From IMG/VR virus record IMGVR_UViG_3300027747_003534, positions 64,001 through 128,000 of that record: a DNA stretch of 64,000 nt; one strand, written 5' to 3'. Of the stretch, positions 1-64,000 are shown piece by piece. The translations under genes were made by a program, and so were the position numbers. The DNA is from a virus. Each line of letters opens with the position of its first letter. Positions within the stretch are counted from its first letter, which is position 1. The notes beneath the pieces are model-generated. The model made no database searches. It was not told the DNA's origin and worked only from the letters and a program-made list of their open reading frames with translations.

Positions 1-2
1 CT

Positions 3-3000
3 CTACTAGCTCAGTCTGCTAGAATCCAAGGTATTAATAATCTTATCAAAGCTAGATCATTATTTTCTGGATCTGAGACTTCAGTCAGAAAAGGAGAAAC
101 TAACTTTACCGGAGATATGGCAAGAAGAGATCGTAACTTAGTATATAAAGACCAGACCAGAACTCCTGAAAATTTTGAAGAAAGAGAAAATAACGTATCA
201 AGATCAGGACAAGTAAAAACATTAACGCCAGCAGATAATTCTGCAATACCTGGGTCTGGACCAAACGGAGAGCAAACTTCAGATGAGCGAAGAGAAACTT
301 CCAATAGGGCCAGGATGGCTAATGGCCGTGGAAACTCTGCTATTCGTGGCATTGAACTATGGGATACTAATAGGGATGGTAAAATCTCTTTTGAAGAATG
401 GAATCAATTTCGTCCTGAGAAAGAACCCGAACTGCAAAGATTTTTTGGGGCTTCCACATTTGACGCATTAATGGGAGCTTATTCTTCAGCATTAAAAGGC
501 TTGGGTCTTAGGGATAAAAATGCCACAGATAATTTCAAACCTAGAACTCTAAAAGACTATTTTAAAAATATTGATAAAGACAACACCGGATATATCGAAC
601 AACATGAATTCTCAGATATGGTTGGTAAACCACTAGAATATCTTGATATAGAAACAGATCGAGAAGCAAAAGAACTAGGAGATACACTAGGAACACAAAG
701 AGATCCTAGAGGCGCTCAGAAATTAGCCTATGATAAAATAGATAGAACTACCATCTCATCAGTAAAAAATTTATTAAAACAAGATTTTAAGGAATTATAC
801 CCAGTTTCTTTCTCTAAGGCTTCGCACTTCTCAGAAAGAGAAGTAATACAACCACAGATAGATGCTCTTAGAAAAATCACAGGGGTTTCTGAGCTAGATA
901 AGATAAATAAAAGAACAATCTTAGCAAATATAGGGTCTTCCTTAAATAAGGATAATAGTGATTGGGGTCTCTCTCCCAAAGTTGAGGAAAATCTTGGTAA
1001 TGTTATGGTTAAAATTAAGCAAGATTCTTTGCTATTTCCAGGAGTGGTTAATAAGGCATATACTCAAGGTCTTGCTACTCCTCAAGATCTGCTGCATAAC
1101 CCTGATATTAATTACGAGAAGACCCTTAAAAGGTCAGGAATTCCAGAAGACATATTTAAAACCATATGGCAAGACTATAAGCCAGTTTCTAAGTTTGATA
1201 ATCCGAATAGCAAAGACTCCTTAGACAAAATATATAAATTAAATAATGAGCTTAATTCTCAGGAAATAGGCGAAGACAAAGAAAGAACTACAGCAGCAGC
1301 ATTAAGTCAAAAATCAAACGCTAAAAAAAGATCAGCTAAAAAAGAATTAACAAAAAATACTTTAATAGAACAACTTCTCGTTAAAGCGAAATACTTTGAA
1401 CCAGATGTTTATAACAAGTTATGGCGTGGGCAGTATAAAGACTATTACGATGTGCCTGATCCAACTCTTGCTCGACACGTTGATATGTATAACACCCTGA
1501 TACCTTCCGGCGAAACTGGTCGTTTATCAAAGCCATCCGCAGATCAAGAGAAGGAGTATAGAAATAGATTAAAAGATATTAGTAAAAATCCAATTTATGC
1601 TAATAAAGGAATGCTTATCCCTTACCAACCCAGAGGAACTGATACTGTTCCTGCAATGTTGACTCCCGGAGAGTTTGTTATCAATAGAGCGGCCACCCAA
1701 CAAAATTTACCACTGCTACATGCTATTAATAGTGGAGCTAAAACTTATAGTAGTGGTGGAATTGTATATGCTGCTAATGGAGATTTGATAGGATCATCCA
1801 ATAGCTCCTCAAATAGTGATCTATCTAAAATCTCAGCAGTAGCATCTTTAGTTCCTAAAATCTTAAGTAAAGTAAAAGATTCTGATAAGATTAAATCTAA
1901 TCTCGATACTATTAATAATAACGTTATATTAAATCATAAACAAGGCAAAATATTAAACGATAAAATAAGTTTATTAAATAATAAAATTGATATGGGATTA
2001 GGAGATATTCAAGAAAATATTCCTACTGATAATTATTTGTCAAATATTCCTAATTATTTTTCAAATAATTTATCAAGAAGTTCATCATATGGATTGAATC
2101 ATGGGGGAATAGTTTATGCTGCGAATGGGAAGTTAGTAAATTATCAACCACAAGGAACAGATACTATTCCAGCAATGTTGACCCCAGGAGAATTCGTAGT
2201 TAATGCTCGGGCTACTAGTGCAAATCTTCCATTATTACAGACCATAAATAAGAGCAAGGGAGGCATTGCTTATTTACAACAAGGAGGTCTTCCTAATAAT
2301 AGAGATTTTTTAGAAAATAATAGAGATTTACAAAGATTTACAAGTCGTATTGGATTAAAAGCAGCTAGAGATATCATAAATCATAAAGATATGTATGATA
2401 TTTTTAATAATAATATGTTTCATGAAGACTTGGACGTTGATGCAAAAATAGTTGAGAGTAAGAGATATATCGACAGTCATATAACAGATAGGTCAAAAAT
2501 AGCTGCTAGAGAGCTAGTTAAACAAAGAATAAGGCAGAGACAGCGTTATTTAGACCAAATATTTACAGCTAATCGTTTTACCCTTGATGAAATAAGTTTT
2601 GGCGGGAGAGATCGTGAGCTTAGGTATACATTATTTGGAATAGAACTAAAAGAGATTTTAACTACACAATGGCGCAATGCTCAAGGGGAAAACTATAGGT
2701 TACAAGACGTTATCGAAGGAATCAACCCATCTCGCCCACCTTCTTTTTTTAATAATGGCGGAGTAGTTTATGCTCAAGATGGATTTGATCCATCAAAACA
2801 AAGAATGCCTACTTTATTCGATTTGCCCCAAGATTTTAGAAAACCACATAAACCATATAAGCCAGATGTTAAGCCAAAACCAGGATTAGCTGGAGCATCA
2901 ATAGGAGCACCAGAAAAAGTTAGTGCTACCACACAGAGAGCTATCGATAGTAAGGTTTGGGAACAGACACCTCAAGACATTCCCTATTGGTTTGGAACAA

Positions 3001-6000
3001 GAAAAGAATCAGAAACTGAAAGACAACAAAGAGTAATTGAGTACGGCTTGAACGAAAATCTACCTGAATGGTATAAAAATGCTGGAATGGCTTGGCAAAT
3101 GGTCGAAAATATTGCGCAAGGTTGGGCGGGTACCGGAGGAGCAGGTCATCAGCAGCCTAGATTAATGCAACGAGTAAAAGGATCACGAACACCACTAACT
3201 GGACAAAGACCGAACATTCCTGTTCCTGGTTATGGAGCTTCTAACCCTAATACTCTTAATGATTTAACAACATCAAATGTTACTAGACCAATGGTTAGGA
3301 CTGGAGATACTTTAGATAATGCTACTACTGATGCTGGTTTAAGACGCAGAGTCTCGTCGCCAAAAGATGCTCTTCAGAATGCGTCTACAAACAGTATGTC
3401 TAGACCTAAGCCAATATCAAATCAGGATAGTTTTGGTAACGAATCCACTAATGCTGGATCAAACCCAAAGCTACAATTAGCTCCTTTATCATCTAGTTTG
3501 GGAGGAACCACATCAAACTCCAATGTGTCACAGCCTGCTGTACCATCTAGTTCCTCATCCAAAGGTATTCTTGGTAAAATTTTAGAGTATATCAAAAAAC
3601 CTTTTGTAAAGCAACAAACTGATGAAGATCCACGGATGCCAGTATTTATGACAAAGAAACCAGATTCTGTAACTGAAGGAAATATACAGAAATTACTTTC
3701 AGATAGGCAGGTAGGATATACTGGCAGTTCGTTATTAGCAGGTAGAAATGCAAAACCCGGAATGTTAAAAGAAGTAGACAAATATCTGCGAGATGCTGGT
3801 ATAGATCCATCTTCTATGAAATTTGTTGGATCTGGTAGAGAATCGATGGTTTTTGATGCTGGTAATGGAAAAGTATTTAAACTTGGATATACACAAAATC
3901 GTGATGTTCAAAATATTTTAAAGTCTCCTGATTTAGAAGCTTTGTCTTTACCTTCCGATGTTCCAGGCGTAGCAGGATATACAGGAAGACAAAATATAGG
4001 ACCATATACTGTAGGCTTTCAACAAAGAACTCAAACGCTTGATCCAGAAGCTCAAAAACAATTTCAAACCGGCAATGTCGGTGCTGAAATGCAAAAATAT
4101 TTACGAGAAAAGGGGTACGAATGGAAAGACGCTCATCAGGGTAATGTTGGATACGCTACAGATCCGCGGTTTGGTATACCAACACCTATGGGATCATTAC
4201 AGGTTATTGATGGAGATGTTAGACCAATACAGGCGAAACAAAAAGGAGGCATGATATATGCTTCACAAGGAACACTAGTCAACTATCAACCTCGTGGTAC
4301 CGATACAGTGCCAGCGATGCTGACTCCGGGAGAATTTGTTGTTAATGCTCAAGCAACAAGACAAAATCTACCACTATTACAAAGCATCAATAAAAGCAAA
4401 GGAGGGGTAATTTATTCTGCTAATGGAGGTTTAGTAGGATTACTAAGACGAAAAAATGTTAATAGGATGGAAAACAAAGCACAAAGTACTAATGAAAGCA
4501 ATTCTTGGATAGGTGTTAATGGTGATGGGAAGCCTATGGATAAATTTGGCATGCCTATAGATAATTTAATGGATATTTATCCTTCTGATATTATGTTGGT
4601 TAATGCTCAGTCTAGGGAAAAAGCTTTGGAAGATATCCAAGCAAATACTAACTTTGATAAGGTAAAAGATACAGTACAAAAAGCCTCAGTCTTATGGCGA
4701 AAACAAAAATTAAACTTAGATGAAAATAATAATCGCAAAAGTGATAGTGATATTGTCTTAGACGAGCTAATATATCAAATAGCTTTTGAACCTAAAAGAT
4801 TTGATAAAAATAGCTATAGTTCAGATGCCGATGATACCGTTCTTGCGAAAGCAAAAAAGATAATGGAGGAAATCAATGGAACTGGAGGAGCAGTGCCTCC
4901 CGGAGCTGTTCCAAATGCTAATTTGCAGCTAACCAACACACAACTCTTACAAACTCAGAGAGTTAGTGATAGAATTTGGGAAAGAACAAGTTATTTAAAA
5001 CAAATTGTAAATAATACACAAAATGCGATAGATGTCTTAGGCCATAATCAAGCTAATAACGAAAAAAGAAATATTTTTGATGGAACAACTGTAGACGGAA
5101 CATCACAGTTTGACCCAGCAGCCATTGGAATATCTAATACGACAAATAAGCAAGGGACACAAGTCTTACAATCTCAAAATGATTGGGCAAAAAAAGAATT
5201 AGATTATATAAAAGCTGTTCGTGAGGAGATTATGACTCTCTCAACTCCAGAACAAAGAGCTAATTTAGCTCAAATGCCTAGACCGCCAGAAGTATTATAT
5301 GATGAGACAACACCTATCCCAATGAGATTTAATAGAGGTGGCGTTGTTTATGCTCAAGATGGATTTGATGCATCAAAGCTGCCTATTAATAAAAATAAAG
5401 GTGGTATAATTTATGCTTCACAAGGAACACTAGTAAACTATCAGCCTCGCGGCACCGATACTGTTCCTGCTATGCTAACACCAGGAGAATTTGTTGTTAA
5501 TGCTAAGGCTACGTCTAAAAATTTATCATTACTACAATCTATAAATAATGGAGTCCAGGGATATTCTAATGGAGGAGTGATTGATCCTATCTATAGGCCA
5601 AGGGGTGGATATACCCCACCAAGACCACCAAAACAAACATTAGAACAAAGACAACAAGCATACCAAGATCGTAGAGCAGCTGAAAAAACTGCTCGTGAAG
5701 ATAGAGCAACAGCTAGAAAAAATAAAACTACTTCATATGATCAAATGTTAAACGCTAGGGAAGAGGCTTACAGAGCCAACGTAGACGCTAGGGCAGATAA
5801 TAATAGATCTCCATTAGTAAAAATCTTCGAGGAACTAGAAAAACAAGTAAATGCTAATCCAGATAAATTTGAACTAGTTATGCCTGGCTCTGTTAGATCA
5901 GCTCTTGATGAGGATAAAGATGCGAAAGCAAAATCAGAATTCTATGAACAGCATTTTATGTCTTTGTCTCCAGAAGATGTATATAAGGCCGCTAAGGAGA

Positions 6001-6806
6001 TGTACTTAAAAGATCAAAGACAATTTAAATATTTAGAAGGTATTTATAATAGATCTAAACAAGCATTATTTCAATTTAGTAGATATCCTGCAATAGGAGG
6101 TAGAATAGTTGGCACAAGTGGTAAAACTGCCTTAGCAATACTTTCCAAGCAAGTTGAAGCAGCACATGCTCAGGGCTTAGTATTAGATAATGCTTGGAAA
6201 ATTTTAGGTCAAAAACATCCAGAATTTTTAGCCCAAAATAGCAATCGTCAAAATGCTGCTGGCCATGCCTCTGGAGGAATAATTTATGCTAATAATGGAA
6301 TGCTAATTCCTTATCAACCAAGGGGTAGTGATACTGTCCCCGCCATGTTAACGCCCGGAGAGTTTGTAGTCAATAAACAGGCAGCTCAAAATAATTTAGA
6401 TTTATTACAACAAATTAATAGTAAGAAATATAATCAAGGAGGCCATGTAGTCTATAAAGAAGCTGGAGGGCCAATACAACTTAAAAAACCAATATATAGA
6501 GCTAATGGGGGCATGACCGATGAAACTTCTGGAGGAGGCGGTGGTGTATCTAATAATAAAGATATGGGCCTAAATTTTGATGGATTAAGTCAGTTTACAG
6601 CAACATTTGGCAAGTTTATTCAACAACTAAATAGCCTAAAATTACCAGAAGTTATTAATATTCAAGGAAATCATAAAGTTGATGTTGTCATTAACGGAGC
6701 CGGAGCATTACAAGGTATGCAAGAAGGTATTAGAAACATGATTGTGGGAGAAGTTAATAAAGCCATGAGTAGCATAAGCAAACAAACAGATGGAGCAATA
6801 GCATGA
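3..6806 (+). CDS. Tape-measure-like giant virion protein, 5'-partial, with 5 GTDTVPAMLTPGEFV modules, two EF-hands and a kinase-like domain
   Basis: The frame of ORF 117..6806 stays open back to nt 3, so the gene probably starts upstream of the window. GGxxYAxxG and GTDTVPAMLTPGEFVVN motifs are typical of phage tape measure C-terminal regions. It lies directly before the fibre/baseplate-like genes with an ATGA overlap at 6803-6806. Confidence 0.75.
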   Translation, partial: LLAQSARIQGINNLIKARSLFSGSETSVRKGETNFTGDMARRDRNLVYKDQTRTPENFEERENNVSRSGQVKTLTPADNSAIPGSGPNGEQTSDERRETSNRARMANGRGNSAIRGIELWDTNRDGKISFEEWNQFRPEKEPELQRFFGASTFDALMGAYSSALKGLGLRDKNATDNFKPRTLKDYFKNIDKDNTGYIEQHEFSDMVGKPLEYLDIETDREAKELGDTLGTQRDPRGAQKLAYDKIDRTTISSVKNLLKQDFKELYPVSFSKASHFSEREVIQPQIDALRKITGVSELDKINKRTILANIGSSLNKDNSDWGLSPKVEENLGNVMVKIKQDSLLFPGVVNKAYTQGLATPQDLLHNPDINYEKTLKRSGIPEDIFKTIWQDYKPVSKFDNPNSKDSLDKIYKLNNELNSQEIGEDKERTTAAALSQKSNAKKRSAKKELTKNTLIEQLLVKAKYFEPDVYNKLWRGQYKDYYDVPDPTLARHVDMYNTLIPSGETGRLSKPSADQEKEYRNRLKDISKNPIYANKGMLIPYQPRGTDTVPAMLTPGEFVINRAATQQNLPLLHAINSGAKTYSSGGIVYAANGDLIGSSNSSSNSDLSKISAVASLVPKILSKVKDSDKIKSNLDTINNNVILNHKQGKILNDKISLLNNKIDMGLGDIQENIPTDNYLSNIPNYFSNNLSRSSSYGLNHGGIVYAANGKLVNYQPQGTDTIPAMLTPGEFVVNARATSANLPLLQTINKSKGGIAYLQQGGLPNNRDFLENNRDLQRFTSRIGLKAARDIINHKDMYDIFNNNMFHEDLDVDAKIVESKRYIDSHITDRSKIAARELVKQRIRQRQRYLDQIFTANRFTLDEISFGGRDRELRYTLFGIELKEILTTQWRNAQGENYRLQDVIEGINPSRPPSFFNNGGVVYAQDGFDPSKQRMPTLFDLPQDFRKPHKPYKPDVKPKPGLAGASIGAPEKVSATTQRAIDSKVWEQTPQDIPYWFGTRKESETERQQRVIEYGLNENLPEWYKNAGMAWQMVENIAQGWAGTGGAGHQQPRLMQRVKGSRTPLTGQRPNIPVPGYGASNPNTLNDLTTSNVTRPMVRTGDTLDNATTDAGLRRRVSSPKDALQNASTNSMSRPKPISNQDSFGNESTNAGSNPKLQLAPLSSSLGGTTSNSNVSQPAVPSSSSSKGILGKILEYIKKPFVKQQTDEDPRMPVFMTKKPDSVTEGNIQKLLSDRQVGYTGSSLLAGRNAKPGMLKEVDKYLRDAGIDPSSMKFVGSGRESMVFDAGNGKVFKLGYTQNRDVQNILKSPDLEALSLPSDVPGVAGYTGRQNIGPYTVGFQQRTQTLDPEAQKQFQTGNVGAEMQKYLREKGYEWKDAHQGNVGYATDPRFGIPTPMGSLQVIDGDVRPIQAKQKGGMIYASQGTLVNYQPRGTDTVPAMLTPGEFVVNAQATRQNLPLLQSINKSKGGVIYSANGGLVGLLRRKNVNRMENKAQSTNESNSWIGVNGDGKPMDKFGMPIDNLMDIYPSDIMLVNAQSREKALEDIQANTNFDKVKDTVQKASVLWRKQKLNLDENNNRKSDSDIVLDELIYQIAFEPKRFDKNSYSSDADDTVLAKAKKIMEEINGTGGAVPPGAVPNANLQLTNTQLLQTQRVSDRIWERTSYLKQIVNNTQNAIDVLGHNQANNEKRNIFDGTTVDGTSQFDPAAIGISNTTNKQGTQVLQSQNDWAKKELDYIKAVREEIMTLSTPEQRANLAQMPRPPEVLYDETTPIPMRFNRGGVVYAQDGFDASKLPINKNKGGIIYASQGTLVNYQPRGTDTVPAMLTPGEFVVNAKATSKNLSLLQSINNGVQGYSNGGVIDPIYRPRGGYTPPRPPKQTLEQRQQAYQDRRAAEKTAREDRATARKNKTTSYDQMLNAREEAYRANVDARADNNRSPLVKIFEELEKQVNANPDKFELVMPGSVRSALDEDKDAKAKSEFYEQHFMSLSPEDVYKAAKEMYLKDQRQFKYLEGIYNRSKQALFQFSRYPAIGGRIVGTSGKTALAILSKQVEAAHAQGLVLDNAWKILGQKHPEFLAQNSNRQNAAGHASGGIIYANNGMLIPYQPRGSDTVPAMLTPGEFVVNKQAAQNNLDLLQQINSKKYNQGGHVVYKEAGGPIQLKKPIYRANGGMTDETSGGGGGVSNNKDMGLNFDGLSQFTATFGKFIQQLNSLKLPEVINIQGNHKVDVVINGAGALQGMQEGIRNMIVGEVNKAMSSISKQTDGAIA
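1623..6419 (+). repeat. Five dispersed ~36-codon intragenic repeats at 1623-1730, 2142-2249, 4284-4391, 5439-5546 and 6312-6419
   Basis: Translation YQP(R/Q)G(T/S)DT(V/I)PAMLTPGEFV(V/I)N..A...NL.LL..IN occurs five times. Confidence 0.95.
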
Positions 6807-9800
6807 GCTATAATATTACAGATAATTTGGTTATTGGTAGCGGCATTAATCCTGATATAACATTATCACAAACATCGGGAATTAGCACAGTTTTTAATGC
6901 TAATAAGCAAAATATTGATTTTCAAATATCTTCTACTGGTAATTCTAGTCTCACTTATGATGCTTCTACCGGAAGACTGGGAATTAATACTGGTTTGCCA
7001 GACGCTGTCTTACACATAGTTACTCCATGCTCAAAAGATGGCCTAATTATAGAGAGCATTACTAACTGTCCTACCGGAGTCACTTTGTTACTGGTACACA
7101 ATCCACAAACACAGCCAGTAAGTGGCAGTTATCCATCTATTATAAATCTTGCTGGTAGAGATACTAATTATAATGAAATATATTATGGTCAAATATTATC
7201 TAAAATCTTAGACCCAAATACAGGATCAACAAGTGGGGAAATTATTTTTACAGTTGATCAAACTGGTATAAATAAACCTGTTTTTGTAGCTAATTTAGCT
7301 AATGTTACTTTAGGGGGTAATAATTCTGTTTCTGGTTTTTCTTATAATATTGTTGGTAACTATAATGAATTAAGTGGAACTTTATATAATAATATTGGGT
7401 CTCTCAATACTGGTAAAATTAATAGTGGAATAATTATTGGCAATAGTAATATTGTAAACGGAGACGGAGTATTTCTATTTGCTAATAATTCAGTATTTTC
7501 TGGAGTTTCTGGTATAAACGTAGGAAACTCAATTGTTACCAGTGGATCTAATAATACATTATTAGGTAATTTTGTTAATATCACAGGACTGCATAATATT
7601 TTATTGGGTAGTAATAATAATGCTAGTATTTCATCAACCGTTGGCTTGGCTCAAGGGCTAACCGCTTCTGGAATCTCAGGAATAGTTTTGGGCTCTAATG
7701 CTTCTAATATTGGCGATTTTAATATTTATATAGGGAACGACACTTCAGTATCTGGCAGTAATAATAATCTCATAGGTTCATTAGTATATTTAACTGGTAA
7801 TAATAATCTTTCTTATGGTAATCAAAATATAGTTAGCGGAAATAATCTAATATGTATTGGGTCTTATCAAACAGCATCTAATATTAATAGCGGAATTTTT
7901 ATAGGCAATAGAATAGGTTCCAACGATGCTGTTAGATCCATGATTATAGGTATCGGCAACAATAATAATCCTAATCAACAAGGACTGTCTGATAGCATAT
8001 TACTTGGTATTAATAATACCATAAATAGTGGAGGGGTACCAGACAAGCTTTTATTAGTTGGTCAAAATAATATTATAAAAGACATAACTAATTCTTTATT
8101 GGTTGGAAACCAGAACAATGCTAGTGGTTCAATAAATAATACAGTATTCCTTGGCAATACTAATTCAGCAGGATCTAATAGTAATAATAATATTATTATA
8201 GGTATTCTCAACAATCAAACTGGCGCATATATAAATACTGCTGGTAATATTAGTGGTATTGCTAAGGTTATGAATATTCCTCTTAATAACAGTGTTATTG
8301 CTGGTATTAATAATGCTCAATATGGTGGATTATCTAATAATATAGTTGGAAATAAAAACTCAGTATCCGGCTCGAACGACACTGTAATAGGCTCATTCAA
8401 TGATCTGCGTCATTCTTCAAAATCCTATAGTATAGGTAATTCTAACTACATTATTGGAGATAATATTGGTGCAGCAGGGAGCAATTCATTAATCGTTGGT
8501 AAAGACTCTCTTGTTTTTAATAACTCAGATAAACGTATGGATGTTTTTGGTAGTGGTAATATAGTTTTGGGTTATAATCAATTAGCAACTAGCGGGTTGG
8601 TAGTAGGTACCAATAATAAAATATATGGACTAAATAATACTATTTATGGAAGAAATAATACTCTTGGATCTATTGCTCATCCTTTTCTGATGAATGGTTT
8701 ATCTTCATTCAGCATATCTATTCCGTCATTAAATGTTTCTAATAAATATACTGTGGGCGATTTAGCTCTAATTTCTATCCAAAGTCCAGCTTCTACTGGC
8801 AATACATTTATAAGAGAAATATTAAATATTACAGAGAACACTATAGATAATACTACTGTCGTTCAGTTTAGCACTTCTATTGGTGTTGATGCTTCTAATG
8901 GTTATTATTCTATTAATTCTAATTTTGATGATAATAATAGTCCAAATAATACTGTTGTTAGTGGCTTGATTATGCCATACATGGTTGGTGGAGGTGCTGG
9001 AGGTCCAGAACTTAATCCATCATATGGTTGTAATAATATTATAATAGGATCAAATAATAAATATATATATAGTAGTGGTACAGTGATTGGCTTTAACAAT
9101 AATGTATCTGGTGTTAAAAATGTTGTTGTTGGTTATGGTATTAGCGGAATAACAGATAATACATTATATATTGGTACAAATAATTTAAATAAAGTTATTT
9201 TAGATAATGATTTAATAGTATTTAATTCTGGTAAAGTTCAAAGTAATTTTATTGTTAAATCAACAGATAATAATACTTCAATCGTTAATATTGATCTGAA
9301 TAATAATAGATTTGGAATTAATACCGATAGACCAACAGCTGATTTATCTGTAAGTGGATTAACTAGCACTAGTACAATTAGAGTAGGTTTTTCTTCACCT
9401 GATCAGTATGTTTTAACTTCTAATGTAAATGGCTATGGAACATGGCAATTACCAGTAAGGTTATCAGGATTAGATACTGGCCTAATGGTTAAAATTAATA
9501 ATAAAGTCGGTAGTGGTATTTCTAATATTTATTTTGATCCTAATGGTGAATCATTAAATTTTAATCTAGATAATAATAATGGATTAATAATAAATCCAAC
9601 AGGGATTTTTGTTAATGATGGTGGCAATCTTTATACAATGAGAATCAGAGGGAGCGGTGGTGATGATTTTGCTAAAGTATTATTTAATACTAATCTTGGT
9701 AATAATAGAATAGATTTCTTTAATGTAAGTGGAAATTCTGGAGTCTTTAATAATTTAAGCTTAGCTAGTGGTTTGAGTTTGCCAATAAGTCTTACTGGTA

Positions 9801-11191
9801 CATTCCTTTATGTGAATTCTAGTGGTAAACTATTGTCCTATCCTTCTAGAGCATGCTCTGTACTATATGCCAGTAGTAATTCTTGGGCTACTGGAGATAC
9901 TTCTTTCAGATGGTTTAATAATCAATCAACCTTAGCCCTAGGAGCTACTGGCATTGTTAGTTATGATCTATTAGCAACTAATACTAATGATACAAATTAT
10001 AACATATTATTAAGTTCTAATAATCAAATTGATACAATATTTAATAATCGAGGATTAGGTAATAAATTTTCAGTTATTAATTCTGGAGCACTAAATACCA
10101 GAAGAGGGTTACATATTAGCCCCGCTAGTGGCCAAGTAGCTATTAATGTTATTCCAGATACTTTTAATAGTGTTATTAATCAGGCTCATTTATATGTTGA
10201 AGGTAAAACATGGACTAATAGTTTAAGAATAGGTCCAGGTATTACAACATCTGGCTTATATCTAAGAGTAGATAATGCTGGTAATGTGATCCCTAGCACT
10301 TTAGATCTAACAACACAATTTAGTGGTAATTATCCTATTACTACCACTTATACATCACTTGGTCAAAATAATGCTTTTAGAGTTGATATAGGTTTACAAA
10401 ATGTTGATAGAGCAGGTAATTCTTTGGGAGTTAATAACGATGGTCAGTCTTTAATATGGGATGGAGCCAAATGGAACTTAAATAAAGGCATTATAGCTCC
10501 ACAAAGCTCATGGTTATCTAATGATGACAAAACATTAAAGGGTTTGCAGTTTGGTTATAAGTCCAAGGTAAATTATACGTACCATACTCATGCATTTGCT
10601 GCTGGTTCTTTTTTACATGGATCTAATTTATATGATGGATCATCACAATTTACTCAACACTATCTAAGATGTCGAACTCCTGCTTCTGGAGGAAACATTG
10701 TTGCATTAACAACTAATTTTGCAAAAGACAGCGTGACTACTGAAAATCAGTACAATACTATAAGTCTTTCTAATGTGAATGGATATAATTATGATAATGT
10801 TTGGACATATAATATTTTTGTGTCCGTATTATGGCAAAATGGAACTAATAGCAGTAATCCTGCTGTGGGTGATAGACAAGCTGCTGGTATGAGTATTCAA
10901 GGATGTATTTATAGATCAGCTGATGGAACGATATTTACAAAACTTGGTCAAGAAAAAATAAATATATTTGCTACAGGAGTTGGTGTGGTTGGAATGCCTG
11001 CGGGAATGGGAGTTGGAACATATTTAGATAATGATGGTCAAACTAATGTTCCTAGATTAAGCATACGAGCAACAGGAGTTGATGGAAAAACAGCCCTATG
11101 GACAGCAACTGCACAAATTCACCAATTAAATCATCCGGCAGGGTCAGTTGACGGATCTCCATTCGGATATAATTTATATGGTAGTGTATAA
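6803..11191 (+). CDS. Tail fibre / adhesin-like protein with YadA-head-like beta-roll repeats
   Basis: 1462 aa, rich in N, G and S. Many (I/V)G..N repeats at ~14-aa spacing. Fibre-type motifs GRLGINTGLPDAVLHI and NRFGINTDRPTADLSV. Confidence 0.65.
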   Translation: MSYNITDNLVIGSGINPDITLSQTSGISTVFNANKQNIDFQISSTGNSSLTYDASTGRLGINTGLPDAVLHIVTPCSKDGLIIESITNCPTGVTLLLVHNPQTQPVSGSYPSIINLAGRDTNYNEIYYGQILSKILDPNTGSTSGEIIFTVDQTGINKPVFVANLANVTLGGNNSVSGFSYNIVGNYNELSGTLYNNIGSLNTGKINSGIIIGNSNIVNGDGVFLFANNSVFSGVSGINVGNSIVTSGSNNTLLGNFVNITGLHNILLGSNNNASISSTVGLAQGLTASGISGIVLGSNASNIGDFNIYIGNDTSVSGSNNNLIGSLVYLTGNNNLSYGNQNIVSGNNLICIGSYQTASNINSGIFIGNRIGSNDAVRSMIIGIGNNNNPNQQGLSDSILLGINNTINSGGVPDKLLLVGQNNIIKDITNSLLVGNQNNASGSINNTVFLGNTNSAGSNSNNNIIIGILNNQTGAYINTAGNISGIAKVMNIPLNNSVIAGINNAQYGGLSNNIVGNKNSVSGSNDTVIGSFNDLRHSSKSYSIGNSNYIIGDNIGAAGSNSLIVGKDSLVFNNSDKRMDVFGSGNIVLGYNQLATSGLVVGTNNKIYGLNNTIYGRNNTLGSIAHPFLMNGLSSFSISIPSLNVSNKYTVGDLALISIQSPASTGNTFIREILNITENTIDNTTVVQFSTSIGVDASNGYYSINSNFDDNNSPNNTVVSGLIMPYMVGGGAGGPELNPSYGCNNIIIGSNNKYIYSSGTVIGFNNNVSGVKNVVVGYGISGITDNTLYIGTNNLNKVILDNDLIVFNSGKVQSNFIVKSTDNNTSIVNIDLNNNRFGINTDRPTADLSVSGLTSTSTIRVGFSSPDQYVLTSNVNGYGTWQLPVRLSGLDTGLMVKINNKVGSGISNIYFDPNGESLNFNLDNNNGLIINPTGIFVNDGGNLYTMRIRGSGGDDFAKVLFNTNLGNNRIDFFNVSGNSGVFNNLSLASGLSLPISLTGTFLYVNSSGKLLSYPSRACSVLYASSNSWATGDTSFRWFNNQSTLALGATGIVSYDLLATNTNDTNYNILLSSNNQIDTIFNNRGLGNKFSVINSGALNTRRGLHISPASGQVAINVIPDTFNSVINQAHLYVEGKTWTNSLRIGPGITTSGLYLRVDNAGNVIPSTLDLTTQFSGNYPITTTYTSLGQNNAFRVDIGLQNVDRAGNSLGVNNDGQSLIWDGAKWNLNKGIIAPQSSWLSNDDKTLKGLQFGYKSKVNYTYHTHAFAAGSFLHGSNLYDGSSQFTQHYLRCRTPASGGNIVALTTNFAKDSVTTENQYNTISLSNVNGYNYDNVWTYNIFVSVLWQNGTNSSNPAVGDRQAAGMSIQGCIYRSADGTIFTKLGQEKINIFATGVGVVGMPAGMGVGTYLDNDGQTNVPRLSIRATGVDGKTALWTATAQIHQLNHPAGSVDGSPFGYNLYGSV

Positions 11192-11217
11192 TAAGTATTA
11201 GTTAGTAAGGACAAATA

Positions 11218-12657
11218 ATGGGATCATTATCAATAGGACCTAGCTTAAAATTAACACCAATTCCATTGGTCACAATAAGCAATGAAATACAAAGGGACGG
11301 AGCAGGAAAACCCATAGGGTGCACAACCAATATTACATTGAAGGGAGAAATATATCCCTCCGGAATACAATTTGGAGGAAATGATAATAATAATCCAACA
11401 CAGCAGTATACAGATGCATTATTAAACACCGCTCTACAAGCAGCAACTGGCATAAGACAAAAATTAAATAATTTATTTAGAGATTCCACGCCTATAGATC
11501 TAACACTGCCTAATTCATATGGCTTATTCACTAATTGTTATATTAAAAAATATTCTGTAGACGAAAATGAAAATAGATGGGTTAATACTATCCCATATAG
11601 CATAGAACTAATCTGCGAAAGAAATGAGCCCTCTGGAAATTTATATTTAGTTAATAGTACCAAAGACTCTTGGACTATAGAATCACTAGAAGAATATTGG
11701 AAAACAAATGCCGAAGGAGCTGGAACTAAGGGTCCTCTGTATAGAATTACTCATTCTGTAGGAGCTGTCGGAAAGTATTATCCAGGAACAACTCCGTTGC
11801 AAAATGCTAAGCAGTGGGTTAATAGTGGAAACTTAAATTTTGATGGTAATATAAATATAAATAATAATTTAGTGTTATTTAATCATATTAGAAAAGTAAA
11901 TATTAATAAATTTGAGGGTTCTTATGGTTTTGATGACACTTGGTTAGCTGTTGATAATTTAGAAGATATTTCAAAACATTCTATAGAAAATTTTGAAGTA
12001 GAAATTAGTATTGATGAATCTAAAAATATTGTAGCAAATGTTAAGGGGTCGGTTCAGGGAATAGAATTGTTTAGTAAAAATAATACTGGAATTCCAGGTT
12101 ATGATAAACCTGCTACTGATTCAACAAATTTTATTCCTACTACTGGGAGATTTGCTAATGCTTTAAAAACATATATTGATGTTAGAAATCAAATAAATAG
12201 TAGAGCTAGCGCTTTAGCTGGAGCAACATTAAATCCTAAACCACTGTCTATAGTAGAAGGATTTGATTCGGCTGCTGGATTGATAACATATAGCTTTTCT
12301 TATGATAGTAGACCAAAAACTATAGTGCCAGAAGCAATCAGCGAAAATATAACCGTAGATACTAACTATGGACAAAAAAAATTATATGCTTCTATTTTTG
12401 TTCTAGGACGAAAATTAGGTCCAATATTACAAGAAATTAACTCAAATGGAACATATAGTTCTACTACTGTCAATTATGAATGCGTTTTACCATCTTCAGG
12501 AATAGCAAATCTTAAATTTCCAATAACAATTTATAATAGTATACCTATTAAAGATTTTGCTCCTGACAATTATTTATATGTACAAAATAGCGGATTTTCT
12601 TGGAATATGAACGAAAATAGATTATCTATGACAATAGAGTATGTTCACAATGAGTAA
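11218..12657 (+). CDS. Virion structural protein (putative tail hub/baseplate), paralog of next gene
   Basis: 479 aa ORF in the tail module sharing motifs with 12641..14170. Confidence 0.5.
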   Translation: MGSLSIGPSLKLTPIPLVTISNEIQRDGAGKPIGCTTNITLKGEIYPSGIQFGGNDNNNPTQQYTDALLNTALQAATGIRQKLNNLFRDSTPIDLTLPNSYGLFTNCYIKKYSVDENENRWVNTIPYSIELICERNEPSGNLYLVNSTKDSWTIESLEEYWKTNAEGAGTKGPLYRITHSVGAVGKYYPGTTPLQNAKQWVNSGNLNFDGNININNNLVLFNHIRKVNINKFEGSYGFDDTWLAVDNLEDISKHSIENFEVEISIDESKNIVANVKGSVQGIELFSKNNTGIPGYDKPATDSTNFIPTTGRFANALKTYIDVRNQINSRASALAGATLNPKPLSIVEGFDSAAGLITYSFSYDSRPKTIVPEAISENITVDTNYGQKKLYASIFVLGRKLGPILQEINSNGTYSSTTVNYECVLPSSGIANLKFPITIYNSIPIKDFAPDNYLYVQNSGFSWNMNENRLSMTIEYVHNE

Positions 12658-14170
12658 TATAACAATATCTTTTAATAATTTATCTTTAGTCCCTACTCCA
12701 GCAGTTAGTATTAATACAGAATATTTAACTGTTGGTAGTGGTATTTCTAAAATACATACAATTAATCTAAATGGTTTATTATTTTGTAGTGGAATAACTG
12801 GTTTAATATCTGGCATAGAGACACCTAATGCTACCGGCATTTTAAATATTAATAGTAGTAGCTATGCTGTTAAAACCCTTAGTTCTAGTTTAGAACCAAC
12901 TAATGATAATTGGAGTACCACAATTCGTTATTCCATGAGTTTTGAAGGAGTAAGAACAGATGAAAATCCAGCTTTTAATACTTCAACAAATTGGCTGGTA
13001 AGTAAGATACAGGATGATTGGTCAATTGATCCATTAGATGAAAATTTTAAATATATTACAGAGCCAAATTTTGATACAAAATTATATACTCAACATCTAG
13101 CCAGCGATCTTTATTCTTTACCAGACTATCCCTTTTTTAAAATTACCAGAACCATAGGAGCAGTTGGAAGATATGAAACAAATAATCCTAATGTATTAAA
13201 TAATGCAAAAAATTGGGTTGATAATTATATAACTCAAAGTGATTCTACTCCTAGCTCATTTTTAACAAATTTTAGTAACATATATAATCATGTTAGAAAT
13301 ATATCTAAAAGCGTTACAGAGGGCTCGTATATCATTACTGATACTTGGGTAGCTAGTCGTGGTGGTGAAAACTATATACAAACATTAAATATACAGAGCT
13401 CATTAGACAGAGACGCCCTTAGAACAGTTACTATTGATGGAGAAATTAAAGGATTATCCAACGCCAATAAAACCTGGACAGACCCTGGTGCTAGTGGACT
13501 TATTATTCCAGCAGTTGCCGACGCGGCTGTCAAATATAATAATGCTCTTGCTAGATATGATGCAATATCAAATACTTTTACTGGTATGGCTACTAGCATG
13601 TTAGTTGAGACCTCTAGAAATACTAGTAATATGGTATATGATAATAATTTTAGATTTAAAACTGAATTTAATAGAAATGAGTCCAACGTAATAAATCCTA
13701 TTCCATTGTCTAGTGGAACTACTCATAATAAAACAGAAGGATCTGTAAAATTTAATATTACGTTTAATAATAGGCCAATAAATTATTTTAATGGAATATC
13801 AGAAAATATTAATGTTCAAGATTCTATTGGTATGTCAAAAATCATAACTCAACTAGTAATGTATGGTCCTCCGGTTTTGCAAGACTTGGGAACAAAAGCA
13901 TCTAATACTAGAACAATTTCTATAGATGCTAAATTTGCAAACGACCCTACTGTACAAAGTACTATAACTTATTATAATACATTAAAAACTAAAAAAGATA
14001 GCGTTAGGAGTTTAGTAACCAGTCTTGATCCTGGAAATGTATTAAAAAATATATCATCTCCTAACTTAGAAATAAAAAGCTTTTTAAAGGATAGTAGTGC
14101 CAAGATAGATGTGGCTAATAATTCTGTATCATGTAATGCTACTTATGAATGGGTCTTTAAAGGAAAATAA
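12641..14170 (+). CDS. Virion structural protein (putative tail hub/baseplate), paralog of previous gene; start may be 12650
   Basis: 509 aa. FKITRTIGAVGRY, LNNAKNWV, YNHVR and EGSY...DTW match the upstream gene. Confidence 0.5.
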   Translation: MFTMSNITISFNNLSLVPTPAVSINTEYLTVGSGISKIHTINLNGLLFCSGITGLISGIETPNATGILNINSSSYAVKTLSSSLEPTNDNWSTTIRYSMSFEGVRTDENPAFNTSTNWLVSKIQDDWSIDPLDENFKYITEPNFDTKLYTQHLASDLYSLPDYPFFKITRTIGAVGRYETNNPNVLNNAKNWVDNYITQSDSTPSSFLTNFSNIYNHVRNISKSVTEGSYIITDTWVASRGGENYIQTLNIQSSLDRDALRTVTIDGEIKGLSNANKTWTDPGASGLIIPAVADAAVKYNNALARYDAISNTFTGMATSMLVETSRNTSNMVYDNNFRFKTEFNRNESNVINPIPLSSGTTHNKTEGSVKFNITFNNRPINYFNGISENINVQDSIGMSKIITQLVMYGPPVLQDLGTKASNTRTISIDAKFANDPTVQSTITYYNTLKTKKDSVRSLVTSLDPGNVLKNISSPNLEIKSFLKDSSAKIDVANNSVSCNATYEWVFKGK

Positions 14171-14172
14171 TA

Positions 14173-17100
14173 ATGAGTTTAGTACAGACACAGTTTTTAG
14201 GATGTAGTATAACAAAATTTAACTTTAATTTAGCATGGGGGGAGGACAATAGCCAAGCTAATATAACAGTAGTTTATGATGATTCTAAAAGTAGTTCTAG
14301 TGTAGCTAACCAAGCTGATAGCGTTAAAACTAGTTTAATAAATAGAATGTCATCTAATGGAGATATTCCTACTCAAAATAGTTATATTATATCTCAAAGC
14401 ATACCATCAGATATGTCTGTATCGGCTAAAAAAAGAAGGTGGCCTACTAATAGTACAGTTTCTACAACAAGCGAAGAGGCTGATCCTAATTTCATAGGAC
14501 TAAACTATGATATAATAGGATGTCCAGCTAGATTTAAATATGATACTAATTTAGAATTTGGTGGATTGATCAAAAGTTGGAAAACAGTAGGATCAGTATC
14601 TGGAAAAGATATGTATGAAGTTACTTTACAAGGATACTCTACATTACTAAATAATAGCTATTTAATAATTAATAATTATATAGGATCTATTTCAGATTTT
14701 GTTGATAGTGATTGGGCGTCTCCTATGATAGTTGATACCGTTGGTGGTGGAACCCCAACTTTGTATCAAGGAAATATACCAAATGTCTTTAATGTTTATG
14801 GTTCCTATGAATCTGCTGTTTTTGGTAGTTCATTAAAAAATGACAGAGGAATGTCAGCTAAACAAATATATAATTTTTTAAGAAATTCATTCTCTTCTCA
14901 AAATCAATATAATCCTTATGGTGGACTAGTTACTAAAACAGTCGCTAATTTTGGTGGATCAATAATTGGTACATCTTCACTTCAGGATCAAGGACTATGT
15001 CGAGATATATCATGCGCTGATTCTATACAAAGAAGTTTATTTTCTATTGATATATCAGATATTCCAATACCTCCTGATACTTTATATATCCCTAATTCCG
15101 TTATAAGTATTGGAGAATTTATAAGAATATTATGCGAAGGCGCCGGGTGTGATTATTCTGTGATTTTTATTAATAGCACATCTGGAAATTTCACAGGAAC
15201 AATTAAAATAAAAACTGTTTCGAGAAGAAGCATACCATCACCGAATGCATTAAAAATTCAGATCAATAATTTAATAAATCAAAATAGTTCTAAGATATCT
15301 AGCTATTCTTACGGTCAAGAAATTTCAGATAATCCATTAAGATTAATGTATATAGGAGGAAAGCAAAAAAGACTTTATCAAGCTTTGTCTACTAATTTAT
15401 CTCAAACTCAAACAACAATGGTATATGATCCATATAAAGGTGTTTTTATGGGTTTGCCAGCTGCTACAGTAAATCAATATATGGTTCCAGATCGTAAATT
15501 TACAAGACGTTTTAATTCTTGGACTGAAGGAGTAGGATATGTTGGACAACAGGCAACAGCCACAGACTTTTATTCGACTGTAAATTTGGGCAGCGTCTAT
15601 TCAAGATGGAAGAATAATTATGAAGGAGTGGATAGTAGTTCAAATTCTTCAACTTCCAATTCTAATTATGCTATATACAATGATATTATAAGTCCTTATT
15701 TTGGTATGAATGGAGATACTTATAGTGATAGTGGAGCTGGTAATTTTAGCGGCACAGAAAATAATTATTCTTATTCTGATGCCAGAAAAGTATACTGGGA
15801 TAAAGAAACAAATCAATTAATGATAGTATTTATTAAAAATGACATAACTAGAGTTTTATCTAATCCATATTATGATGCTAGTTCATTTATAGTTATTGAA
15901 AATGAATTACGAGCAGCAGGAGCAGGTTTTGAATCATGGTTTACTTATTGTTTTGATAATTTCTTCTCAACAAATATAGAATCTCTAATGAAAGGATATT
16001 TTAGTAGTACATATGGTGGAAATTCTTACTTTAAAGCAATATCGATTATTAAATGGAATAGCATAGGAAAACAGAGCGGATCCATGAGTTTTAATAATCA
16101 TCCTGGAAATATAAATATTGATAATGCTAATGCATACGTTAGAGCTTTCTATCAAGATCTAAATAAAGTTTGGGAAATTATGAAAAAAGTTCATGATACA
16201 TATTATGGTAAATCATATATGGTTAGGACTCCATCAGTTCTATATTATCAAGACCCAGAGTCTGGTCAATATTTTTATAATTGGCAAATATCAACAGATG
16301 GAGCTTGGGAAGAAAATGGTACATTTATTGATGACACTATGGTTATTGGTTCTACAGTAGCTGATACTTTTAGGGATGAGGTAGGAAAGATAAAACCTAT
16401 TTTAGGCTTTAATGCTAATGCAGATAAATCAACAAAGGATGATTGGCTAGATACTCAACTTCAAGCATCTGCAGCTGGGGGCATGGGAGCTATGCATGCT
16501 GTAATTCAAAAAGAATATAGAAAATTTACATCAAGAGCAGAACAAAATAAATTCTTTTATTTTCCATTAGAACATAACTTGAGTCCAAGTGATTATACCT
16601 ATATACAATATGCTAGTCCATCAGTACAAAATCAAGGATATAGTTTTCCTTCTGTTAACGATGGAAGTTTTACAACTCCAAAAGGAGACAGTATTCCACA
16701 GGGCTATTCTTACAAAATGTATGTAGCAGCATCAGCTCAGGAGCAATTAGTTTATATAGATGGTACTCCTAGGGTAGTAATGTCTATAGATCAACCAATT
16801 AAATTAGGAGGTGGTAAAAATGAATGTGAAAGATCCTTAGTTTTTACTATGTTACATGATGCTATTTTAGCAAGCAAATATAATAGAACATTTAAATCTG
16901 GTTTTGACTCTACTAAAATTCGTGATGGAGCATTATTATCTTGGTTTTTGTGCGGAAATGCTAGGATTTCTAATGATATAAATACTACAGTTAGTGTTAA
17001 TGATAGTGGGCCTAACATTCCAATAGAACCTAAAGCAACATGTCCAGCATTTGCTGCTATTCCTATTCAATTTAATTTGGCTACTTATGGACCATGGATA

Positions 17101-19191
17101 GACAATCCTGGAAAAGCTGGTTTATACGGAGCAGGTACTATTAATAACTTAGCCGGACCTGTTAATGTTAAGGAAGATCCTGAATTGGTTCCATGGAATT
17201 TTGGAGGTATGGAGAATTTGGATTCGTATGTTTGTAAAACAATAGATAATGATGCTGCTTATCAACAAGTTCATGAAAATGGAGAATTAGGGATAGTAGG
17301 AATAGATACTAGTTTAGGATTGGTAGGAGATGTGTTGGTCGCTGGTGGTCCTTTAATATCTAATATTGTTGTTAATATTGCTGAAGATGGTATAACATCT
17401 AATTATACGCTAAGAACATATACTAGAAAATTAGGATTTTTTAATAAAGACAACACCGATAGGTTCAAGCAGCTTGCACTAGATAATTTTAAACAAAAAA
17501 AAGCTTTGAATGATTCTATTAATACAGCACAAAATGTATTAAAGGCTAATTTTGCAAAAACTATGGAGACTATTAGTAGTAGTGATATTCCTAAACAATT
17601 AAAATGGAGTCCTGGTAAAATTCTATTTGGGGCAAACAGGACTCATATTCATCCGGATTCTTCAGCTGTAATAGCCGGCTATAGTCCAGATTGGCATATG
17701 GCTCCTTATGGGCAAGCAAATACTAATCCAGTTGATTTGCCAAGATATGTAGGAGATATTGGGCTATATGAAACTGATGAAGCTCCAAGAGAACTTTTAA
17801 CAGACTATGATAGAAAATCTATTATGAGCTTAGATGGTATATTATCTCCTATTTCTTTTTATCCTAGTCCTTATGGATCAACATATAATATTACTAAATA
17901 TCCTAGAAGTAGATGTCCTATATGTTTAGGAGCAGGAACGTATTCTTATAAAAAATTAAATAACCCAACAATTAATAACTCAAGCTCATTTAGCACAGTA
18001 ACTAATAGCATTGAAGTTGTATCAAGCGTAGCTTGTGGATTTTGTGAACTAGACGATGAAAAAACTAAAAATAAATATATTGGGGCCTCTCCAAAAGAAA
18101 CTACTCCTCCATTTGTTATAGCGAGTGGTAATGATCTGGAAATTATTTCTAGAAATAGTATGTCTGCTTTGAGCGGAATTAGTGGTAATCCTATTATCAA
18201 TTATTCAACACTAAATCCAGTTTTATTAATGAGTGGAGAATTTGGTTGTGAACAAAATAGACAAAGCGGGGATACTGTTCCTCATTGTATAGATATGGTA
18301 TCAAATGGAATAGCTCCTCCATTTGGTGATGACAGTTTAAAACTATCCTATAGTGCTAATATTAATCATTTTTATAATCCTATAGACTATAATTATAATA
18401 ATTACTGCTCTCAACGAGGTATAACAAAACCAAGCTATACTGCAGTAGCTGGTTATTCTAATACCGAGAATTTACCGGCTAATAATATGAGATTTTTTGG
18501 CTTACGGGGGCCAGTAATGGTTCATGGTTGGGGTTATGATACCGAAGGATATCCTGTACCGAATGCTTCTGGAGAATTTTTACTAGATAGTAATGGAGCT
18601 ATTAAAAAAGACTCAGACAACAAGCCCCTGTATAAAAACCAAACACAAAATGTTGATGGCTCTTGGACGAAACCTTATAGAGAACATAAATTTTTTAAAG
18701 GTTGGGGTCAAATGCCAGGAACTTGGCCTGTTGGTCCAATAGATCTTAGATGGGATGCTAAGGCCAAAGTATGGACTGTTGGAGCTAATTATAAAAATGT
18801 ATGGATTAAAATAGAAAATGATTTAGTAAATAAACAACCGTCTAGAGGAGAAATAATAAGTGATCTAAATAATAACCCTTTGCCTAGTGGTCTTAGAAAA
18901 TTAGTTTTTGTAAAAGATGAATTGCAAATTAATCCCGCCCCAAGAGGAGCTCAAATTTATTGTAAATATGATAGTGATAGTGGTTTTTATCAACCTATTT
19001 ATAATAGACCATTTATAACATCAGGAATTATACAGGGAGGAACTACTGTACAATTATATCAAGTATTTAGTAGTGGCCAGATCACTTACACTACAGCATT
19101 TGATAACCCTATAGGCTTTAGTGTATCTCAGGGAAATAAAGGAGTTTTTGTTTATATAGATAGTGCGTGGGTTTTACAGTCACATAGTTAG
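14173..19191 (+). CDS. Large tail/baseplate structural protein with CxxCxGxG...CxxC insertion
   Basis: 1672 aa uninterrupted ORF tightly packed in the tail module. Function inferred from context only. Confidence 0.5.
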   Translation: MSLVQTQFLGCSITKFNFNLAWGEDNSQANITVVYDDSKSSSSVANQADSVKTSLINRMSSNGDIPTQNSYIISQSIPSDMSVSAKKRRWPTNSTVSTTSEEADPNFIGLNYDIIGCPARFKYDTNLEFGGLIKSWKTVGSVSGKDMYEVTLQGYSTLLNNSYLIINNYIGSISDFVDSDWASPMIVDTVGGGTPTLYQGNIPNVFNVYGSYESAVFGSSLKNDRGMSAKQIYNFLRNSFSSQNQYNPYGGLVTKTVANFGGSIIGTSSLQDQGLCRDISCADSIQRSLFSIDISDIPIPPDTLYIPNSVISIGEFIRILCEGAGCDYSVIFINSTSGNFTGTIKIKTVSRRSIPSPNALKIQINNLINQNSSKISSYSYGQEISDNPLRLMYIGGKQKRLYQALSTNLSQTQTTMVYDPYKGVFMGLPAATVNQYMVPDRKFTRRFNSWTEGVGYVGQQATATDFYSTVNLGSVYSRWKNNYEGVDSSSNSSTSNSNYAIYNDIISPYFGMNGDTYSDSGAGNFSGTENNYSYSDARKVYWDKETNQLMIVFIKNDITRVLSNPYYDASSFIVIENELRAAGAGFESWFTYCFDNFFSTNIESLMKGYFSSTYGGNSYFKAISIIKWNSIGKQSGSMSFNNHPGNINIDNANAYVRAFYQDLNKVWEIMKKVHDTYYGKSYMVRTPSVLYYQDPESGQYFYNWQISTDGAWEENGTFIDDTMVIGSTVADTFRDEVGKIKPILGFNANADKSTKDDWLDTQLQASAAGGMGAMHAVIQKEYRKFTSRAEQNKFFYFPLEHNLSPSDYTYIQYASPSVQNQGYSFPSVNDGSFTTPKGDSIPQGYSYKMYVAASAQEQLVYIDGTPRVVMSIDQPIKLGGGKNECERSLVFTMLHDAILASKYNRTFKSGFDSTKIRDGALLSWFLCGNARISNDINTTVSVNDSGPNIPIEPKATCPAFAAIPIQFNLATYGPWIDNPGKAGLYGAGTINNLAGPVNVKEDPELVPWNFGGMENLDSYVCKTIDNDAAYQQVHENGELGIVGIDTSLGLVGDVLVAGGPLISNIVVNIAEDGITSNYTLRTYTRKLGFFNKDNTDRFKQLALDNFKQKKALNDSINTAQNVLKANFAKTMETISSSDIPKQLKWSPGKILFGANRTHIHPDSSAVIAGYSPDWHMAPYGQANTNPVDLPRYVGDIGLYETDEAPRELLTDYDRKSIMSLDGILSPISFYPSPYGSTYNITKYPRSRCPICLGAGTYSYKKLNNPTINNSSSFSTVTNSIEVVSSVACGFCELDDEKTKNKYIGASPKETTPPFVIASGNDLEIISRNSMSALSGISGNPIINYSTLNPVLLMSGEFGCEQNRQSGDTVPHCIDMVSNGIAPPFGDDSLKLSYSANINHFYNPIDYNYNNYCSQRGITKPSYTAVAGYSNTENLPANNMRFFGLRGPVMVHGWGYDTEGYPVPNASGEFLLDSNGAIKKDSDNKPLYKNQTQNVDGSWTKPYREHKFFKGWGQMPGTWPVGPIDLRWDAKAKVWTVGANYKNVWIKIENDLVNKQPSRGEIISDLNNNPLPSGLRKLVFVKDELQINPAPRGAQIYCKYDSDSGFYQPIYNRPFITSGIIQGGTTVQLYQVFSSGQITYTTAFDNPIGFSVSQGNKGVFVYIDSAWVLQSHS

Positions 19192-19198
19192 GTTATCA

Positions 19199-22100
19199 AT
19201 GAGTAGTTGTTACATATTCAATAAATCATTATTAGAAAGTGTTAATTATAGTCAAGCTACTATTAATACCACAGCGTTATCTGCACTAATACCTGCTTTT
19301 GATAGCAGTACTAGTGGACTTTGGTTACCTATCATTATATCTTCTTCAACATTATCAGATGTTGATTTTTTAATACAACCAAAAAGTAATCCTTCACAAG
19401 TATCATTCGATCCCACAAACTGTACAGATGCTAGTAGCTATGATTATGACACATTACAATTAGATGCTTCTTTTAATTGTTCATATTGTAATAATTTTTT
19501 GACACCAGATTATAAGGCAACTTGGAATCTGACAGATGCCGATGGTGCCTCCAAGGGTCCTTTTACATCTGATTGTTCAAGTGGGGCCTGTGATACAAGA
19601 ATGAGGAAAGATGATTATTTACAAAAAATACCAATACTGAACCAAAATTATTTGAATAAATTTTTTGATTTCAAGTATCTTAAACAATTCCCAGCAGCAT
19701 CAAATCCTGGATTAGGTTTTGGTTCATTTATAACATTTCCTCAAAATTCTTTAACTAGCATATTTTCCCAATCTCCACAACTAATAATAGATTGGAGAAT
19801 AAAAGAAACTATTGATGAAATACCATACGATTTATCAACCTCTCAATATAATTCACAGTATGATCATGACAAAGCTTATAATAAAGCCAAATATTTATCT
19901 CAAACATGTGGTAATTTTATACATAGAAGTTCTTTAAATGAATCAGAATCAAATATTAATAAATTACTACCAGATGTTGATAACTTTATAACTCCATATG
20001 GTTTTGATAAAGATACTTACCATAATATTTTTATTAAAACAAAAAAAGTAGCATCTTATTGGAAATGGAATTATAATTCTGGTGTTTTATGCTGGTATAG
20101 ATATTTTGATACAAATAAAACTTCGGATACTAGACCAATAAAAGGTGTTGATTTATATATTTCTCCTGGAGATGTTTTTTATGCAACGAATGACGGACCA
20201 GAACCAAATAATACTATAACAGAATTTGATAGTGCTTCAAATGCAATTAAACCATGTCCCTCCGGATTAAAAATTATAAAAGCATCAGGAGTAGCTGAAA
20301 TTATTCCATCAGGATCAGCATTTACCTACATATCTGCTAATATATATTCTAAATTTAGGTCTATTTATAATAGAATAAATAAAGCTGTGAGCGCTGATGG
20401 CTCTAGTAAAACAGTACAACAAAAATTTGATTTGGCGGCTTTGTTGGCAACAGCTCCAGAATATGATGAAATAACAGTTGATTTAACAAAAAGGAATGCA
20501 TCATATTCATATATAATTAATAATTATTTTCAAATTTCCGGATTAAATATAGATATGTTATCTGGTACTGAGTATGGATCAGTCGGTAAACTTAACTATA
20601 TTAAAAACTCTGGAGATTTAATTAATACATTAGCAAATAAATATGGGGCCTATCTATGGTGTCCTCATAATACCACATCTACTATACAATTATCTAATAA
20701 TATTAATCATCAATGTTTAATAGATTTAGATTTCGACGTTGTTGCTTCAATATCTGATGTGAAAATGAGCTCAAATACTTGTACGCCAACAACAGACTGT
20801 ACCGCTAATACATTGCAAAAGAATTTTAGCTATTCTCAAAAGTTTGTTGTAGGAAATGTCACATTTGAATCTCGTTTAAATACAGGTACCCAATATAAAG
20901 CTGTTTGTAAAAATAATGCTATGGTAAAAACAAATAGTATTCAAACAGCAGGGTTACTATTAAATAGTAGTACAATAAAAGAGGTTCCCTATAATAGTGG
21001 TTGTTATACTTTTTCAGATAATTATCCAAGAATACTCGTAAATGGACAAACTCCTGCAAATAGCTGTTGTAATAACTATAATGATTCGGATAACTATCCA
21101 TGTAATTTTTGTGATCCAGATAGTACGTATTATTTACCAAATGTCAAGGCAAATAAGATATGCACAGAATATACTGGTAATGACAGCTGGTGCGATCAAA
21201 GATCTGCTTTTGGAGATAGGCCCGCTAGGAATATTCAAAACAATACCTTATATTATAAACGGTCTTATCCTGCTGCTGCATTTAATCCGCATCTTGACTA
21301 TGTTGCTTTTCATCATCAAGGAGGAGTATTTTTTAAAAATAACTTATTTGGTGACAACATTAGCGGAACAACAGCATTCGGTAGTAACTCATTATTTAAT
21401 GATACCAATGGAGGTATTTGTAAGCTAGAATTTACAACTAGTAATGTTGGTATTAAGATATATTCTTTAAAAATAGAAAAATTAAGAGGTAGCTCATCAG
21501 ATAGCGCTGGTTGTAGAGCATTCCCCATATCTAATAAATGTAAATGTTTTAATATGTTAAAGGTGACTGATTTTCCTTATAGATGCGGTTCTTCACAAAT
21601 AACATATGGAGCTGGTAGTATATATACCCCTAATCTTTCTACACAATTTAGTCCACCAGTTAAAGCCTATGGCGGATATTCATTAAATGATATTAATAAA
21701 TTGTTAGGAGGAGGAGAAATTTCAAGTCAAATTGCTGCTCTGAAAAAAGAAATTAATAATTTAAGCGAAACTATAAAATTTATGGAATTAGCTGGATTAT
21801 CAATAGATAAAGATGGAACAACTCTTGAGTCATATAAAAATGATAGAACATCAAAAAGAAGTACATTAAATGGCCTAACTCAAGCCTTAGCTGAATTTAG
21901 AATTCCCGGCCACCCTGAACCAGAAAATATTTTATCTTCAGCAAGTAAATATATTGATCCTATTTACCCATATGGGAAAAGTAGATCCGTAACAGCTACA
22001 TTAAATAATTATGTTACAACATATTATAATATAACTTTACCATCTTATAATACTGTTCATTCAGATATTTGGGCTGAAATTATAGAAGATATAGATTTAT

Positions 22101-25100
22101 TCAAACCTACTATACTTAATGAGTATTTTGAAATTACAGGAATGATTCCAATTGGAAATGAAGAAGGAATTCCGATTATCGAAGGAGGAGCTTCTCCTAA
22201 TCTGGGCTACCAAAGATTTGCAAATGAAGTTATAATTGATAATACAACATTATATTCTAAACAGAAAAAAAATATAGCTTCAAAAGGAAATACTTTTTCT
22301 AATACTGTATCTATATCTATAACTAATCCATATCTTGAAGCATTAGCGTCTAGATACGAACTATATCCTCCTTTTGGTAGTTTTTGTCAAAAAAATATTT
22401 TTGCATCAAGAGGGGATGAGACATCTTCTGTTTCTATAAAGTTTTATAAAATACCACGAAAACAAATTTTAAATTTTTATATCAAAAAGCCAAAATCTCT
22501 TGGAGTTTTGAAAAAGGGATTTTTTCATCCTAATAAAGGCCTAACTTCTGACTCTAGCTATACAGATAAAACCCCTATTATTCAATATGATACATATAAT
22601 TATATTATAGACTATGATAAAGATAATTTTTCTCCAAGTGCTCAATATAGCACGAGTGGAATTGTATTATATGGAGAAATGAATGATACTATACGAAGAA
22701 CCATAAGTCAGATTAATGATTTTGATAATCATAGAAAATTAAGACTATATTTATTTATTAATAATGGATGGTATGAATACAGCATTCCAAATATAGGAGG
22801 ATTTTATAACAATAATAATTTAAGTATAGGTCCACCATTTGTATTTGAATATTTAAATAATGAAAAAGATACAACAGCAATAGGTCCTTGGTTGCCAGCA
22901 GTTCCTAAAAAAAATATTGATTTTAATTTTATTTACAATTATCCTATAAAAAATATTGATGATCCAAATTTAATTTTTATTAATAATAAGTACTTACTAA
23001 AAATTAGCAAAAATACAAATAATGCTAAACAAATAATATTAGAGGGAGTAAGACCATATTTTTATATTGCCGAAAAAGATTCTGCTACTACTATTGCTAG
23101 TTCTACCATTGAAAATATGACTTCTGATGAGCAAGAGTCTATAACGTATAGCAATCCTGAAATTAAATTAGGTGATGGATTAAGATATAGATATATTGAT
23201 GGTCCTAAAAACCAAGCAAGTTCTTATATTTTTTCTGATTATAATTATTTATATACTAATTTTAGCGATCTACATATTGACTATACTTCAGCTAATCAAT
23301 TAGGATATGTATATAATACTAAAAAATTATGCAACCAAGAGATAGTAATAGTTGATGCTTCAAAGCCTAGTAAACAATATGTGGGTAAAATAATAGAAAA
23401 AAATATTTATGCACATGTTGTTGATCGATATGGCAATAGAATAAAATCAAGTAGTTCATCTAAAGATCAATATATCAAAATATATACTGAACTAGTATTA
23501 GAGAATAATTTACGATATGATACTGCATATTTAGATTTTAATAGGCTATACCAAAATGACCAAAGCGCTGATGGTATGGATTCTTTCCTTGTTTTTAAGG
23601 ATTTAAAGTCTTCATTGGGTCTTAAAAAAGAGACAGATCATGTTTTATATAATCCTATTATAGAAACTAAGTGGGGAGACTTGATAGGTTTTGATGACCG
23701 AAAACAGATTAATGAAATTACTAGCTATATATATAATAATAATTATTTAAATCAATTCTATCCTTCTTCGCCATATCTTAATCATTTTTATAAAACAATC
23801 ATTAATAATGCTAATTATTCTAATCATAATTTTTTATTAAAAACCTCAAATAGTAATATTAATTTATCTACGACGGGGCTAGTTTACTATACTATTCATC
23901 AAAAATATAATGTAGACTACTATAAAGATTTAGCTAGATATGACTATTTACCTATAAATAATTATCTGCCCTTTATAGATATTAATATTTTGCCTAATCC
24001 TGGTGAAAGTAGTAATACTATTAGAAGTACTATAAATTCTTCTTTTAATTTTACCAATAATAAATTATGGTCTGGGATAATTAATATTAGTGGAATATAT
24101 ACAAATTTAGAAAGTAATCATGATTGGGCGGGTTATTTATCTCCAAGAGCAAATCAAAAAGAATATTTTTGGATTAACTTAGATTCACAAAATAAACTAA
24201 AATCATCCTTAACATTACAAAGTTCGGTTGGAGGTTTTTATTCTAATACATTAAGAATTAATGATACTCCTCTTCAATTGACGTCTATTACTTATAGCGG
24301 AAGTAATCTTCCAAGTACTCCCACTGATGGATGTAGACAAATGTTTAGGGCAGGAGGTATTACTTTGGGTGATATTACTATTCCTAACAATTCTGTATTC
24401 GATTTTAGTCATTTTACAAGTTCGTCTACTGGAGGAGGTACTTTTGCAAGGTATCCTGTTTATTGTGATTCTGATACTCTTACTGGTTGTGATAGTAAAA
24501 CATGCGGCATTAGTACTGTTGGTTGGGATAGTTTCTCATCAACATACACAGCATATACCCCTAAACAATTATCAATATCAGATATTGCAAAAAAAAATGA
24601 TATTCCATATATTTTATCATATGATGGAGGATTTTATAATCCAATAGGGAATAGTGGAGTTAATTATATTCAAAGATTTGAACTTAATCCAGATAGTACC
24701 TTATTTCAAGAGTCATTATGTAACTCTACAAATATTCCAAGACCAAATGATGCTAAAGTTTCTGTTTTAAATGAAGAATATCAAAGCATGCTTTCTTCTA
24801 GTATAGTTACTGATCATACAGCTCTTGTAAATAATACAGATACTTTAGCTAATGAGATGTTGTTTCGTCTAATATATGGAGAACAACAAAAAATTAATTT
24901 AGAAAGAATAGATAATTTAAGTGATTATATTAAAAATAAAGATTTATACAAGTATATAGAGCCAGAAATTGAAGCTAAAGATATATACAAAAATATACCA
25001 TATGATTTAGATAATACAGCCGATTGTTCTGATCGTAAAATAAATGGATCTATATCTATAGATGGTATTTTAGCATTAAATAAACAGGTTGATGTTACTA

Positions 25101-25999
25101 TTGGTAATGTAGATATGCAATTTAGAATAGAAAAAGATGATAATGGAATAGTTAATATTAGACTATATTGTTCGTCATTATCTGCTGGATATATAGATTC
25201 AAAAATTTATGAAGAAAGAACTACTGGAACTAGTCTTATAGTGGCAGATAGTGTTGTAAGTGGACCTGGAATTACCCAAGTAGCAACCTGTACAGAAAGA
25301 GGCCAGTTTGGCTTGACTCTTTCAAAAGCAATAACTTCGGCTACTGTTACTAATACTCTTGATTGTAGTAAGCCACCGCAACTAACCGCAACAGCTGAGT
25401 TTCCAATAGAATTAAGTGATTATGCGTGTTCTGGTACTAATTACCCTGGAGATCCAACTAGAGGTTGCATCTGCGAAAGGGGTTTACCAATATATTATTC
25501 AAGTCATCAAGCTTGTTCTGACAGAAATGATTTTTCTTATGATTATCCGGTCAATAGAGGAGTTGGTCCGTCTGTTGCTGTTGGAACAGAATTTACTAGT
25601 ACAGAAACTACTATTATGGTTGGTGACGGCGACAAGAGCAGAGGAGTTTTTAATAGGTGCTTTAATGGATCCACGTCTCTACTTAATTGCGGAGTAAATA
25701 CAAATCTTGGAGGTATAGAAGATATTCCTAAAACTACCGCTGTTAAGGATTATACACCAAGTTTTGATTCTTCATCGGGTGACAGCGACACATCCTGTCA
25801 TTCAATTGACGACGCTCGATTTAGTCCTTTTGGAGTTTTTTATCCTCCAAACCCAGGATCTACTGCAGATGCTTGTGAGTGTCAAGATTATACATATGGA
25901 TATTGTAGACGTGGTAGTTGCGCAGGAATTTCAACGTTTCCTTACTCTTTTGAATATTGTAGACATTCTATAACTTTAATGGGATATAAAAAAAGATAA
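19199..25999 (+). CDS. Giant Cys-rich virion-associated protein (hypothetical)
   Basis: ORF track starts at 19163 (GTG), but the ATG at 19199, just after the upstream stop, is more likely. About 2266 aa with many Cys clusters. Confidence 0.55.
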   Translation: MSSCYIFNKSLLESVNYSQATINTTALSALIPAFDSSTSGLWLPIIISSSTLSDVDFLIQPKSNPSQVSFDPTNCTDASSYDYDTLQLDASFNCSYCNNFLTPDYKATWNLTDADGASKGPFTSDCSSGACDTRMRKDDYLQKIPILNQNYLNKFFDFKYLKQFPAASNPGLGFGSFITFPQNSLTSIFSQSPQLIIDWRIKETIDEIPYDLSTSQYNSQYDHDKAYNKAKYLSQTCGNFIHRSSLNESESNINKLLPDVDNFITPYGFDKDTYHNIFIKTKKVASYWKWNYNSGVLCWYRYFDTNKTSDTRPIKGVDLYISPGDVFYATNDGPEPNNTITEFDSASNAIKPCPSGLKIIKASGVAEIIPSGSAFTYISANIYSKFRSIYNRINKAVSADGSSKTVQQKFDLAALLATAPEYDEITVDLTKRNASYSYIINNYFQISGLNIDMLSGTEYGSVGKLNYIKNSGDLINTLANKYGAYLWCPHNTTSTIQLSNNINHQCLIDLDFDVVASISDVKMSSNTCTPTTDCTANTLQKNFSYSQKFVVGNVTFESRLNTGTQYKAVCKNNAMVKTNSIQTAGLLLNSSTIKEVPYNSGCYTFSDNYPRILVNGQTPANSCCNNYNDSDNYPCNFCDPDSTYYLPNVKANKICTEYTGNDSWCDQRSAFGDRPARNIQNNTLYYKRSYPAAAFNPHLDYVAFHHQGGVFFKNNLFGDNISGTTAFGSNSLFNDTNGGICKLEFTTSNVGIKIYSLKIEKLRGSSSDSAGCRAFPISNKCKCFNMLKVTDFPYRCGSSQITYGAGSIYTPNLSTQFSPPVKAYGGYSLNDINKLLGGGEISSQIAALKKEINNLSETIKFMELAGLSIDKDGTTLESYKNDRTSKRSTLNGLTQALAEFRIPGHPEPENILSSASKYIDPIYPYGKSRSVTATLNNYVTTYYNITLPSYNTVHSDIWAEIIEDIDLFKPTILNEYFEITGMIPIGNEEGIPIIEGGASPNLGYQRFANEVIIDNTTLYSKQKKNIASKGNTFSNTVSISITNPYLEALASRYELYPPFGSFCQKNIFASRGDETSSVSIKFYKIPRKQILNFYIKKPKSLGVLKKGFFHPNKGLTSDSSYTDKTPIIQYDTYNYIIDYDKDNFSPSAQYSTSGIVLYGEMNDTIRRTISQINDFDNHRKLRLYLFINNGWYEYSIPNIGGFYNNNNLSIGPPFVFEYLNNEKDTTAIGPWLPAVPKKNIDFNFIYNYPIKNIDDPNLIFINNKYLLKISKNTNNAKQIILEGVRPYFYIAEKDSATTIASSTIENMTSDEQESITYSNPEIKLGDGLRYRYIDGPKNQASSYIFSDYNYLYTNFSDLHIDYTSANQLGYVYNTKKLCNQEIVIVDASKPSKQYVGKIIEKNIYAHVVDRYGNRIKSSSSSKDQYIKIYTELVLENNLRYDTAYLDFNRLYQNDQSADGMDSFLVFKDLKSSLGLKKETDHVLYNPIIETKWGDLIGFDDRKQINEITSYIYNNNYLNQFYPSSPYLNHFYKTIINNANYSNHNFLLKTSNSNINLSTTGLVYYTIHQKYNVDYYKDLARYDYLPINNYLPFIDINILPNPGESSNTIRSTINSSFNFTNNKLWSGIINISGIYTNLESNHDWAGYLSPRANQKEYFWINLDSQNKLKSSLTLQSSVGGFYSNTLRINDTPLQLTSITYSGSNLPSTPTDGCRQMFRAGGITLGDITIPNNSVFDFSHFTSSSTGGGTFARYPVYCDSDTLTGCDSKTCGISTVGWDSFSSTYTAYTPKQLSISDIAKKNDIPYILSYDGGFYNPIGNSGVNYIQRFELNPDSTLFQESLCNSTNIPRPNDAKVSVLNEEYQSMLSSSIVTDHTALVNNTDTLANEMLFRLIYGEQQKINLERIDNLSDYIKNKDLYKYIEPEIEAKDIYKNIPYDLDNTADCSDRKINGSISIDGILALNKQVDVTIGNVDMQFRIEKDDNGIVNIRLYCSSLSAGYIDSKIYEERTTGTSLIVADSVVSGPGITQVATCTERGQFGLTLSKAITSATVTNTLDCSKPPQLTATAEFPIELSDYACSGTNYPGDPTRGCICERGLPIYYSSHQACSDRNDFSYDYPVNRGVGPSVAVGTEFTSTETTIMVGDGDKSRGVFNRCFNGSTSLLNCGVNTNLGGIEDIPKTTAVKDYTPSFDSSSGDSDTSCHSIDDARFSPFGVFYPPNPGSTADACECQDYTYGYCRRGSCAGISTFPYSFEYCRHSITLMGYKKR

Positions 26000-26002
26000 A
26001 TT

Positions 26003-27115
26003 ATGAGTAGCGTATCTTTTACAGAAAAATGCATATGGAGTTTCAATCAATCATCTCCAGCCAAAACTTATTATATACATAAAGCAATAACAACAACAAA
26101 TAATCCAAATTATACTCCGTCATGTTCTCAAAAATTATGCGATATAACATATGATAATAATAAAATAACCGTTATTATGGGAGGAGGTAAAAAGGTCTGT
26201 ATACCAATTACTATTACAAATTCTTGTCCGTCTATTATTGTTAAAATTCCTAATGATACTTTCTCTGTTGTTGATTCTATTGATAGCGAATGTTCTAATG
26301 ATAGTATAGTATCAGATTCTGCTACAACTAGTGATTTTCATCCTAATTGGGAAATAATTACAGAAACTAGAACATGTGTACTTGGATATTTTTTGATAGG
26401 AGGTAATCCAAATTCAAATGGCCCAATGCCTAATATAGGAGGATGTATTCGTTGTCCTGGTTCGTCTCAATCAGGTGATCAGTGTGCTCCGCTTTGCGAC
26501 AGAGAGTGTGGTTATGGTAATTGTGGAGCATCGGGGGATGGGTCTAGACCATGGCATGTTTATATTGGTAGAACAGAAGTAGCTTTTCCAGTAGAAACAT
26601 CAAATGCGGAAGTCAATGCTCTTCTTGGGTCGCAATGGAGAAGTAATATGAAGCAGCTATTTGATAATATAGCAGCATGTAAGAATACAATTCCTGGAAA
26701 TATTCCCAATGAGGAACTTTTGCTTAATGATCCTAGAGTATATTCTGTAAATGATATAGTAGAAGGAATAGTACCAGGAACATGCAAGTTAGGTTCTGCA
26801 ACACTAGAATACGATGCAACTATGTATAGAGCAACTGATACTGGTGCTATTTCAGCAGCTACTAAAGTTTATGTTGAAGTGGCATACTATACCTATGACT
26901 ATAGACGTCCTAAAAATATTCAAGATATTTTAAAAACAGAAGAGATAACAAAAAAATGTAATGAGAAATCTTCTCAATGCGATACGTCATTGAGAATAAC
27001 CTCTAATTATAAGAATATATCTTGCAATAATACGCCATCATGTTATGATACTAGTACTACTAAATGTCCTGATGATCAATATTGCTGTAGAGCTAATAAA
27101 ATAGAATTTTTATGA
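26003..27115 (+). CDS. Cys-rich hypothetical protein, in frame with the preceding giant ORF
   Basis: 370 aa, separated from the previous ORF only by TAA-ATT. Confidence 0.6.
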   Translation: MSSVSFTEKCIWSFNQSSPAKTYYIHKAITTTNNPNYTPSCSQKLCDITYDNNKITVIMGGGKKVCIPITITNSCPSIIVKIPNDTFSVVDSIDSECSNDSIVSDSATTSDFHPNWEIITETRTCVLGYFLIGGNPNSNGPMPNIGGCIRCPGSSQSGDQCAPLCDRECGYGNCGASGDGSRPWHVYIGRTEVAFPVETSNAEVNALLGSQWRSNMKQLFDNIAACKNTIPGNIPNEELLLNDPRVYSVNDIVEGIVPGTCKLGSATLEYDATMYRATDTGAISAATKVYVEVAYYTYDYRRPKNIQDILKTEEITKKCNEKSSQCDTSLRITSNYKNISCNNTPSCYDTSTTKCPDDQYCCRANKIEFL

Positions 27116-27573
27116 TAAACTCCACATACTGCGAACTAAAACCATTAAATAGTTATTATAATAATAAACCATTATATAAGTGTGACTATTGTGGACTAAC
27201 TGTTGGGTTAGAGAATCCAGAAACACAAATCTTATGTTTCAAAAAAATGGAGGATATATCTACCTTAATACATAATGTTCATAATAATCAAAATAAAAAT
27301 GATATTTTTCATATTGATGATAAAGGATCTTTAAAGGATAGTATTTTAGAAAAAATTGAAAAAACCTCTCTGGTAAAGGAAAATGACAAGAATATTTGTT
27401 CACAGGAACAAATTGAGCAGCGACTGAGCATTTGTAAAGGGTGTGAATATTATAGGGATGACTCTTGTTTATTATGTGGCTGTGTCGTTGTTAGAGACTC
27501 AAACTATCAAAACAAATTAGCCCATAAGGATCAAAAATGTCCGGCAGATAAGTGGGGCGTTATCGTAGATTAG
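27112..27573 (+). CDS. Small Cys-rich metal-binding protein (DUF6171-like C-terminus)
   Basis: CDYCG motif plus RLSICKGC..C.LCGC..K.....CP..KW pattern. ATGA overlap with the previous gene. Confidence 0.55.
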   Translation: MINSTYCELKPLNSYYNNKPLYKCDYCGLTVGLENPETQILCFKKMEDISTLIHNVHNNQNKNDIFHIDDKGSLKDSILEKIEKTSLVKENDKNICSQEQIEQRLSICKGCEYYRDDSCLLCGCVVVRDSNYQNKLAHKDQKCPADKWGVIVD

Positions 27574-28526
27574 TTTTCAAACTTAAATCTAGATATTTCC
27601 TGCGGGCTTTGATATAATATTGCTAAGCATTTTATTTCTTCAAATTTATTTCCTATTTTTAGCCTGACCAGAACAGGAACTCTATTATTGCCTGTCCAAG
27701 ATCTATAAAAATGCACATATACAGTAAAAAAACCATTTGGAGCATATCCTTTGGGCCAGAATATATTTTCTACAGGGTTATTTACTAACATGCCACCATT
27801 AGCATTTCTATCCACATCTAACATACCATTAGATATTCTGCCAATTCTATTAGTCCAATTTATATTGTCTGTAGATCCATTTCCTGGAGTATATACAACA
27901 TGTAAATCTATATCATCTGTGGTATTCCACATTATAGATATTTGAACATCTCCAGTCTTAGCACCAGCGCCAGCCAGTCTTCTGCTAAATTCATCTCCAA
28001 TACCAGCATTATTTTCTGCTAATGAAGTATTTATTGAAGTTCTAATATTATCAATAAGATTATTTATATTACCAGAAGAATTTGTCTCTACAAAATCATC
28101 ATCATTTTTATCAGATCCAGGCCCCACAAAACTTAAAAGATCTTTTTCATGTATCTCTGGCTCTGCACTATTATTCTCACTAGTTTCTTCCAGATTAACA
28201 GACAAGTCAACTAAATTAGTAGATGTTATTTTATTGACGTCTATTTTCTCATATTCTTCAACTAAACTTACTTTTTCTTTAACTATCTCTATAGGATCTC
28301 TAATTTTGTCTAAAGAAACAATTTCATTATCATTATTCGAGGTGAAAGATAGTACTATCTTAATAGGCTTGGTTATGTTATCTGTACTAGTTATTAATGA
28401 TAGAATTAATAGTAAAATAGTATGATACAGTGTACTTTGCCACAGACCACACTCATAGCCATATATTATGCTTCGATTCCAACCCGTTATGTTTTTTCCG
28501 CATTGTTTTTTTGCCATTTGTGCCAA
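27570..28526 (-). CDS. Membrane-anchored protein with YfaP/DUF2135-like C-terminal domain
   Basis: N-terminal TM helix STLYHTILLLILSLI, acidic linker, then DVQISIMWNTTDDIDLHV...LDVDRN...PVENIFW...VYVHFY. Confidence 0.6.
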   Translation of the reverse strand: MAQMAKKQCGKNITGWNRSIIYGYECGLWQSTLYHTILLLILSLITSTDNITKPIKIVLSFTSNNDNEIVSLDKIRDPIEIVKEKVSLVEEYEKIDVNKITSTNLVDLSVNLEETSENNSAEPEIHEKDLLSFVGPGSDKNDDDFVETNSSGNINNLIDNIRTSINTSLAENNAGIGDEFSRRLAGAGAKTGDVQISIMWNTTDDIDLHVVYTPGNGSTDNINWTNRIGRISNGMLDVDRNANGGMLVNNPVENIFWPKGYAPNGFFTVYVHFYRSWTGNNRVPVLVRLKIGNKFEEIKCLAILYQSPQEISRFKFEN

Positions 28527-28819
28527 CCGTTATTTGGTAACCAATTATTTTCATCGTCTTTTCTTTTTGGGAAAAGTGTGCCACCCTTTTTATGCTGACC
28601 AAATGCCAGCACCGCACCACAATCATTGCATCTCAATTCATAGTAGTCATTACTATCAACATTTCTCACAATAAATCTTAAATTATCCTTTTTACATGAC
28701 CCGCATTTATCCTCAGAAAAAATTTCCTGTATTATAGCTAATTCTTTAAATACTTCTTTTTGTCCAGAGCCCTCTAATTCAAATTGAAGCTTATCACTAG
28801 CCTTGTATGTTATTTTCAT
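28487..28819 (-). CDS. Hypothetical zinc-ribbon protein
   Basis: 110 aa with CGSC...CNDC. Confidence 0.65.
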   Translation of the reverse strand: MKITYKASDKLQFELEGSGQKEVFKELAIIQEIFSEDKCGSCKKDNLRFIVRNVDSNDYYELRCNDCGAVLAFGQHKKGGTLFPKRKDDENNWLPNNGWHKWQKNNAEKT

Positions 28820-28822
28820 AAA

Positions 28823-29512
28823 TTATTTCCACTTATTATCATAGCCCATTAAATCTTGAGGAATGCTTGACATATCTTGTTGATAAGATGTCAATTGCTG
28901 AATTACTTTCACAGCATCCTCATGACTTATATTATATACGTTAGCTTCTGATACGTCAAGCGATTTTATTAAAGAAATCACATTAATATTTAGTCTTTGA
29001 GCAATTACATCAATAAAATTTACTTGATTGATACTGATCTTTGATACAGAATCGGAGTCTGGGTGGTCGTCTACATTTGCTGCTAACTCTTCTGCTGCTA
29101 CCACTTTACGAAGTTTTAATGCTCTTCTTAAGGCCCTACCCTCAGCCCTAGTCTCTGCAACAGCAACGGGATAATTACGATATATCTTATCACAATTGCC
29201 CCAAAAAACATCAGCAGCACCACTCACTGTAATACCAATATCGGTTTGATCTATAAGATAAACCAGAGTATGAACTACTGTTGCTCTTTTCTCATTATCT
29301 GGAGACGGAGACTGAACAACATCACTAGTGGATTGAATCATTCTGCAATTTAAAGCTTTTTCAAATATCCTACGTAATCCGTCTGTTGTTGGATTTCCTG
29401 CTATTTTTTCATCATCACAAAGCATACTCAAAACATGATCTGTCCACCCGGTATCGTTAGGTGATACAGGCTTCTGTTCTTCAGTTTCGGGAGTTTTCTT
29501 TTCCTTGACCAT
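28823..29512 (-). CDS. Putative Rad52/Sak-like single-strand annealing protein
   Basis: ATVVHTL..VSGAAD..AVAETRAEGRALRRAL..AAEEL resembles Rad52/Sak-family motifs. ATG at 29512 preferred over TTG at 29527. Confidence 0.4.
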   Translation of the reverse strand: MVKEKKTPETEEQKPVSPNDTGWTDHVLSMLCDDEKIAGNPTTDGLRRIFEKALNCRMIQSTSDVVQSPSPDNEKRATVVHTLVYLIDQTDIGITVSGAADVFWGNCDKIYRNYPVAVAETRAEGRALRRALKLRKVVAAEELAANVDDHPDSDSVSKISINQVNFIDVIAQRLNINVISLIKSLDVSEANVYNISHEDAVKVIQQLTSYQQDMSSIPQDLMGYDNKWK

Positions 29513-29513
29513 T

Positions 29514-30305
29514 TCAGTTGTCCTCAATTTCTATTAGTGTATGTTTTTTAAAAGTTTGATCTGTTATAATGATTAATAGTTTCTCATATATAGATAATGC
29601 TCTGGCTGTTGAAAAATCTTTTGTTTGCTTGATCCTAATTAAACTTAATCCCTTGCCTGTTAGTAGCCCATTTTTCTTTTCATCATACTTCTTATTTCTG
29701 TCTAAAGCTTCTTGGCCCCATATTGGAGAAAAATGAGAAGGACCATCAACCTCTATCGCTAGATTCATTGTAGGCAGGAACAGGTCTATTTGCAACTTGG
29801 TATTTGATAACATTTGCTCTTTGTGAAAATCAATTCTGTAACCATCTTGCAAGAGCTTATTGAGTAAAAATTTTTCTAACTTAGAACCAGTTTTACTACT
29901 AAGTCTAGCTGCTTCATTAGCTGATTTGAGTATTCCTGATTTTATCTCTTCATTCATTGTTTGCCAATTATCCCTGCTCTTATCTTTTCTTATTTTAAGT
30001 TCTTCTTCAGATAGCTCGTCCCATGATTGCATAACTCCTCGACCTATCTTTTCTTTAACTTCTGTTGGTCTACTTGTTCCCTTTGTTGGATGCTTATGCT
30101 TTCCTGTATTCAATGCATTTTTTTGAGCTTGGCTTTTATCTCTGATTTTTATATTAAATTTTTTTGCATCTCTTCTGAGCTTATTTGCATAAGTTCCATA
30201 TTTTTCTGCAATATCTTGGAAACTTAATTTTTTTTCTAAATATAAAGTATCTAATATATGTTTTTTTTGGGAATCATTTAAATTCTCATAATTTATTGAC
30301 GACAT
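29514..30305 (-). CDS. HTH plus DUF559/Vsr-like PD-(D/E)xK endonuclease (homing-endonuclease-like)
   Basis: N-terminal LSFQDIAEKYG HTH, NUMOD3-like basic linker (KEKIGRG), C-terminal IDLFLPTMNLAIEVDGPSH. Confidence 0.7.
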   Translation of the reverse strand: MSSINYENLNDSQKKHILDTLYLEKKLSFQDIAEKYGTYANKLRRDAKKFNIKIRDKSQAQKNALNTGKHKHPTKGTSRPTEVKEKIGRGVMQSWDELSEEELKIRKDKSRDNWQTMNEEIKSGILKSANEAARLSSKTGSKLEKFLLNKLLQDGYRIDFHKEQMLSNTKLQIDLFLPTMNLAIEVDGPSHFSPIWGQEALDRNKKYDEKKNGLLTGKGLSLIRIKQTKDFSTARALSIYEKLLIIITDQTFKKHTLIEIEDN

Positions 30306-30750
30306 TATTAATTTCCTTACCGTTGATTTGATCTAATAGATATAGTGGCTGTTTCCAACAAATCTCACATAAGTTATATGCATCTTTATTGTCTGTTATA
30401 ATTTCAATATTGTCTTTCATATAAATATTTTTCCAAAAAGAATACGGCAAAGCTAGCTTCTTGGACCATTCTGCTTCTGGAGTATATAAAATTTGCTTTT
30501 TGGGAGCTGGAAATGTTTGAGTCAACATTGCGCTACGAACATCAAATATAAATAATAAACCAGTAAAATATTTAGCCTGTTGTATATGCAAAGTATAATA
30601 TTTTTTTGTATCAATTTTAGCAAATTGATTATTAAAAAGAACTACATTATAGTAGGGATTTAATGAACAAAATTCATTTATGCTTTTTAAGATAGTATCT
30701 TGTTTTTCGTTATCTGACGCTATGTCCAAAAGGTAAAAGCCGATATCCAT
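30286..30750 (-). CDS. Hypothetical protein, possible degenerate glycosyltransferase N-terminal domain
   Basis: 154 aa with a Rossmann-like start MDIGFYL; last gene of the coupled GT cassette. Confidence 0.45.
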   Translation of the reverse strand: MDIGFYLLDIASDNEKQDTILKSINEFCSLNPYYNVVLFNNQFAKIDTKKYYTLHIQQAKYFTGLLFIFDVRSAMLTQTFPAPKKQILYTPEAEWSKKLALPYSFWKNIYMKDNIEIITDNKDAYNLCEICWKQPLYLLDQINGKEINNVVNKL

Positions 30751-30762
30751 AGATTTAAATTC

Positions 30763-31530
30763 CTATAAAGTTGGTAAAAATATTTCTTTTACAAATGAGG
30801 AGTACGATTTATTTTCATAAACACTTTTTGATCTTAATAAATTATTGCTAATAATTTCTTGTATATTTTCTCCATTTTCTAGTATATCTATTCCACATAC
30901 GCTAGCTTCTAGAGAAAAACTATTATCTATATCTATCAATTTACTAAAGACATTTAATACTTTACAAGAATCTTCTGGAGTTAGCATCCCAACATTCTGC
31001 TCATTTTTAAATGTTGGAGAATTAAAAAGCACTAGCGGCAGATTAGTTTTTGGATATAAAACTTCAGATAATAAAGCATGATTTTTTTCATCATCTAACG
31101 ATAAATAAATAGCAATTTTATTATTTCTTGACTGATTTAAGTTTTTGTATATATCATCATCATATAATGATTCATAACTAATCCATTTTTCAGGAGTTTT
31201 CTCTGGAAACCATTCTATTTTTGAAACAACGGTAATGTTCGTAGAATTCCAAAAGTCAATAATCTTTGTATTAACTATAAGATTATTAGCAAAAATAAAT
31301 ATTCTGATTTTATTGTGATATTCTGTTATATAGTCGTGAAATTCTTGTGTATATTCACTAGAAGGAAATATAAGAATGTCAGGTTCAGCTTTATGGCTGG
31401 TGTCAAATAACACGCCATGAAGTGAGTTTCCTATTAGTTGAAATTTTTCATTATCATTATTTTTAACTAATGACCTAATAAAAGATTTGTAAGAGTTTTC
31501 GTCAGATAAATGCAATAATATTTTTTTCAT
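30763..31530 (-). CDS. Degenerate GT-B glycosyltransferase-like protein
   Basis: 255 aa with a remnant FSLEASVCG motif. Confidence 0.45.
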   Translation of the reverse strand: MKKILLHLSDENSYKSFIRSLVKNNDNEKFQLIGNSLHGVLFDTSHKAEPDILIFPSSEYTQEFHDYITEYHNKIRIFIFANNLIVNTKIIDFWNSTNITVVSKIEWFPEKTPEKWISYESLYDDDIYKNLNQSRNNKIAIYLSLDDEKNHALLSEVLYPKTNLPLVLFNSPTFKNEQNVGMLTPEDSCKVLNVFSKLIDIDNSFSLEASVCGIDILENGENIQEIISNNLLRSKSVYENKSYSSFVKEIFLPTL

Positions 31531-32228
31531 ATTAATTCTTTTATTTTGTTTTTGTCCTTTAGTCCAGTTATAGTTATAAACGAATCATTTGGAATAACAA
31601 TATTTTTATATTTTACAATCTTTGAACTGACGGATTTGTTAATGATTTCAAACAAGAACATATTTTCATAAAATAAATTAATGTTTTTTTTAAATTGAAC
31701 AATATCATTTTTGGATAAATAGACGACATTAAACCACGCAAATGGTCCAACATCATAGAAAATATAATCTACCGCACCGTCCGAATCTATCACAGAACCG
31801 ATATATTTATTCTTAACGTCATTTTTTTTAATTTTTCGATTCAGAACCCAAGAGCTTTTAAAAGACGAGGCTGGCGCGATTTCTACATCTTTGAGTAGTA
31901 CGCCGTGATCCATTATGAACAATCCATCATATTTTGTTTCGTCAAAATTTGATAATATTAATTGCATAGCATATCCGTGATTAGCCGTTTCAAATTTATC
32001 GTTATATATTTTCCCAATATTTTTTGATAATTTTTTATACAGTTTTTCGTTTCCAAATCCAGATATAATATTTATTGATGGTTTATGAAATATTTTATTC
32101 AGACATTCTATTTGACACAAAATCAATTCTTTTGATGAGTTTGTTGCTTTTAATAATCCAATTGGCCCATAAGACTTCATCCCTTTGGTAATTTCATATG
32201 AGAGTATAAAACATTCAATATTAATCAT
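31527..32228 (-). CDS. Sugar/choline nucleotidyltransferase-like protein (degenerate)
   Basis: KGMKSYGPIGLLK...ISGF...YNDKFETANHGYAM resembles the NTP_transferase/LicC fold but lacks ILAAG.G.R and the PK lysine. Confidence 0.55.
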   Translation of the reverse strand: MINIECFILSYEITKGMKSYGPIGLLKATNSSKELILCQIECLNKIFHKPSINIISGFGNEKLYKKLSKNIGKIYNDKFETANHGYAMQLILSNFDETKYDGLFIMDHGVLLKDVEIAPASSFKSSWVLNRKIKKNDVKNKYIGSVIDSDGAVDYIFYDVGPFAWFNVVYLSKNDIVQFKKNINLFYENMFLFEIINKSVSSKIVKYKNIVIPNDSFITITGLKDKNKIKELI

Positions 32229-32641
32229 TTATTTTTTTCAATAACTGCTATTGTATTTAGATCTTCACTAATTATCTTAATAATCTTATAGTCTCTAATA
32301 CCGGCCATGATCTCCATGAAATCTGATTCTGTCCAAAAAGATTTAGATCCATAGATAATTTCTGAAAATTTATTACCATCTATATAATTAGACTTAATTC
32401 TAGATGCTAACAACATTAAATTCAAAAATTTTACAGTTATCTGACCACCGATTGTTAATTTCTTTAAGCACTCAATGAATACCGGGGTCCTATTATTTGC
32501 TTCTATCTTGTCTAAAGTTGTCAAAGTTATATTTTGAACATATCCATTTGTAATTGAGGACACATCTCCTACCGGAACATTGTTATATCCTTGTACAATA
32601 TCTTCTTTACCATCAACTACTATATTTATTTGTGCTATCAT
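32225..32641 (-). CDS. Truncated/degenerate SAM-methyltransferase-like protein
   Basis: ECLKKLTIGGQITV resembles the class I MTase 'L.pGG.l.i' motif; no GxG SAM-binding motif. Confidence 0.4.
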   Translation of the reverse strand: MIAQINIVVDGKEDIVQGYNNVPVGDVSSITNGYVQNITLTTLDKIEANNRTPVFIECLKKLTIGGQITVKFLNLMLLASRIKSNYIDGNKFSEIIYGSKSFWTESDFMEIMAGIRDYKIIKIISEDLNTIAVIEKNK

Positions 32642-33552
32642 TTTACAAATGCCTCCTGATTAATTTGATTAATAAGCCTTATTATATTATTTGAGAAAAT
32701 GTCAAAACTATATATATTAGATACTATTTCTGATTTCTTTTCTATGCTCTCATCATTTTTTATGATTGTTGAAATATTCTCCAATATATCAGATGGAGAC
32801 TCTAAAAGATAGAGTCCAGGAATGTCATTGTAGTCATTATTTAGCATTTCTGTTTTAATTGTTGCCACCTTACATCCAGCAGAGATGGCGCAAAGCATAT
32901 TTATTACGTTATGATCTGCTAAATCTATGCATATATTATATTCATTTAGTTTCTCATTTATATCGCTCGTAGTCATGAAGCAAGTATCTAAAGAATCACA
33001 GGAGTATCCTTTTGACCTTAAAGCTGCCAGTAATTGCTGGTTGTGAATGGTCTTGTTAAAGTTTAATATCAATATATCTTTATCTCTATCTCTATTTATT
33101 ACTTTAAAAGATTTAGGGATACCATATTTTATAACCTCGGATCTTTGATTAAGTCCCCAAGAGATTTTAGAGTTTTCACTAAAAAAAACTTTTAGTTCTC
33201 TTTCTAGATTCTTATTTAATATTGAGGCATCTTCTTTTTTAATAAAATTAGGCCTATATGAATGTGTAAATATAATACTATTAATATGAAAATTTTGAAT
33301 GCTAGATGTTGAATGTCCAATAATATTATTTGTCAATGATAAATTATAATTATATAAACTCGTCATCTTCTCTGGAAGATCTATAACATTTGGCATTTCG
33401 TAATTATTTTGATTGCTATTAAATAAGTAATAATTATTTTCTAATTCAAATAAACTATGATCAAAAAGATTATTTTGTTGGTAATATACAATATTTTTTT
33501 TATCTTTTGAAAATTTTTGAAGTATATTTCCTACTGTGAAACTTAGATACAT
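32638..33552 (-). CDS. Degenerate GT-B glycosyltransferase-like protein
   Basis: VIKYGIP and INMLCAISAGCKV sit where GT4 has E-x7-E / LEAMAxG. Confidence 0.5.
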   Translation of the reverse strand: MYLSFTVGNILQKFSKDKKNIVYYQQNNLFDHSLFELENNYYLFNSNQNNYEMPNVIDLPEKMTSLYNYNLSLTNNIIGHSTSSIQNFHINSIIFTHSYRPNFIKKEDASILNKNLERELKVFFSENSKISWGLNQRSEVIKYGIPKSFKVINRDRDKDILILNFNKTIHNQQLLAALRSKGYSCDSLDTCFMTTSDINEKLNEYNICIDLADHNVINMLCAISAGCKVATIKTEMLNNDYNDIPGLYLLESPSDILENISTIIKNDESIEKKSEIVSNIYSFDIFSNNIIRLINQINQEAFVK

Positions 33553-34667
33553 ATTTTTTTTCCTATGTTTTCATAGCTAAATTGATCCGTATTATTTCTT
33601 CCGATTTCTCGTTTTTGTTCTAGAGTCTTTCGGTCTTCTTTATGCATTTTATAAACTGTTTGCATTTTATTTATTAAGTCATACATATCAGGCCTATACC
33701 AATATTCATTAGCTGTATAAATATCAAAATCTTTGGACAATGGTCTGTTGTTCACATATACTGGTGTTCTATGACTCTTGATCAAGAAACCGTTATCATA
33801 ATTAATAAAGTCATTCATACCGGTATTATCTGTAACTATTGGGGTTTTACCTAAACACAAAGCTTCAGCAGCTGGGCGACAAAAGGCTTCACCATAAGAA
33901 GGAGCAATCAAACAATCGCAAGAATTATGTAATCCGATAACATCTTTATATGACAGCCTATCTGTAATAATAATTTCTTTTTTATATTTTGTTCTAATAT
34001 TTAATTTCTTTTTTATTGTTTCTATTTCATCTTCTATAATTTTATTACTATCATAGGGAGATATTCCTGGTATAGATGTTTTTAAAATCATAGATACTGG
34101 CTGATCTATATCAAAAGCCAAATTAAATGCAATAATTAAATCTTCAATATTTTTACGCTCTGTGTACTCACCAATAAAGTAAAACTTAAAAGTTTTATCA
34201 ATAATATTACTAAAGGCTAGTTTATGATCAGAATATTTTTTTATAAATTCTGTGTCTAATGGTTGAGATATAACTTTGATAGGCTTATTAACGCCTGACT
34301 TCATCAAACATTTCTTTTCTTGGCTACTGGGTACCCAAATTTCATCCATTCTATTCATATTGGATATGCATTCGGAATTAGATAAATTATTAGTTTCTAG
34401 TTCTGTTAATCCAATATTTTTTTTGTATCTGCCATCATAAAAAAAACAATGAGGTAATGTTTTTTCTATTACAACATCATAATTATCATAAATTGTATTT
34501 TCATATTTTAGTAGATCATTATCTAGTTCATCATTAGAACTTTGGGCTAAAAAGACTGGCCTTATAGTTAAATTTTTATACTGTGTAGCAAGTGACTTGA
34601 TATAATTTTTGGTTGCCGAACCCCAGCCATCGTTTTGTCTATATGGTCCTATAAATAGTATATTCAT
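33543..34667 (-). CDS. Glycosyltransferase family 4 (GT-B)
   Basis: DEIWVPS, FYFIGEYTERKN and SYGEAFCRPAAEALCLG (intact E-x7-E). Confidence 0.85.
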   Translation of the reverse strand: MNILFIGPYRQNDGWGSATKNYIKSLATQYKNLTIRPVFLAQSSNDELDNDLLKYENTIYDNYDVVIEKTLPHCFFYDGRYKKNIGLTELETNNLSNSECISNMNRMDEIWVPSSQEKKCLMKSGVNKPIKVISQPLDTEFIKKYSDHKLAFSNIIDKTFKFYFIGEYTERKNIEDLIIAFNLAFDIDQPVSMILKTSIPGISPYDSNKIIEDEIETIKKKLNIRTKYKKEIIITDRLSYKDVIGLHNSCDCLIAPSYGEAFCRPAAEALCLGKTPIVTDNTGMNDFINYDNGFLIKSHRTPVYVNNRPLSKDFDIYTANEYWYRPDMYDLINKMQTVYKMHKEDRKTLEQKREIGRNNTDQFSYENIGKKICI

Positions 34668-36334
34668 TGCAGTCTAGCTTTCATGTTTGCGTATTCAATA
34701 AAATCTTCATTTTTTAGATTACTATCATTTTCTTTAGCTTTTTGAACTATATTGTTATTGGTGATCATATTATTTAGAACATCTAAAGTCTTTTTGATAT
34801 TATATGAGTCTGTACTCATTCCATTGATAGAAAATCCATAATCAAGATCCCTCATCATATTTAACATGACCATAGATGAAGCTATCTGATGGTTGGGCAT
34901 ATGCTTTGATACTATATGAGTTAATAGATCATAATAGTTATTAATATTTTCTGGAATACTATCTATAGTTGTCATTGTTGGTAAATTTTCATCCCATTTT
35001 CCTTGCAGTCCTTTTAGTTGTATATTATCAAAATACTTTTCCCATTTGCTAGCAATCAAATCCCAATTATAATAATTTTCAGTTAATTTTCTGGTTTCAA
35101 ATCTTTTTTGATTCTTTAGTACTTCTGGCATATTTAGATAGTCATAAAGTATTTTCACCAGATGATCATTATCAGGATAAACTCTAATAGCTTTAGTTTC
35201 TAATTCCTTAAAAGCTTGTTTAATTTGAATTGGATAGCCATTAAGCTTATGTACAACGTCGTTCATTGCGCTATAGTTTACAGAAGCTATAGGAACACCA
35301 CAAGCAGCTGCCTCAACTTGAGGCATACCAAAACCTTCACATATGGCATATTGTACATACATGTCAAATGTATTCATTATAGCAGCTAATACTTGGGACG
35401 TAACTCCAGAACTGACGTTAGGCATACTCATAGACTTTTGACCACATCTTGGACAAAATGCTACTGGGTGTTGATATAACGATGAACAAAAATGAGAACA
35501 GTTCTTGCAATTATAGGTGAATAATACTCTGTTACCGACCTTATATTCTTTTAAGAGTTGTGGTAAATCCCACCCAGCATCAGGATAGCTGGTATGAAGA
35601 TACAAATATGTTTTTTCTCCTATGGGGTTATTTTCTGCTTCTAATTTATTTAGTAGCTGTTTAAAAGCAGAGAATAATTCCGGCATTAATTTACGTTTTT
35701 GATTCCTCATTACCGAACCAACAATGAATGCAGAGGAATCTATACCTAATGAATTTCTCAATAAGTTTCTATTGTTAATTATATTAAATGTTTTAAGATC
35801 AACTCCAGGAGAAGTAGTATCTATATAATTAATCTTATTATTACTCTGTTGCAACAGTGTGTCTCTGCCGAAATCAGAGTATGTAAATATTGCGTCCGCA
35901 TGAAGAAATGTATCAATCCATTCTTCTTGCTGAGGAGCAGAGTCTACTGTTGGCATTAGAATCCAATGATAAAATGGTCTTAATGGCGAAAACTGTTGGT
36001 AGGAATTCATCCAATAGTCTCGAACATCAAACACAACATCAGGACGAAAGTCTAATAATACTCTTTCAAATCTCCACCGCCCAAATTGATTTTCCGCAGA
36101 ACTATTGTATTCTTTATGTCTTGGGTCTTTATCGTCTACGGCATTAGCATAATATCTCCATCTTATATTAATATCTTTTGGATCATTTACTTTGCCATAT
36201 GAAGCAAATTCTGCTATTTCATATTTGCCAGTATCGTGTAGTCTTTTAAGAATTTCTTTAGCATATGTACCGAAACCAGAACTAAGAAAACTAGCTTCGG
36301 AACACATGAGAATCTTGAGTTTTTTATTAGACAT
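34664..36334 (-). CDS. Glycosyltransferase family 4 (GT-B) with zinc-ribbon insertion
   Basis: SGFGTY, MRNQKRK and EGFGMPQVEAAACGVP (E-x7-E), with a CKNC...CPRC insert. Confidence 0.85.
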   Translation of the reverse strand: MSNKKLKILMCSEASFLSSGFGTYAKEILKRLHDTGKYEIAEFASYGKVNDPKDINIRWRYYANAVDDKDPRHKEYNSSAENQFGRWRFERVLLDFRPDVVFDVRDYWMNSYQQFSPLRPFYHWILMPTVDSAPQQEEWIDTFLHADAIFTYSDFGRDTLLQQSNNKINYIDTTSPGVDLKTFNIINNRNLLRNSLGIDSSAFIVGSVMRNQKRKLMPELFSAFKQLLNKLEAENNPIGEKTYLYLHTSYPDAGWDLPQLLKEYKVGNRVLFTYNCKNCSHFCSSLYQHPVAFCPRCGQKSMSMPNVSSGVTSQVLAAIMNTFDMYVQYAICEGFGMPQVEAAACGVPIASVNYSAMNDVVHKLNGYPIQIKQAFKELETKAIRVYPDNDHLVKILYDYLNMPEVLKNQKRFETRKLTENYYNWDLIASKWEKYFDNIQLKGLQGKWDENLPTMTTIDSIPENINNYYDLLTHIVSKHMPNHQIASSMVMLNMMRDLDYGFSINGMSTDSYNIKKTLDVLNNMITNNNIVQKAKENDSNLKNEDFIEYANMKARLQ

Positions 36335-36368
36335 AAGAAATAGATAGGGGGCTATTAACCCCCCTTCT
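36335..36368 (-). terminator. Putative intrinsic terminator after ssb
   Basis: Minus-strand hairpin GGGGGTT-AAT-AGCCCCC followed by TATCTATTTCTT in the ssb/GT intergenic gap. Confidence 0.55.
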
Positions 36369-36406
36369 CGTATTGGTTTATAAAAAGTTATTTAGTAATT
36401 AGTAAT

Positions 36407-36793
36407 TCAGAAACTAACAACTTCCTCTTCTGAAATTTCCTTAGTGCTCTTCTTGTTGTTATTAGAAAGCTTAGTAATCTTAGAAAAATTATTAACTCTT
36501 ATCTTAAGAGTATTATGTTTAACTCCATCCTTTTCCCAAGAATCATTCCTAAGAGACCCCTCAACCAAAACCAAATCACCCTTTTTAAAGGACTGGCTAA
36601 TAATTTCAGCTCCAGTATCCCAAGCTTCACACGGAACAAATGTGGTAATCTTATCCTTTTCTCCATTAGCCTTAGTATACTCACGAGAAACAGCAACTGT
36701 AAAATTAACTACAGAAGTTTGCTTGCCATTGGTACTAACTACTCTTAGCTCAGGATCTCTGGCCAGATTACCACGTAAGATATTCAAATTCAT
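36407..36793 (-). CDS. ssb: Single-stranded DNA-binding protein
   Basis: LRGNLARDPELR...FTVAVSR...CEAW...KKGDLVLVEGSL and an acidic EEEVVSF tail. AGGAG RBS 8 nt before ATG 36793. Confidence 0.95.
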   Translation of the reverse strand: MNLNILRGNLARDPELRVVSTNGKQTSVVNFTVAVSREYTKANGEKDKITTFVPCEAWDTGAEIISQSFKKGDLVLVEGSLRNDSWEKDGVKHNTLKIRVNNFSKITKLSNNNKKSTKEISEEEVVSF

Positions 36794-36842
36794 AATCAAA
36801 TCTCCTTTTAAAGAAAATAACCAAATCCAACGAACTCATTTT

Positions 36843-36870
36843 ATAATACGAACTGACGGGACAGCGTCAA
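36843..36870 (-). promoter_or_regulatory. Sigma70-like promoter of ssb
   Basis: TTGACG-N16-TATTAT on the minus strand; the -35 box overlaps the dnaE-C stop codon. Confidence 0.55.
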
Positions 36871-38498
36871 GTACTAGGCAGATAAACTTTTTCTACAATT
36901 AGTGAATCTCCGCCCTTTGCCCTAGACCCTTTTATAATAATAACATTACCACTGAATAATAAATTTCTGTAAGTTTTATATGCTTCAGGAAAAAATATAA
37001 CTGAGTCTAGCAGTCCGGTTCCGTCACTAACTGTAACAAAAGCCATTTCTAATCCTGGATTTTTACCTTTTTTAGTTTTTGTTATTCCAATATTCTCTAT
37101 TTCTGAACATAAAATAATATTGTCTTTTAGAATACTATTTTTAAAATCTTTACATGTCGTGTTGGTCATAGTGATATCATACATATCAACTTTAGAACAT
37201 GTAATATTACATCCCAATATCTCGTCCTCAGTATCTGCTATCCATTCTGGATTGTCTTCTAATGAATATGGTGGCTTATTAATAGAGTTTATAAGACTTA
37301 GTATAATAGTTTTTCTATTTTTATTTATTTTGGCATTATGATAAAGGTCGTGCATACTATCAGACAGTGTTTTGTATTTACTAAAATTGGCTATTATATG
37401 ATCACATTCTCTTTTTGTCAATTCTAATACTATGCCAAAATCAAACAGCATAGCAGTTCTGCTTTTGCCCAAAAAAGATAGCGATCCAGATTGTATCAGA
37501 GCTTTGCTAGCATTAGAATTAATATTTATAAGAATATTAAACAAAAACTCTAACCAGCTCATATTATCTATGTAAAGATTACGATCCTTCAAGAGTTTAT
37601 TCAGTTTATCAAAAATTGATTGTCCAAATCCTTTGATGTCTGTTAATCCAAAATAAATCTTTTGATTCCTTAACACAAAGTGTCTATTTAGATGTCTAAT
37701 GTCTGGTATACATACATTAATATCCATTTCATTAGCATTTTGCACTAACTCTTTAATTTCAGCTTTAGGATCTATTTTATCTTTAGCAAATCTTAGATAT
37801 GATGCAAAAAATACTTTGGGGAAATGTGCCTTGGCATACGCTGAGAGATAAGCGTTGACGGCGTATGAAACAGCATGACTTTTATTAAAGGAGTATCTTT
37901 GGCTTTTTTCGACCCAACCAAAAATTTCTTCTGCTTGTTCAATTGATACCGTATTAATTTCCTTACAGCCATTTAGAAATTTAAGTTTGATTTTAGCCAT
38001 CTCTTCTGGTTTTTTCTTTCCAATAGCTTTTCTTAACATATCTGCTTCTTGAAGATCGAAACCAGCAATAACTTTTGCTATTTCCATAGCTTGTTCTTGA
38101 TAGATCATTTCTCCATAAGTAGTATGAAGTATCGGCTCTAATGATGGATGATAATAATCAATACTTTCTTGAGCATTCTTTTTGTCAATGTAGTGGTTAC
38201 TTACATTTTTTCCTTCCCTATAGGCCTCCAAACATCCCGGTCTTAGGATGCTAATTAACCCAGATAGTTGTTCGATATTTTCTGGTTTAAGTTTTTTAGC
38301 CATAGATTTACCAAGCCTGGACTCTAACTGGAAACAACCCTTAGTGTTACCAGAAGATATTAATTCCCAGGTTTTTGTACAGTCTAAGGGGAGATGTTCA
38401 ATTTTTGGATCAAAATTTATCAAAGTATTATCTATTGTATTGTCTCCGCCGACAATATCGAAAGCACATCCACAAGAATATTGGAATTTTTTAGACAT
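36867..38498 (-). CDS. dnaE: DNA polymerase III alpha, C-terminal half (fingers, HhH, OB fold)
   Basis: GCFQLES, RPG, YQEQ, ADMLRKAIGKK, YSFNKSHAVSY, FGLTDIKG, and OB-fold MAFVTVSDGTG. Confidence 0.92.
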   Translation of the reverse strand: MSKKFQYSCGCAFDIVGGDNTIDNTLINFDPKIEHLPLDCTKTWELISSGNTKGCFQLESRLGKSMAKKLKPENIEQLSGLISILRPGCLEAYREGKNVSNHYIDKKNAQESIDYYHPSLEPILHTTYGEMIYQEQAMEIAKVIAGFDLQEADMLRKAIGKKKPEEMAKIKLKFLNGCKEINTVSIEQAEEIFGWVEKSQRYSFNKSHAVSYAVNAYLSAYAKAHFPKVFFASYLRFAKDKIDPKAEIKELVQNANEMDINVCIPDIRHLNRHFVLRNQKIYFGLTDIKGFGQSIFDKLNKLLKDRNLYIDNMSWLEFLFNILININSNASKALIQSGSLSFLGKSRTAMLFDFGIVLELTKRECDHIIANFSKYKTLSDSMHDLYHNAKINKNRKTIILSLINSINKPPYSLEDNPEWIADTEDEILGCNITCSKVDMYDITMTNTTCKDFKNSILKDNIILCSEIENIGITKTKKGKNPGLEMAFVTVSDGTGLLDSVIFFPEAYKTYRNLLFSGNVIIIKGSRAKGGDSLIVEKVYLPST

Positions 38499-39183
38499 TT
38501 GTAAAAGAATCTTTGAACTTAATTTTGTTACTCAAATTACGATGCAGTCTCAAAAATCTGATCAGAATTTCAGCACAGTCTTGCACGTCCTTAAAAGCAT
38601 CATGTGCCCCAACCTTAGATATTCCAAAATAGTCTCTTAAGGAATCTAAAGTATAGCTCTTAAGATCGCTATTACTTTCAAACCAATAAAATACCAGATT
38701 CATCAGATCTATAACATCTCGTGGATAAAATATATCAGATCTACCTTCTTTATTTGTAAATCCATATTTTATACTGAGTCTGTCTATAATATTCAGATCA
38801 AATCTATTAATGTTGTATCCAGCTGCTATTGGAGCACTAAATTGACTTTTTTTAGATGACCTACTATGATGCATTTCTAAATAATTTGTAAACATTTTCC
38901 AAGACTGTTCCTGCGGAGGATATTCTTTCCATTGAGATAAAATATCTTCTTTTGAACAACTCCTGACCTTAGCATGAAAATCTAATATGTCTGTAGTATA
39001 TACATAATTTTCATCTTTAGCTAAGGTTTCGGGCTTAAAGAAAACATTAAACTCTGATTTGGGAACAATCTCTAATTTTATAGGATCTATTATTAGAGCT
39101 GCTATTTGTACAGGACTACAGATCCTAGGATCGGAACCATCTGTTTCAAAATCAAAAACACAAATTTTATTATAGTTAATCAT
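38491..39183 (-). CDS. DEDDh 3'-5' exonuclease (DnaQ/epsilon-like)
   Basis: VFDFETDG, GYNINRFD and AHDAFKD correspond to ExoI, II and III motifs. Confidence 0.9.
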   Translation of the reverse strand: MINYNKICVFDFETDGSDPRICSPVQIAALIIDPIKLEIVPKSEFNVFFKPETLAKDENYVYTTDILDFHAKVRSCSKEDILSQWKEYPPQEQSWKMFTNYLEMHHSRSSKKSQFSAPIAAGYNINRFDLNIIDRLSIKYGFTNKEGRSDIFYPRDVIDLMNLVFYWFESNSDLKSYTLDSLRDYFGISKVGAHDAFKDVQDCAEILIRFLRLHRNLSNKIKFKDSFTNV

Positions 39184-39206
39184 TAGTTTTTATATTATAG
39201 GGTATC

Positions 39207-39410
39207 TTAAATTAATTCTACTTCTACTAGAGGCGTGACCTGAACCTTTTGGGCAGGATCAGAGAGTAACGCTGCGGTCAATACATGACAACAGCTCTTT
39301 CTTTCTTCGGGTATTTTTATATATTCACTGACGGGACCACCATTAATCGAAACCTTAAACTTTTGACCAACTGTAAGATCCATAAATTTTACCATAATAT
39401 TATTCTCCAT
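39207..39410 (-). CDS. Small hypothetical protein (SH3/KOW-like beta, CC motif)
   Basis: 67 aa, overlapping the dnaE-N stop and filling the gap. Confidence 0.6.
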   Translation of the reverse strand: MENNIMVKFMDLTVGQKFKVSINGGPVSEYIKIPEERKSCCHVLTAALLSDPAQKVQVTPLVEVELI

Positions 39411-41277
39411 TTTTTAAAATGTCTTGAATAGTCATAATTTTATCCAACATAGCAATACCTAGAATATCAAACTTGATAACGCCAAGAGCTTCCAAATCTT
39501 GCATTTCCATACCTGCTATCATTTGATCATTTTTGCTGTCATAAACCATCGGACAAATAGTGTTCAAAGGTTCTGAACTTATTGCAATTCCTGCCGCGTG
39601 TTTGGATTGATTGGATTTAGTGCCTTCTAATCTTATAGCCTGCTCAAACCTTTTTGCAAGTGGGCCTTGTAGTTCATTGTTTTCATCTATATAGCACCAC
39701 TCTTTGAGTTTTTCTGGCTGATTTTCTAATGCCCACCGTATTATTGAGGCCTCTCCTGTTTCGTCCTTCATTTCCTGAAGATCGTCAGCAATTTTAGATT
39801 CATCTGGTATATTTTTGGTTATTTTGTTCATTTCATCAAAACTAATATTTCCATAAACTCTAAGTACATCTTTTAGAGCACCTCTGCCTTTCATAGTATT
39901 AAATGTAATCATTTGAGATACTTTGTCATGACCATAGGTTTGTTTAATATATTCTATAATGTTTTCTCTTTTGTCTATAGGAACGTCAACATCAATATCT
40001 GGCATGGATATATGGTCTTTAGAATTTCTTCCGCTATTATAGAATCTTTCAAATAACAAACCATATTTTATTGGATCAATACTGGTAATACCTATCAAGT
40101 ATGACACTAAACAACCAGAAGCAGATCCTCTTCCGGGTCCAGGCAGCCAGCCATTTTTCCTTACATAGTTTACAATGTCTTGTACTATTAAAAAATAACT
40201 AGATAATCCTGCTCCCTGTAATATATCTAGTTCATATTTCACTCTGTCTACATAAATTTGTTGCTCTTCCTTCGGAATAATATTAGCAATTTTAGCTTTC
40301 CAACCTTTGCGACATAATTCTCTCAGATATTCAACATCATCCATTCCTTTGGGACATGGAAAAGGAGGTAGTCTTGGCTTATGTAGGATATTATATTCTT
40401 CGCACATATCTGCTACTAAGTTAGTATTAACTATTTCTTCTTCTGTGTGTAATTGTGCTATTTCTTCTTGTGATAATATATGAAAATTTTCAGATGTAAA
40501 AAAGCATCCTAACGCCACATCATCGTCATTAGCTATTTTTCTGCTAATATCAGGAAATGTCATTTTTAAATTATTACATAATAATATTCTTTGATCTATT
40601 GCATCTTCTTTACGGGAGTAATGAGCATCCGGTGTGCATATAATCTTAGTATTGGTAATTTTGGATAATTTTCTGATTGCTTCAGTTAAAACCTCTTGCA
40701 TAGGAGTATTCTCTTTATCCATAAGTTGCGCTTCCAAGAAGAAATTATCTGATCCAAAAATATCTTTGTAAAGAGATATTTCTTGTGTTCCTATATCTAT
40801 CCAATTTGGTTTGAGGTTATAGTTATCAGTTATTTTATCTGCTAATGTTGATCCAAGATGTCCACAAAAGGCTATAATATTATTATTGCAAAATTGAGCT
40901 AGATTGTTTAATGCTAGTCTTGGCTTGTGATAATAAAAATTTGGACGATTTGATTCTGATACTATTCTTATTAAACTTTCCCAACCTTTATAGTTTTTTG
41001 CTAAAATTACCAAATGACTTAATTTTTTATTTTCCGGCTTTTGTATTGATGGATCTAAATCACAAATATATAGCTCACACCCCAATATAGGCTTTATTCC
41101 ATGTTTTTTCATTTCGGTATAAAACTTAACACATCCTGCTATATTACCATGATCCGTGATAGCACATGACGTTGCTCCGATCTCTAAACATCTCTCAGCA
41201 ATAGTAGACGGTTGAGATAATCCATCCAATAAAGAATATGTAGAATGAACATGAAGAGGTATATAATTGACTGCCAT
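39400..41277 (-). CDS. dnaE: DNA polymerase III alpha, N-terminal half (PHP domain, palm, thumb)
   Basis: HVHSTYSLLDG, TDHG, GPGRGSA, LLFERF, MPDIDVD, HAAG and KFDILG; all three catalytic Asp present. Confidence 0.95.
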   Translation of the reverse strand: MAVNYIPLHVHSTYSLLDGLSQPSTIAERCLEIGATSCAITDHGNIAGCVKFYTEMKKHGIKPILGCELYICDLDPSIQKPENKKLSHLVILAKNYKGWESLIRIVSESNRPNFYYHKPRLALNNLAQFCNNNIIAFCGHLGSTLADKITDNYNLKPNWIDIGTQEISLYKDIFGSDNFFLEAQLMDKENTPMQEVLTEAIRKLSKITNTKIICTPDAHYSRKEDAIDQRILLCNNLKMTFPDISRKIANDDDVALGCFFTSENFHILSQEEIAQLHTEEEIVNTNLVADMCEEYNILHKPRLPPFPCPKGMDDVEYLRELCRKGWKAKIANIIPKEEQQIYVDRVKYELDILQGAGLSSYFLIVQDIVNYVRKNGWLPGPGRGSASGCLVSYLIGITSIDPIKYGLLFERFYNSGRNSKDHISMPDIDVDVPIDKRENIIEYIKQTYGHDKVSQMITFNTMKGRGALKDVLRVYGNISFDEMNKITKNIPDESKIADDLQEMKDETGEASIIRWALENQPEKLKEWCYIDENNELQGPLAKRFEQAIRLEGTKSNQSKHAAGIAISSEPLNTICPMVYDSKNDQMIAGMEMQDLEALGVIKFDILGIAMLDKIMTIQDILKNGE

Positions 41278-41282
41278 ATATA

Positions 41283-42323
41283 TTAAACGCTGCCGGGTGC
41301 CTTGTAGTGTCCTATACTATAACCCGGAACTTGGTATTGGTCAACTACCTCGTCTACGCCTTTTATATCCATATCATGTTTGACCTGTTCACATTTGGTC
41401 ATACATTGATCTTTTGGTGTTACTTGATTATCTCTGTATTCAATTATTGGTAACACATGAGTATTTGCAAATGTACTTTTGCCAAAATGACAGAATTTAG
41501 TACATTTCCAACTTTTATTTAATTGTGGCTTATATGTATTTTTTATTGTTTCAAATTTTGCCTTAAGCATCATTTCCGTTTGGAATATATCTTTTTTATC
41601 AAAACATATACTGAATGCTCCACCATCATTTATAAAATATATAGAAACCATGACATGTTCTATCTCTGGATATAAATGCTGTATAGCATAATGATATATT
41701 CTTAACTGAGCATCATTTTGTAACTTCGCCTGTGTTTTTTCCTCACCTGTTGCCCAATCTAATCGTCTCCCTGTTTTATAGTCAACTATTTCTAATGTTT
41801 TATCATTAACCCTAGTAATTAAGTCTATTGTTCCTTTTATGGCTAGATTGCCTTCTAATATTCCATCTTTCGTTTCATATTTATATTTAGCCCATGGCTT
41901 ATTAATTTCAATATCAAAACGTTGTTCAGGCTGAACTATATCTTGATTTCTAGGGTCAAACATACCATTATTATACTCTAATGCTTTATATACCCAATTA
42001 TGACAATCTTTATAGTCCTTTGGGGTCCAAGAGTGGTGCTTTTCGGCAGATGAATAATGGTTGTATACTTTTTCAATTATTGTATTTAAATTATAGTCCT
42101 TTGTATTGATTTTTCCAATAATATCGTCTTCTATCGTGGGTAATCCATCTTGGATACCTTTTTTAATAATAGCAAGAATCTCCATTACCTTATGTAAAAC
42201 TGTGCCTTTAGCAGCTTTTAGCCCGCTTGGACTTCTTATTCCTAAAACATATTCAAGCATATATTGCATAGGACATAAGCTATGTGTACCATAACTGGAA
42301 CTGCGTATGTATGTGATAATCAT
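41283..42323 (-). CDS. PD-(D/E)xK RecB/Cas4-like exonuclease
   Basis: CP..Y, GTVLH, E, KGTIDL, VDYKTG and QLRIY, with C-terminal Cys (Fe-S-like). Confidence 0.85.
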   Translation of the reverse strand: MIITYIRSSSYGTHSLCPMQYMLEYVLGIRSPSGLKAAKGTVLHKVMEILAIIKKGIQDGLPTIEDDIIGKINTKDYNLNTIIEKVYNHYSSAEKHHSWTPKDYKDCHNWVYKALEYNNGMFDPRNQDIVQPEQRFDIEINKPWAKYKYETKDGILEGNLAIKGTIDLITRVNDKTLEIVDYKTGRRLDWATGEEKTQAKLQNDAQLRIYHYAIQHLYPEIEHVMVSIYFINDGGAFSICFDKKDIFQTEMMLKAKFETIKNTYKPQLNKSWKCTKFCHFGKSTFANTHVLPIIEYRDNQVTPKDQCMTKCEQVKHDMDIKGVDEVVDQYQVPGYSIGHYKAPGSV

Positions 42324-42934
42324 TAATTTAAAATTTCAGTCTTATTTAGGAATTGTTCTATAAGTTTATTTTTTTCAGACATATCCATATTATCATTATC
42401 TATAACAATACTAAATTTTTCCCAATTATAATTAGTAGGATCCAAAGCAATTTCAGCATCAGCTTGCGAGGCGAAAGGATCTTTTGTTACCCTTATAACA
42501 TAGCCGCCTAAATTTAGTATTTGATCAACTTCATTAGGAAATCTACAGTCTGGAATTATAGCTATGTCAGGATTTTGTTTTTTGATACTGTTGAGTGTTG
42601 CTTGGACCCAAACATCATTCTTTATTTTACGAAAAATATTGGTACCAATTATCTCCATTACTTCCCTAGCAGACATTGGTCCAATAAAATCTCCATCATA
42701 TCCAGGAATATTTTCCCATAGTATATCTGTTAAACTATTCTTATCAGTATCAGTTCCATAGCACTGGTCATATGTTAACCCTAGCATATTTATACATATG
42801 TCTTGTTTTAATGGGTCAGCAAAACTATAGATTTTATTGCTGATGTTTCTATGGTTTAATAAAGCTTGTATATGTTCTGCTCCAGTACTTTTGCCAGATT
42901 GTTTTCTTCCAGAGAATGCTATAATTTTGGTCAT
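42323..42934 (-). CDS. Deoxynucleoside monophosphate kinase
   Basis: IIAFSGRKQSGKST, SFADPLK, REVMEIIGT and PDCRFPNE (T4 gp1-like). Confidence 0.88.
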   Translation of the reverse strand: MTKIIAFSGRKQSGKSTGAEHIQALLNHRNISNKIYSFADPLKQDICINMLGLTYDQCYGTDTDKNSLTDILWENIPGYDGDFIGPMSAREVMEIIGTNIFRKIKNDVWVQATLNSIKKQNPDIAIIPDCRFPNEVDQILNLGGYVIRVTKDPFASQADAEIALDPTNYNWEKFSIVIDNDNMDMSEKNKLIEQFLNKTEILN

Positions 42935-44083
42935 TCAATACTTTCTATATAATCATGAATTTGTTCTTTAATCTCTATAGATGTCATTTCGCCAACATCG
43001 GGTTTACTGATTTTAGGTATAAAAATACGATATGTATTTTTACATTTTGAACTAATCTGTTCAGAAGCTTTGCGACCAGCTTCATCTTGATCAGTTAGTA
43101 TTATAAGAGTCATAGCTCCCGAAGAATCCAAAATAATTTTTTGCCTATCGCTTAATGATGATCCAAACATAGCTACGCTGTTATGAATACCATTTTCCTC
43201 CAATCTCCATACATTGCCTGGGCTTTCAACTATAATAGCTGTAGCTGATTTTTGTATAAATGATTTTGCAAACCAAAAATTATATAAGCAATTTTGACTC
43301 TTAAAATTTGAACTATGTTTCCACTTAGAAAATAACCACCTATTATGTTCTGGTGGACATTCCTGTATATTGTCATGATAAGATGAGCATGAGTTACATT
43401 TTTCAAATATGCTTCTACCTGAACAGCCTATCATATGATGATAGTCGTTATCATAAATTGGCACAACAACCCTGTTATACATTTCCTTATTTGGTTTAGA
43501 GCATAGTCCTATATCATATTTATCTAATATTTCTGCAGAGTAATTGCGGTTAGTATAATAGTTGGCTGGTATAGATAAAGACCTTCTTATTTGTTCTCTG
43601 AGTGGTTTTGGTCCATCATTTTGCGATATCGGTTTATTTGTTAAATAATTGACGGCGCTAGAGAAAAACTGTTTATCTTTTGATGATTTAGATATCTTTA
43701 TACTATCAAGATCTTTTTTAAGAAAATTTAGAGCAAAATTTAAAGCTTCATCAAATGAACAAGACTTATCTCCATCTTTAGACCAACCATATTTATTATG
43801 AGATAATATTCCTCTAATAAATCCTATAATAGAAGACTTGAAAATTTGTTCGCAATTGTGTGTTCTGCATTTCCAATTGCCTCTGTATGTATCTCCCTCT
43901 GGATAAAGATTAATAGCAGATTTATTATCTCCACCATGTATTGGACATGACATAGTAATCATCTTAGAATTATTTCTATATTCTATTTGAAAAACATCAA
44001 GTAGATCACAGACATTATCGCAAAGATTATCACAAACAACTTTTAATTTAGCCTGGTCTTTAGTCGAACTTGATTTCTTGTTC
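42931..44083 (-). CDS. dnaG: DNA primase (CHC2 Zn finger plus TOPRIM)
   Basis: CPIHGGDN..WKC, RVVVPI, IIVES and ILTDQDEAG. Start uncertain (44083-44127). Confidence 0.88.
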
Positions 44084-45526
44084 ATTTTCGCTTTGCTCAT
44101 CAACAATGAATCCATCTTTCTTTCCACCCTTATTATTAATAATTTCTAACCTAGTACGACCTTCAGTAATTTTTGCACACCAGCCCTTCATATGACAATT
44201 AATGTAGTCATTATCATCTAAACCGCCTCCATGTCTACTAATTAAAGGGACTAGTTTTCTATTACCATTTTCTGGACCATCTTCAGCTATCTCTTCTGGA
44301 GTTTTTCTTTTAAATATACTGAAATTACTACATAGCCAAATAATTCTATCAGAACCACTAGCAGCATCAGTGCTCTCTTTAGTAATTCCATCTCTATTTA
44401 GCTGTATAAAAGCAACAATAGGAACCTTATATCTAACGGCAAAATTATGTAAGCTTGTCATCATAAAGCCTAAGACCTGATACTCTTTAAGGTCCTGGGT
44501 CATTCCTGCACTATCCATAATCTTTAAGTAGTCATAAAATATAACACAGTCCTTAGCTGTGCCATCATCATGTAGACCAACTTCTTTAACTATCCATCTT
44601 CTCATAATTGCTAACTGATCCTCAAAGGGTTTTCCAGCAATACTCTTATGAAACATTTTAAGTTCTTTAAGTTTATGAACAGATTGTAATATTTTATTCT
44701 TTTTGTCAGGAGACTCTGAAAACTTTCCAGTTTCTATAGTATTGATTTCAATTTCGCTCATCATGGCCAAAGTTCTATTAATATGGTCTTCTTTATTCAT
44801 TTCGGTATCCATATTAAGAGTAGGAATACCTAAATTAGCAACATTATATCCTATATTGTCAGACATTAAAGTTTTACCAGTCTTTGGTCGTGCTGCTATA
44901 ATATTGACGGTTCCTTTTCTTAAACCTCCACCGATAGACTGATCGTATACTGGAAAGCCTGTTGGTATTCCAACCTGATCTATTTTGTTTTCTTCTAGAT
45001 TTTTAACATATTCATCCAAATTATGGCCGAAGGAAGATGGATTATTATCACCATCATTAAGTAATGAAGTAAAATTAAATATGGTATCTTCTGCTATGCT
45101 GAGAATAGAACCTATAGGCTCACTGCCATTTACATCCAAAATCTTATCTTGAGCTAGTTCTAGTTGTTTTCTTAAAAGTCTGGCTATCTCTAATTTTCTT
45201 ATTTTTGCTGCAAATTTTCTAACATTTTCAAGAATAACAGGAAAGTCCATAACAGCTTTTAAATGCTGCAATTCTTCTTTTTTTGTAAGAATATGGGCTA
45301 GTCCTAACTCTTCAGCAGTAGAAAAAATTGTAGCAATATCTATAGAGGGTTTTTGTTCTCTTTCACAAATAGTTTTTAAGCATTTAAATATAACCGTATT
45401 ACTATCTATAGTAAAAGTAGTATCTTGAATAATATCAGCCACATCAAGATACGCATCTTCACCATAAGTACAGATACCAGCCAATACTGCTCTTTCAGCA
45501 GATGGGTCGCACAATACCATTGTCAT
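44060..45526 (-). CDS. dnaB: Replicative DnaB-family helicase
   Basis: AERAVLAG, GIPTGF, AARPKTGKT (Walker A), YDYLKIM and QLNR. Start 45526 or 45520. Confidence 0.93.
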   Translation of the reverse strand: MTMVLCDPSAERAVLAGICTYGEDAYLDVADIIQDTTFTIDSNTVIFKCLKTICEREQKPSIDIATIFSTAEELGLAHILTKKEELQHLKAVMDFPVILENVRKFAAKIRKLEIARLLRKQLELAQDKILDVNGSEPIGSILSIAEDTIFNFTSLLNDGDNNPSSFGHNLDEYVKNLEENKIDQVGIPTGFPVYDQSIGGGLRKGTVNIIAARPKTGKTLMSDNIGYNVANLGIPTLNMDTEMNKEDHINRTLAMMSEIEINTIETGKFSESPDKKNKILQSVHKLKELKMFHKSIAGKPFEDQLAIMRRWIVKEVGLHDDGTAKDCVIFYDYLKIMDSAGMTQDLKEYQVLGFMMTSLHNFAVRYKVPIVAFIQLNRDGITKESTDAASGSDRIIWLCSNFSIFKRKTPEEIAEDGPENGNRKLVPLISRHGGGLDDNDYINCHMKGWCAKITEGRTRLEIINNKGGKKDGFIVDEQSENEQEIKFD

Positions 45527-45915
45527 CAGCCCGCTCCTGCTGAACATTTATTACATTTATACCTATCAACGCCTTCTGTTATTAAAACAGGATTTACTTT
45601 TTCTTTTTTGCCACAAACTCTACATATAGTATTTACCAATTCAAAAGGCCTAGCTCTTGGAACAGGGGGAAGAACAGATAGTTTCTTATCTATAGCTATA
45701 TCTTCTTTGTGCATTCTGGCTTCTGTCATGCTATCGAATTTATTTTCTCTTGTTGGCTTACTTTTAGTTTGTGTCTGAGTATTCTTTTTGGCCTTAGGTT
45801 TTTTGGTTGACTTAGTCTCTTTATTCTGTTTGTCCTCTTCAGTTTGGGGGAGCATGGACTGAAGCATAATAATCATTTGTTGAATTTGTTGTGGGTCTAA
45901 ATTAATATTATCCAT
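45526..45915 (-). CDS. Hypothetical protein with C-terminal zinc ribbon
   Basis: 129 aa, CRVC...CNKC. Confidence 0.65.
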   Translation of the reverse strand: MDNINLDPQQIQQMIIMLQSMLPQTEEDKQNKETKSTKKPKAKKNTQTQTKSKPTRENKFDSMTEARMHKEDIAIDKKLSVLPPVPRARPFELVNTICRVCGKKEKVNPVLITEGVDRYKCNKCSAGAG

Positions 45916-46399
45916 TTTTTGTTGCCAGTTTAATTTTTTGAATAGAAATAAGTATATCTGATAGATTTTTGATAGAATTCGCTAAATATGATAATCTGTC
46001 TGTTCGCTGTTTGGAATAAATTTTTATTTTATTTATAGCTTGAGCCTTTTCATTATTCTTAATAGCTTGGAGAGATTTCTCCACATATCCGTATCCTTTA
46101 TAATTATTTATTTCATCTGCTATAACCATTTTAATTGTTTCATCAGCCCAATTATTTCTAGCTATTTCTCTGTTTATGGTGCGTTGTATATAAAAAGAAA
46201 ACTGAGCTAATCTATAAGATATTTGAGAACAATCTTCTGGTGTTATTCTCTCTAGCTCTGTTCTATCCATAGTAAGATAATTATTTAGCTCTTGCTCTGG
46301 CATACCAGCGTTATTATATTTAGGTATACCAAGACCCTTTTCATATTCATCTAGAATATTATCCCAATCTTGTAATTCTTCTTTAGCCGTTTTGTTCAT
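45908..46399 (-). CDS. Helical hypothetical protein (possible UvsY-like recombination mediator)
   Basis: 163 aa, coiled-coil-like, between RecA and DnaB; function inferred from position only. Confidence 0.45.
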   Translation of the reverse strand: MNKTAKEELQDWDNILDEYEKGLGIPKYNNAGMPEQELNNYLTMDRTELERITPEDCSQISYRLAQFSFYIQRTINREIARNNWADETIKMVIADEINNYKGYGYVEKSLQAIKNNEKAQAINKIKIYSKQRTDRLSYLANSIKNLSDILISIQKIKLATKNG

Positions 46400-46799
46400 T
46401 TATTAATCTCCCAATCCATTGATTTTCATTTTCATCAAACGGTAATGCTATAAATTTAATCTGATTAATTTCACACCACTCTATTTTTTCGCGATCTCTT
46501 TTTTGTGATCTTATAAAACCTAAAGTATTATGATGATAAAAAGGAACAAACTTATAGTGCTGTTCTCCGTGAACTTCTATGCACGTTTGAATTAATGGCA
46601 AGTAAAAATCTAAAAATAATGTTTCATTTTTCCTAATTAAAATTGGTATTTCCTCTAATAATTGCAAAGTTGGAAAACACGATATCAGTGCTGAGCGAGC
46701 TTTTAGATGCAAATTAGACTTGTTAGCAATCTTGCCTTTAGCCATATTCCCAGTAAGCTGCCATTGAGATATGTTTCCATCTAGATCTCTCACTATCAT
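46383..46799 (-). CDS. Small DUF559-like PD-(D/E)xK endonuclease
   Basis: LDFYLP...IEVHGEQH...QKRDREK. Confidence 0.7.
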   Translation of the reverse strand: MIVRDLDGNISQWQLTGNMAKGKIANKSNLHLKARSALISCFPTLQLLEEIPILIRKNETLFLDFYLPLIQTCIEVHGEQHYKFVPFYHHNTLGFIRSQKRDREKIEWCEINQIKFIALPFDENENQWIGRLINEQNG

Positions 46800-47818
46800 C
46801 CTTTGATCCCCATCATTTCCTTAACTTTAATCCACAGGTTTTCGTATATCTCAGGATTGTCAACAAGATATTGACGAACCTTTTCTGTTCCTTGAAATTT
46901 TGGTTTTGACTCAACCGTGGTTATGGTGTACCAAGCCCCTGCTTTATGTATTAGTCCCAAGTCTGAAGCTAGTGTAACCAGTTCTGTTTGTTTGTCAATA
47001 CCCTGACCATATCTTATATAGCTTGTGATAGTACCACCCGGTGGTCCGAGAGCCGAGCATTGTACTTGCCATTGAATTTCTTGACCTATTTGTTGACCAT
47101 CTTCTGCTGATCCAACTTTCCATGCTTTATGAAATTGTGCTTTTAGCTTAATATCCGTCTGATAAGCAATAGCTTGTCCACTCTTTTCTTTCCACTCACT
47201 ATGACCCAGCCCTGGGTTACCCATAAGATGAGTAATTCCAATTACGATATTTCTATTGACAGGTATAACATTAGCCACTTTTCTGCAAAACTTAGCTAAT
47301 AATTTAGCACCATCTGCTCGTTGCATTTTATCCATATCGCTTGTTATTTCAGCTTCTGTACATAATGCAGAATAGGAGTCTATTATTAGTATTGATCCTG
47401 GAATTTCATTAATAATTCTTTCTCCAATTTGAAGGTATTCTTCAGCGTGTAATATTTTACCCTGTTTTGACCCTATGACATTAAATCGTGTCAAATCAAG
47501 GCCAGGAATACCCTCCAGATCTCGTTTTTTCAGACGCCCTTCGATGTTTAAGTAATATACCTGACGCCCTTCCGAAAAAGAACTATGAGCGTATTCTTTT
47601 TTTTGTCCAGTAGCACAAAAATCTAGAGAAGTAGTAGTTTTCCCACATTTTGGTTGACCGGTTAAAATTACAAAACTGCCTTCAGGAATACCTCCATTCA
47701 AAACAATATCTAGAGAAGGACTTATTGGTATGGTAATTAATTTTTTATCTACAATAGAATTACCATTCAGTATAATATCATCTCCGAATTTTTTTTCTAC
47801 GTCATCCTTTAAGCTCAT
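46796..47818 (-). CDS. recA: RecA/UvsX-like recombinase
   Basis: SLDIVLNGGIPEG, GQPKCGKTT, IIDSYSAL, YGQGID and AGAWY. Confidence 0.92.
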   Translation of the reverse strand: MSLKDDVEKKFGDDIILNGNSIVDKKLITIPISPSLDIVLNGGIPEGSFVILTGQPKCGKTTTSLDFCATGQKKEYAHSSFSEGRQVYYLNIEGRLKKRDLEGIPGLDLTRFNVIGSKQGKILHAEEYLQIGERIINEIPGSILIIDSYSALCTEAEITSDMDKMQRADGAKLLAKFCRKVANVIPVNRNIVIGITHLMGNPGLGHSEWKEKSGQAIAYQTDIKLKAQFHKAWKVGSAEDGQQIGQEIQWQVQCSALGPPGGTITSYIRYGQGIDKQTELVTLASDLGLIHKAGAWYTITTVESKPKFQGTEKVRQYLVDNPEIYENLWIKVKEMMGIKG

Positions 47819-48234
47819 TATTCTAGATCCTTTAGTTTGGAAATAATGTTATTATTATTTTGAGAGGCGCCAAATTTAACTTGAGTATTTCGTTCAATTT
47901 GTAGAGTAATTTTTTTATTCTCTGAAGCTATAAGAGCCTCCTGCTGTTCTATGATAGCTGGTAGGTGGGGTGCTCGCAAAGAATATATTCTTCTTCCCGC
48001 GTCTGTGCCTAGAGCCTTTACTATTGCTTTAGAGCTATACTTTTTAAGAAGCTTATGTGCTGAACCTATTTGATTACTATAAAATGATGCCCATTTTTTT
48101 TCTATCCAAAATCTATAATGCAAATCTTCTTTTTGCGATAAGGCTTTTCTTTCACAAATAATCTCTGTTATAAACTGAGCTGCCGATACTGGTTTATCAT
48201 TAGAGTATCGAGATAGATAAGTATCATTTTTCAT
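47818..48234 (-). CDS. Hypothetical protein
   Basis: 138 aa ORF, translationally coupled. Confidence 0.65.
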   Translation of the reverse strand: MKNDTYLSRYSNDKPVSAAQFITEIICERKALSQKEDLHYRFWIEKKWASFYSNQIGSAHKLLKKYSSKAIVKALGTDAGRRIYSLRAPHLPAIIEQQEALIASENKKITLQIERNTQVKFGASQNNNNIISKLKDLE

Positions 48235-48646
48235 TTTGTTTATTTGAGTGAATAATCCTGCAAGATTCTTCCAAAGTGCTATGAAATTTATTTAAAAAAT
48301 TATCTACATGAGATTTATAATCACTATTTATATCTAAAGGTATATGATAAAATTTTTCTATTATATCAACTATAGATAATAATTGTCTTTGTTCGCCGAT
48401 TTGAGATACTTCGGCTTTAACTGTAAAAATTAGCTCATTTGGGAAACCAGTTAAATTCTTTTTCTGAATAATATCGGGATGGTCTTCAGATAAATCAACA
48501 TATGGATCAGTAATTTCCTCTAATTTTTTGTTTTTTTCATCTTTTTCATTTTCCAAACTAGCTAATATCTTTGTTTGTATTTTATCTAGAATTTCTTTTT
48601 CTTCTTCAGATAATTCATTTACAACACTTTGAAAAAAATCTGTCAT
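48224..48646 (-). CDS. Hypothetical protein
   Basis: 140 aa ORF, tightly packed. Confidence 0.6.
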   Translation of the reverse strand: MTDFFQSVVNELSEEEKEILDKIQTKILASLENEKDEKNKKLEEITDPYVDLSEDHPDIIQKKNLTGFPNELIFTVKAEVSQIGEQRQLLSIVDIIEKFYHIPLDINSDYKSHVDNFLNKFHSTLEESCRIIHSNKQNEK

Positions 48647-48648
48647 AA

Positions 48649-48990
48649 TTATTTGCTATATGGTCTATAGATTCCTGTTTGCGTTTTAGTTGTTGATGTT
48701 ATATTTTTTTTAAGATCGTCATTTAGTTGAGATGCTTCCTTGGTCATTACTGCCACATTACGAGTTTTATTAGAAGTTTCGGTGATCATTAAATTTTTAG
48801 ACCGAGAACCATTTACCGGAGAGGTTTTTGTTTTCAAGCCCTTTTCAGCAATTTTATTATTTTGTTCTGTTATAGTATTTGTGATTTGTGTTTTACTTAG
48901 TTTTGTTTCTGATACTATATAATCAATATCATGTCCTTCGCTATTTAACCATAGGATAGCGTATTTCTGCATTTTATTAATTCTTGCCAT
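48649..48990 (-). CDS. Hypothetical protein, possible N-terminal HTH
   Basis: 113 aa; GHDIDYIVSETKLSKTQI is HTH-like. Confidence 0.6.
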   Translation of the reverse strand: MARINKMQKYAILWLNSEGHDIDYIVSETKLSKTQITNTITEQNNKIAEKGLKTKTSPVNGSRSKNLMITETSNKTRNVAVMTKEASQLNDDLKKNITSTTKTQTGIYRPYSK

Positions 48991-49412
48991 TATTCATGTT
49001 CCCTTTCTGCATTAATTAGCAGTGAAATATTTTTTGTATTAAGAAATTCTACATACATATTAAAAACCTTTTGTCCTACCTCTTTAAATTTATCATTAGA
49101 TCTGCATATTCTATTTAAAAAAGTATGTGTCTTTTCCTGACCATAAATTGATATTGGATTATAAAATTTCCCATTATTTCCAAGTCTTATGGTATATTTA
49201 ATTGAACCATTTTTTCTTATTATTTTTTTTGCTAGGACAGTATTATTTTCTTCTTTGGATCTCGCTTTATTTGCTTCATCAATAAAAGATTCTGTGCCTA
49301 TCAATGTATATAATTCTGTTATTTCTTCAATATTGTCTTTTTTAGTAAATAAACTACTAGGCTTAAAAATAAAATTATCCATTGTATAATTCCTTATGTT
49401 TATCCATTCCAT
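48990..49412 (-). CDS. Hypothetical protein (start possibly 49382)
   Basis: 140 aa ORF, coupled. Confidence 0.6.
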   Translation of the reverse strand: MEWINIRNYTMDNFIFKPSSLFTKKDNIEEITELYTLIGTESFIDEANKARSKEENNTVLAKKIIRKNGSIKYTIRLGNNGKFYNPISIYGQEKTHTFLNRICRSNDKFKEVGQKVFNMYVEFLNTKNISLLINAEREHE

Positions 49413-49753
49413 TTGTATTTAATTTTTGGTTTTTTTATTCTAGACATACCTTTTGGTAATTGTTTATTAGAGACTTCTTCTTTATAGCTATTATGTTTTT
49501 TTTCTAATTCTGTTTTATGATCTTCACTCAATCTGTCTCTATTTCTATTTGCTAAATCACCTATTGTTTTAAGTTCACTATCATTTTTTTTGATAGATGT
49601 GCTAAGGGTTGATACGTCTTCAATATATAGCCTATAAGTATTTTTATTCTTCTTGCAATACTCACATGAGGCATTTTCTACATAGTCTTTGATACTACAA
49701 AAAATTTCAAATTTAGTTTGACATTTATTACAAAAATATGAATAAGTAGGCAT
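49400..49753 (-). CDS. FmdB-family zinc-ribbon regulatory protein
   Basis: MPTYSYFCNKC...FE...CEYC. Confidence 0.8.
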   Translation of the reverse strand: MPTYSYFCNKCQTKFEIFCSIKDYVENASCEYCKKNKNTYRLYIEDVSTLSTSIKKNDSELKTIGDLANRNRDRLSEDHKTELEKKHNSYKEEVSNKQLPKGMSRIKKPKIKYKWNG

Positions 49754-49756
49754 GTT

Positions 49757-50338
49757 TTATATATAGGATTCTGGTAAATAAACAGCCCACTCTGTAGGGA
49801 TGTCGCTTCTTATATTAAGGAGCTGGTTGGTGATCGGCAAGTATTTTGGACACTTATTGGGCGCCGTAGGCATATTTTTTAAAGGCATGTTAGCCTGTTT
49901 TGGAGTTCTATTACCTTTTCTCCTGTTACATACTACACATGCTGTTACTATATTTGTCCAACAAGTAGGAGATCCCATCTGTTGTGTCCAAACAGATTTG
50001 GGAATAACATGATCGTATGTTAATTCATTGATATGTTTTTTTATGCCACAATATTGACAGCTATAATTATCTCTTATAAAAAGATTTTTCCTACAAAAAT
50101 TTACTTTTTGATTGTTATTCCTAAAATATCTAGCGGTTTTAGCAACTGCTGGTATTGGAATTTTTTTATTATTGGTACCACAAATATAATCATCTTTATA
50201 AAAGTCTATAATTTCCATGCCAGTCTTTGGATTTTCAGCATACCTGAAAGACCATACCAAAGCTCTTTTCCAACTAATTATACCTAATGGACTATAATCA
50301 GCATTAAGTACAAGACATTTACTGTTTTGTTGTTTCAT
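49757..50338 (-). CDS. HNH endonuclease
   Basis: LVLNADY.PL, RDNYSCQYCG, LTYDHVIP and WTNIVTACVVCNRRKG. Confidence 0.9.
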   Translation of the reverse strand: MKQQNSKCLVLNADYSPLGIISWKRALVWSFRYAENPKTGMEIIDFYKDDYICGTNNKKIPIPAVAKTARYFRNNNQKVNFCRKNLFIRDNYSCQYCGIKKHINELTYDHVIPKSVWTQQMGSPTCWTNIVTACVVCNRRKGNRTPKQANMPLKNMPTAPNKCPKYLPITNQLLNIRSDIPTEWAVYLPESYI

Positions 50339-51053
50339 TTTCGTAGGCGTCTAAACGAACAAGAATTTTTGCTATGATTGGATTTCTTACAATATCTGAA
50401 AATTGAAGTCTGGCAACTGCTATGCCTTCTATAGTCTCTAACTGTTCTATCATCTCTAAAAATCCTCCTTGGAGATGTCTTTGTAGATCAGACTGACCAA
50501 TATCGCCTGTTAGAACCATTTTGCTATCTTTGCCTAGTCTTGTTATTAACATTTTAAGTTGTTCATAAGAAGCATTTTGACATTCATCAGCAACAATAAA
50601 ACAGTTGTTAAAATTTCTACCTCTCATTAATCCAAGTGGAACAATTTCTATTTTGTTATTTAGTTTAAGAGAAGTATATTGAGCTGTTGAGATAAAATGA
50701 TTTACTTCATCTAGTATGGGCAGTAAATATGGATGTATTTTTTCTTCTGCTGTTCCTGGTAAATATCCTATCTTTTCTCCACTCTCAACTATTGGTCTTG
50801 TGATAATAATTTTTTTAACTTTGTCATCTAGTAAATATTCTAAAGCTAAACCAATAGCACAGTGCGTTTTGCCGCTACCAGCTGCTCCTTGACAAAATGT
50901 TATATGATTTTCAGCTATGCTTCTAATGTATTCTTTTTGATTTTCACTTCTTGGCTTTAATCTATTCCTATAAGCCGCTCCTTGTTGCACAATCTCATTA
51001 GTAGCATCAACAACCCTAGGTCTTTTAGATGACCTTTTATTATTTTTTTTCAA
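50319..51053 (-). CDS. phoH: PhoH-like ATPase
   Basis: GAAGSGKT, ITRP.VE, GYLPG, MRGR, DECQN, TRLG, GD..QSD and VRNP. Confidence 0.95.
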   Translation of the reverse strand: MKKNNKRSSKRPRVVDATNEIVQQGAAYRNRLKPRSENQKEYIRSIAENHITFCQGAAGSGKTHCAIGLALEYLLDDKVKKIIITRPIVESGEKIGYLPGTAEEKIHPYLLPILDEVNHFISTAQYTSLKLNNKIEIVPLGLMRGRNFNNCFIVADECQNASYEQLKMLITRLGKDSKMVLTGDIGQSDLQRHLQGGFLEMIEQLETIEGIAVARLQFSDIVRNPIIAKILVRLDAYENETTKQ

Positions 51054-51094
51054 GAGTGAGCCCTTATTAATAGATGTAAAATAACTCTTGTTCC

Positions 51095-51106
51095 TTATAA
51101 TACACC
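51095..51106 (-). promoter_or_regulatory. Candidate phage promoter motif GGTGTATTATAA upstream of phoH
   Basis: A GGTGT(A/T) core recurs in intergenic gaps at 54235-54240 and 57510-57515 in the same orientation. Confidence 0.35.
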
Positions 51107-51127
51107 ATATAAAAATAAATGATAATC

Positions 51128-51553
51128 TTAACTCACTCCGGTAGAACCAAAACCACCATTACCTCTTTCCGTATCTGTTAAGTTGTCATTTTCTGAAAAA
51201 GACATATTATAATGTGCTTCAATAATTAATTGAGCTATTCTGTCTCCTTGATTAACTACAAAATCATTGTGTTTGTCTGTATTAAAAAGAATAACCCCAA
51301 TCTCTCCTCTATAAGAGCTGTCTATAACTCCAGCTAAGACATCAATACCATTTTTAAAAGCTAGTCCGGATCGTGGCGCAATTCTACCATAATAATTTTT
51401 TGGAATTTCGATACTAATTCCTGTTTTTATTAAAGCCCTTGATAGTGGAGCTATAACAACAGATTCAATGGAGCATAAGTCCGCACCAGCATCAGTTTCA
51501 TTAGCTCTAAAGGGTATCTTGGCTGCTTCATTTAGTTTTTTAATTTTAATCAC
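51128..51553 (-). CDS. dut: Trimeric dUTPase
   Basis: AGADL, IAPRSGLA, GVIDSSYRGE, GDRIAQ and RGNGGFGSTG. Confidence 0.97.
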   Translation of the reverse strand: MIKIKKLNEAAKIPFRANETDAGADLCSIESVVIAPLSRALIKTGISIEIPKNYYGRIAPRSGLAFKNGIDVLAGVIDSSYRGEIGVILFNTDKHNDFVVNQGDRIAQLIIEAHYNMSFSENDNLTDTERGNGGFGSTGVS

Positions 51554-53203
51554 TTATGCCTCACATGATGAACAGGTTAAAATGCTTCTTGTTAATTCTT
51601 GAGCAGGATTGGATGATCTTTGATAGTAAAAAGTTTTGATACCATTTTCCCAGCCATAAATCAATAGCTCGCTCACTTCTTTAGCTGGACAATTAGGTGG
51701 AATCATTAAGTTAAGAGATATGGACTGATCTATATATTTTTGTCTTTGTATATTTTGTATCACTATTTCTTTTTGACTAATCTCACCAAAGGTTTTAAAA
51801 ATATCTTTTTCTTCTTGAGATAAGAAATCCAAATGTTGTACAGATCCTCCTCTTACTAGGATTGTCTTCCATATTTCATCATTATCTTGATCTTTATCTT
51901 TGAGGAGTTTTTTCAAATATGGATTTTTATAAGTGAAACTACCTTTAGCTAATTTTTTAACAAAGTAGTTTGAGTTTAAAGGCTCTATTGATGGACTTAC
52001 TTGTCCCAAAATAAAAGAGCTAGATGTAGTTGGAGCCACAGATAGAGTGGTAACGTTTCTTCGACCATATCCTTTTAATAATTCTGGCTCTCCAAATTTT
52101 TCAGCTAATTCAAAAGAAGCTTTGTCTGCTTTGTCTCTTATTATTTTCCATATTGACGCATTTAAACTTTTAGCTTTCATAGATTCAAAAGATATCATCT
52201 TATATTGAAGTAGAGAATGCCAGCCAAGAGCACCCATACCTAAAGCTCTTTGTGTCCTAGCAAAATTATGTGCAGTTGCCATAAATGGAATATCTTTAGT
52301 CTTTTGTATGAATTCTTCATTTACTGCATCTAGAAAATAAACTAATGTCTCTACTGCATCAGTTTTTTCTATTTCATCCCAATGTAATAAATTTAAAGAA
52401 GATAGCACACAAACAAATGAATTATTTTCATCAGAAGCTAATTCGATTTCTGAACATAGATTAGAGCTTTTAATAATGAGATTTTTATCTTTATATACTT
52501 GTGGAGCTTCCTTATTTACTGTGTCTGTAAACATAATATAAGGATAGCCTGTTTCAAATCTTTTTTGTATGATCTTGGCCCATATTTGTCTTTTTTCTTT
52601 ATCTCCAGCAAGCATCTTTTTCATCCAATCATCACCAATGGTGACTCCAATACTCATATTTTGAATACTGTGTCCCTCTGAGCGAATCTGTAAAAATTCT
52701 TCTATGTCCGAATGTTCCACTGGCAGATATGCTGCAAAAGATCCTCTTCTAGCTGATCCCTGACTTACAACTTCTGCTACTTTATCGAATAGTTCCATAA
52801 AATGAACAGGCCCACTAGATTCTCCACCAACACTTATAGAAGATCCTCTAGCTCTAAGATCACCAAAAAATCCACTTGTTCCTCCTCCAAGCTTACTCAT
52901 CATTCCTACTTCTGCAACTTTTTGTAGGATAGATTGCATTGTGTCAGAGATATAGGAATTAAAACATGATACTGGAAGACCACGAGCATTTCCAAAATTA
53001 GTCCACACAGGGGTTGCTAATGAGAAGAAGCCTCTACTCATATAGTCTTCAAATTTATCTGCAAATCCTTCAATCTTCAATATTCTTTCAGCATTCTCTG
53101 CTATGTCTCTGATTCTTTTTTCTGGAGTGCCACCTTGTTCAATATAGCCTCTCTCTAGAAAAATACGACTATGCGAATTGAGCCAATAGTACTTCTTATG
53201 CAT
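51554..53203 (-). CDS. nrdA: Class I ribonucleotide reductase alpha subunit (no ATP cone)
   Basis: ATP, SCF, GGG, QGSARRG, SNLCSEI, APTTSSS, IKTFYY and C-terminal CSSCEA. Confidence 0.95.
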   Translation of the reverse strand: MHKKYYWLNSHSRIFLERGYIEQGGTPEKRIRDIAENAERILKIEGFADKFEDYMSRGFFSLATPVWTNFGNARGLPVSCFNSYISDTMQSILQKVAEVGMMSKLGGGTSGFFGDLRARGSSISVGGESSGPVHFMELFDKVAEVVSQGSARRGSFAAYLPVEHSDIEEFLQIRSEGHSIQNMSIGVTIGDDWMKKMLAGDKEKRQIWAKIIQKRFETGYPYIMFTDTVNKEAPQVYKDKNLIIKSSNLCSEIELASDENNSFVCVLSSLNLLHWDEIEKTDAVETLVYFLDAVNEEFIQKTKDIPFMATAHNFARTQRALGMGALGWHSLLQYKMISFESMKAKSLNASIWKIIRDKADKASFELAEKFGEPELLKGYGRRNVTTLSVAPTTSSSFILGQVSPSIEPLNSNYFVKKLAKGSFTYKNPYLKKLLKDKDQDNDEIWKTILVRGGSVQHLDFLSQEEKDIFKTFGEISQKEIVIQNIQRQKYIDQSISLNLMIPPNCPAKEVSELLIYGWENGIKTFYYQRSSNPAQELTRSILTCSSCEA

Positions 53204-53222
53204 TATCTAAATTCCGTTCTAA

Positions 53223-54193
53223 TTAAAAAAGATCCGTAACATCAAAACTTTGGGCCGATTTTGCATATTCTACTGGTCTACTATGAAAAAAGTCAGTCAT
53301 ATTATTCCTAGAATTTGCTCATCAAACCATGTTGTTTGAGCAATAACCTCCTGGTCGGTTTCAAAAATGCTATCATACCCTATTTGTTTAAGTGAATCAT
53401 TCATTCTGTTTTTTATAAATTCTTTCAAAAGGTCAGAATTTAACTTTTCGTGGTCATAGCCATTAACTATCCATTCAATGATCTGGCATTCGTATTTTAC
53501 GGCATCTCTTGCTTCGTGTAAGACCTTATTTTTTAATTCATTGTCAAACAGCTCAGGGTGCTCTTGTTTAATTGTATTAATGATTTTAACACCAATAATA
53601 GCATGAAGATTTTCTTCTCTAGAAGTATATTCAACCTGTTTATTGGTATCTTTTAATAAATTTTTATACCGGCCAAAAAAACCGATAGTATAAAACTGAG
53701 AAAATAGAGCAATATTTTCAACAAATAAAGTAAATAGAATCAAAGAATAAATGAACTGTCTTTTGTTGTCATTGTGAAACTTATGAAGATGTTTTCTCAG
53801 ATAATTGACACGACCTTTAATAATGTCCAATTTTAGAATTTCATCAAAACTATCTTGAATGCCTAAGACTTCCAATAATCTTTCATATGCATCACCATGA
53901 ATAACTTCTGTATTAGCCATCACATAGCCCATATCGTTTAATGATGGGTGTGGGAGATTGTCTCCTAGTTTTGCCCAGAATTTTTTGACACTGATTTCTA
54001 ACTGGCCTATGGTGGATAACGCTCTTGTGATAATTTCTTGTTCTTGTATAGAAAGATTAACTCTAAAGTCCTGGATGTCGCTTTGAAAATTAAATTCCTT
54101 ATCGGTCCAAAATCCAGTATGCATTGCTTCTATAAATTCTTGTGTCCATGGATAATTATCTGGTTTTCTTGTAATTTGTTCTTCAAAAATCAT
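53223..54193 (-). CDS. nrdB: Class I ribonucleotide reductase beta subunit, frameshifted near the C-terminus
   Basis: Di-metal ligands E, EVIH..Y, E and EENLH are intact. The main ORF stops at 53297, but the conserved tail NNMTDFFHSRPVEY..SFDVTDLF continues in the -1 frame to TAA at 53223. Confidence 0.9.
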
Positions 54194-54354
54194 ATGGCAC
54201 CTTTATTAGTCGGATTATTGGAATACGTTCCATATACACCACGACTGTATCGTATACTAGAGCCTCGGGAGTCTCAGGAAAGAGAAATTTTTTTACGCTA
54301 TCATTTTGCCGAAATTGCCAGATTCTACTAAAAACACAAGGATATTATGCATAT

Positions 54355-54546
54355 TTATAGATTACGCATGTCTACGTCATAGTAATGCTCATTACTCAGT
54401 AGTCCTAGTTTCGTCATCAATGAGTTTTCCAATATACGTATGAGCAAAATATCTGTCGTGGCATTATTGAAATTCGACTCTATTATTTTAGAATTTCTTT
54501 TAGGATTACAAAAAATATAAATGACATTATGATTAGTATAGTTCAT
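54355..54546 (-). CDS. Small hypothetical protein
   Basis: 63 aa ORF overlapping the upstream stop; no motif. Confidence 0.35.
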   Translation of the reverse strand: MNYTNHNVIYIFCNPKRNSKIIESNFNNATTDILLIRILENSLMTKLGLLSNEHYYDVDMRNL

Positions 54547-56338
54547 AAAATTGATCCAATGAGATAATATTTAATATTTCTTCTCTATTGTTGTCAAAAT
54601 ATTGCCAATTATTTTTAATGTCTTCGAACTTTAAACTATCATATATTTTCTGAGATCCTGGATGTACTATGCCTATGCCCCAATCGGTATCAATAACACT
54701 AACTTTGAGGTCTGATCTTGTACATCTTAGTTTGGCTATTGATTTCCAAACGTCACCATTCCATAATCCTGTTACACGAGGTATTGCTTGTAATTCATAT
54801 GTTGGAGGATTACAATCATGAAGAACAATAATTCCATTCTTATTAAGATGTTTAAGTGAGTTTATTATATCTTTATCAACCTGTATGGAATTATGTAATC
54901 CATCTATAAAAATAATGTCATATTTTTGATGTTCATCTATAGACAAAAAGAAATCATCAGAAGACATACAATAATTTACTTCTGGAACAACCATTCCTCC
55001 AACTTCAGATCCTGGAGATGGGTCTACACCATCTTTGTTAGCAATATCAATTTGACGAATACATAGTCCATCATTAACTCCAATTTCTAAATATGTATCA
55101 TATTGATTTTTTTTAATCAAATAATTTATTATATCCCATCTCTGTTTACTAGTTCTATTGAGATAATTATCAATAGTATATTTTTTGTCTCCAATTTTAT
55201 ATTTTTCTATTCTATCAAAATTGTTTAGTTTAATCATTAAATTATTTAGTTTATGTAATCCAATTTTATTAATTTGATGAATAATTTTTTGTATATTATT
55301 TATATTTTCTATATCTGTTGAATCAATTTTATGAAAGTCTATTATAACTATATTGGTGAGTGGATATTGTTGTAAAAAATTTATATCAGAATGAAACTTA
55401 TTTTTAAGTATTATTTTTGTATTTTGTTGTTCTTTATTGATATATTCATTAATTAGTTCTTTAGCATATGGGTCTTCAATAAAAATATTTTGTGCAAATG
55501 GTTCTAGGAATGAAACGGATTCGAGCGAGCAATTTTTAGCAACTATCGAAACATAGTATAAGCAATCTTCTGTGATAGAACCCCACTTCCTTATATAGTT
55601 TCTAATGCTATTATTTTCTATATTTTTGGTGCTATCTTTATATTCTTCAGAAAATCTAGAAGTTTTAGATATAAAATGATAACACAGAGAATCCAGGCAA
55701 GTAAAACAATCAATATTTTCCAGCATCTTTAATCTTTTAATAAAGTCATCATCTTCCCTAAAAAATGGAAAGAATAAATTATCAAATCCGTTTATTCTTA
55801 AAAAGATACTTTTTTTCAAGGCCATAAAGAAAAAAATACCTTGCTCTGTTTTATCTTTATTGTTTTCTATAGTAGATTTTGCAAAGTGTTCGAATTTTAT
55901 TCTATTAAAAGTTACTAGACTATCTCCACAATCGCAAATAATTTTTCCTGGTCTTTCATGACACCCAAAAAGAGGATGCTCAATAGTAGTATATGATACA
56001 ACATTATTTGGCGCCAAATGTTTTGATAAATTTTCTAAAAAATGAGTATACAAAATAATATCATTGTGTAAAAAAACTATATATTCTTTGGTAGCTATTT
56101 CAACAGCTTTATTATATGTATCAGAAAAAGACTTTGTTTTATCATTTCTATAGAATATTTTAACATTAAGATCTGTGAGCAAAATGTTTTCTAGCCACTC
56201 ATTTGTTCCGTCTGTTGAGTCATAACTAACAAAACATATTTCCGTGTCAGGATAAAGTTGTCTCGTTGTTGTGTAGAATAACTTTGTATAATCAAGATTA
56301 TTTTTTAAACCAACCAGTAATGAAATATTATCGATCAT
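54533..56338 (-). CDS. GT2 glycosyltransferase fused to a class I SAM methyltransferase (Methyltransf_24-like)
   Basis: N-terminal STDGT, FLHNDII, GFD and EDDDF; C-terminal YLEIGV, GVDP, DIIFIDGLH and IVLHD. Confidence 0.85.
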   Translation of the reverse strand: MIDNISLLVGLKNNLDYTKLFYTTTRQLYPDTEICFVSYDSTDGTNEWLENILLTDLNVKIFYRNDKTKSFSDTYNKAVEIATKEYIVFLHNDIILYTHFLENLSKHLAPNNVVSYTTIEHPLFGCHERPGKIICDCGDSLVTFNRIKFEHFAKSTIENNKDKTEQGIFFFMALKKSIFLRINGFDNLFFPFFREDDDFIKRLKMLENIDCFTCLDSLCYHFISKTSRFSEEYKDSTKNIENNSIRNYIRKWGSITEDCLYYVSIVAKNCSLESVSFLEPFAQNIFIEDPYAKELINEYINKEQQNTKIILKNKFHSDINFLQQYPLTNIVIIDFHKIDSTDIENINNIQKIIHQINKIGLHKLNNLMIKLNNFDRIEKYKIGDKKYTIDNYLNRTSKQRWDIINYLIKKNQYDTYLEIGVNDGLCIRQIDIANKDGVDPSPGSEVGGMVVPEVNYCMSSDDFFLSIDEHQKYDIIFIDGLHNSIQVDKDIINSLKHLNKNGIIVLHDCNPPTYELQAIPRVTGLWNGDVWKSIAKLRCTRSDLKVSVIDTDWGIGIVHPGSQKIYDSLKFEDIKNNWQYFDNNREEILNIISLDQFYELY

Positions 56339-56342
56339 TAAA

Positions 56343-56990
56343 TTAATCTCTGGAGATATTTATTTGGTCATACAAGGCATTTTGCATTCTTTGTTTGTCT
56401 ATATGTTTTTTATGCATAATCGCTATTTTGCTATCAGGTTCTATAATGCCGTAATTTTTAAAACCCTCTAGTCTCTCGTGTACTTTGCTGGTCCATTTAA
56501 TAGATCCATTATTTTTATAGATTCTTGGTTGATAATCTGGCCAATTTATCCAGCCATTTTCATCAATGGTCCATTTCCATTTTTGAATATCTTCTTCGGT
56601 AAGTCCATCAACAATATTTATTCGGGGCAGATATAATAAATCAATATCTTCTGTTGTTAATAAATTTCTTAGTTCTTTTAGCATCTCAGGTTTCATGGTT
56701 TCATCAGCATCAAAATTAAAAATATATTTTTGATCAGAAGAAACTTTGCTTGTCATGTAGTTTTTAAGGTTGGCAAAATTATTTTGAAAATGAAAATTAT
56801 AATAATCTGATGAATGCTGTCTACAGATTGCTTGTATTTGTTCATAATTATTTGATAATTTTTCAAATTCGTCTCTATAAGTATGAATAATAACTATTTC
56901 GTCATCAGGTTCCTTAACAGATTCTAGTATGCTTAGTAATCTAGATATTTCTTCTAATTCGTTATATACAGTAATGCAGTATGCTATCAT
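56343..56990 (-). CDS. GT2 glycosyltransferase
   Basis: CITVYNE, FANLKN, FNFDADE, PDYQPRIY and VHERL. Confidence 0.88.
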   Translation of the reverse strand: MIAYCITVYNELEEISRLLSILESVKEPDDEIVIIHTYRDEFEKLSNNYEQIQAICRQHSSDYYNFHFQNNFANLKNYMTSKVSSDQKYIFNFDADETMKPEMLKELRNLLTTEDIDLLYLPRINIVDGLTEEDIQKWKWTIDENGWINWPDYQPRIYKNNGSIKWTSKVHERLEGFKNYGIIEPDSKIAIMHKKHIDKQRMQNALYDQINISRD

Positions 56991-57466
56991 ATAATACTAA
57001 ACCTTTGTAGCCATAGGTTATCCATTGGAATTTTTTTAACATTAGTTTTTGACATTGAAATTAAAATTTCTCTCATTTTTCCTGTTTCTTCATTTTCGGT
57101 GATAGAACCCATTCTATCTGCTATGATAATTTCATTGACTCCAAAATTTATAATACGCTGAAGACAGTTATTGCAAGGAATGCCCGTTATATAAATCCTA
57201 CACCCGTCACCTCTTTCAGATGGATTTTGGGTAGTATTCAGTATACAATTTTCTTCTGCATGTATCATCCATTTTCTTTTTTCGTCTCTGATATGCAAAG
57301 GAATAAAGTCATTGACGGATCCTTTGATTGGACCATTGTATCCTGTGCCGATAATCTGATTATACCTATTAACTAGCACTGCTCCGTGCTTAATATCTGG
57401 ATCTTCTGACCGTATTGATACGGTAAAAGCCAGAGTCAAGAAGTATTCGTCCCAAGATGGTCTCAT
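56987..57466 (-). CDS. dCMP deaminase
   Basis: RPSWDEYF, GAVLV, TGYNG, HAEENC and PCNNC. Confidence 0.93.
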   Translation of the reverse strand: MRPSWDEYFLTLAFTVSIRSEDPDIKHGAVLVNRYNQIIGTGYNGPIKGSVNDFIPLHIRDEKRKWMIHAEENCILNTTQNPSERGDGCRIYITGIPCNNCLQRIINFGVNEIIIADRMGSITENEETGKMREILISMSKTNVKKIPMDNLWLQRFSII

Positions 57467-57471
57467 GAGCT

Positions 57472-57499
57472 ATGATAGGAAATCGAGTTAGAATGTCAA
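57472..57499 (-). promoter_or_regulatory. Sigma70-like promoter, probably leaderless, for dCMP deaminase
   Basis: TTGACA-N16-TATCAT, then only 5 nt (AGCTC) before the ATG; no RBS. Confidence 0.6.
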
Positions 57500-57527
57500 G
57501 ATTTGTATTAACACCTGACTACAATTA

Positions 57528-60500
57528 TCAAGCAGTCGGTATTCCTGACTGAAGGCTTTCTAATTTTGAATTAAAATAACTGATATCTACAGTGGCTCGA
57601 CGATCTGCTTCAAATTTATTGGGAGAAACCCATCGCCAGTAACCGTCATCAAAAAAATAATAATCATTATTAATATTAAAATATCTTGATACAGTTACGG
57701 GTCGTGTAGGATAATATGTCTCTTCCCATTCCCGTTCATTTAGAGTACATTCAGTTGAGTAGTCAATACCAACCAAAGATCCTGTACCTAATACATATCC
57801 ACAATTATAACCCATATTATTATATACATTTCCACCGATAAGACCATAATTTTGACCACCAGATTCCAGTATTACATTTTTTGATACATATCCATTGCCG
57901 ACATTACGAAGATTATCATTACTCATTATAGAATCAATTGAGGCTTGATTGTTGATGTCTAAATAATTACTCAAACTTACATCATCCATACCATTATAAG
58001 ACGCATTTGTAAAAGTAGCATCTCCTTGTATATAACCCTGATTATATGAATTATTGAAATATCCAGATCCAATAACTAATCCATAATTGTAGGATTGGCT
58101 TTTAAAAATAGCTTGCTTGCCTACTACTCCAGCTAAATTTTTTGATCCATCAGAAAACATAGCTCCTCCTTTGATATCTCCAAAGTTCAAACTATTATTA
58201 TAAAATAATCCGCTATTTGTTAAATTTCCACTATTAATACTATTATCATATAAATATGTTATTCCATTAATAATTCCAGAAATATTTTTAGAGTTGTATA
58301 GATATGAATTATTTATTACTTTTCCATAGTTTATACTATTTGATAGAAAACTACCAGAACCTCTTATAGTTCCATAGTTAATTCCAGAAACAAAATATCC
58401 GTTGCCTCCAATTGTTCCATAATTTATGGAATCATTAAATTGACTATTTTTCATCACAAATCCAGAATTTATACAATGATTAAATATCGCGCTTCCTGCT
58501 ATATTTCCAACATTAATAGCATAATCAAATACTGCTTTAATTTTATGATCTTCTCCATTTAGGGTCATTCCATTACTTAATAATATTTGGCCATAATTAA
58601 TAGAAGCATTGTAAAAATATAAAGTATTAGTATTTGGTATAGTATAACATGGCGTAAAATTTGAATAAATATTAGTATCAGGCAAACTATAACTATTAAT
58701 ATTACCATAATTTATAGAACTATTTAAAAATTCACCAAATGATATATTTCCAGAATTAATTGCGCCGTTTGAAAAAATAATTTTACCTTTTGGTATATTA
58801 GCACAATTAATACTATTTTCCGAAAAGTAAGCAATTGTAGCATGATTTGGGATTATATTATATGAAAATAACTGTCCAAAGTTTTTAGAATTATCATTAA
58901 AAATATAATCACGATAGCCTCTTAAGTTGCCTCTATTTATAGAATAGTCTTTGAATTCTATTTTATAATTGAAAATACAATATGGAGAAAAATGATCTGT
59001 ATTACAAAAAAAGTCTGATAAGAATTGCTCATTAGATCCAACAAAAACAGGATATTGTCCACTATATATTGCTACTGTAAATGTTTTATCATCAAATTTT
59101 AAATTGTTATTAATATTTATATTACCTATATTTGAACTATGATCATAAAAAGTTATATGATATGGACTAAATAGTGAGTTGTTCGTAGATAAGTCATAGA
59201 AATTTCCATCTATAATTTTTCCTTTATTAATGCTTTCATTATAAAATAATCCATACTGAACAAAGCCTTTTGTATCATTCGATGAATACCCATAAAAGCG
59301 CCCACTTTCAACAAACCCGTTGTTTTTAGATGAATCATCAAAAAAACCTTTCGACACAAATCCTTTGTCATTAACTGATTCATTGCGTAAAAAAGCTGAA
59401 AAAATTCTTCCATTATTAATAGTTTTATTATTTAAATAACCTGATCCTATATATCCATTATTTTTAGCATTATCTAATAAATGTGCAATATTAACTCTTC
59501 CATTATTAATACTATTTTCTGTAAACATAGCACCATTATTTATTTCTCCTGTATTTGAAGAATTTCCACTAAAAAGTATTCTTGTTGAAGAGATTCCAGC
59601 ATTAATTGAATTGTCATAAAATGTTAAATAGTTGCCATTTCCAAAATGGCCATTGAGTGAATTATTATAGAATAACCCAGTAGTACATGATGCTTGGTTA
59701 TTTGAATTATTATAAAACAATGCATCAAAGACCATCCCTACTCCGGAATTCTTTGAATTATTGTTAAAGACACCATGTCTTACTGTGCTATAATTTGCAG
59801 AATTATCATTAAAAATACCAGATCTACAGCTACTACTTATTAAATAAGAATCATTATAAAAATTACCAATATTTATTATCGTACTACCATCAGCAAAACT
59901 TGAATCATAAAAAACAACATCCCAGACTACTGCTGCTATATGGCTATTATTTTTAACTGTAACTAAACCAGGGGAAGATAATTCTCCTCTAATATAACTT
60001 TTATCTAATAATATAGACTTATAAGCATAAATGTATGAGCTTCCTGAAGAACCTTTAAGAACAACATTTCCACTATTAGAAATAATAGAACTGCTGTCAA
60101 CATAAACATAAGAATTATTTAGGGTTATTGTATTCTCAACATTAATAGTTCCTTTATTTTCAGCACCATCCAAAGAACATGATGATCCTAATACTATACC
60201 ACCTTTATCATTGAATGTTCCAGAATTAAAAATAGCATTATATGCTACTCCATTATTGTAGCTTCCGGAAGTAAAAAATATAGCTTGTTCATAAACTTTG
60301 CCTTCATTGTAACATCCTGAGCCTTTAAATATTGCATAGCCAACATTTCCTAAATTAATACTATCATTATAAAATGTAGCTTTGCCTACATTTCCATAGT
60401 TAGTACCATTTCCATAAAATTCAGCCTCCTCAATAGTTCCATAATTATCTCCTCCATTATCAAAAATTGCTTTTTTTACTGTTCCATAATTTATTGCTGC

Positions 60501-61235
60501 TCCACCATGAAAAATAACATTCCCGTTGATTGTTCCATAATTTTTACAACTATCCCAAAACTCACAATTTCCATTTATTATTGAAGGATTTAAATGATAT
60601 GATCTATTTCTAAATTTAACATCACTTTTTATTTGACATTTTTGAATATTACTGTATAGATAAATATCCAATTCGCTATCACTTTCTATGATAAAATCTT
60701 GAATTTGAGATTTTATTAATGTGCCAGCAGATAATTTTAGTTTGCTCCTTAAATCATCACTATAAGGAAAGTCTAGAGAAGGCAATCCTTCTAAAATACT
60801 ATCTTCAAAATATAAATTAAGACCATCTGATAAGAATAAGCAATCTTTTACAAGGCTAGATACTCCTGAAATTTTTTCTGCTATATCAAAAGCTATGCTA
60901 TGTACTTTAGAATCTGTAAGACTTAAACTATCAATAGTATACAAACTAAAGGGATTTTTTTCATCTATATAATTTGTTATGTTACATTTATTTAAGGATA
61001 CATTTTTTGCATTTAAAAATCCGACAATAAAATTTCCAGTTCCTGATGAAGTAGATAACGATAGATTTTCACATTTTAAATAAGATATTTTATCAATGCA
61101 ATTTATTGTTGCAAGATCTAGTGATAGATTATTGTCAACATATATATCATTGGTATTTTGCGGAATACTATTAGCGGGCTTAAGGTTTCCAGAATCATAA
61201 AACCAAGAGGCAGGATCACACCAGTCATTAGACAT
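57528..61235 (-). CDS. Large Asn/Gly-rich beta-solenoid repeat protein
   Basis: 1235 aa with dozens of imperfect ~15-20 aa repeats (A/G)xFxxxSxNxG. Confidence 0.7.
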   Translation of the reverse strand: MSNDWCDPASWFYDSGNLKPANSIPQNTNDIYVDNNLSLDLATINCIDKISYLKCENLSLSTSSGTGNFIVGFLNAKNVSLNKCNITNYIDEKNPFSLYTIDSLSLTDSKVHSIAFDIAEKISGVSSLVKDCLFLSDGLNLYFEDSILEGLPSLDFPYSDDLRSKLKLSAGTLIKSQIQDFIIESDSELDIYLYSNIQKCQIKSDVKFRNRSYHLNPSIINGNCEFWDSCKNYGTINGNVIFHGGAAINYGTVKKAIFDNGGDNYGTIEEAEFYGNGTNYGNVGKATFYNDSINLGNVGYAIFKGSGCYNEGKVYEQAIFFTSGSYNNGVAYNAIFNSGTFNDKGGIVLGSSCSLDGAENKGTINVENTITLNNSYVYVDSSSIISNSGNVVLKGSSGSSYIYAYKSILLDKSYIRGELSSPGLVTVKNNSHIAAVVWDVVFYDSSFADGSTIINIGNFYNDSYLISSSCRSGIFNDNSANYSTVRHGVFNNNSKNSGVGMVFDALFYNNSNNQASCTTGLFYNNSLNGHFGNGNYLTFYDNSINAGISSTRILFSGNSSNTGEINNGAMFTENSINNGRVNIAHLLDNAKNNGYIGSGYLNNKTINNGRIFSAFLRNESVNDKGFVSKGFFDDSSKNNGFVESGRFYGYSSNDTKGFVQYGLFYNESINKGKIIDGNFYDLSTNNSLFSPYHITFYDHSSNIGNININNNLKFDDKTFTVAIYSGQYPVFVGSNEQFLSDFFCNTDHFSPYCIFNYKIEFKDYSINRGNLRGYRDYIFNDNSKNFGQLFSYNIIPNHATIAYFSENSINCANIPKGKIIFSNGAINSGNISFGEFLNSSINYGNINSYSLPDTNIYSNFTPCYTIPNTNTLYFYNASINYGQILLSNGMTLNGEDHKIKAVFDYAINVGNIAGSAIFNHCINSGFVMKNSQFNDSINYGTIGGNGYFVSGINYGTIRGSGSFLSNSINYGKVINNSYLYNSKNISGIINGITYLYDNSINSGNLTNSGLFYNNSLNFGDIKGGAMFSDGSKNLAGVVGKQAIFKSQSYNYGLVIGSGYFNNSYNQGYIQGDATFTNASYNGMDDVSLSNYLDINNQASIDSIMSNDNLRNVGNGYVSKNVILESGGQNYGLIGGNVYNNMGYNCGYVLGTGSLVGIDYSTECTLNEREWEETYYPTRPVTVSRYFNINNDYYFFDDGYWRWVSPNKFEADRRATVDISYFNSKLESLQSGIPTA

Positions 61236-61237
61236 AA

Positions 61238-63013
61238 TTAGGTTCCTGTATTAAAATACCTAGCGCCCATATTAAACTTTTTATATGTATTAATCGGATA
61301 AAATGGTTTGTAGTCTAAGTATTGTCTGGGAAAACCACTAACTGTAGATAGTCCAAATAATAGACCGAATGCTCTCTGGTATTTGCCACACTCAAATGGA
61401 ACACAACTACCCTCATCTGTACATCCTTTATATTGTTCACTAATAGCAGGATCATTGCAAGGGGAGCTATTATCCACAAAGGTACTACTTAATAAAACAT
61501 TAGGAAAATTTGATGATATTGCACCAGCTGCAGCCATTAAACTAGCAATATCTGCTCCTGCTAATATTTTTCCTGAATCTAAGCTTAAGCCGCTATAAGG
61601 AAGCAAGCCCAAACCCTTATATATTGCATCAATACATTTTTTAGTTTTACACTTAATAAAACTTGGACTATGATTAAATACTGTTATGCTTTTTAGATGA
61701 TTCTCAGTAATTAAAAAAGATCCTTGAGGAATAGGGCCCCAATTTGGTGATCCTCCGCTATTCCAATTTCCCCAGCTATTAGCGACTAAATAAACACATT
61801 CTGGAAATTCAATTTTTGTATCATCATATCCAATAATCGCTAATGAATGATACCATATTCTATCAGGATATGACAAACCAGTAGAATCCCTAGTATTAGG
61901 AAAACCAACATTTGTCATAAGTAAAACACCATATCCATTATATAATAAATCTTTGACTCTACTAACTCTATTATCTCCATCTCCTCCAATTAAAGAAATC
62001 GTTTGACATCTATCTATTCCTCCAGACGGAGATTTAGGAATATCCTGATCATAATCATAATTATTTATGCCTTTAAAGTAATTTAAAAATATCTCATCTC
62101 TACAGCCATAGAAGGTTGATCCTGAATAATCAACAAAACTACCATATGCTCCATAATTTTTTCTTTTAATAATTCCAATATGTTTCAATATTTCGTCTCT
62201 AAATCCACTAGTAATGTTTCCGGCAAAATATAAATCATCAGTTGGTACTAAATATTTAAAATCAAATCTACTTGTTCTAGGGGCACCACAACATATTTCT
62301 AATTTATCTACACAAGTAGTAGCTGAACAACAAGGAGAAGTAGGTAGTAATGGATCGCATTCTACACAACTTCTGCATTTTGCTGAGGTTTCATCTGGTT
62401 TTTTTATGCATGAAAAAAATGCTCCAGCAGCTCCATACTGAGGATTATCTATACAATTAAAACTGATAGTATTCCCGTCGGTTGCAGTATATGAACAACC
62501 CGGAATCTGTAAGTTTTGAGCAGTACTTTCCGAAACCAAATCTGGACCAAGCATGAGTAAACAATCTGGTAACGAAGAACCACAAAAGTGTTGTAAATAC
62601 TCTGTAGCCATACGACTCTCCCAGCTACCATAGCTTTTAGTGCTTTCTATTTGGCAAGCTCTCGATATATCGCAAGCGTTCCTTATGGCATGAGCTGTTC
62701 CTCCATCAACCGTAGTTTGGATTTCTGTAAAAGCTTCAGCATCCATTCTGTTTAAAAATTTGAATGGTAATCCTAATTTCCCTGACCCTGTATTTTTGAT
62801 TCCACTAGCATTAACAGAAGGTTCAATATCTACAAAAGGGGCGCCTTCTAGACATGGATATTTTAAATGTCTCAAAAAACGGATAAGTCTGGGCAAATCA
62901 TAGGGAGTACCATATGCTGTTTTAGTTGGTATTCCCGAAGTTCCATTTATTATATAACTATCAAAACATATATTATTACTATATGAATAGTATAATTCCT
63001 GTGGAGACAACAT
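61238..63013 (-). CDS. Papain-like (C1) peptidase homolog, catalytic Cys replaced by Gly
   Basis: HSLAIIGYDD and ANSWG..W..G are present; QTTVDGGTAHA replaces QxxxGSCxAFA. Confidence 0.75.
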   Translation of the reverse strand: MLSPQELYYSYSNNICFDSYIINGTSGIPTKTAYGTPYDLPRLIRFLRHLKYPCLEGAPFVDIEPSVNASGIKNTGSGKLGLPFKFLNRMDAEAFTEIQTTVDGGTAHAIRNACDISRACQIESTKSYGSWESRMATEYLQHFCGSSLPDCLLMLGPDLVSESTAQNLQIPGCSYTATDGNTISFNCIDNPQYGAAGAFFSCIKKPDETSAKCRSCVECDPLLPTSPCCSATTCVDKLEICCGAPRTSRFDFKYLVPTDDLYFAGNITSGFRDEILKHIGIIKRKNYGAYGSFVDYSGSTFYGCRDEIFLNYFKGINNYDYDQDIPKSPSGGIDRCQTISLIGGDGDNRVSRVKDLLYNGYGVLLMTNVGFPNTRDSTGLSYPDRIWYHSLAIIGYDDTKIEFPECVYLVANSWGNWNSGGSPNWGPIPQGSFLITENHLKSITVFNHSPSFIKCKTKKCIDAIYKGLGLLPYSGLSLDSGKILAGADIASLMAAAGAISSNFPNVLLSSTFVDNSSPCNDPAISEQYKGCTDEGSCVPFECGKYQRAFGLLFGLSTVSGFPRQYLDYKPFYPINTYKKFNMGARYFNTGT

Positions 63014-63020
63014 ATTTTAT

Positions 63021-63269
63021 TTATTTTTCGGTAAGTTTATTGTATAAAATAATAGTTAATGAAGATCCAGTAATTCCTAAGAAAATTCCACTAGGCTCTA
63101 ATACAGTATTAAAACCAAGCATATAAGATAATGCTCCTCCACAGTATGAGCCAGCTACTCCTAAAATTATCGTTTTCCAAAATCCAAAATTTTCTTCACC
63201 CGGAATCAAACTTTTAGCTATTGAGCCAACTAACAAACCATAAACACACCACACTAATAAATTAAACAT
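63021..63269 (-). CDS. GlsB/YeaQ/YmgE-family (transglycosylase-associated) membrane protein
   Basis: GLLVGSIAKSLIPG...TIILGVAGSYCGG...GITGS, three TM helices. Confidence 0.85.
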   Translation of the reverse strand: MFNLLVWCVYGLLVGSIAKSLIPGEENFGFWKTIILGVAGSYCGGALSYMLGFNTVLEPSGIFLGITGSSLTIILYNKLTEK

Positions 63270-63660
63270 TTGCCGCCTCCACTAAAGTTTTAACGTCATC
63301 ATCCGTGAGAGTTTCTCCTGTTTCTAATAAAGCATTCAAAATACTTAATGAATACTTATTATAATCTTCTTTTTTCATTTCTCTACGAAGAATTTTTTTA
63401 ATTCTCATCTTAGTAAACCAACCTTTGCGCTCACTAAAAGTATGAAGTTGTTCGCCATACATTGAATATTTATCTTCTGCTGTAGACTGAGATGTTAATT
63501 TATTTTTATTGCATTCTTGTAATATTCTCACACAAGTTAATATAATACTAATTATCATTAAAATAGTCACGATAGCAAATCCATACATATTATCTTTAGA
63601 TATAGTAGATTTTTCTAAAATTTTAATAGCTATAGCTTTGAGTTTTTCATTATCGGCCAT
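63262..63660 (-). CDS. Hypothetical single-TM protein
   Basis: AGGAGA RBS precedes ATG 63660 (MADNEK); TM helix FAIVTILMIISIILT. Confidence 0.65.
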   Translation of the reverse strand: MADNEKLKAIAIKILEKSTISKDNMYGFAIVTILMIISIILTCVRILQECNKNKLTSQSTAEDKYSMYGEQLHTFSERKGWFTKMRIKKILRREMKKEDYNKYSLSILNALLETGETLTDDDVKTLVEAANV

Positions 63661-63665
63661 AGTAT

Positions 63666-63998
63666 TTATCTCCTTGATGTTTTGATTGGACATTGGCCAT
63701 CTGGACAATTTATTGGAGCAGTTTGGATTTTGGGGATTACTGGAGTGATTGATTTAATCGGCCCTACCGACACAGACCCTTTGTCTGCTTCACAATATGT
63801 GCAATCAATTTTTAATATACCATCACCACTCATATACCAGCCTTTACCCTTGCAAACGGGACAGTCTTTTCTTTTATACTTTTGGGTAGCTTGCTGTACA
63901 TGCTTTGCTTTAATAATGCCACCAGCAAGAGTTACAGGAGCCGTTGTTGAGCCATAGTAGTGAGACTGAGTAAACAGCAGGCCAACACAAAATAAACC
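63666..63998 (-). CDS. 5'-partial exported/membrane protein with DnaJ-like CxxCxGxG zinc finger (absent from the ORF track)
   Basis: Minus-strand open frame from the window edge reads GLFCVGLLF...KRKDCPVCKGKGWYMSGDG..IDCTYC...CPDGQCPIKTSRR*. Confidence 0.7.
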   Translation of the reverse strand, partial: GLFCVGLLFTQSHYYGSTTAPVTLAGGIIKAKHVQQATQKYKRKDCPVCKGKGWYMSGDGILKIDCTYCEADKGSVSVGPIKSITPVIPKIQTAPINCPDGQCPIKTSRR

Positions 63999-64000
63999 AA

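Follow-up and report, generated by a model that had tools for sequence, protein, structure and literature searches.

A giant mosaic phage tape measure protein with cassettes joined by repeated lambda gpH-type modules

The window analysed here, a 64,000-nt stretch of a viral genome, opens within a reading frame (positions 3..6806, plus strand) in which a conserved module separates segments of very different sequence. This raises the question of what kind of protein the frame encodes and what the modules do in it. The window holds the C-terminal 2,267 aa, or the last 29%, of a single 7,794-aa ORF that crosses the 5′ edge of the window. The ORF starts at genome position 47422, 16,579 nt before the window begins, and ends at 70806 in a 161.5-kb uncultured-phage genome; at 35% GC, its 7,794 codons contain no internal stop. 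Upstream of the window, Pfam identified a PhageMin_Tail core at aa 265-469 (PF10145, 77.3 bits, cut-off 33.2), the N-terminus matched seven PHROG families annotated 'tail length tape measure', and the relatives had been named TP901-family tape measure proteins (TMPs) by their sources. The sequence-only reading had called the frame tape-measure-like, which the PF10145 core and the PHROG families bear out: judged by these family matches, the protein is a true phage tail tape measure protein of the TP901/PhageMin_Tail type. The phage is uncultured and probably has a non-contractile tail. Family searches of the neighbouring genes firmly identified no tail tube, sheath, Dit or hub gene; the best match, to Dit_like, was weak (15 bits, below the cut-off).

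We next determined how the module is built and how often it occurs. All five modules that had been read in the window are present, with PAMLTPGEFV cores at nt 1650, 2169, 4311, 5466 and 6339, although the starts first assigned to them fall 27 nt before the core, at the YQPRGTD part. Five is an undercount for the full 7,794-aa frame, which contains eight strong copies and a degenerate one. The eight copies are 56-83% identical to a reference copy over 72 aa, share 26 invariant columns and each score 114-123 bits against their own profile, so the repetition is far beyond chance. A module of about 70 aa has a core of a β-hairpin and a helix (DTVPAMLTPGEFV...L..IN) between two GG arms. In the AF2 model of module 7, the core has a pLDDT of about 86 and the GG flanks are below 50. 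Across 85 diverse copies, G31, E32 and N51 are invariant, and D22, V24, P25, A26, L28, P30, V34 and L47 are nearly so. The estimate of roughly ten shorter GG motifs also held, as exactly ten in the window fit the pattern GGxxY[AKSL]. Upstream of the window, in the first third of the protein, are five short GG joints of the form GGxIxKFxxGG.

A protein of this size could be an artefact of mis-assembly, with several genes fused via the repeated module, as assemblers can be misled by repeats. We consider this scarcely credible. At the DNA level the module copies are about 67% identical, too diverged to collapse. Moreover, three contigs carry the same protein, and dozens of independent relatives share its layout, N-terminal core, C-terminal tail and neighbours.

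The module is also found in cultured phages. A broad module profile aligned to lambda gpH 744-785 (hhalign, probability 92.3%, E-value of 5.5 × 10−7), and an hmmsearch of PDB chains matched lambda gpH 733-791 (8iyk_H, E-value of 2 × 10−4) and two copies in mycobacteriophage Douge gp16 (8zdo_S, E-value of 5 × 10−14). These profile comparisons establish homology between the module and lambda gpH 733-791. It occurs in 704 cultured-phage records, at up to three places per record. The TMP of Gordonia phage Yeezy has three modules, with a Pfam SLT domain (1511-1601) between modules 1 and 2. A motif of this type had been expected usually once, near the C-terminus; this needs adjusting, since cultured actinophage TMPs have one to three copies. 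Yeezy gp18 and Douge gp16, with two or three module copies and, in Yeezy, the SLT domain between two of them, resemble a small-scale version of the architecture described here, but are only 1,700-2,100 aa long with one identifiable cell-wall enzyme. In lambda gpH, as in our protein, GG-rich stretches lie on both sides of the module and a short C-terminal tail comes after it. The difference is that gpH has one module in 853 aa without embedded enzymes, whereas here eight modules and a degenerate one are spread over 7,794 aa with unrelated cassettes in between. In the literature searched, we did not find the module described as a repeated joint.

To what extent the modules delimit exchangeable units was apparent from the relatives. 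Among metagenomic protein clusters, the module profile had 11,137 matches at an E-value ≤10−3 and 656 at ≤10−30, and at least 656 clusters score above the maximum that one module could give. The best-scoring 150 clusters are mostly 3,000-7,900 aa long with 2-9 modules. In an all-versus-all comparison of the relatives, 52-70% of the internal homology breakpoints fell within ±10-12 aa of a module, versus 10-11% expected, and breakpoints were enriched four- to five-fold at the short GG joints. Whole cassette-plus-module units are present or absent between relatives; in the comparison with relative P0155, such a unit (aa 4204-5101) has modules at both ends. Modules are 72-94% identical to their positional counterparts in relatives, versus 63-78% to their paralogs. 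The segments between them, described beforehand as mutually unrelated, indeed show no similarity to one another at an E-value ≤10−5. When 170 inter-module segments were clustered, 50 of the 71 resulting clusters were singletons. Collinear, conserved inter-module sequence was looked for in the relatives, and instead the window cassettes recur in just 1-7 of 150, partly at non-collinear positions. The concentration of breakpoints agrees with the proposal that modules are recombination joints and supports the interpretation that they are the joints of a mosaic, where cassettes would be exchanged. The enrichment could stem from selection for viable junctions instead of a dedicated mechanism, or could arise simply if the modules are the only conserved, junction-tolerant stretches. 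Both ends of the protein are conserved among the 150 relatives and the variable parts are internal.

We then looked at the contents of the cassettes, all on the plus strand. The window begins within cassette A (aa 5180-6052 of the giant protein; window part 3..1577), which carries an EF-hand pair at nt 363-623. Here the claim of one segment with EF-hands was confirmed, as two EF-hands exceed the Pfam cut-offs: EF-hand_1 scored 35.3 bits (cut-off 25.4) at window-protein residues 121-136 and 183-207, with EF-hand_5 at 31.8 bits (25.9) and EF-hand_6 at 31.4 bits (25). The two canonical 12-residue loops are DTNRDGKISFEE and DKDNTGYIEQHE. Module 4 (aa 6053-6125; 1578..1796) separates cassette A from cassette B (1797..2096), a Ser/Asn-rich stretch of 100 aa matched by one relative, which is followed by module 5 (aa 6226-6293; 2097..2300). 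In cassette C (2301..4238), a small unit at the N-terminus is accompanied by an orphan GG motif (GGVVYAQDGFD, nt 2757-2789), a linker rich in Pro, Ser and Thr, and a putative kinase-like unit (nt 3564-4238). After module 6 (aa 6940-7007; 4239..4442) comes cassette D (4443..5393), 317 aa without a recognisable family in our searches and with a second orphan GGVVYAQDGFD (nt 5337-5369). Module 7 (aa 7325-7399; 5394..5618) precedes cassette E (5619..6266), 216 aa that AF2 predicts to form an all-helical bundle (pLDDT 85-94) and that gave generic helical matches only against the PDB. Module 8 (aa 7616-7687; 6267..6482), the final one, leads into a conserved 107-aa C-terminal tail with the stop codon (6483..6806).

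The kinase fold proposed for cassette C is more tentative than the EF-hands. A Gly-rich loop plus VxK, a catalytic D-x4-N and a metal-binding Asp (IDG) are all present, and these three kinase-type motifs are conserved in four homologs (this protein, P0079, P0047 and P0054). An atlas of language-model features placed the cassette at 0.91-0.92 to viral kinase-named clusters, with 151-164 features shared versus 170 typical of true members, and this lead includes the Kinase-PolyVal family. Conversely, the cassette had no Pfam match at an E-value ≤1, no PDB sequence match and no stand-alone homologs in our searches, and its AF2 model, built from a three-sequence alignment, is unusable (pLDDT 35). 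Outside the window, two stretches match ADPrib_exo_Tox (PF03496, 47 bits, cut-off 23). Both ADP-ribosyltransferase (ART) units contain the STS and ExE motifs, but their activity is uncertain because both have Ser (LYSG) at the position of the family's catalytic Arg. The two ARTs, the EF-hand pair, the motif-level kinase-like cassette and the folded model of cassette E are consistent with the notion of effector cargo. However, 59 of 60 cassette types from relatives had no Pfam match, as was the case for most cassettes of the 7,794-aa protein itself, so the label 'effector' fits a minority.

The many cassettes without a recognisable domain could instead mean that the protein is purely a ruler for an exceptionally long tail, with modules as periodic structural nodes, such as contacts among TMP chains or with the tube, and cassettes as fast-evolving filler of which only the length matters. 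The genes flanking the TMP are conserved and collinear in relatives in which its length ranges about four-fold (~2,000 to 7,800 aa), as if tail length were tuned. A 5,002-aa TMP gives Thermus phage P23-45 an 800-nm tail (PMC10770324). The stretch at aa 2001-3000, poor in Pro and rich in helix formers, and the predicted all-helical cassette E would also suit a ruler. Yet the cassettes evolve under purifying selection: their dN/dS is 0.13-0.46, and 0.13-0.25 for the large ones. Cassette A, 78% identical to its counterpart in relative L013, has a dN/dS of 0.25, and cassette E reaches 0.46 against the same relative. Values are 0.08-0.25 for modules, whose copies differ at synonymous sites, and 0.12 for the C-terminal tail, with dS uneven between blocks (0.48-1.2). 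In addition, proline accounts for 4-9% of residues along much of the array, which differs from a continuous helical ruler and rules out one long helix in many cassettes. Domains of the ART, EF-hand and kinase-like types are globular, and filler would not need unrelated sequences to be exchanged as intact units. We therefore consider a pure ruler quite improbable.

The explanation that we favour, and hold to be reasonably probable, is a mosaic tape measure protein that also works as a carrier for a changeable set of pre-made proteins. Its N-terminal ~600 aa are an ordinary TP901/PhageMin_Tail-type TMP core, and its last ~180 aa, the final module and a conserved two-helix tail, would be the end that plugs into the baseplate hub, as the C-terminal end of the TMP does in solved phages. 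The middle ~7,000 aa consist of roughly 13 unrelated units under purifying selection, split by two kinds of joints: five short GGxIxKFxxGG peptides and eight full ~70-aa modules. Related phages gain, lose and swap blocks of a unit and a joint at these joints. TMPs occupy the tail lumen and are ejected into the host before the DNA, so the units would enter the cell envelope or cytoplasm at infection. Recognisable carried units would include the two ADP-ribosyltransferase-like domains, the EF-hand pair and the kinase-like domain. Delivery of effectors into the host by the TMP is thus plausible. Three or six 7,794-aa chains with folded domains would be hard to fit in a lumen of ~4 nm; only a very long tail, or storage of the domains in unfolded form, would make room for them. 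The joints are most likely flexible, structurally constrained linkers that keep the units separable.

Alternatively, the protein may be a polyprotein that is cut at the modules or GG arms after tail assembly, leaving about a dozen separate proteins in the lumen to be released individually into the host. Lambda gpH is matured to gpH* and gpHC by a cut in a glycine-rich stretch adjoining its single module; cryo-EM does not resolve the module region of gpH (PMC12617516). Our module is homologous to the part just downstream of this stretch, which by analogy might place cuts at the GG arms, but the comparison is loose. The GG arms are predicted to be disordered and so would be accessible, the invariant and near-invariant residues across 85 copies exceed the needs of a passive linker, and single domains, such as each ART unit, have a short GG joint on either side. 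Set against this are the lack of an HExxH motif anywhere in the 7,794 aa, of a peptidase family in Pfam scans of the protein, and of a match to Prok-JAB, Peptidase_C39 or S78 in a search of the genome. On balance, we think cleavage rather unlikely. We give about the same limited credence to the gpH-type module being a self-contained release signal, i.e., a cut or uncoupling site. If it were, long-tailed phages would load the lumen with a dozen or so freely exchangeable proteins, lined up for separate release. Virion-borne effector delivery on the tape measure would then be used by hundreds of environmental phage lineages, and the long-unexplained maturation of lambda gpH to gpH* and gpHC would be accounted for.

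A carrier role for the TMP would have partial precedents, although we found no published description of the overall cassette-and-joint architecture. In gp96 of Thermus phage P23-45, a TMP of 5,002 aa is fused to the virion's RNA polymerase, which establishes that TMPs can deliver catalytic cargo (Chaban et al. 2024, PMC10770324). By its description it is similar, as a giant TMP carrying an enzyme intended to work in the host, but has a single N-terminal RNAP fusion, with no array of exchangeable cassettes or gpH-type joints described. The polyvalent proteins of phages and conjugative elements are very large polypeptides in which disparate effector domains, ARTs and kinases among them, are strung together, and they are believed to be co-injected with the DNA (Iyer et al. 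2017, PMC5512222). The earlier analogy to these proteins stands in that one giant chain holds several unrelated effector-type domains, here two ARTs, a pair of EF-hands and a cassette that is kinase-like at motif level. It falls short in that polyvalent proteins have other anchors and embedded Zn-metallopeptidases, while here the anchor is a TMP and no HExxH is present; TMPs are not mentioned in Iyer et al. (2017). In the contractile injection system (CIS) effector Sle1 (PMC13277306), too, a carrier derived from a TMP bears an exchangeable functional domain and is packaged in a tail-like tube, but there is one functional domain per protein, the system is a bacterial CIS rather than a phage, and no repeated joints are reported. 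The parallel with polymorphic toxins of the Rhs/CdiA type was rejected, as the variable parts are internal between two conserved ends and the next gene is a conserved tail gene rather than a small immunity gene.

The C-terminal 107-aa tail, the presumed hub-docking end, is kept in 54 of 150 relatives, and nearly all relatives have a tail of 100-180 aa after the final module. It would be analogous to Douge gp16 1658-1699 and to lambda gpH 818-849, which binds the hub protein gpI (PMC12617516). The TMP stop codon overlaps by 4 nt with the downstream tail gene (6803..11191, plus strand), which encodes 1,462 aa without a match in family searches. This gene is conserved beside the TMP in relatives, with identities of 79% in L013, 56% in L090 and 37-39% in L017, L020 and L022.

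Window 3-6806 (+) is a reading frame that enters from upstream across the window's 5′ edge, so the window holds only the final 29% of a single giant gene. On the virus record, which is 161,520 bp long and contributes bases 64001-128000 to the window, the upstream continuation brings the frame to 7,795 open codons in total. Its start codon is an ATG at genome position 47422, preceded nine bases earlier by AGGA, and its stop is a TGA at 70806; the exact 7,794-aa protein is recorded from three contigs. Pfam PhageMin_Tail matches at aa 265-469 (77 bits; cut-off, 33), the N-terminus matches seven PHROG tape-measure families, and relatives are labelled 'TP901 family phage tail tape measure protein' by their sources. 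Judged by these homologies, a bona fide tape measure protein (TMP) is the best-supported identity. No HAD phosphatase or PD-(D/E)xK domain was found in the N-terminal part (Pfam, E ≤ 0.1). Around the gene, only a weak Dit_like match and no informative PHROG or Pfam matches were obtained, and Phage_sheath_1 and T4 gp19 (T4-type tube) had no match in the genome.

The sequence-only reading had described the window part as partitioned by five PAMLTPGEFV modules and roughly ten shorter GG motifs. Both were recovered: the module cores lie at window nt 1650, 2169, 4311, 5466 and 6339, and the pattern GGxxY[AKSL] occurs ten times in the window. Over the full protein, a profile made from the modules themselves identified eight strong copies (aa 3064, 4130, 5106, 6053, 6226, 6940, 7325 and 7616; 114-123 bits each) and a degenerate ninth at aa 599-672. 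The copies have 26 invariant residues over 72 aa in common. They are ~67% identical as DNA with differences mostly at synonymous positions, which indicates that they are old and individually conserved rather than recent duplications. A module shares 72-94% with its positional counterpart in related proteins, versus 63-78% with its paralogs. The first third of the chain has five short joints of the form GGxIxKFxxGG (aa 903, 1081, 1513, 1699 and 1915); across relatives, 133 instances of this short motif lie outside modules, against none in shuffled sequences. Two orphan GG motifs about 860 aa apart (window 2757-2789 and 5337-5369) carry the identical 11-residue string GGVVYAQDGFD; the first interrupts cassette C (window 2301-4238) and the second precedes module 7 by 21 aa. 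An AlphaFold model of window aa 1798-2267 (62 sequences) shows both modules as a β-hairpin plus helix core (pLDDT ~86) with GG arms below 50, cassette E (window 5619-6266) as a confident helical bundle and the tail as two helices. This model had no match in the PDB by Foldseek at E ≤ 0.001, and a VIA-wide fold search returned generic helical hairpins only (Z ≤ 7.1). A homotrimer prediction for the module (three copies, own alignment) scored 0.01, which is evidence neither way.

Searched against 1.84 billion representatives, the module profile matched 11,137 protein clusters (E ≤ 1e-3), of which 656 reached E ≤ 1e-30, a score that needs more than one module copy. As the sequence-only reading had proposed, module number and inter-module content could then be compared among related TMPs, and both vary. 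The best 150 module-bearing relatives, all metagenomic, are mostly 3,000-7,900 aa long with 2-9 modules each, and the giant protein is among the largest examples of this architecture that we have seen. The N-terminal ~600 aa are conserved in about 110 of the 150, a proline-poor block (aa ~2218-3061) in about 95 and the last 107 aa in 54; the window cassettes are present in only 1-7. Among 76 IMG/VR loci, 170 inter-module segments fell into 71 clusters, 50 of them singletons. Module spacing is bimodal (about 200-400 and 900-1,200 aa), and in nearly all relatives the final module is followed by a tail of 100-180 aa. TMP length ranges from ~2,000 to 7,800 aa with the flanking genes still collinear; one such locus, L090, combines an upstream gene of 85% identity with a TMP of 4,808 aa.

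Exchange between relatives is concentrated at the joints. Similarity between the giant and P0155, a 7,246-aa TMP from NCBI, spans 1823-4199, breaks off for one whole unit and picks up again at 5102 and once more at 7322. When all pairs are pooled, a module lies within ±10-12 aa of 52-70% of the internal HSP ends (expected, 10-11%), and short GG joints show a 4-5 fold enrichment of breakpoints. For dN/dS we used L013, the nearest relative with DNA available. Values were 0.13-0.25 for the large cassettes, 0.46 for cassette E and 0.08-0.25 for the modules. The dS was uneven between blocks, at 0.48 in cassette A (window 3-1577) and 0.7-1.2 elsewhere, which is the expectation for a mosaic; the lower value suggests that cassette A may have been exchanged more recently.

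Recognisable folds are few among the cassettes. Two stretches score above the Pfam cut-off for ADPrib_exo_Tox, each within its own GG-bounded unit, aa 903-1081 and 1513-1699 (L009:2707-3243 and 4537-5097, in an upstream stretch of this genome). These ADP-ribosyltransferase (ART)-like units keep the STS and ExE motifs and have a Ser (LYSG) at the expected position of the catalytic Arg; judging from these residues, activity may be absent or may depend on another residue. The EF-hands noticed in one window segment, cassette A, stand as a pair above Pfam cut-offs. The kinase fold of the cassette at window 3564-4238 is putative. Its hallmark motifs (Gly loop/VxK, D-x4-N and IDG) are kept in the three other giant TMPs carrying the cassette, and its language-model features fall with viral kinase clusters including Kinase-PolyVal (0.91-0.92). 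No Pfam, PDB-sequence or stand-alone homolog was found, nor relatives in IMG/VR or JGI metagenome scans, and an AlphaFold model from only three sequences was unusable (pLDDT 35). In the relatives P0047 and P0054 this cassette lies in the first third of the TMP rather than near the end. Cassette D (window 4443-5393) had no PDB sequence match and a low atlas score (0.82). Among 60 representative cassettes taken from relatives (34.7 kaa), Pfam assigned a family to one, an EF-hand, so the label 'effector' rests on few units and most cassettes lack a recognised fold.

The module is also present in cultured phages. A narrow profile of the eight copies had no match in the PDB, and a broad one, built on 85 diverse module copies found in IMG/VR relatives, was needed. 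This matched residues 733-791 of gpH, the lambda TMP (E 2e-4; hhalign probability 92%, E 5.5e-7), and two places in mycobacteriophage Douge gp16, 964-1030 and 1411-1472 (E 5e-14). In the solved tails only the extreme C-termini of these TMPs are resolved, namely gpH 818-849 bound to gpI (PMC12617516) and gp16 1658-1699 bound to the hub (PMC13033339), so the module lies outside the resolved part in both. Our finding gives a testable role to this conserved part of gpH. The whole window protein had no blastn or tblastn match among 50,697 phage records; when a single divergent module was the tblastn query, 704 records of cultured phages matched, chiefly phages of Mycobacterium and Gordonia, at no more than three places per record. 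The 2,109-aa TMP of Gordonia phage Yeezy has three modules, with a Pfam SLT transglycosylase in the cassette between the first two; Yeezy and Douge are tractable models with 2-3 joints. Single module copies also occur in cyanomyoviruses S-SM2 (GU071095.1 7680-7811) and P-TIM68 (KM359505.1 7762-7884), in genes annotated as 'putative bacteriophage-related transmembrane protein' or hypothetical, so the module is not restricted to siphophage TMPs.

TMPs are usually viewed as rulers, sometimes with one cell-wall enzyme. For the giant TMP, a pure ruler is less likely because its cassettes are under selection and include globular domain types; proline at 4-9% over much of the array also speaks against a simple helical ruler. 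The best-supported reading is a TMP with a central array of units that are exchangeable and under selection, connected through gpH-type modules. Such a ruler is mostly payload: ~7,000 of its 7,794 residues belong to unrelated units under selection, with a conserved joint between them, and it is at the joints that relatives shuffle the units. TMPs with one embedded enzyme, the P23-45 fusion and polyvalent proteins are already known. The polyvalent-protein paper does not mention TMPs (PMC5512222). Our literature search found no description of repeated gpH-type joints bounding swappable cassettes in TMPs, literature queries with TPGEFV, MLTPGE and HRGEFV returned nothing pertinent, and the multi-module TMP family is large and without a description that we could find.

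By analogy with TMP biology and published TMP-enzyme fusions such as P23-45 gp96 (PMC10770324), the giant TMP would carry its units into the host at infection; TMP-like effectors of contractile injection systems have also been published (PMC13277306). A stronger claim is that the joints are cut. Lambda gpH is cut within a glycine-rich region near the module, yielding gpH* and gpHC (PMC12617516). Against cutting of the joints, no processing protease was found: the giant is without HExxH, and the genome has no Prok-JAB, Peptidase_C39 or Peptidase_S78 match. We consider cutting less likely than not. If the units reach the host, the tails of many uncultured phages would be injectors of variable protein sets, comprising ARTs, kinase-like and Ca-binding domains and many unrecognised folds, with a bearing on host takeover and counter-defence.

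The tail is predicted to be unusually long whether the chain is compact or helical. By our volume estimate, three chain copies in a 4-nm lumen would take up at least about 0.25-0.5 µm if compact and ~1.2 µm if fully helical. Other very large ORFs lie in the tail region. Two of them, 3′ of the TMP at window 14173-19191 and 19163-25999 (1,672 and 2,278 aa), had no PHROG or Pfam match. A second giant ORF of 4,126 aa (L007:2848-15228; genome 22848-35228, upstream of the window) lies in the structural block amid collagen-like and fibre genes. Elsewhere, L006:13299-16448 encodes a 1,049-aa collagen-repeat tail fibre protein with very strong PHROG matches (E 3e-88), and several fibre-like genes (L006:5915-6808, L008:5706-6701) have a conserved N-terminal adaptor of ~50 aa in common.

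Follow-up and report, generated by a model that had tools for sequence, protein, structure and literature searches.

In this study, we asked whether a kinase-like segment lying within a giant phage protein is a genuine domain, what kind of protein carries it, and what it could do for the phage at infection. The locus lies in a 64,000-nucleotide window, the whole stretch of DNA that was analysed, taken from the 161.5-kb genome of an uncultured phage (an IMG/VR record). On the evidence of modelling, nucleotides ~3561-4235 of this window would encode a self-contained, miniature protein-kinase-like (PKL) cassette in which the residues predicted to bind ATP and to transfer phosphate are all retained. 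The preliminary description of this DNA had proposed such a domain from the sequence; here we place it in its protein, its family and its predicted fold, and weigh the functions that it could serve.

The carrier is a tail tape-measure protein, an identity that both its core domain and its position in the tail gene block fit. The open reading frame (ORF), which had initially been taken to start at nucleotide 117, in fact runs past the 5' end of the window; in the genome it is a single ORF of 7,794 aa (genome positions 47422-70806), and the database protein P0003 is identical to this genome-derived, full-length product. That the kinase-like domain is embedded in a tape-measure protein, as first proposed, is borne out by a Pfam match of PF10145 (PhageMin_Tail) to aa 265-469 of the carrier (E 1.7e-21), its N-terminal tape-measure core, and by the presence of the domain in two other giant tape measures. 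Structural genes, tail-fibre-like and baseplate-like, lie upstream, and the gene order of the region is also found in L007, a syntenic relative of 199 kb. The repeat modules of the carrier are matched by PHROG tape-measure families, and PHROG 25241 and 17300, both 'tail length tape measure protein', match modules of the module 3 type. Of the nine PAMLTPGEFV-type repeat modules in the carrier, five fall within the window, as does an EF-hand pair recognized by Pfam, and two matches to the ADP-ribosyltransferase family PF03496 lie upstream of the window. Pfam searches of the carrier revealed no peptidase domain able to free such cassettes.

Within this protein, the four kinase motifs occur in order and where they had first been noticed: nucleotide 3828 corresponds to G1276, the first Gly of the Gly-rich loop, 4128 to the codon of D1376, the predicted catalytic base, and 4209 to D1403, the DFG-equivalent Asp that is predicted to bind metal together with the putative ligand N1381 (coordinates in Table 1). 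The core consists of N-lobe strands b1-b5 and one short aC helix, followed by a pair of helices, the catalytic loop and a DFG-like strand, and is without the C-terminal (aF-aI) subdomain. It ends eight residues past D1403, where repeat module 3 (KQKGGMIYASQG...PAMLTPGEFVVN) begins at aa 1412 and directly adjoins it. Because the domain stops just past the DFG-like Asp, the usual C-terminal kinase subdomain is missing, and the preliminary description was right both to call the domain minimal and to set its end immediately before that module. It was also right about the linker in front of the domain, reported as Ser/Pro-rich and found to be rich in Ser, Thr, Pro and Asn (aa ~1060-1186). The linker contains four D-[ST]-L-x-N-x-[ST]-T-[DN] motifs spaced ~20 aa apart (nucleotides 3249-3452), and these repeats are kept in P0004, a 36%-identical homologue that has the same repeat modules as the window protein and a single kinase-domain copy. 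By BLASTP, homology to P0004 covers aa 1097-1418. The N-terminal extension between linker and core is loosely equivalent to the first ~60 aa of stand-alone members of the family; in an AlphaFold2 model of aa 1183-1420, model residues 1-30 are of low confidence and helices are predicted at residues 41-51, 57-63 and 72-82, in a block with pLDDT 61-90.

Table 1. Features of the kinase cassette and its carrier in the window (nucleotide positions of the window; amino acids numbered in P0002, the translated part of the carrier within it)
Feature	Position (nt)	Strand	Basis
Tape-measure-like ORF, C-terminal 2,267 aa	3..6806	+	ORF listing and translation (P0002)
Ser/Thr/Pro/Asn-rich linker, 5' of the kinase cassette	3180..3560	+	Sequence; aa ~1060-1186
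N-terminal extension of the cassette, predicted partly helical	3561..3764	+	Conserved with P0004; AlphaFold2 model
Protein-kinase-like core, aa 1255-1411	3765..4235	+	AlphaFold2, structural matches
Gly-rich loop FVGSGRESMVF, b1-b2, aa 1274-1284	3822..3854	+	Flanking model strands 34-38 and 42-48
E1280, family-specific Glu right before strand 2	3840-3842	+	Directly precedes model strand 42-48
K1293, b3 (VAIK-type) Lys, in KVFK, aa 1290-1293	3879..3881	+	Model strand 51-57
Q1340, Gln of the last N-lobe strand	4020..4022	+	Model strand 96-102
Catalytic loop WKDAHQGN, aa 1374-1381	4122..4145	+	Conservation
VIDGD, aa 1401-1405	4203..4217	+	Follows model strand 158-162
Repeat module 3 (GGMIYASQG...YQPRGTDTVPAMLTPGEFVVN...NLPLLQSINKSK), C-terminal border of the cassette	4236..4400	+	Sequence, PHROG

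These four motifs make up the conserved centre of a genuine domain family. When 1.84 billion representatives were searched exhaustively with phmmer, 15 proteins were recovered at E<=1e-3, and the positions that are invariant in a 12-sequence family alignment (A1) include G1278, K1293, Q1340, D1376, N1381, G1383 and D1403. In an alignment of 17 domain copies (A4), D1376 and N1381 occur in every copy, the position of K1293 is Lys in 16 and Arg in one, D1403 departs in one, and Q1340 is kept in 15; E1280 is present in at least 90% of sequences and in 15 of the 17 copies. The Gly-rich loop, the b3 Lys, the catalytic Asp with an Asn five residues on, and the DFG-type Asp all fall at the expected structural elements. 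Nearly all copies keep the catalytic residues though they are only 20-40% identical to the window copy, and they do so in AT-rich and GC-rich phages and in embedded and stand-alone forms, a pattern that is typical of selection on catalysis. The catalytic loop of the family takes the form W-x-D-x-H, not H-x-D. The distance from the catalytic Asp to the DFG-type Asp is 17 residues in stand-alone members and 27 in the window protein, because of an insert of 9-10 aa between H1378 and D1403 that, within A1, only the window protein and P0004 share.

Profile databases hold no model for this family. For the kinase segment, the one Pfam match was spurious (RecX_HTH1, E 0.05), and neither PHROGs, nor phmmer against the PDB, nor a search of 50,697 phage records by tblastn and megablast gave a match. 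Across all family members, no kinase family of Pfam or NCBIfam scored below E 0.1 (ABC1 0.12, PglW 0.13, MAD6 0.17), and a scan of viral contigs with the single kinase domain found nothing. TkArkI was the only kinase in a PDB profile search with A1 (E 0.65); the summed matches of that search to designed 'Pizza' propeller repeats and to Fis were artefactual, and we set them aside as uninformative.

Judged from its predicted structure, the domain belongs to the PKL fold superfamily, with the C-lobe absent after the DFG motif. Structure prediction followed by a Foldseek search had been named beforehand as the check for a PKL fold, and the claim came through it well: AlphaFold2 modelled the core with pLDDT 87.9 and pTM 0.82, and Foldseek matched it in the PDB at least 278 times at E<=1e-3; the listed matches, headed by APH(2'')-Ia, consist of kinases and APH(2''). 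The order of secondary-structure elements in the model (H, E, E, E, H, E, E, H, H, E, E, E, E, E) fits a PKL domain, and just a short strand follows the DFG-type Asp. All 50 matches listed in a wide VIA-align search were kinase-like, with Z up to 8.3 for ULK4 (rmsd 3.6, 123 residues aligned), and a second look gave Z of 9.1 for Aurora A and 9.0 for PKR, with 863 of 999 chains at Z>=5. The top structural matches are protein kinases, RIO kinases and aminoglycoside phosphotransferases; structural Z of 7-9 is moderate, and none of the kinase subfamilies is prominent. Matches in BFVD are for the most part phage or giant-virus proteins annotated as protein kinases, T7-like 'protein kinase' entries among them, or else unnamed phage proteins, and in the ESM Atlas six of ten cluster rows carry Pkinase Pfam families.

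The phage enzyme with which this domain invites comparison is T7 gp0.7, a protein Ser/Thr kinase whose activity is known from the literature. The order of motifs is alike and both share a D-x-H-x-G-N catalytic loop (FDMHSGN in T7, KDAHQGN in the window protein); a seven-sequence alignment of the T7 family (A3) displays FDxHSGN and ITDP. The catalytic Asp and the DFG-type Asp are 18 residues apart in T7, close to the spacing in stand-alone members, and the alignable kinase part of gp0.7 also ends ~25 residues past the DFG-equivalent Asp. Aligned with hhalign, A1 and A3 are collinear from the Gly-rich loop to the DFG Asp over 114 columns with a score of 27.2 (E 0.0038; 9.8-18.3 for 30 column-shuffled nulls), at a probability of only 8.7%. 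T7 has TDP where the window family has IDG. Among 12 family members, PF27024 (Phage_T7_kinase) gave no match at E<=10, and the lone PF27024 match, precomputed and 'faint', is in the distant relative P0013. At the level of sequence, the resemblance supports remote homology, or a domain that may work like gp0.7, rather than membership in PF27024. The two also differ in context: gp0.7 is made in the host from a stand-alone early gene and is no virion component, whereas the window kinase lies within a tape measure.

Small PKL proteins without an activation segment and substrate-binding subdomains are likewise known in RIO1/RIO2, TkArkI and Shigella OspG. In VIA-align, Rio1 scored Z 7.6 (139 aligned, rmsd 3.5), TkArkI 7.7 (147 aligned) and OspG 6.8 (123 aligned), at 12-17% identity and no better than ordinary eukaryotic-type kinases. 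These minimal kinases retain helices past the DFG motif, whereas the window domain ends there.

A closer precedent comes from Iyer, Burroughs, Anand, de Souza and Aravind (2017, J Bacteriol), who predicted computationally that kinases lacking the C-lobe occur in injected phage 'polyvalent proteins' (PMC5512222). The clade was reported from (pro)phages of Verrucomicrobia-Chlamydia and Bacteroidetes, and its marks are, at the ATP site, a Glu that precedes strand 2, then a Gln within the final strand of the N-lobe, and an insert that separates the His and Asp conserved for phosphotransfer (PMC5512222). Both the Glu and the Gln are present in the window domain, as E1280 and Q1340. In the polyvalent kinases and in the window domain alike, the C-terminal subdomain is gone and residues for ATP binding and phosphotransfer are retained; both are found inside huge multi-enzyme phage proteins, with ADP-ribosyltransferase (ART) and zeta-toxin domains, as well as stand-alone; and for both the proposed role is injection along with the DNA followed by T7-kinase-like action. 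It is likely, if unproven, that the window family is the kinase clade of Iyer et al. In A1, the short helix after b3 has no conserved acidic residue that could be the aC-helix Glu pairing with the b3 Lys; E1280 in the Gly-rich loop may be a stand-in for it, in line with Iyer et al. (PMC5512222).

The carrier is what differs. The seed proteins of the polyvalent set were MuF, Alt, DarB, N4 virion RNA polymerase, a relaxase and Ard proteins, and tape measures are unmentioned in that work (PMC5512222); in the window family, the carrier is a tape measure with a PF10145 or PF20155 N-terminus. Our literature searches on tape measures with kinase, ADP-ribosyltransferase, zeta-toxin, polymorphic-toxin or anti-defence domains brought up no paper on a kinase in a tape measure. 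Relative to what the preliminary description implied, the idea is less novel, since a very similar type of kinase in injected phage proteins was already predicted in 2017 (PMC5512222).

Comparison among family members indicates how the domain is distributed. Two other giant tape measures have the same kinase domain: P0011 (4,808 aa, PF10145) contains two tandem copies, and P0006 (5,055 aa, PF20155 TMP_3) contains four copies and a Zeta_toxin domain. As a cassette the kinase appears to be mobile, and its place in the tape measure differs between related phages. It occupies aa 6757-6948 of the full tape measure of the window phage and aa 860-1290 of that of L007, two proteins whose N-termini are 60% and C-termini 45% identical. 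Stand-alone members of ~230 aa exist in other phages, in non-structural regions of their contigs, and the embedded form is therefore one of two deployments of the family. The weak relative P0013, whose family matches are partial as well as weak, lies in a phage replication module and joins kinase-like pieces to an InPase and a cytidylyltransferase-like domain.

Taken at its most probable, though with reserve, the finding is of a miniature PKL cassette in a tape measure that would be delivered at infection and would phosphorylate host proteins before phage expression. Tape measures of well-studied phages are expelled ahead of the DNA. The kinase would be one among many unrelated cargo cassettes set between tape-measure repeat modules; the tape measure would be incorporated in the tail and expelled before the DNA at infection, and the cassette, possibly once refolded or cleaved, would draw on the host's ATP to phosphorylate proteins of the host ahead of all phage gene expression, in much the way that gp0.7 acts once it has been expressed. 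We infer catalysis, a protein substrate, release or refolding, and arrival of the cassette in the cytoplasm. Loss of the conserved aC Glu and of the spine-anchoring aF helix, as modelled, would count against activity. By our own estimate, a folded domain of ~170 aa seems unlikely inside the lumen of the tail tube, and the domain would therefore travel unfolded or be stored elsewhere. Another point against the proposed mechanism is that the tape measure could come to rest in the membrane or periplasm, sites that lack ATP. Mycobacteriophage tape measures have embedded peptidoglycan-hydrolase motifs, and like the window carrier they thus hold a functional insert, beyond the ruler, that is presumed active at infection. 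Those motifs are small and act on the cell wall outside the cytoplasm, whereas the window domain has a predicted ATP-dependent fold that would need the cytoplasm, is one of many cassettes, and sits in a carrier several times longer than usual tape measures.

Other readings of the domain merit consideration. That the motifs arose by chance in a long, compositionally odd protein, with no kinase fold behind them, was worth asking given that single short motifs are common and that no Pfam or PDB sequence match was found. When the four motifs, in their order, were written as a regular expression, the 7,794-aa protein gave one match, and only 8 of 3,000 shuffles of it gave any; together with 15 homologues bearing the same invariant residues, the alignment, a confident AlphaFold2 model and uniformly kinase matches from Foldseek and VIA-align, this effectively refutes the idea, and we give it next to no credence. 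It is very improbable, too, that the fold is dead and retained as a nucleotide-binding module or a purely structural spacer in the tape measure. The missing C-lobe and aC Glu would suit such a role, but the four catalytic residues persist in nearly all copies at the low identities given above, and T7 gp0.7, an active Ser/Thr kinase, has the same loop motifs and ends similarly past its DFG-equivalent Asp.

What an active enzyme would phosphorylate, and where, is harder to assign. The substrate could be something other than protein, be it a small molecule, a nucleotide, RNA or a cell-envelope precursor, in the manner of aminoglycoside phosphotransferases, Kdo/WaaP kinases, the archaeal tRNA kinase TkArkI or, with a different fold, zeta toxin; such an enzyme might, for instance, inactivate a nucleotide with which the host signals, or make the envelope weaker during entry. 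In support of this, APH(2'')-Ia heads the Foldseek matches, TkArkI, the APHs, YihE and amicoumacin kinase tie with protein kinases in VIA-align, the C-lobe with which protein kinases bind substrate is missing, P0006 pairs the domain with a zeta-toxin sugar-nucleotide kinase, and P0013 sets kinase-like pieces beside its InPase and cytidylyltransferase-like domain. However, the D-x-H-x-G-N loop and the collinear profile alignment point to gp0.7, a kinase of protein Ser/Thr, the family matches of P0013 are of the weak and partial kind, and Iyer et al. judged the truncated polyvalent kinases nearer to protein kinases (PMC5512222); we regard a non-protein substrate as unlikely, if worth bearing in mind. 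Less likely still is action in the producing cell or in cis, by which phosphorylation of the linker or of virion proteins would control folding, assembly or ejection of the tape measure. The Ser/Thr-rich linker directly upstream, with its four repeated motifs co-conserved in P0004, would offer sites for this and the producer's cytoplasm would offer ATP. Against it, P0011 and P0006 have the domain without the linker motif, its position in the tape measure varies between related phages, and stand-alone members lie in non-structural regions, which favours a role in the host cell over one in tail assembly.

More broadly, and as a possibility that we advance only tentatively, the giant tape measures of this lineage of 160-200-kb phages may be a modular delivery chassis, in which interchangeable, pre-made enzyme cassettes are fed through the tail before the DNA. 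Kinase, ADP-ribosyltransferase, zeta-toxin and other cassettes would sit between repeat modules and be shuffled among related phages, by a route distinct from the MuF, Alt, DarB and N4 virion RNA polymerase carriers, and the kinase cassette would be a virion-delivered equivalent of gp0.7 that rewires host proteins ahead of transcription. If this is true, a tape measure can carry folded enzymes amounting to several times its own ruler length, and how a tail stores and passes ~7,800 residues that include globular domains becomes a mechanical question. The family is without a Pfam, NCBIfam or PHROG model, and a defined member with mapped catalytic residues would therefore aid annotation. Through such a member, the 2017 prediction of truncated kinases as phage effectors could also be put to experiment (PMC5512222). 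Should the cassette prove active and delivered, host proteins would be modified at entry, before transcription and before an inducible-defence response.

The kinase-like segment (window 3765-4235) lies in P0002, our translation of a plus-strand ORF at window 3-6806 that is open at its 5' edge and ends within the window. The full carrier ORF (genome 47422-70806) encodes 7,794 aa on a 161,520-bp IMG/VR virus record rated complete by CheckV (GC 33%), of which the window covers bases 64001-128000. That the domain is embedded in a tape-measure protein, as the preliminary description proposed, is borne out by the presence in one ORF of a PF10145 core and nine TPGEF-type repeat modules matching PHROG tape-measure families; tail-fibre-like and baseplate-like genes lie upstream. 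The kinase-like domain shares a genuine tape-measure protein with other domains of effector type. Upstream of the window (genome 47422-64000), the carrier's first 5,527 aa include the PF10145 core and the ADPrib_exo_Tox matches, and some 5,000 aa of this portion had no Pfam match. The calcium-binding EF-hand cassette is unusual for a tail protein.

Features of the carrier protein, its relatives and the window (P0002 numbering unless stated)
Feature	Location	Strand	Basis or detail
PF10145 PhageMin_Tail, tape-measure core	carrier aa 265-469		Pfam E 1.7e-21
PF03496 ADP-ribosyltransferase (ADPrib_exo_Tox)	best stretch carrier aa 1589-1671		Pfam, two matches
EF-hand pair	window ~339-623, aa 113-207	+	Pfam EF-hand_1 E 5.8e-9, two stretches
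Linker motif copies NTLNDLTTS, DTLDNATTD, DALQNASTN, DSFGNESTN	window 3249-3452, aa 1083-1150	+	sequence
FVGSGRESMVF	aa 1274-1284	+	translation
KVFK	aa 1290-1293	+	translation
WKDAHQGN	aa 1374-1381	+	translation
VIDGD	aa 1401-1405	+	translation
DUF6321 / phrog_7595-type gene	contigs L001 1521-1793; L002 2472-2744; L010 7984-8256
Four very large ORFs	window 6803-25999	+	sizes include 1,462, 1,672 and 2,278 aa
DNA polymerase III alpha, two ORFs	window 39400-41277 and 36867-38498	-	PHP + NTPase domains, 625 aa; finger + HhH + OB, 543 aa
ORF between the polymerase ORFs	window 38491-39183		230 aa

All four kinase motifs were found in the translation in the order first reported, with the quoted positions 3828, 4128 and 4209 falling on the codons for G1276, D1376 and D1403. 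The flanks also agree with the first reading, with a Ser/Thr/Pro/Asn-rich linker preceding the segment and repeat module 3 (KQKGGMIYASQG...PAMLTPGEFVVN) abutting it from aa 1412. A composite-motif regular expression matched the full protein once and 8 of 3,000 shuffles, so that the pattern by itself is unlikely to be chance. The main evidence for the domain, rather than this pattern, is its relatives and its structure.

AlphaFold2, run on a 12-sequence alignment of the domain family, returned the claimed kinase-like fold with confidence (mean pLDDT 87.9, pTM 0.82). In the model, the Gly-loop is flanked by strands, K1293 lies in strand 3, a short helix and two strands follow, with Q1340 in the last, and the C-terminal part comprises two helices, the strands of the catalytic loop and one strand that runs up to D1403. 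Foldseek gave at least 278 PDB matches at E<=1e-3, and among the matches listed all were kinases or APH(2''). The Foldseek-independent VIA-align found 50 of 50 to be kinase-like among the matches listed, including ULK4 (Z 8.3), TkArkI (7.7), Rio1 (7.6) and OspG (6.8), and a second look put Z at 9.1 for Aurora A, at 9.0 for PKR and at 5 or more for 863 of 999 chains. Searches of BFVD (viral) and ESM Atlas structures retrieved, for the most part, kinases of phages or giant viruses and clusters that carry Pkinase. These searches were mutually consistent; the VIA-align Z-scores were moderate, with no kinase subfamily ahead of others. It is at the level of the kinase-like fold that the prediction is firm. 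With its end only a few residues past the DFG-type Asp, the domain has no C-terminal subdomain; neither a conserved aC Glu nor an aF helix is present. When the modelled stretch was lengthened to aa 1183-1420 (pLDDT 79.8), N-terminal helices of moderate confidence appeared from about aa 1213 on.

The segment had no match in Pfam, PHROG, PDB sequences or GenBank phage records. When 1.84 billion cluster representatives were searched exhaustively with phmmer, 15 proteins matched: the window's own, P0004 (partial, 1,401 aa, with a 40%-identical domain copy), eight stand-alone proteins of 213-262 aa, and several large multi-domain ones. Columns invariant across the 12-sequence alignment include G1278, K1293, Q1340, D1376, N1381, G1383 and D1403, among them all four predicted catalytic residues. 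Across 17 domain copies, only 20-40% identical to the window's, D1376 and N1381 never vary; K1293 is replaced by Arg in one copy, and D1403 is misaligned in another. The spacing from catalytic to DFG-type Asp is 17 residues in stand-alone members, as in ordinary kinases, and is lengthened in the window protein and P0004 by a shared insert of 9-10 residues. Stand-alone members occupy non-structural regions of smaller phage contigs, some adjoining a DUF6321 gene. In three contigs, members of about 250 aa are directly followed by a 90-aa gene of this type, and the two may form a conserved pair.

The domain recurs as solo phage genes, and also in independent giant tape measures. P0011, a 4,808-aa protein encoded on a 199-kb contig syntenic with the window phage, has PF10145 at its N-terminus and shares the repeat modules; its two kinase-like domains lie in tandem at aa 860-1290. 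P0006 (5,055 aa, 29.8-kb Logan contig) has a distinct N-terminal core, PF20155 TMP_3, with four kinase-like copies (aa 1364-2944), one bearing Arg in place of the b3 Lys, and a Zeta_toxin domain (aa 2573-2742). P0011 and the window tape measure share 60% identity at their N-termini and 45% at their C-termini, yet their kinase positions are quite different, a pattern that swappable cassettes would give.

The syntenic contig also carries similar-sized counterparts of the ORFs 3' of the tape measure, where 479- and 509-aa ORFs lie between the very large ones; the five scanned (all except the 2,278-aa ORF) had no Pfam or PHROG match. Other window genes encode a split DnaE, DnaB, primase, ribonucleotide reductase and glycosyltransferases. 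The two polymerase ORFs, separated by a small ORF and a gap, could reflect a mobile-element insertion or a genuinely split enzyme.

A monophyletic kinase domain of phage 'polyvalent proteins', in which the C-terminal subdomain is lost and the active site retained, was described by Iyer et al. 2017 (PMC5512222), who also noted stand-alone versions and proposed a T7-kinase-like, post-injection role. [quoted passage not shown] Judged from that description of features, E1280 and Q1340 match the Glu and Gln. That paper makes no mention of tape measures, whereas the carrier here is one, and our searches of the literature turned up no account of a tape measure that contains a kinase. T7 gp0.7-type kinases, of which we aligned seven for comparison, have in common with our family an unusual catalytic loop, D-x-H-x-G-N, as well as the spacing between the two Asp residues; the part of their kinase that can be aligned also stops about 25 residues past the DFG-position Asp. 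By hhalign the two alignments were collinear over 114 columns, from Gly-loop to DFG Asp (score 27.2, E 0.0038, probability 8.7%); the 30 column-shuffled nulls scored 9.8-18.3 and the reversed alignment 12.5. The result speaks for remote homology and a working analogy to T7 gp0.7, short of family membership.

With respect to fold and context, the preliminary reading is upheld, and we regard the finding as real. We propose that the cassette would be catalytically active, would have proteins, not small molecules or nucleic acids, as its substrates, and would enter the host cytoplasm along with the ejected tape measure. The main competing view, of a non-protein substrate, is improbable. In P0013, a weak relative (1,214 aa, 35.8-kb phage contig) from a phage replication module, weak kinase-like pieces occur together with InPase (PF18823) and a cytidylyltransferase-like domain, which hints that some relatives act on nucleotides; the protein also has a faint precomputed match to Pfam Phage_T7_kinase.

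Delivery raises difficulties of its own. By our estimate a folded domain of about 170 aa seems unlikely to fit in the tail lumen, the tape measure may come to rest in the periplasm or the membrane, away from any ATP, and no peptidase able to release the cassette was found in the carrier protein. A role in the producer cell, acting on the adjacent repeat-bearing linker, is less likely than a non-protein substrate, and we consider it quite improbable. Just 5' of the cassette, the linker carries a short motif four times, about 20 aa apart, whose copies could be phospho-acceptor or docking sites; P0004, a 36%-identical homologue, has three similar copies at the equivalent place, and the motif is absent from P0011 and P0006. 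Less probable still, and very unlikely given the conserved active site, is a dead structural fold. The main value of the finding is as a defined test case for pre-made enzymes that a tape measure would bring in.
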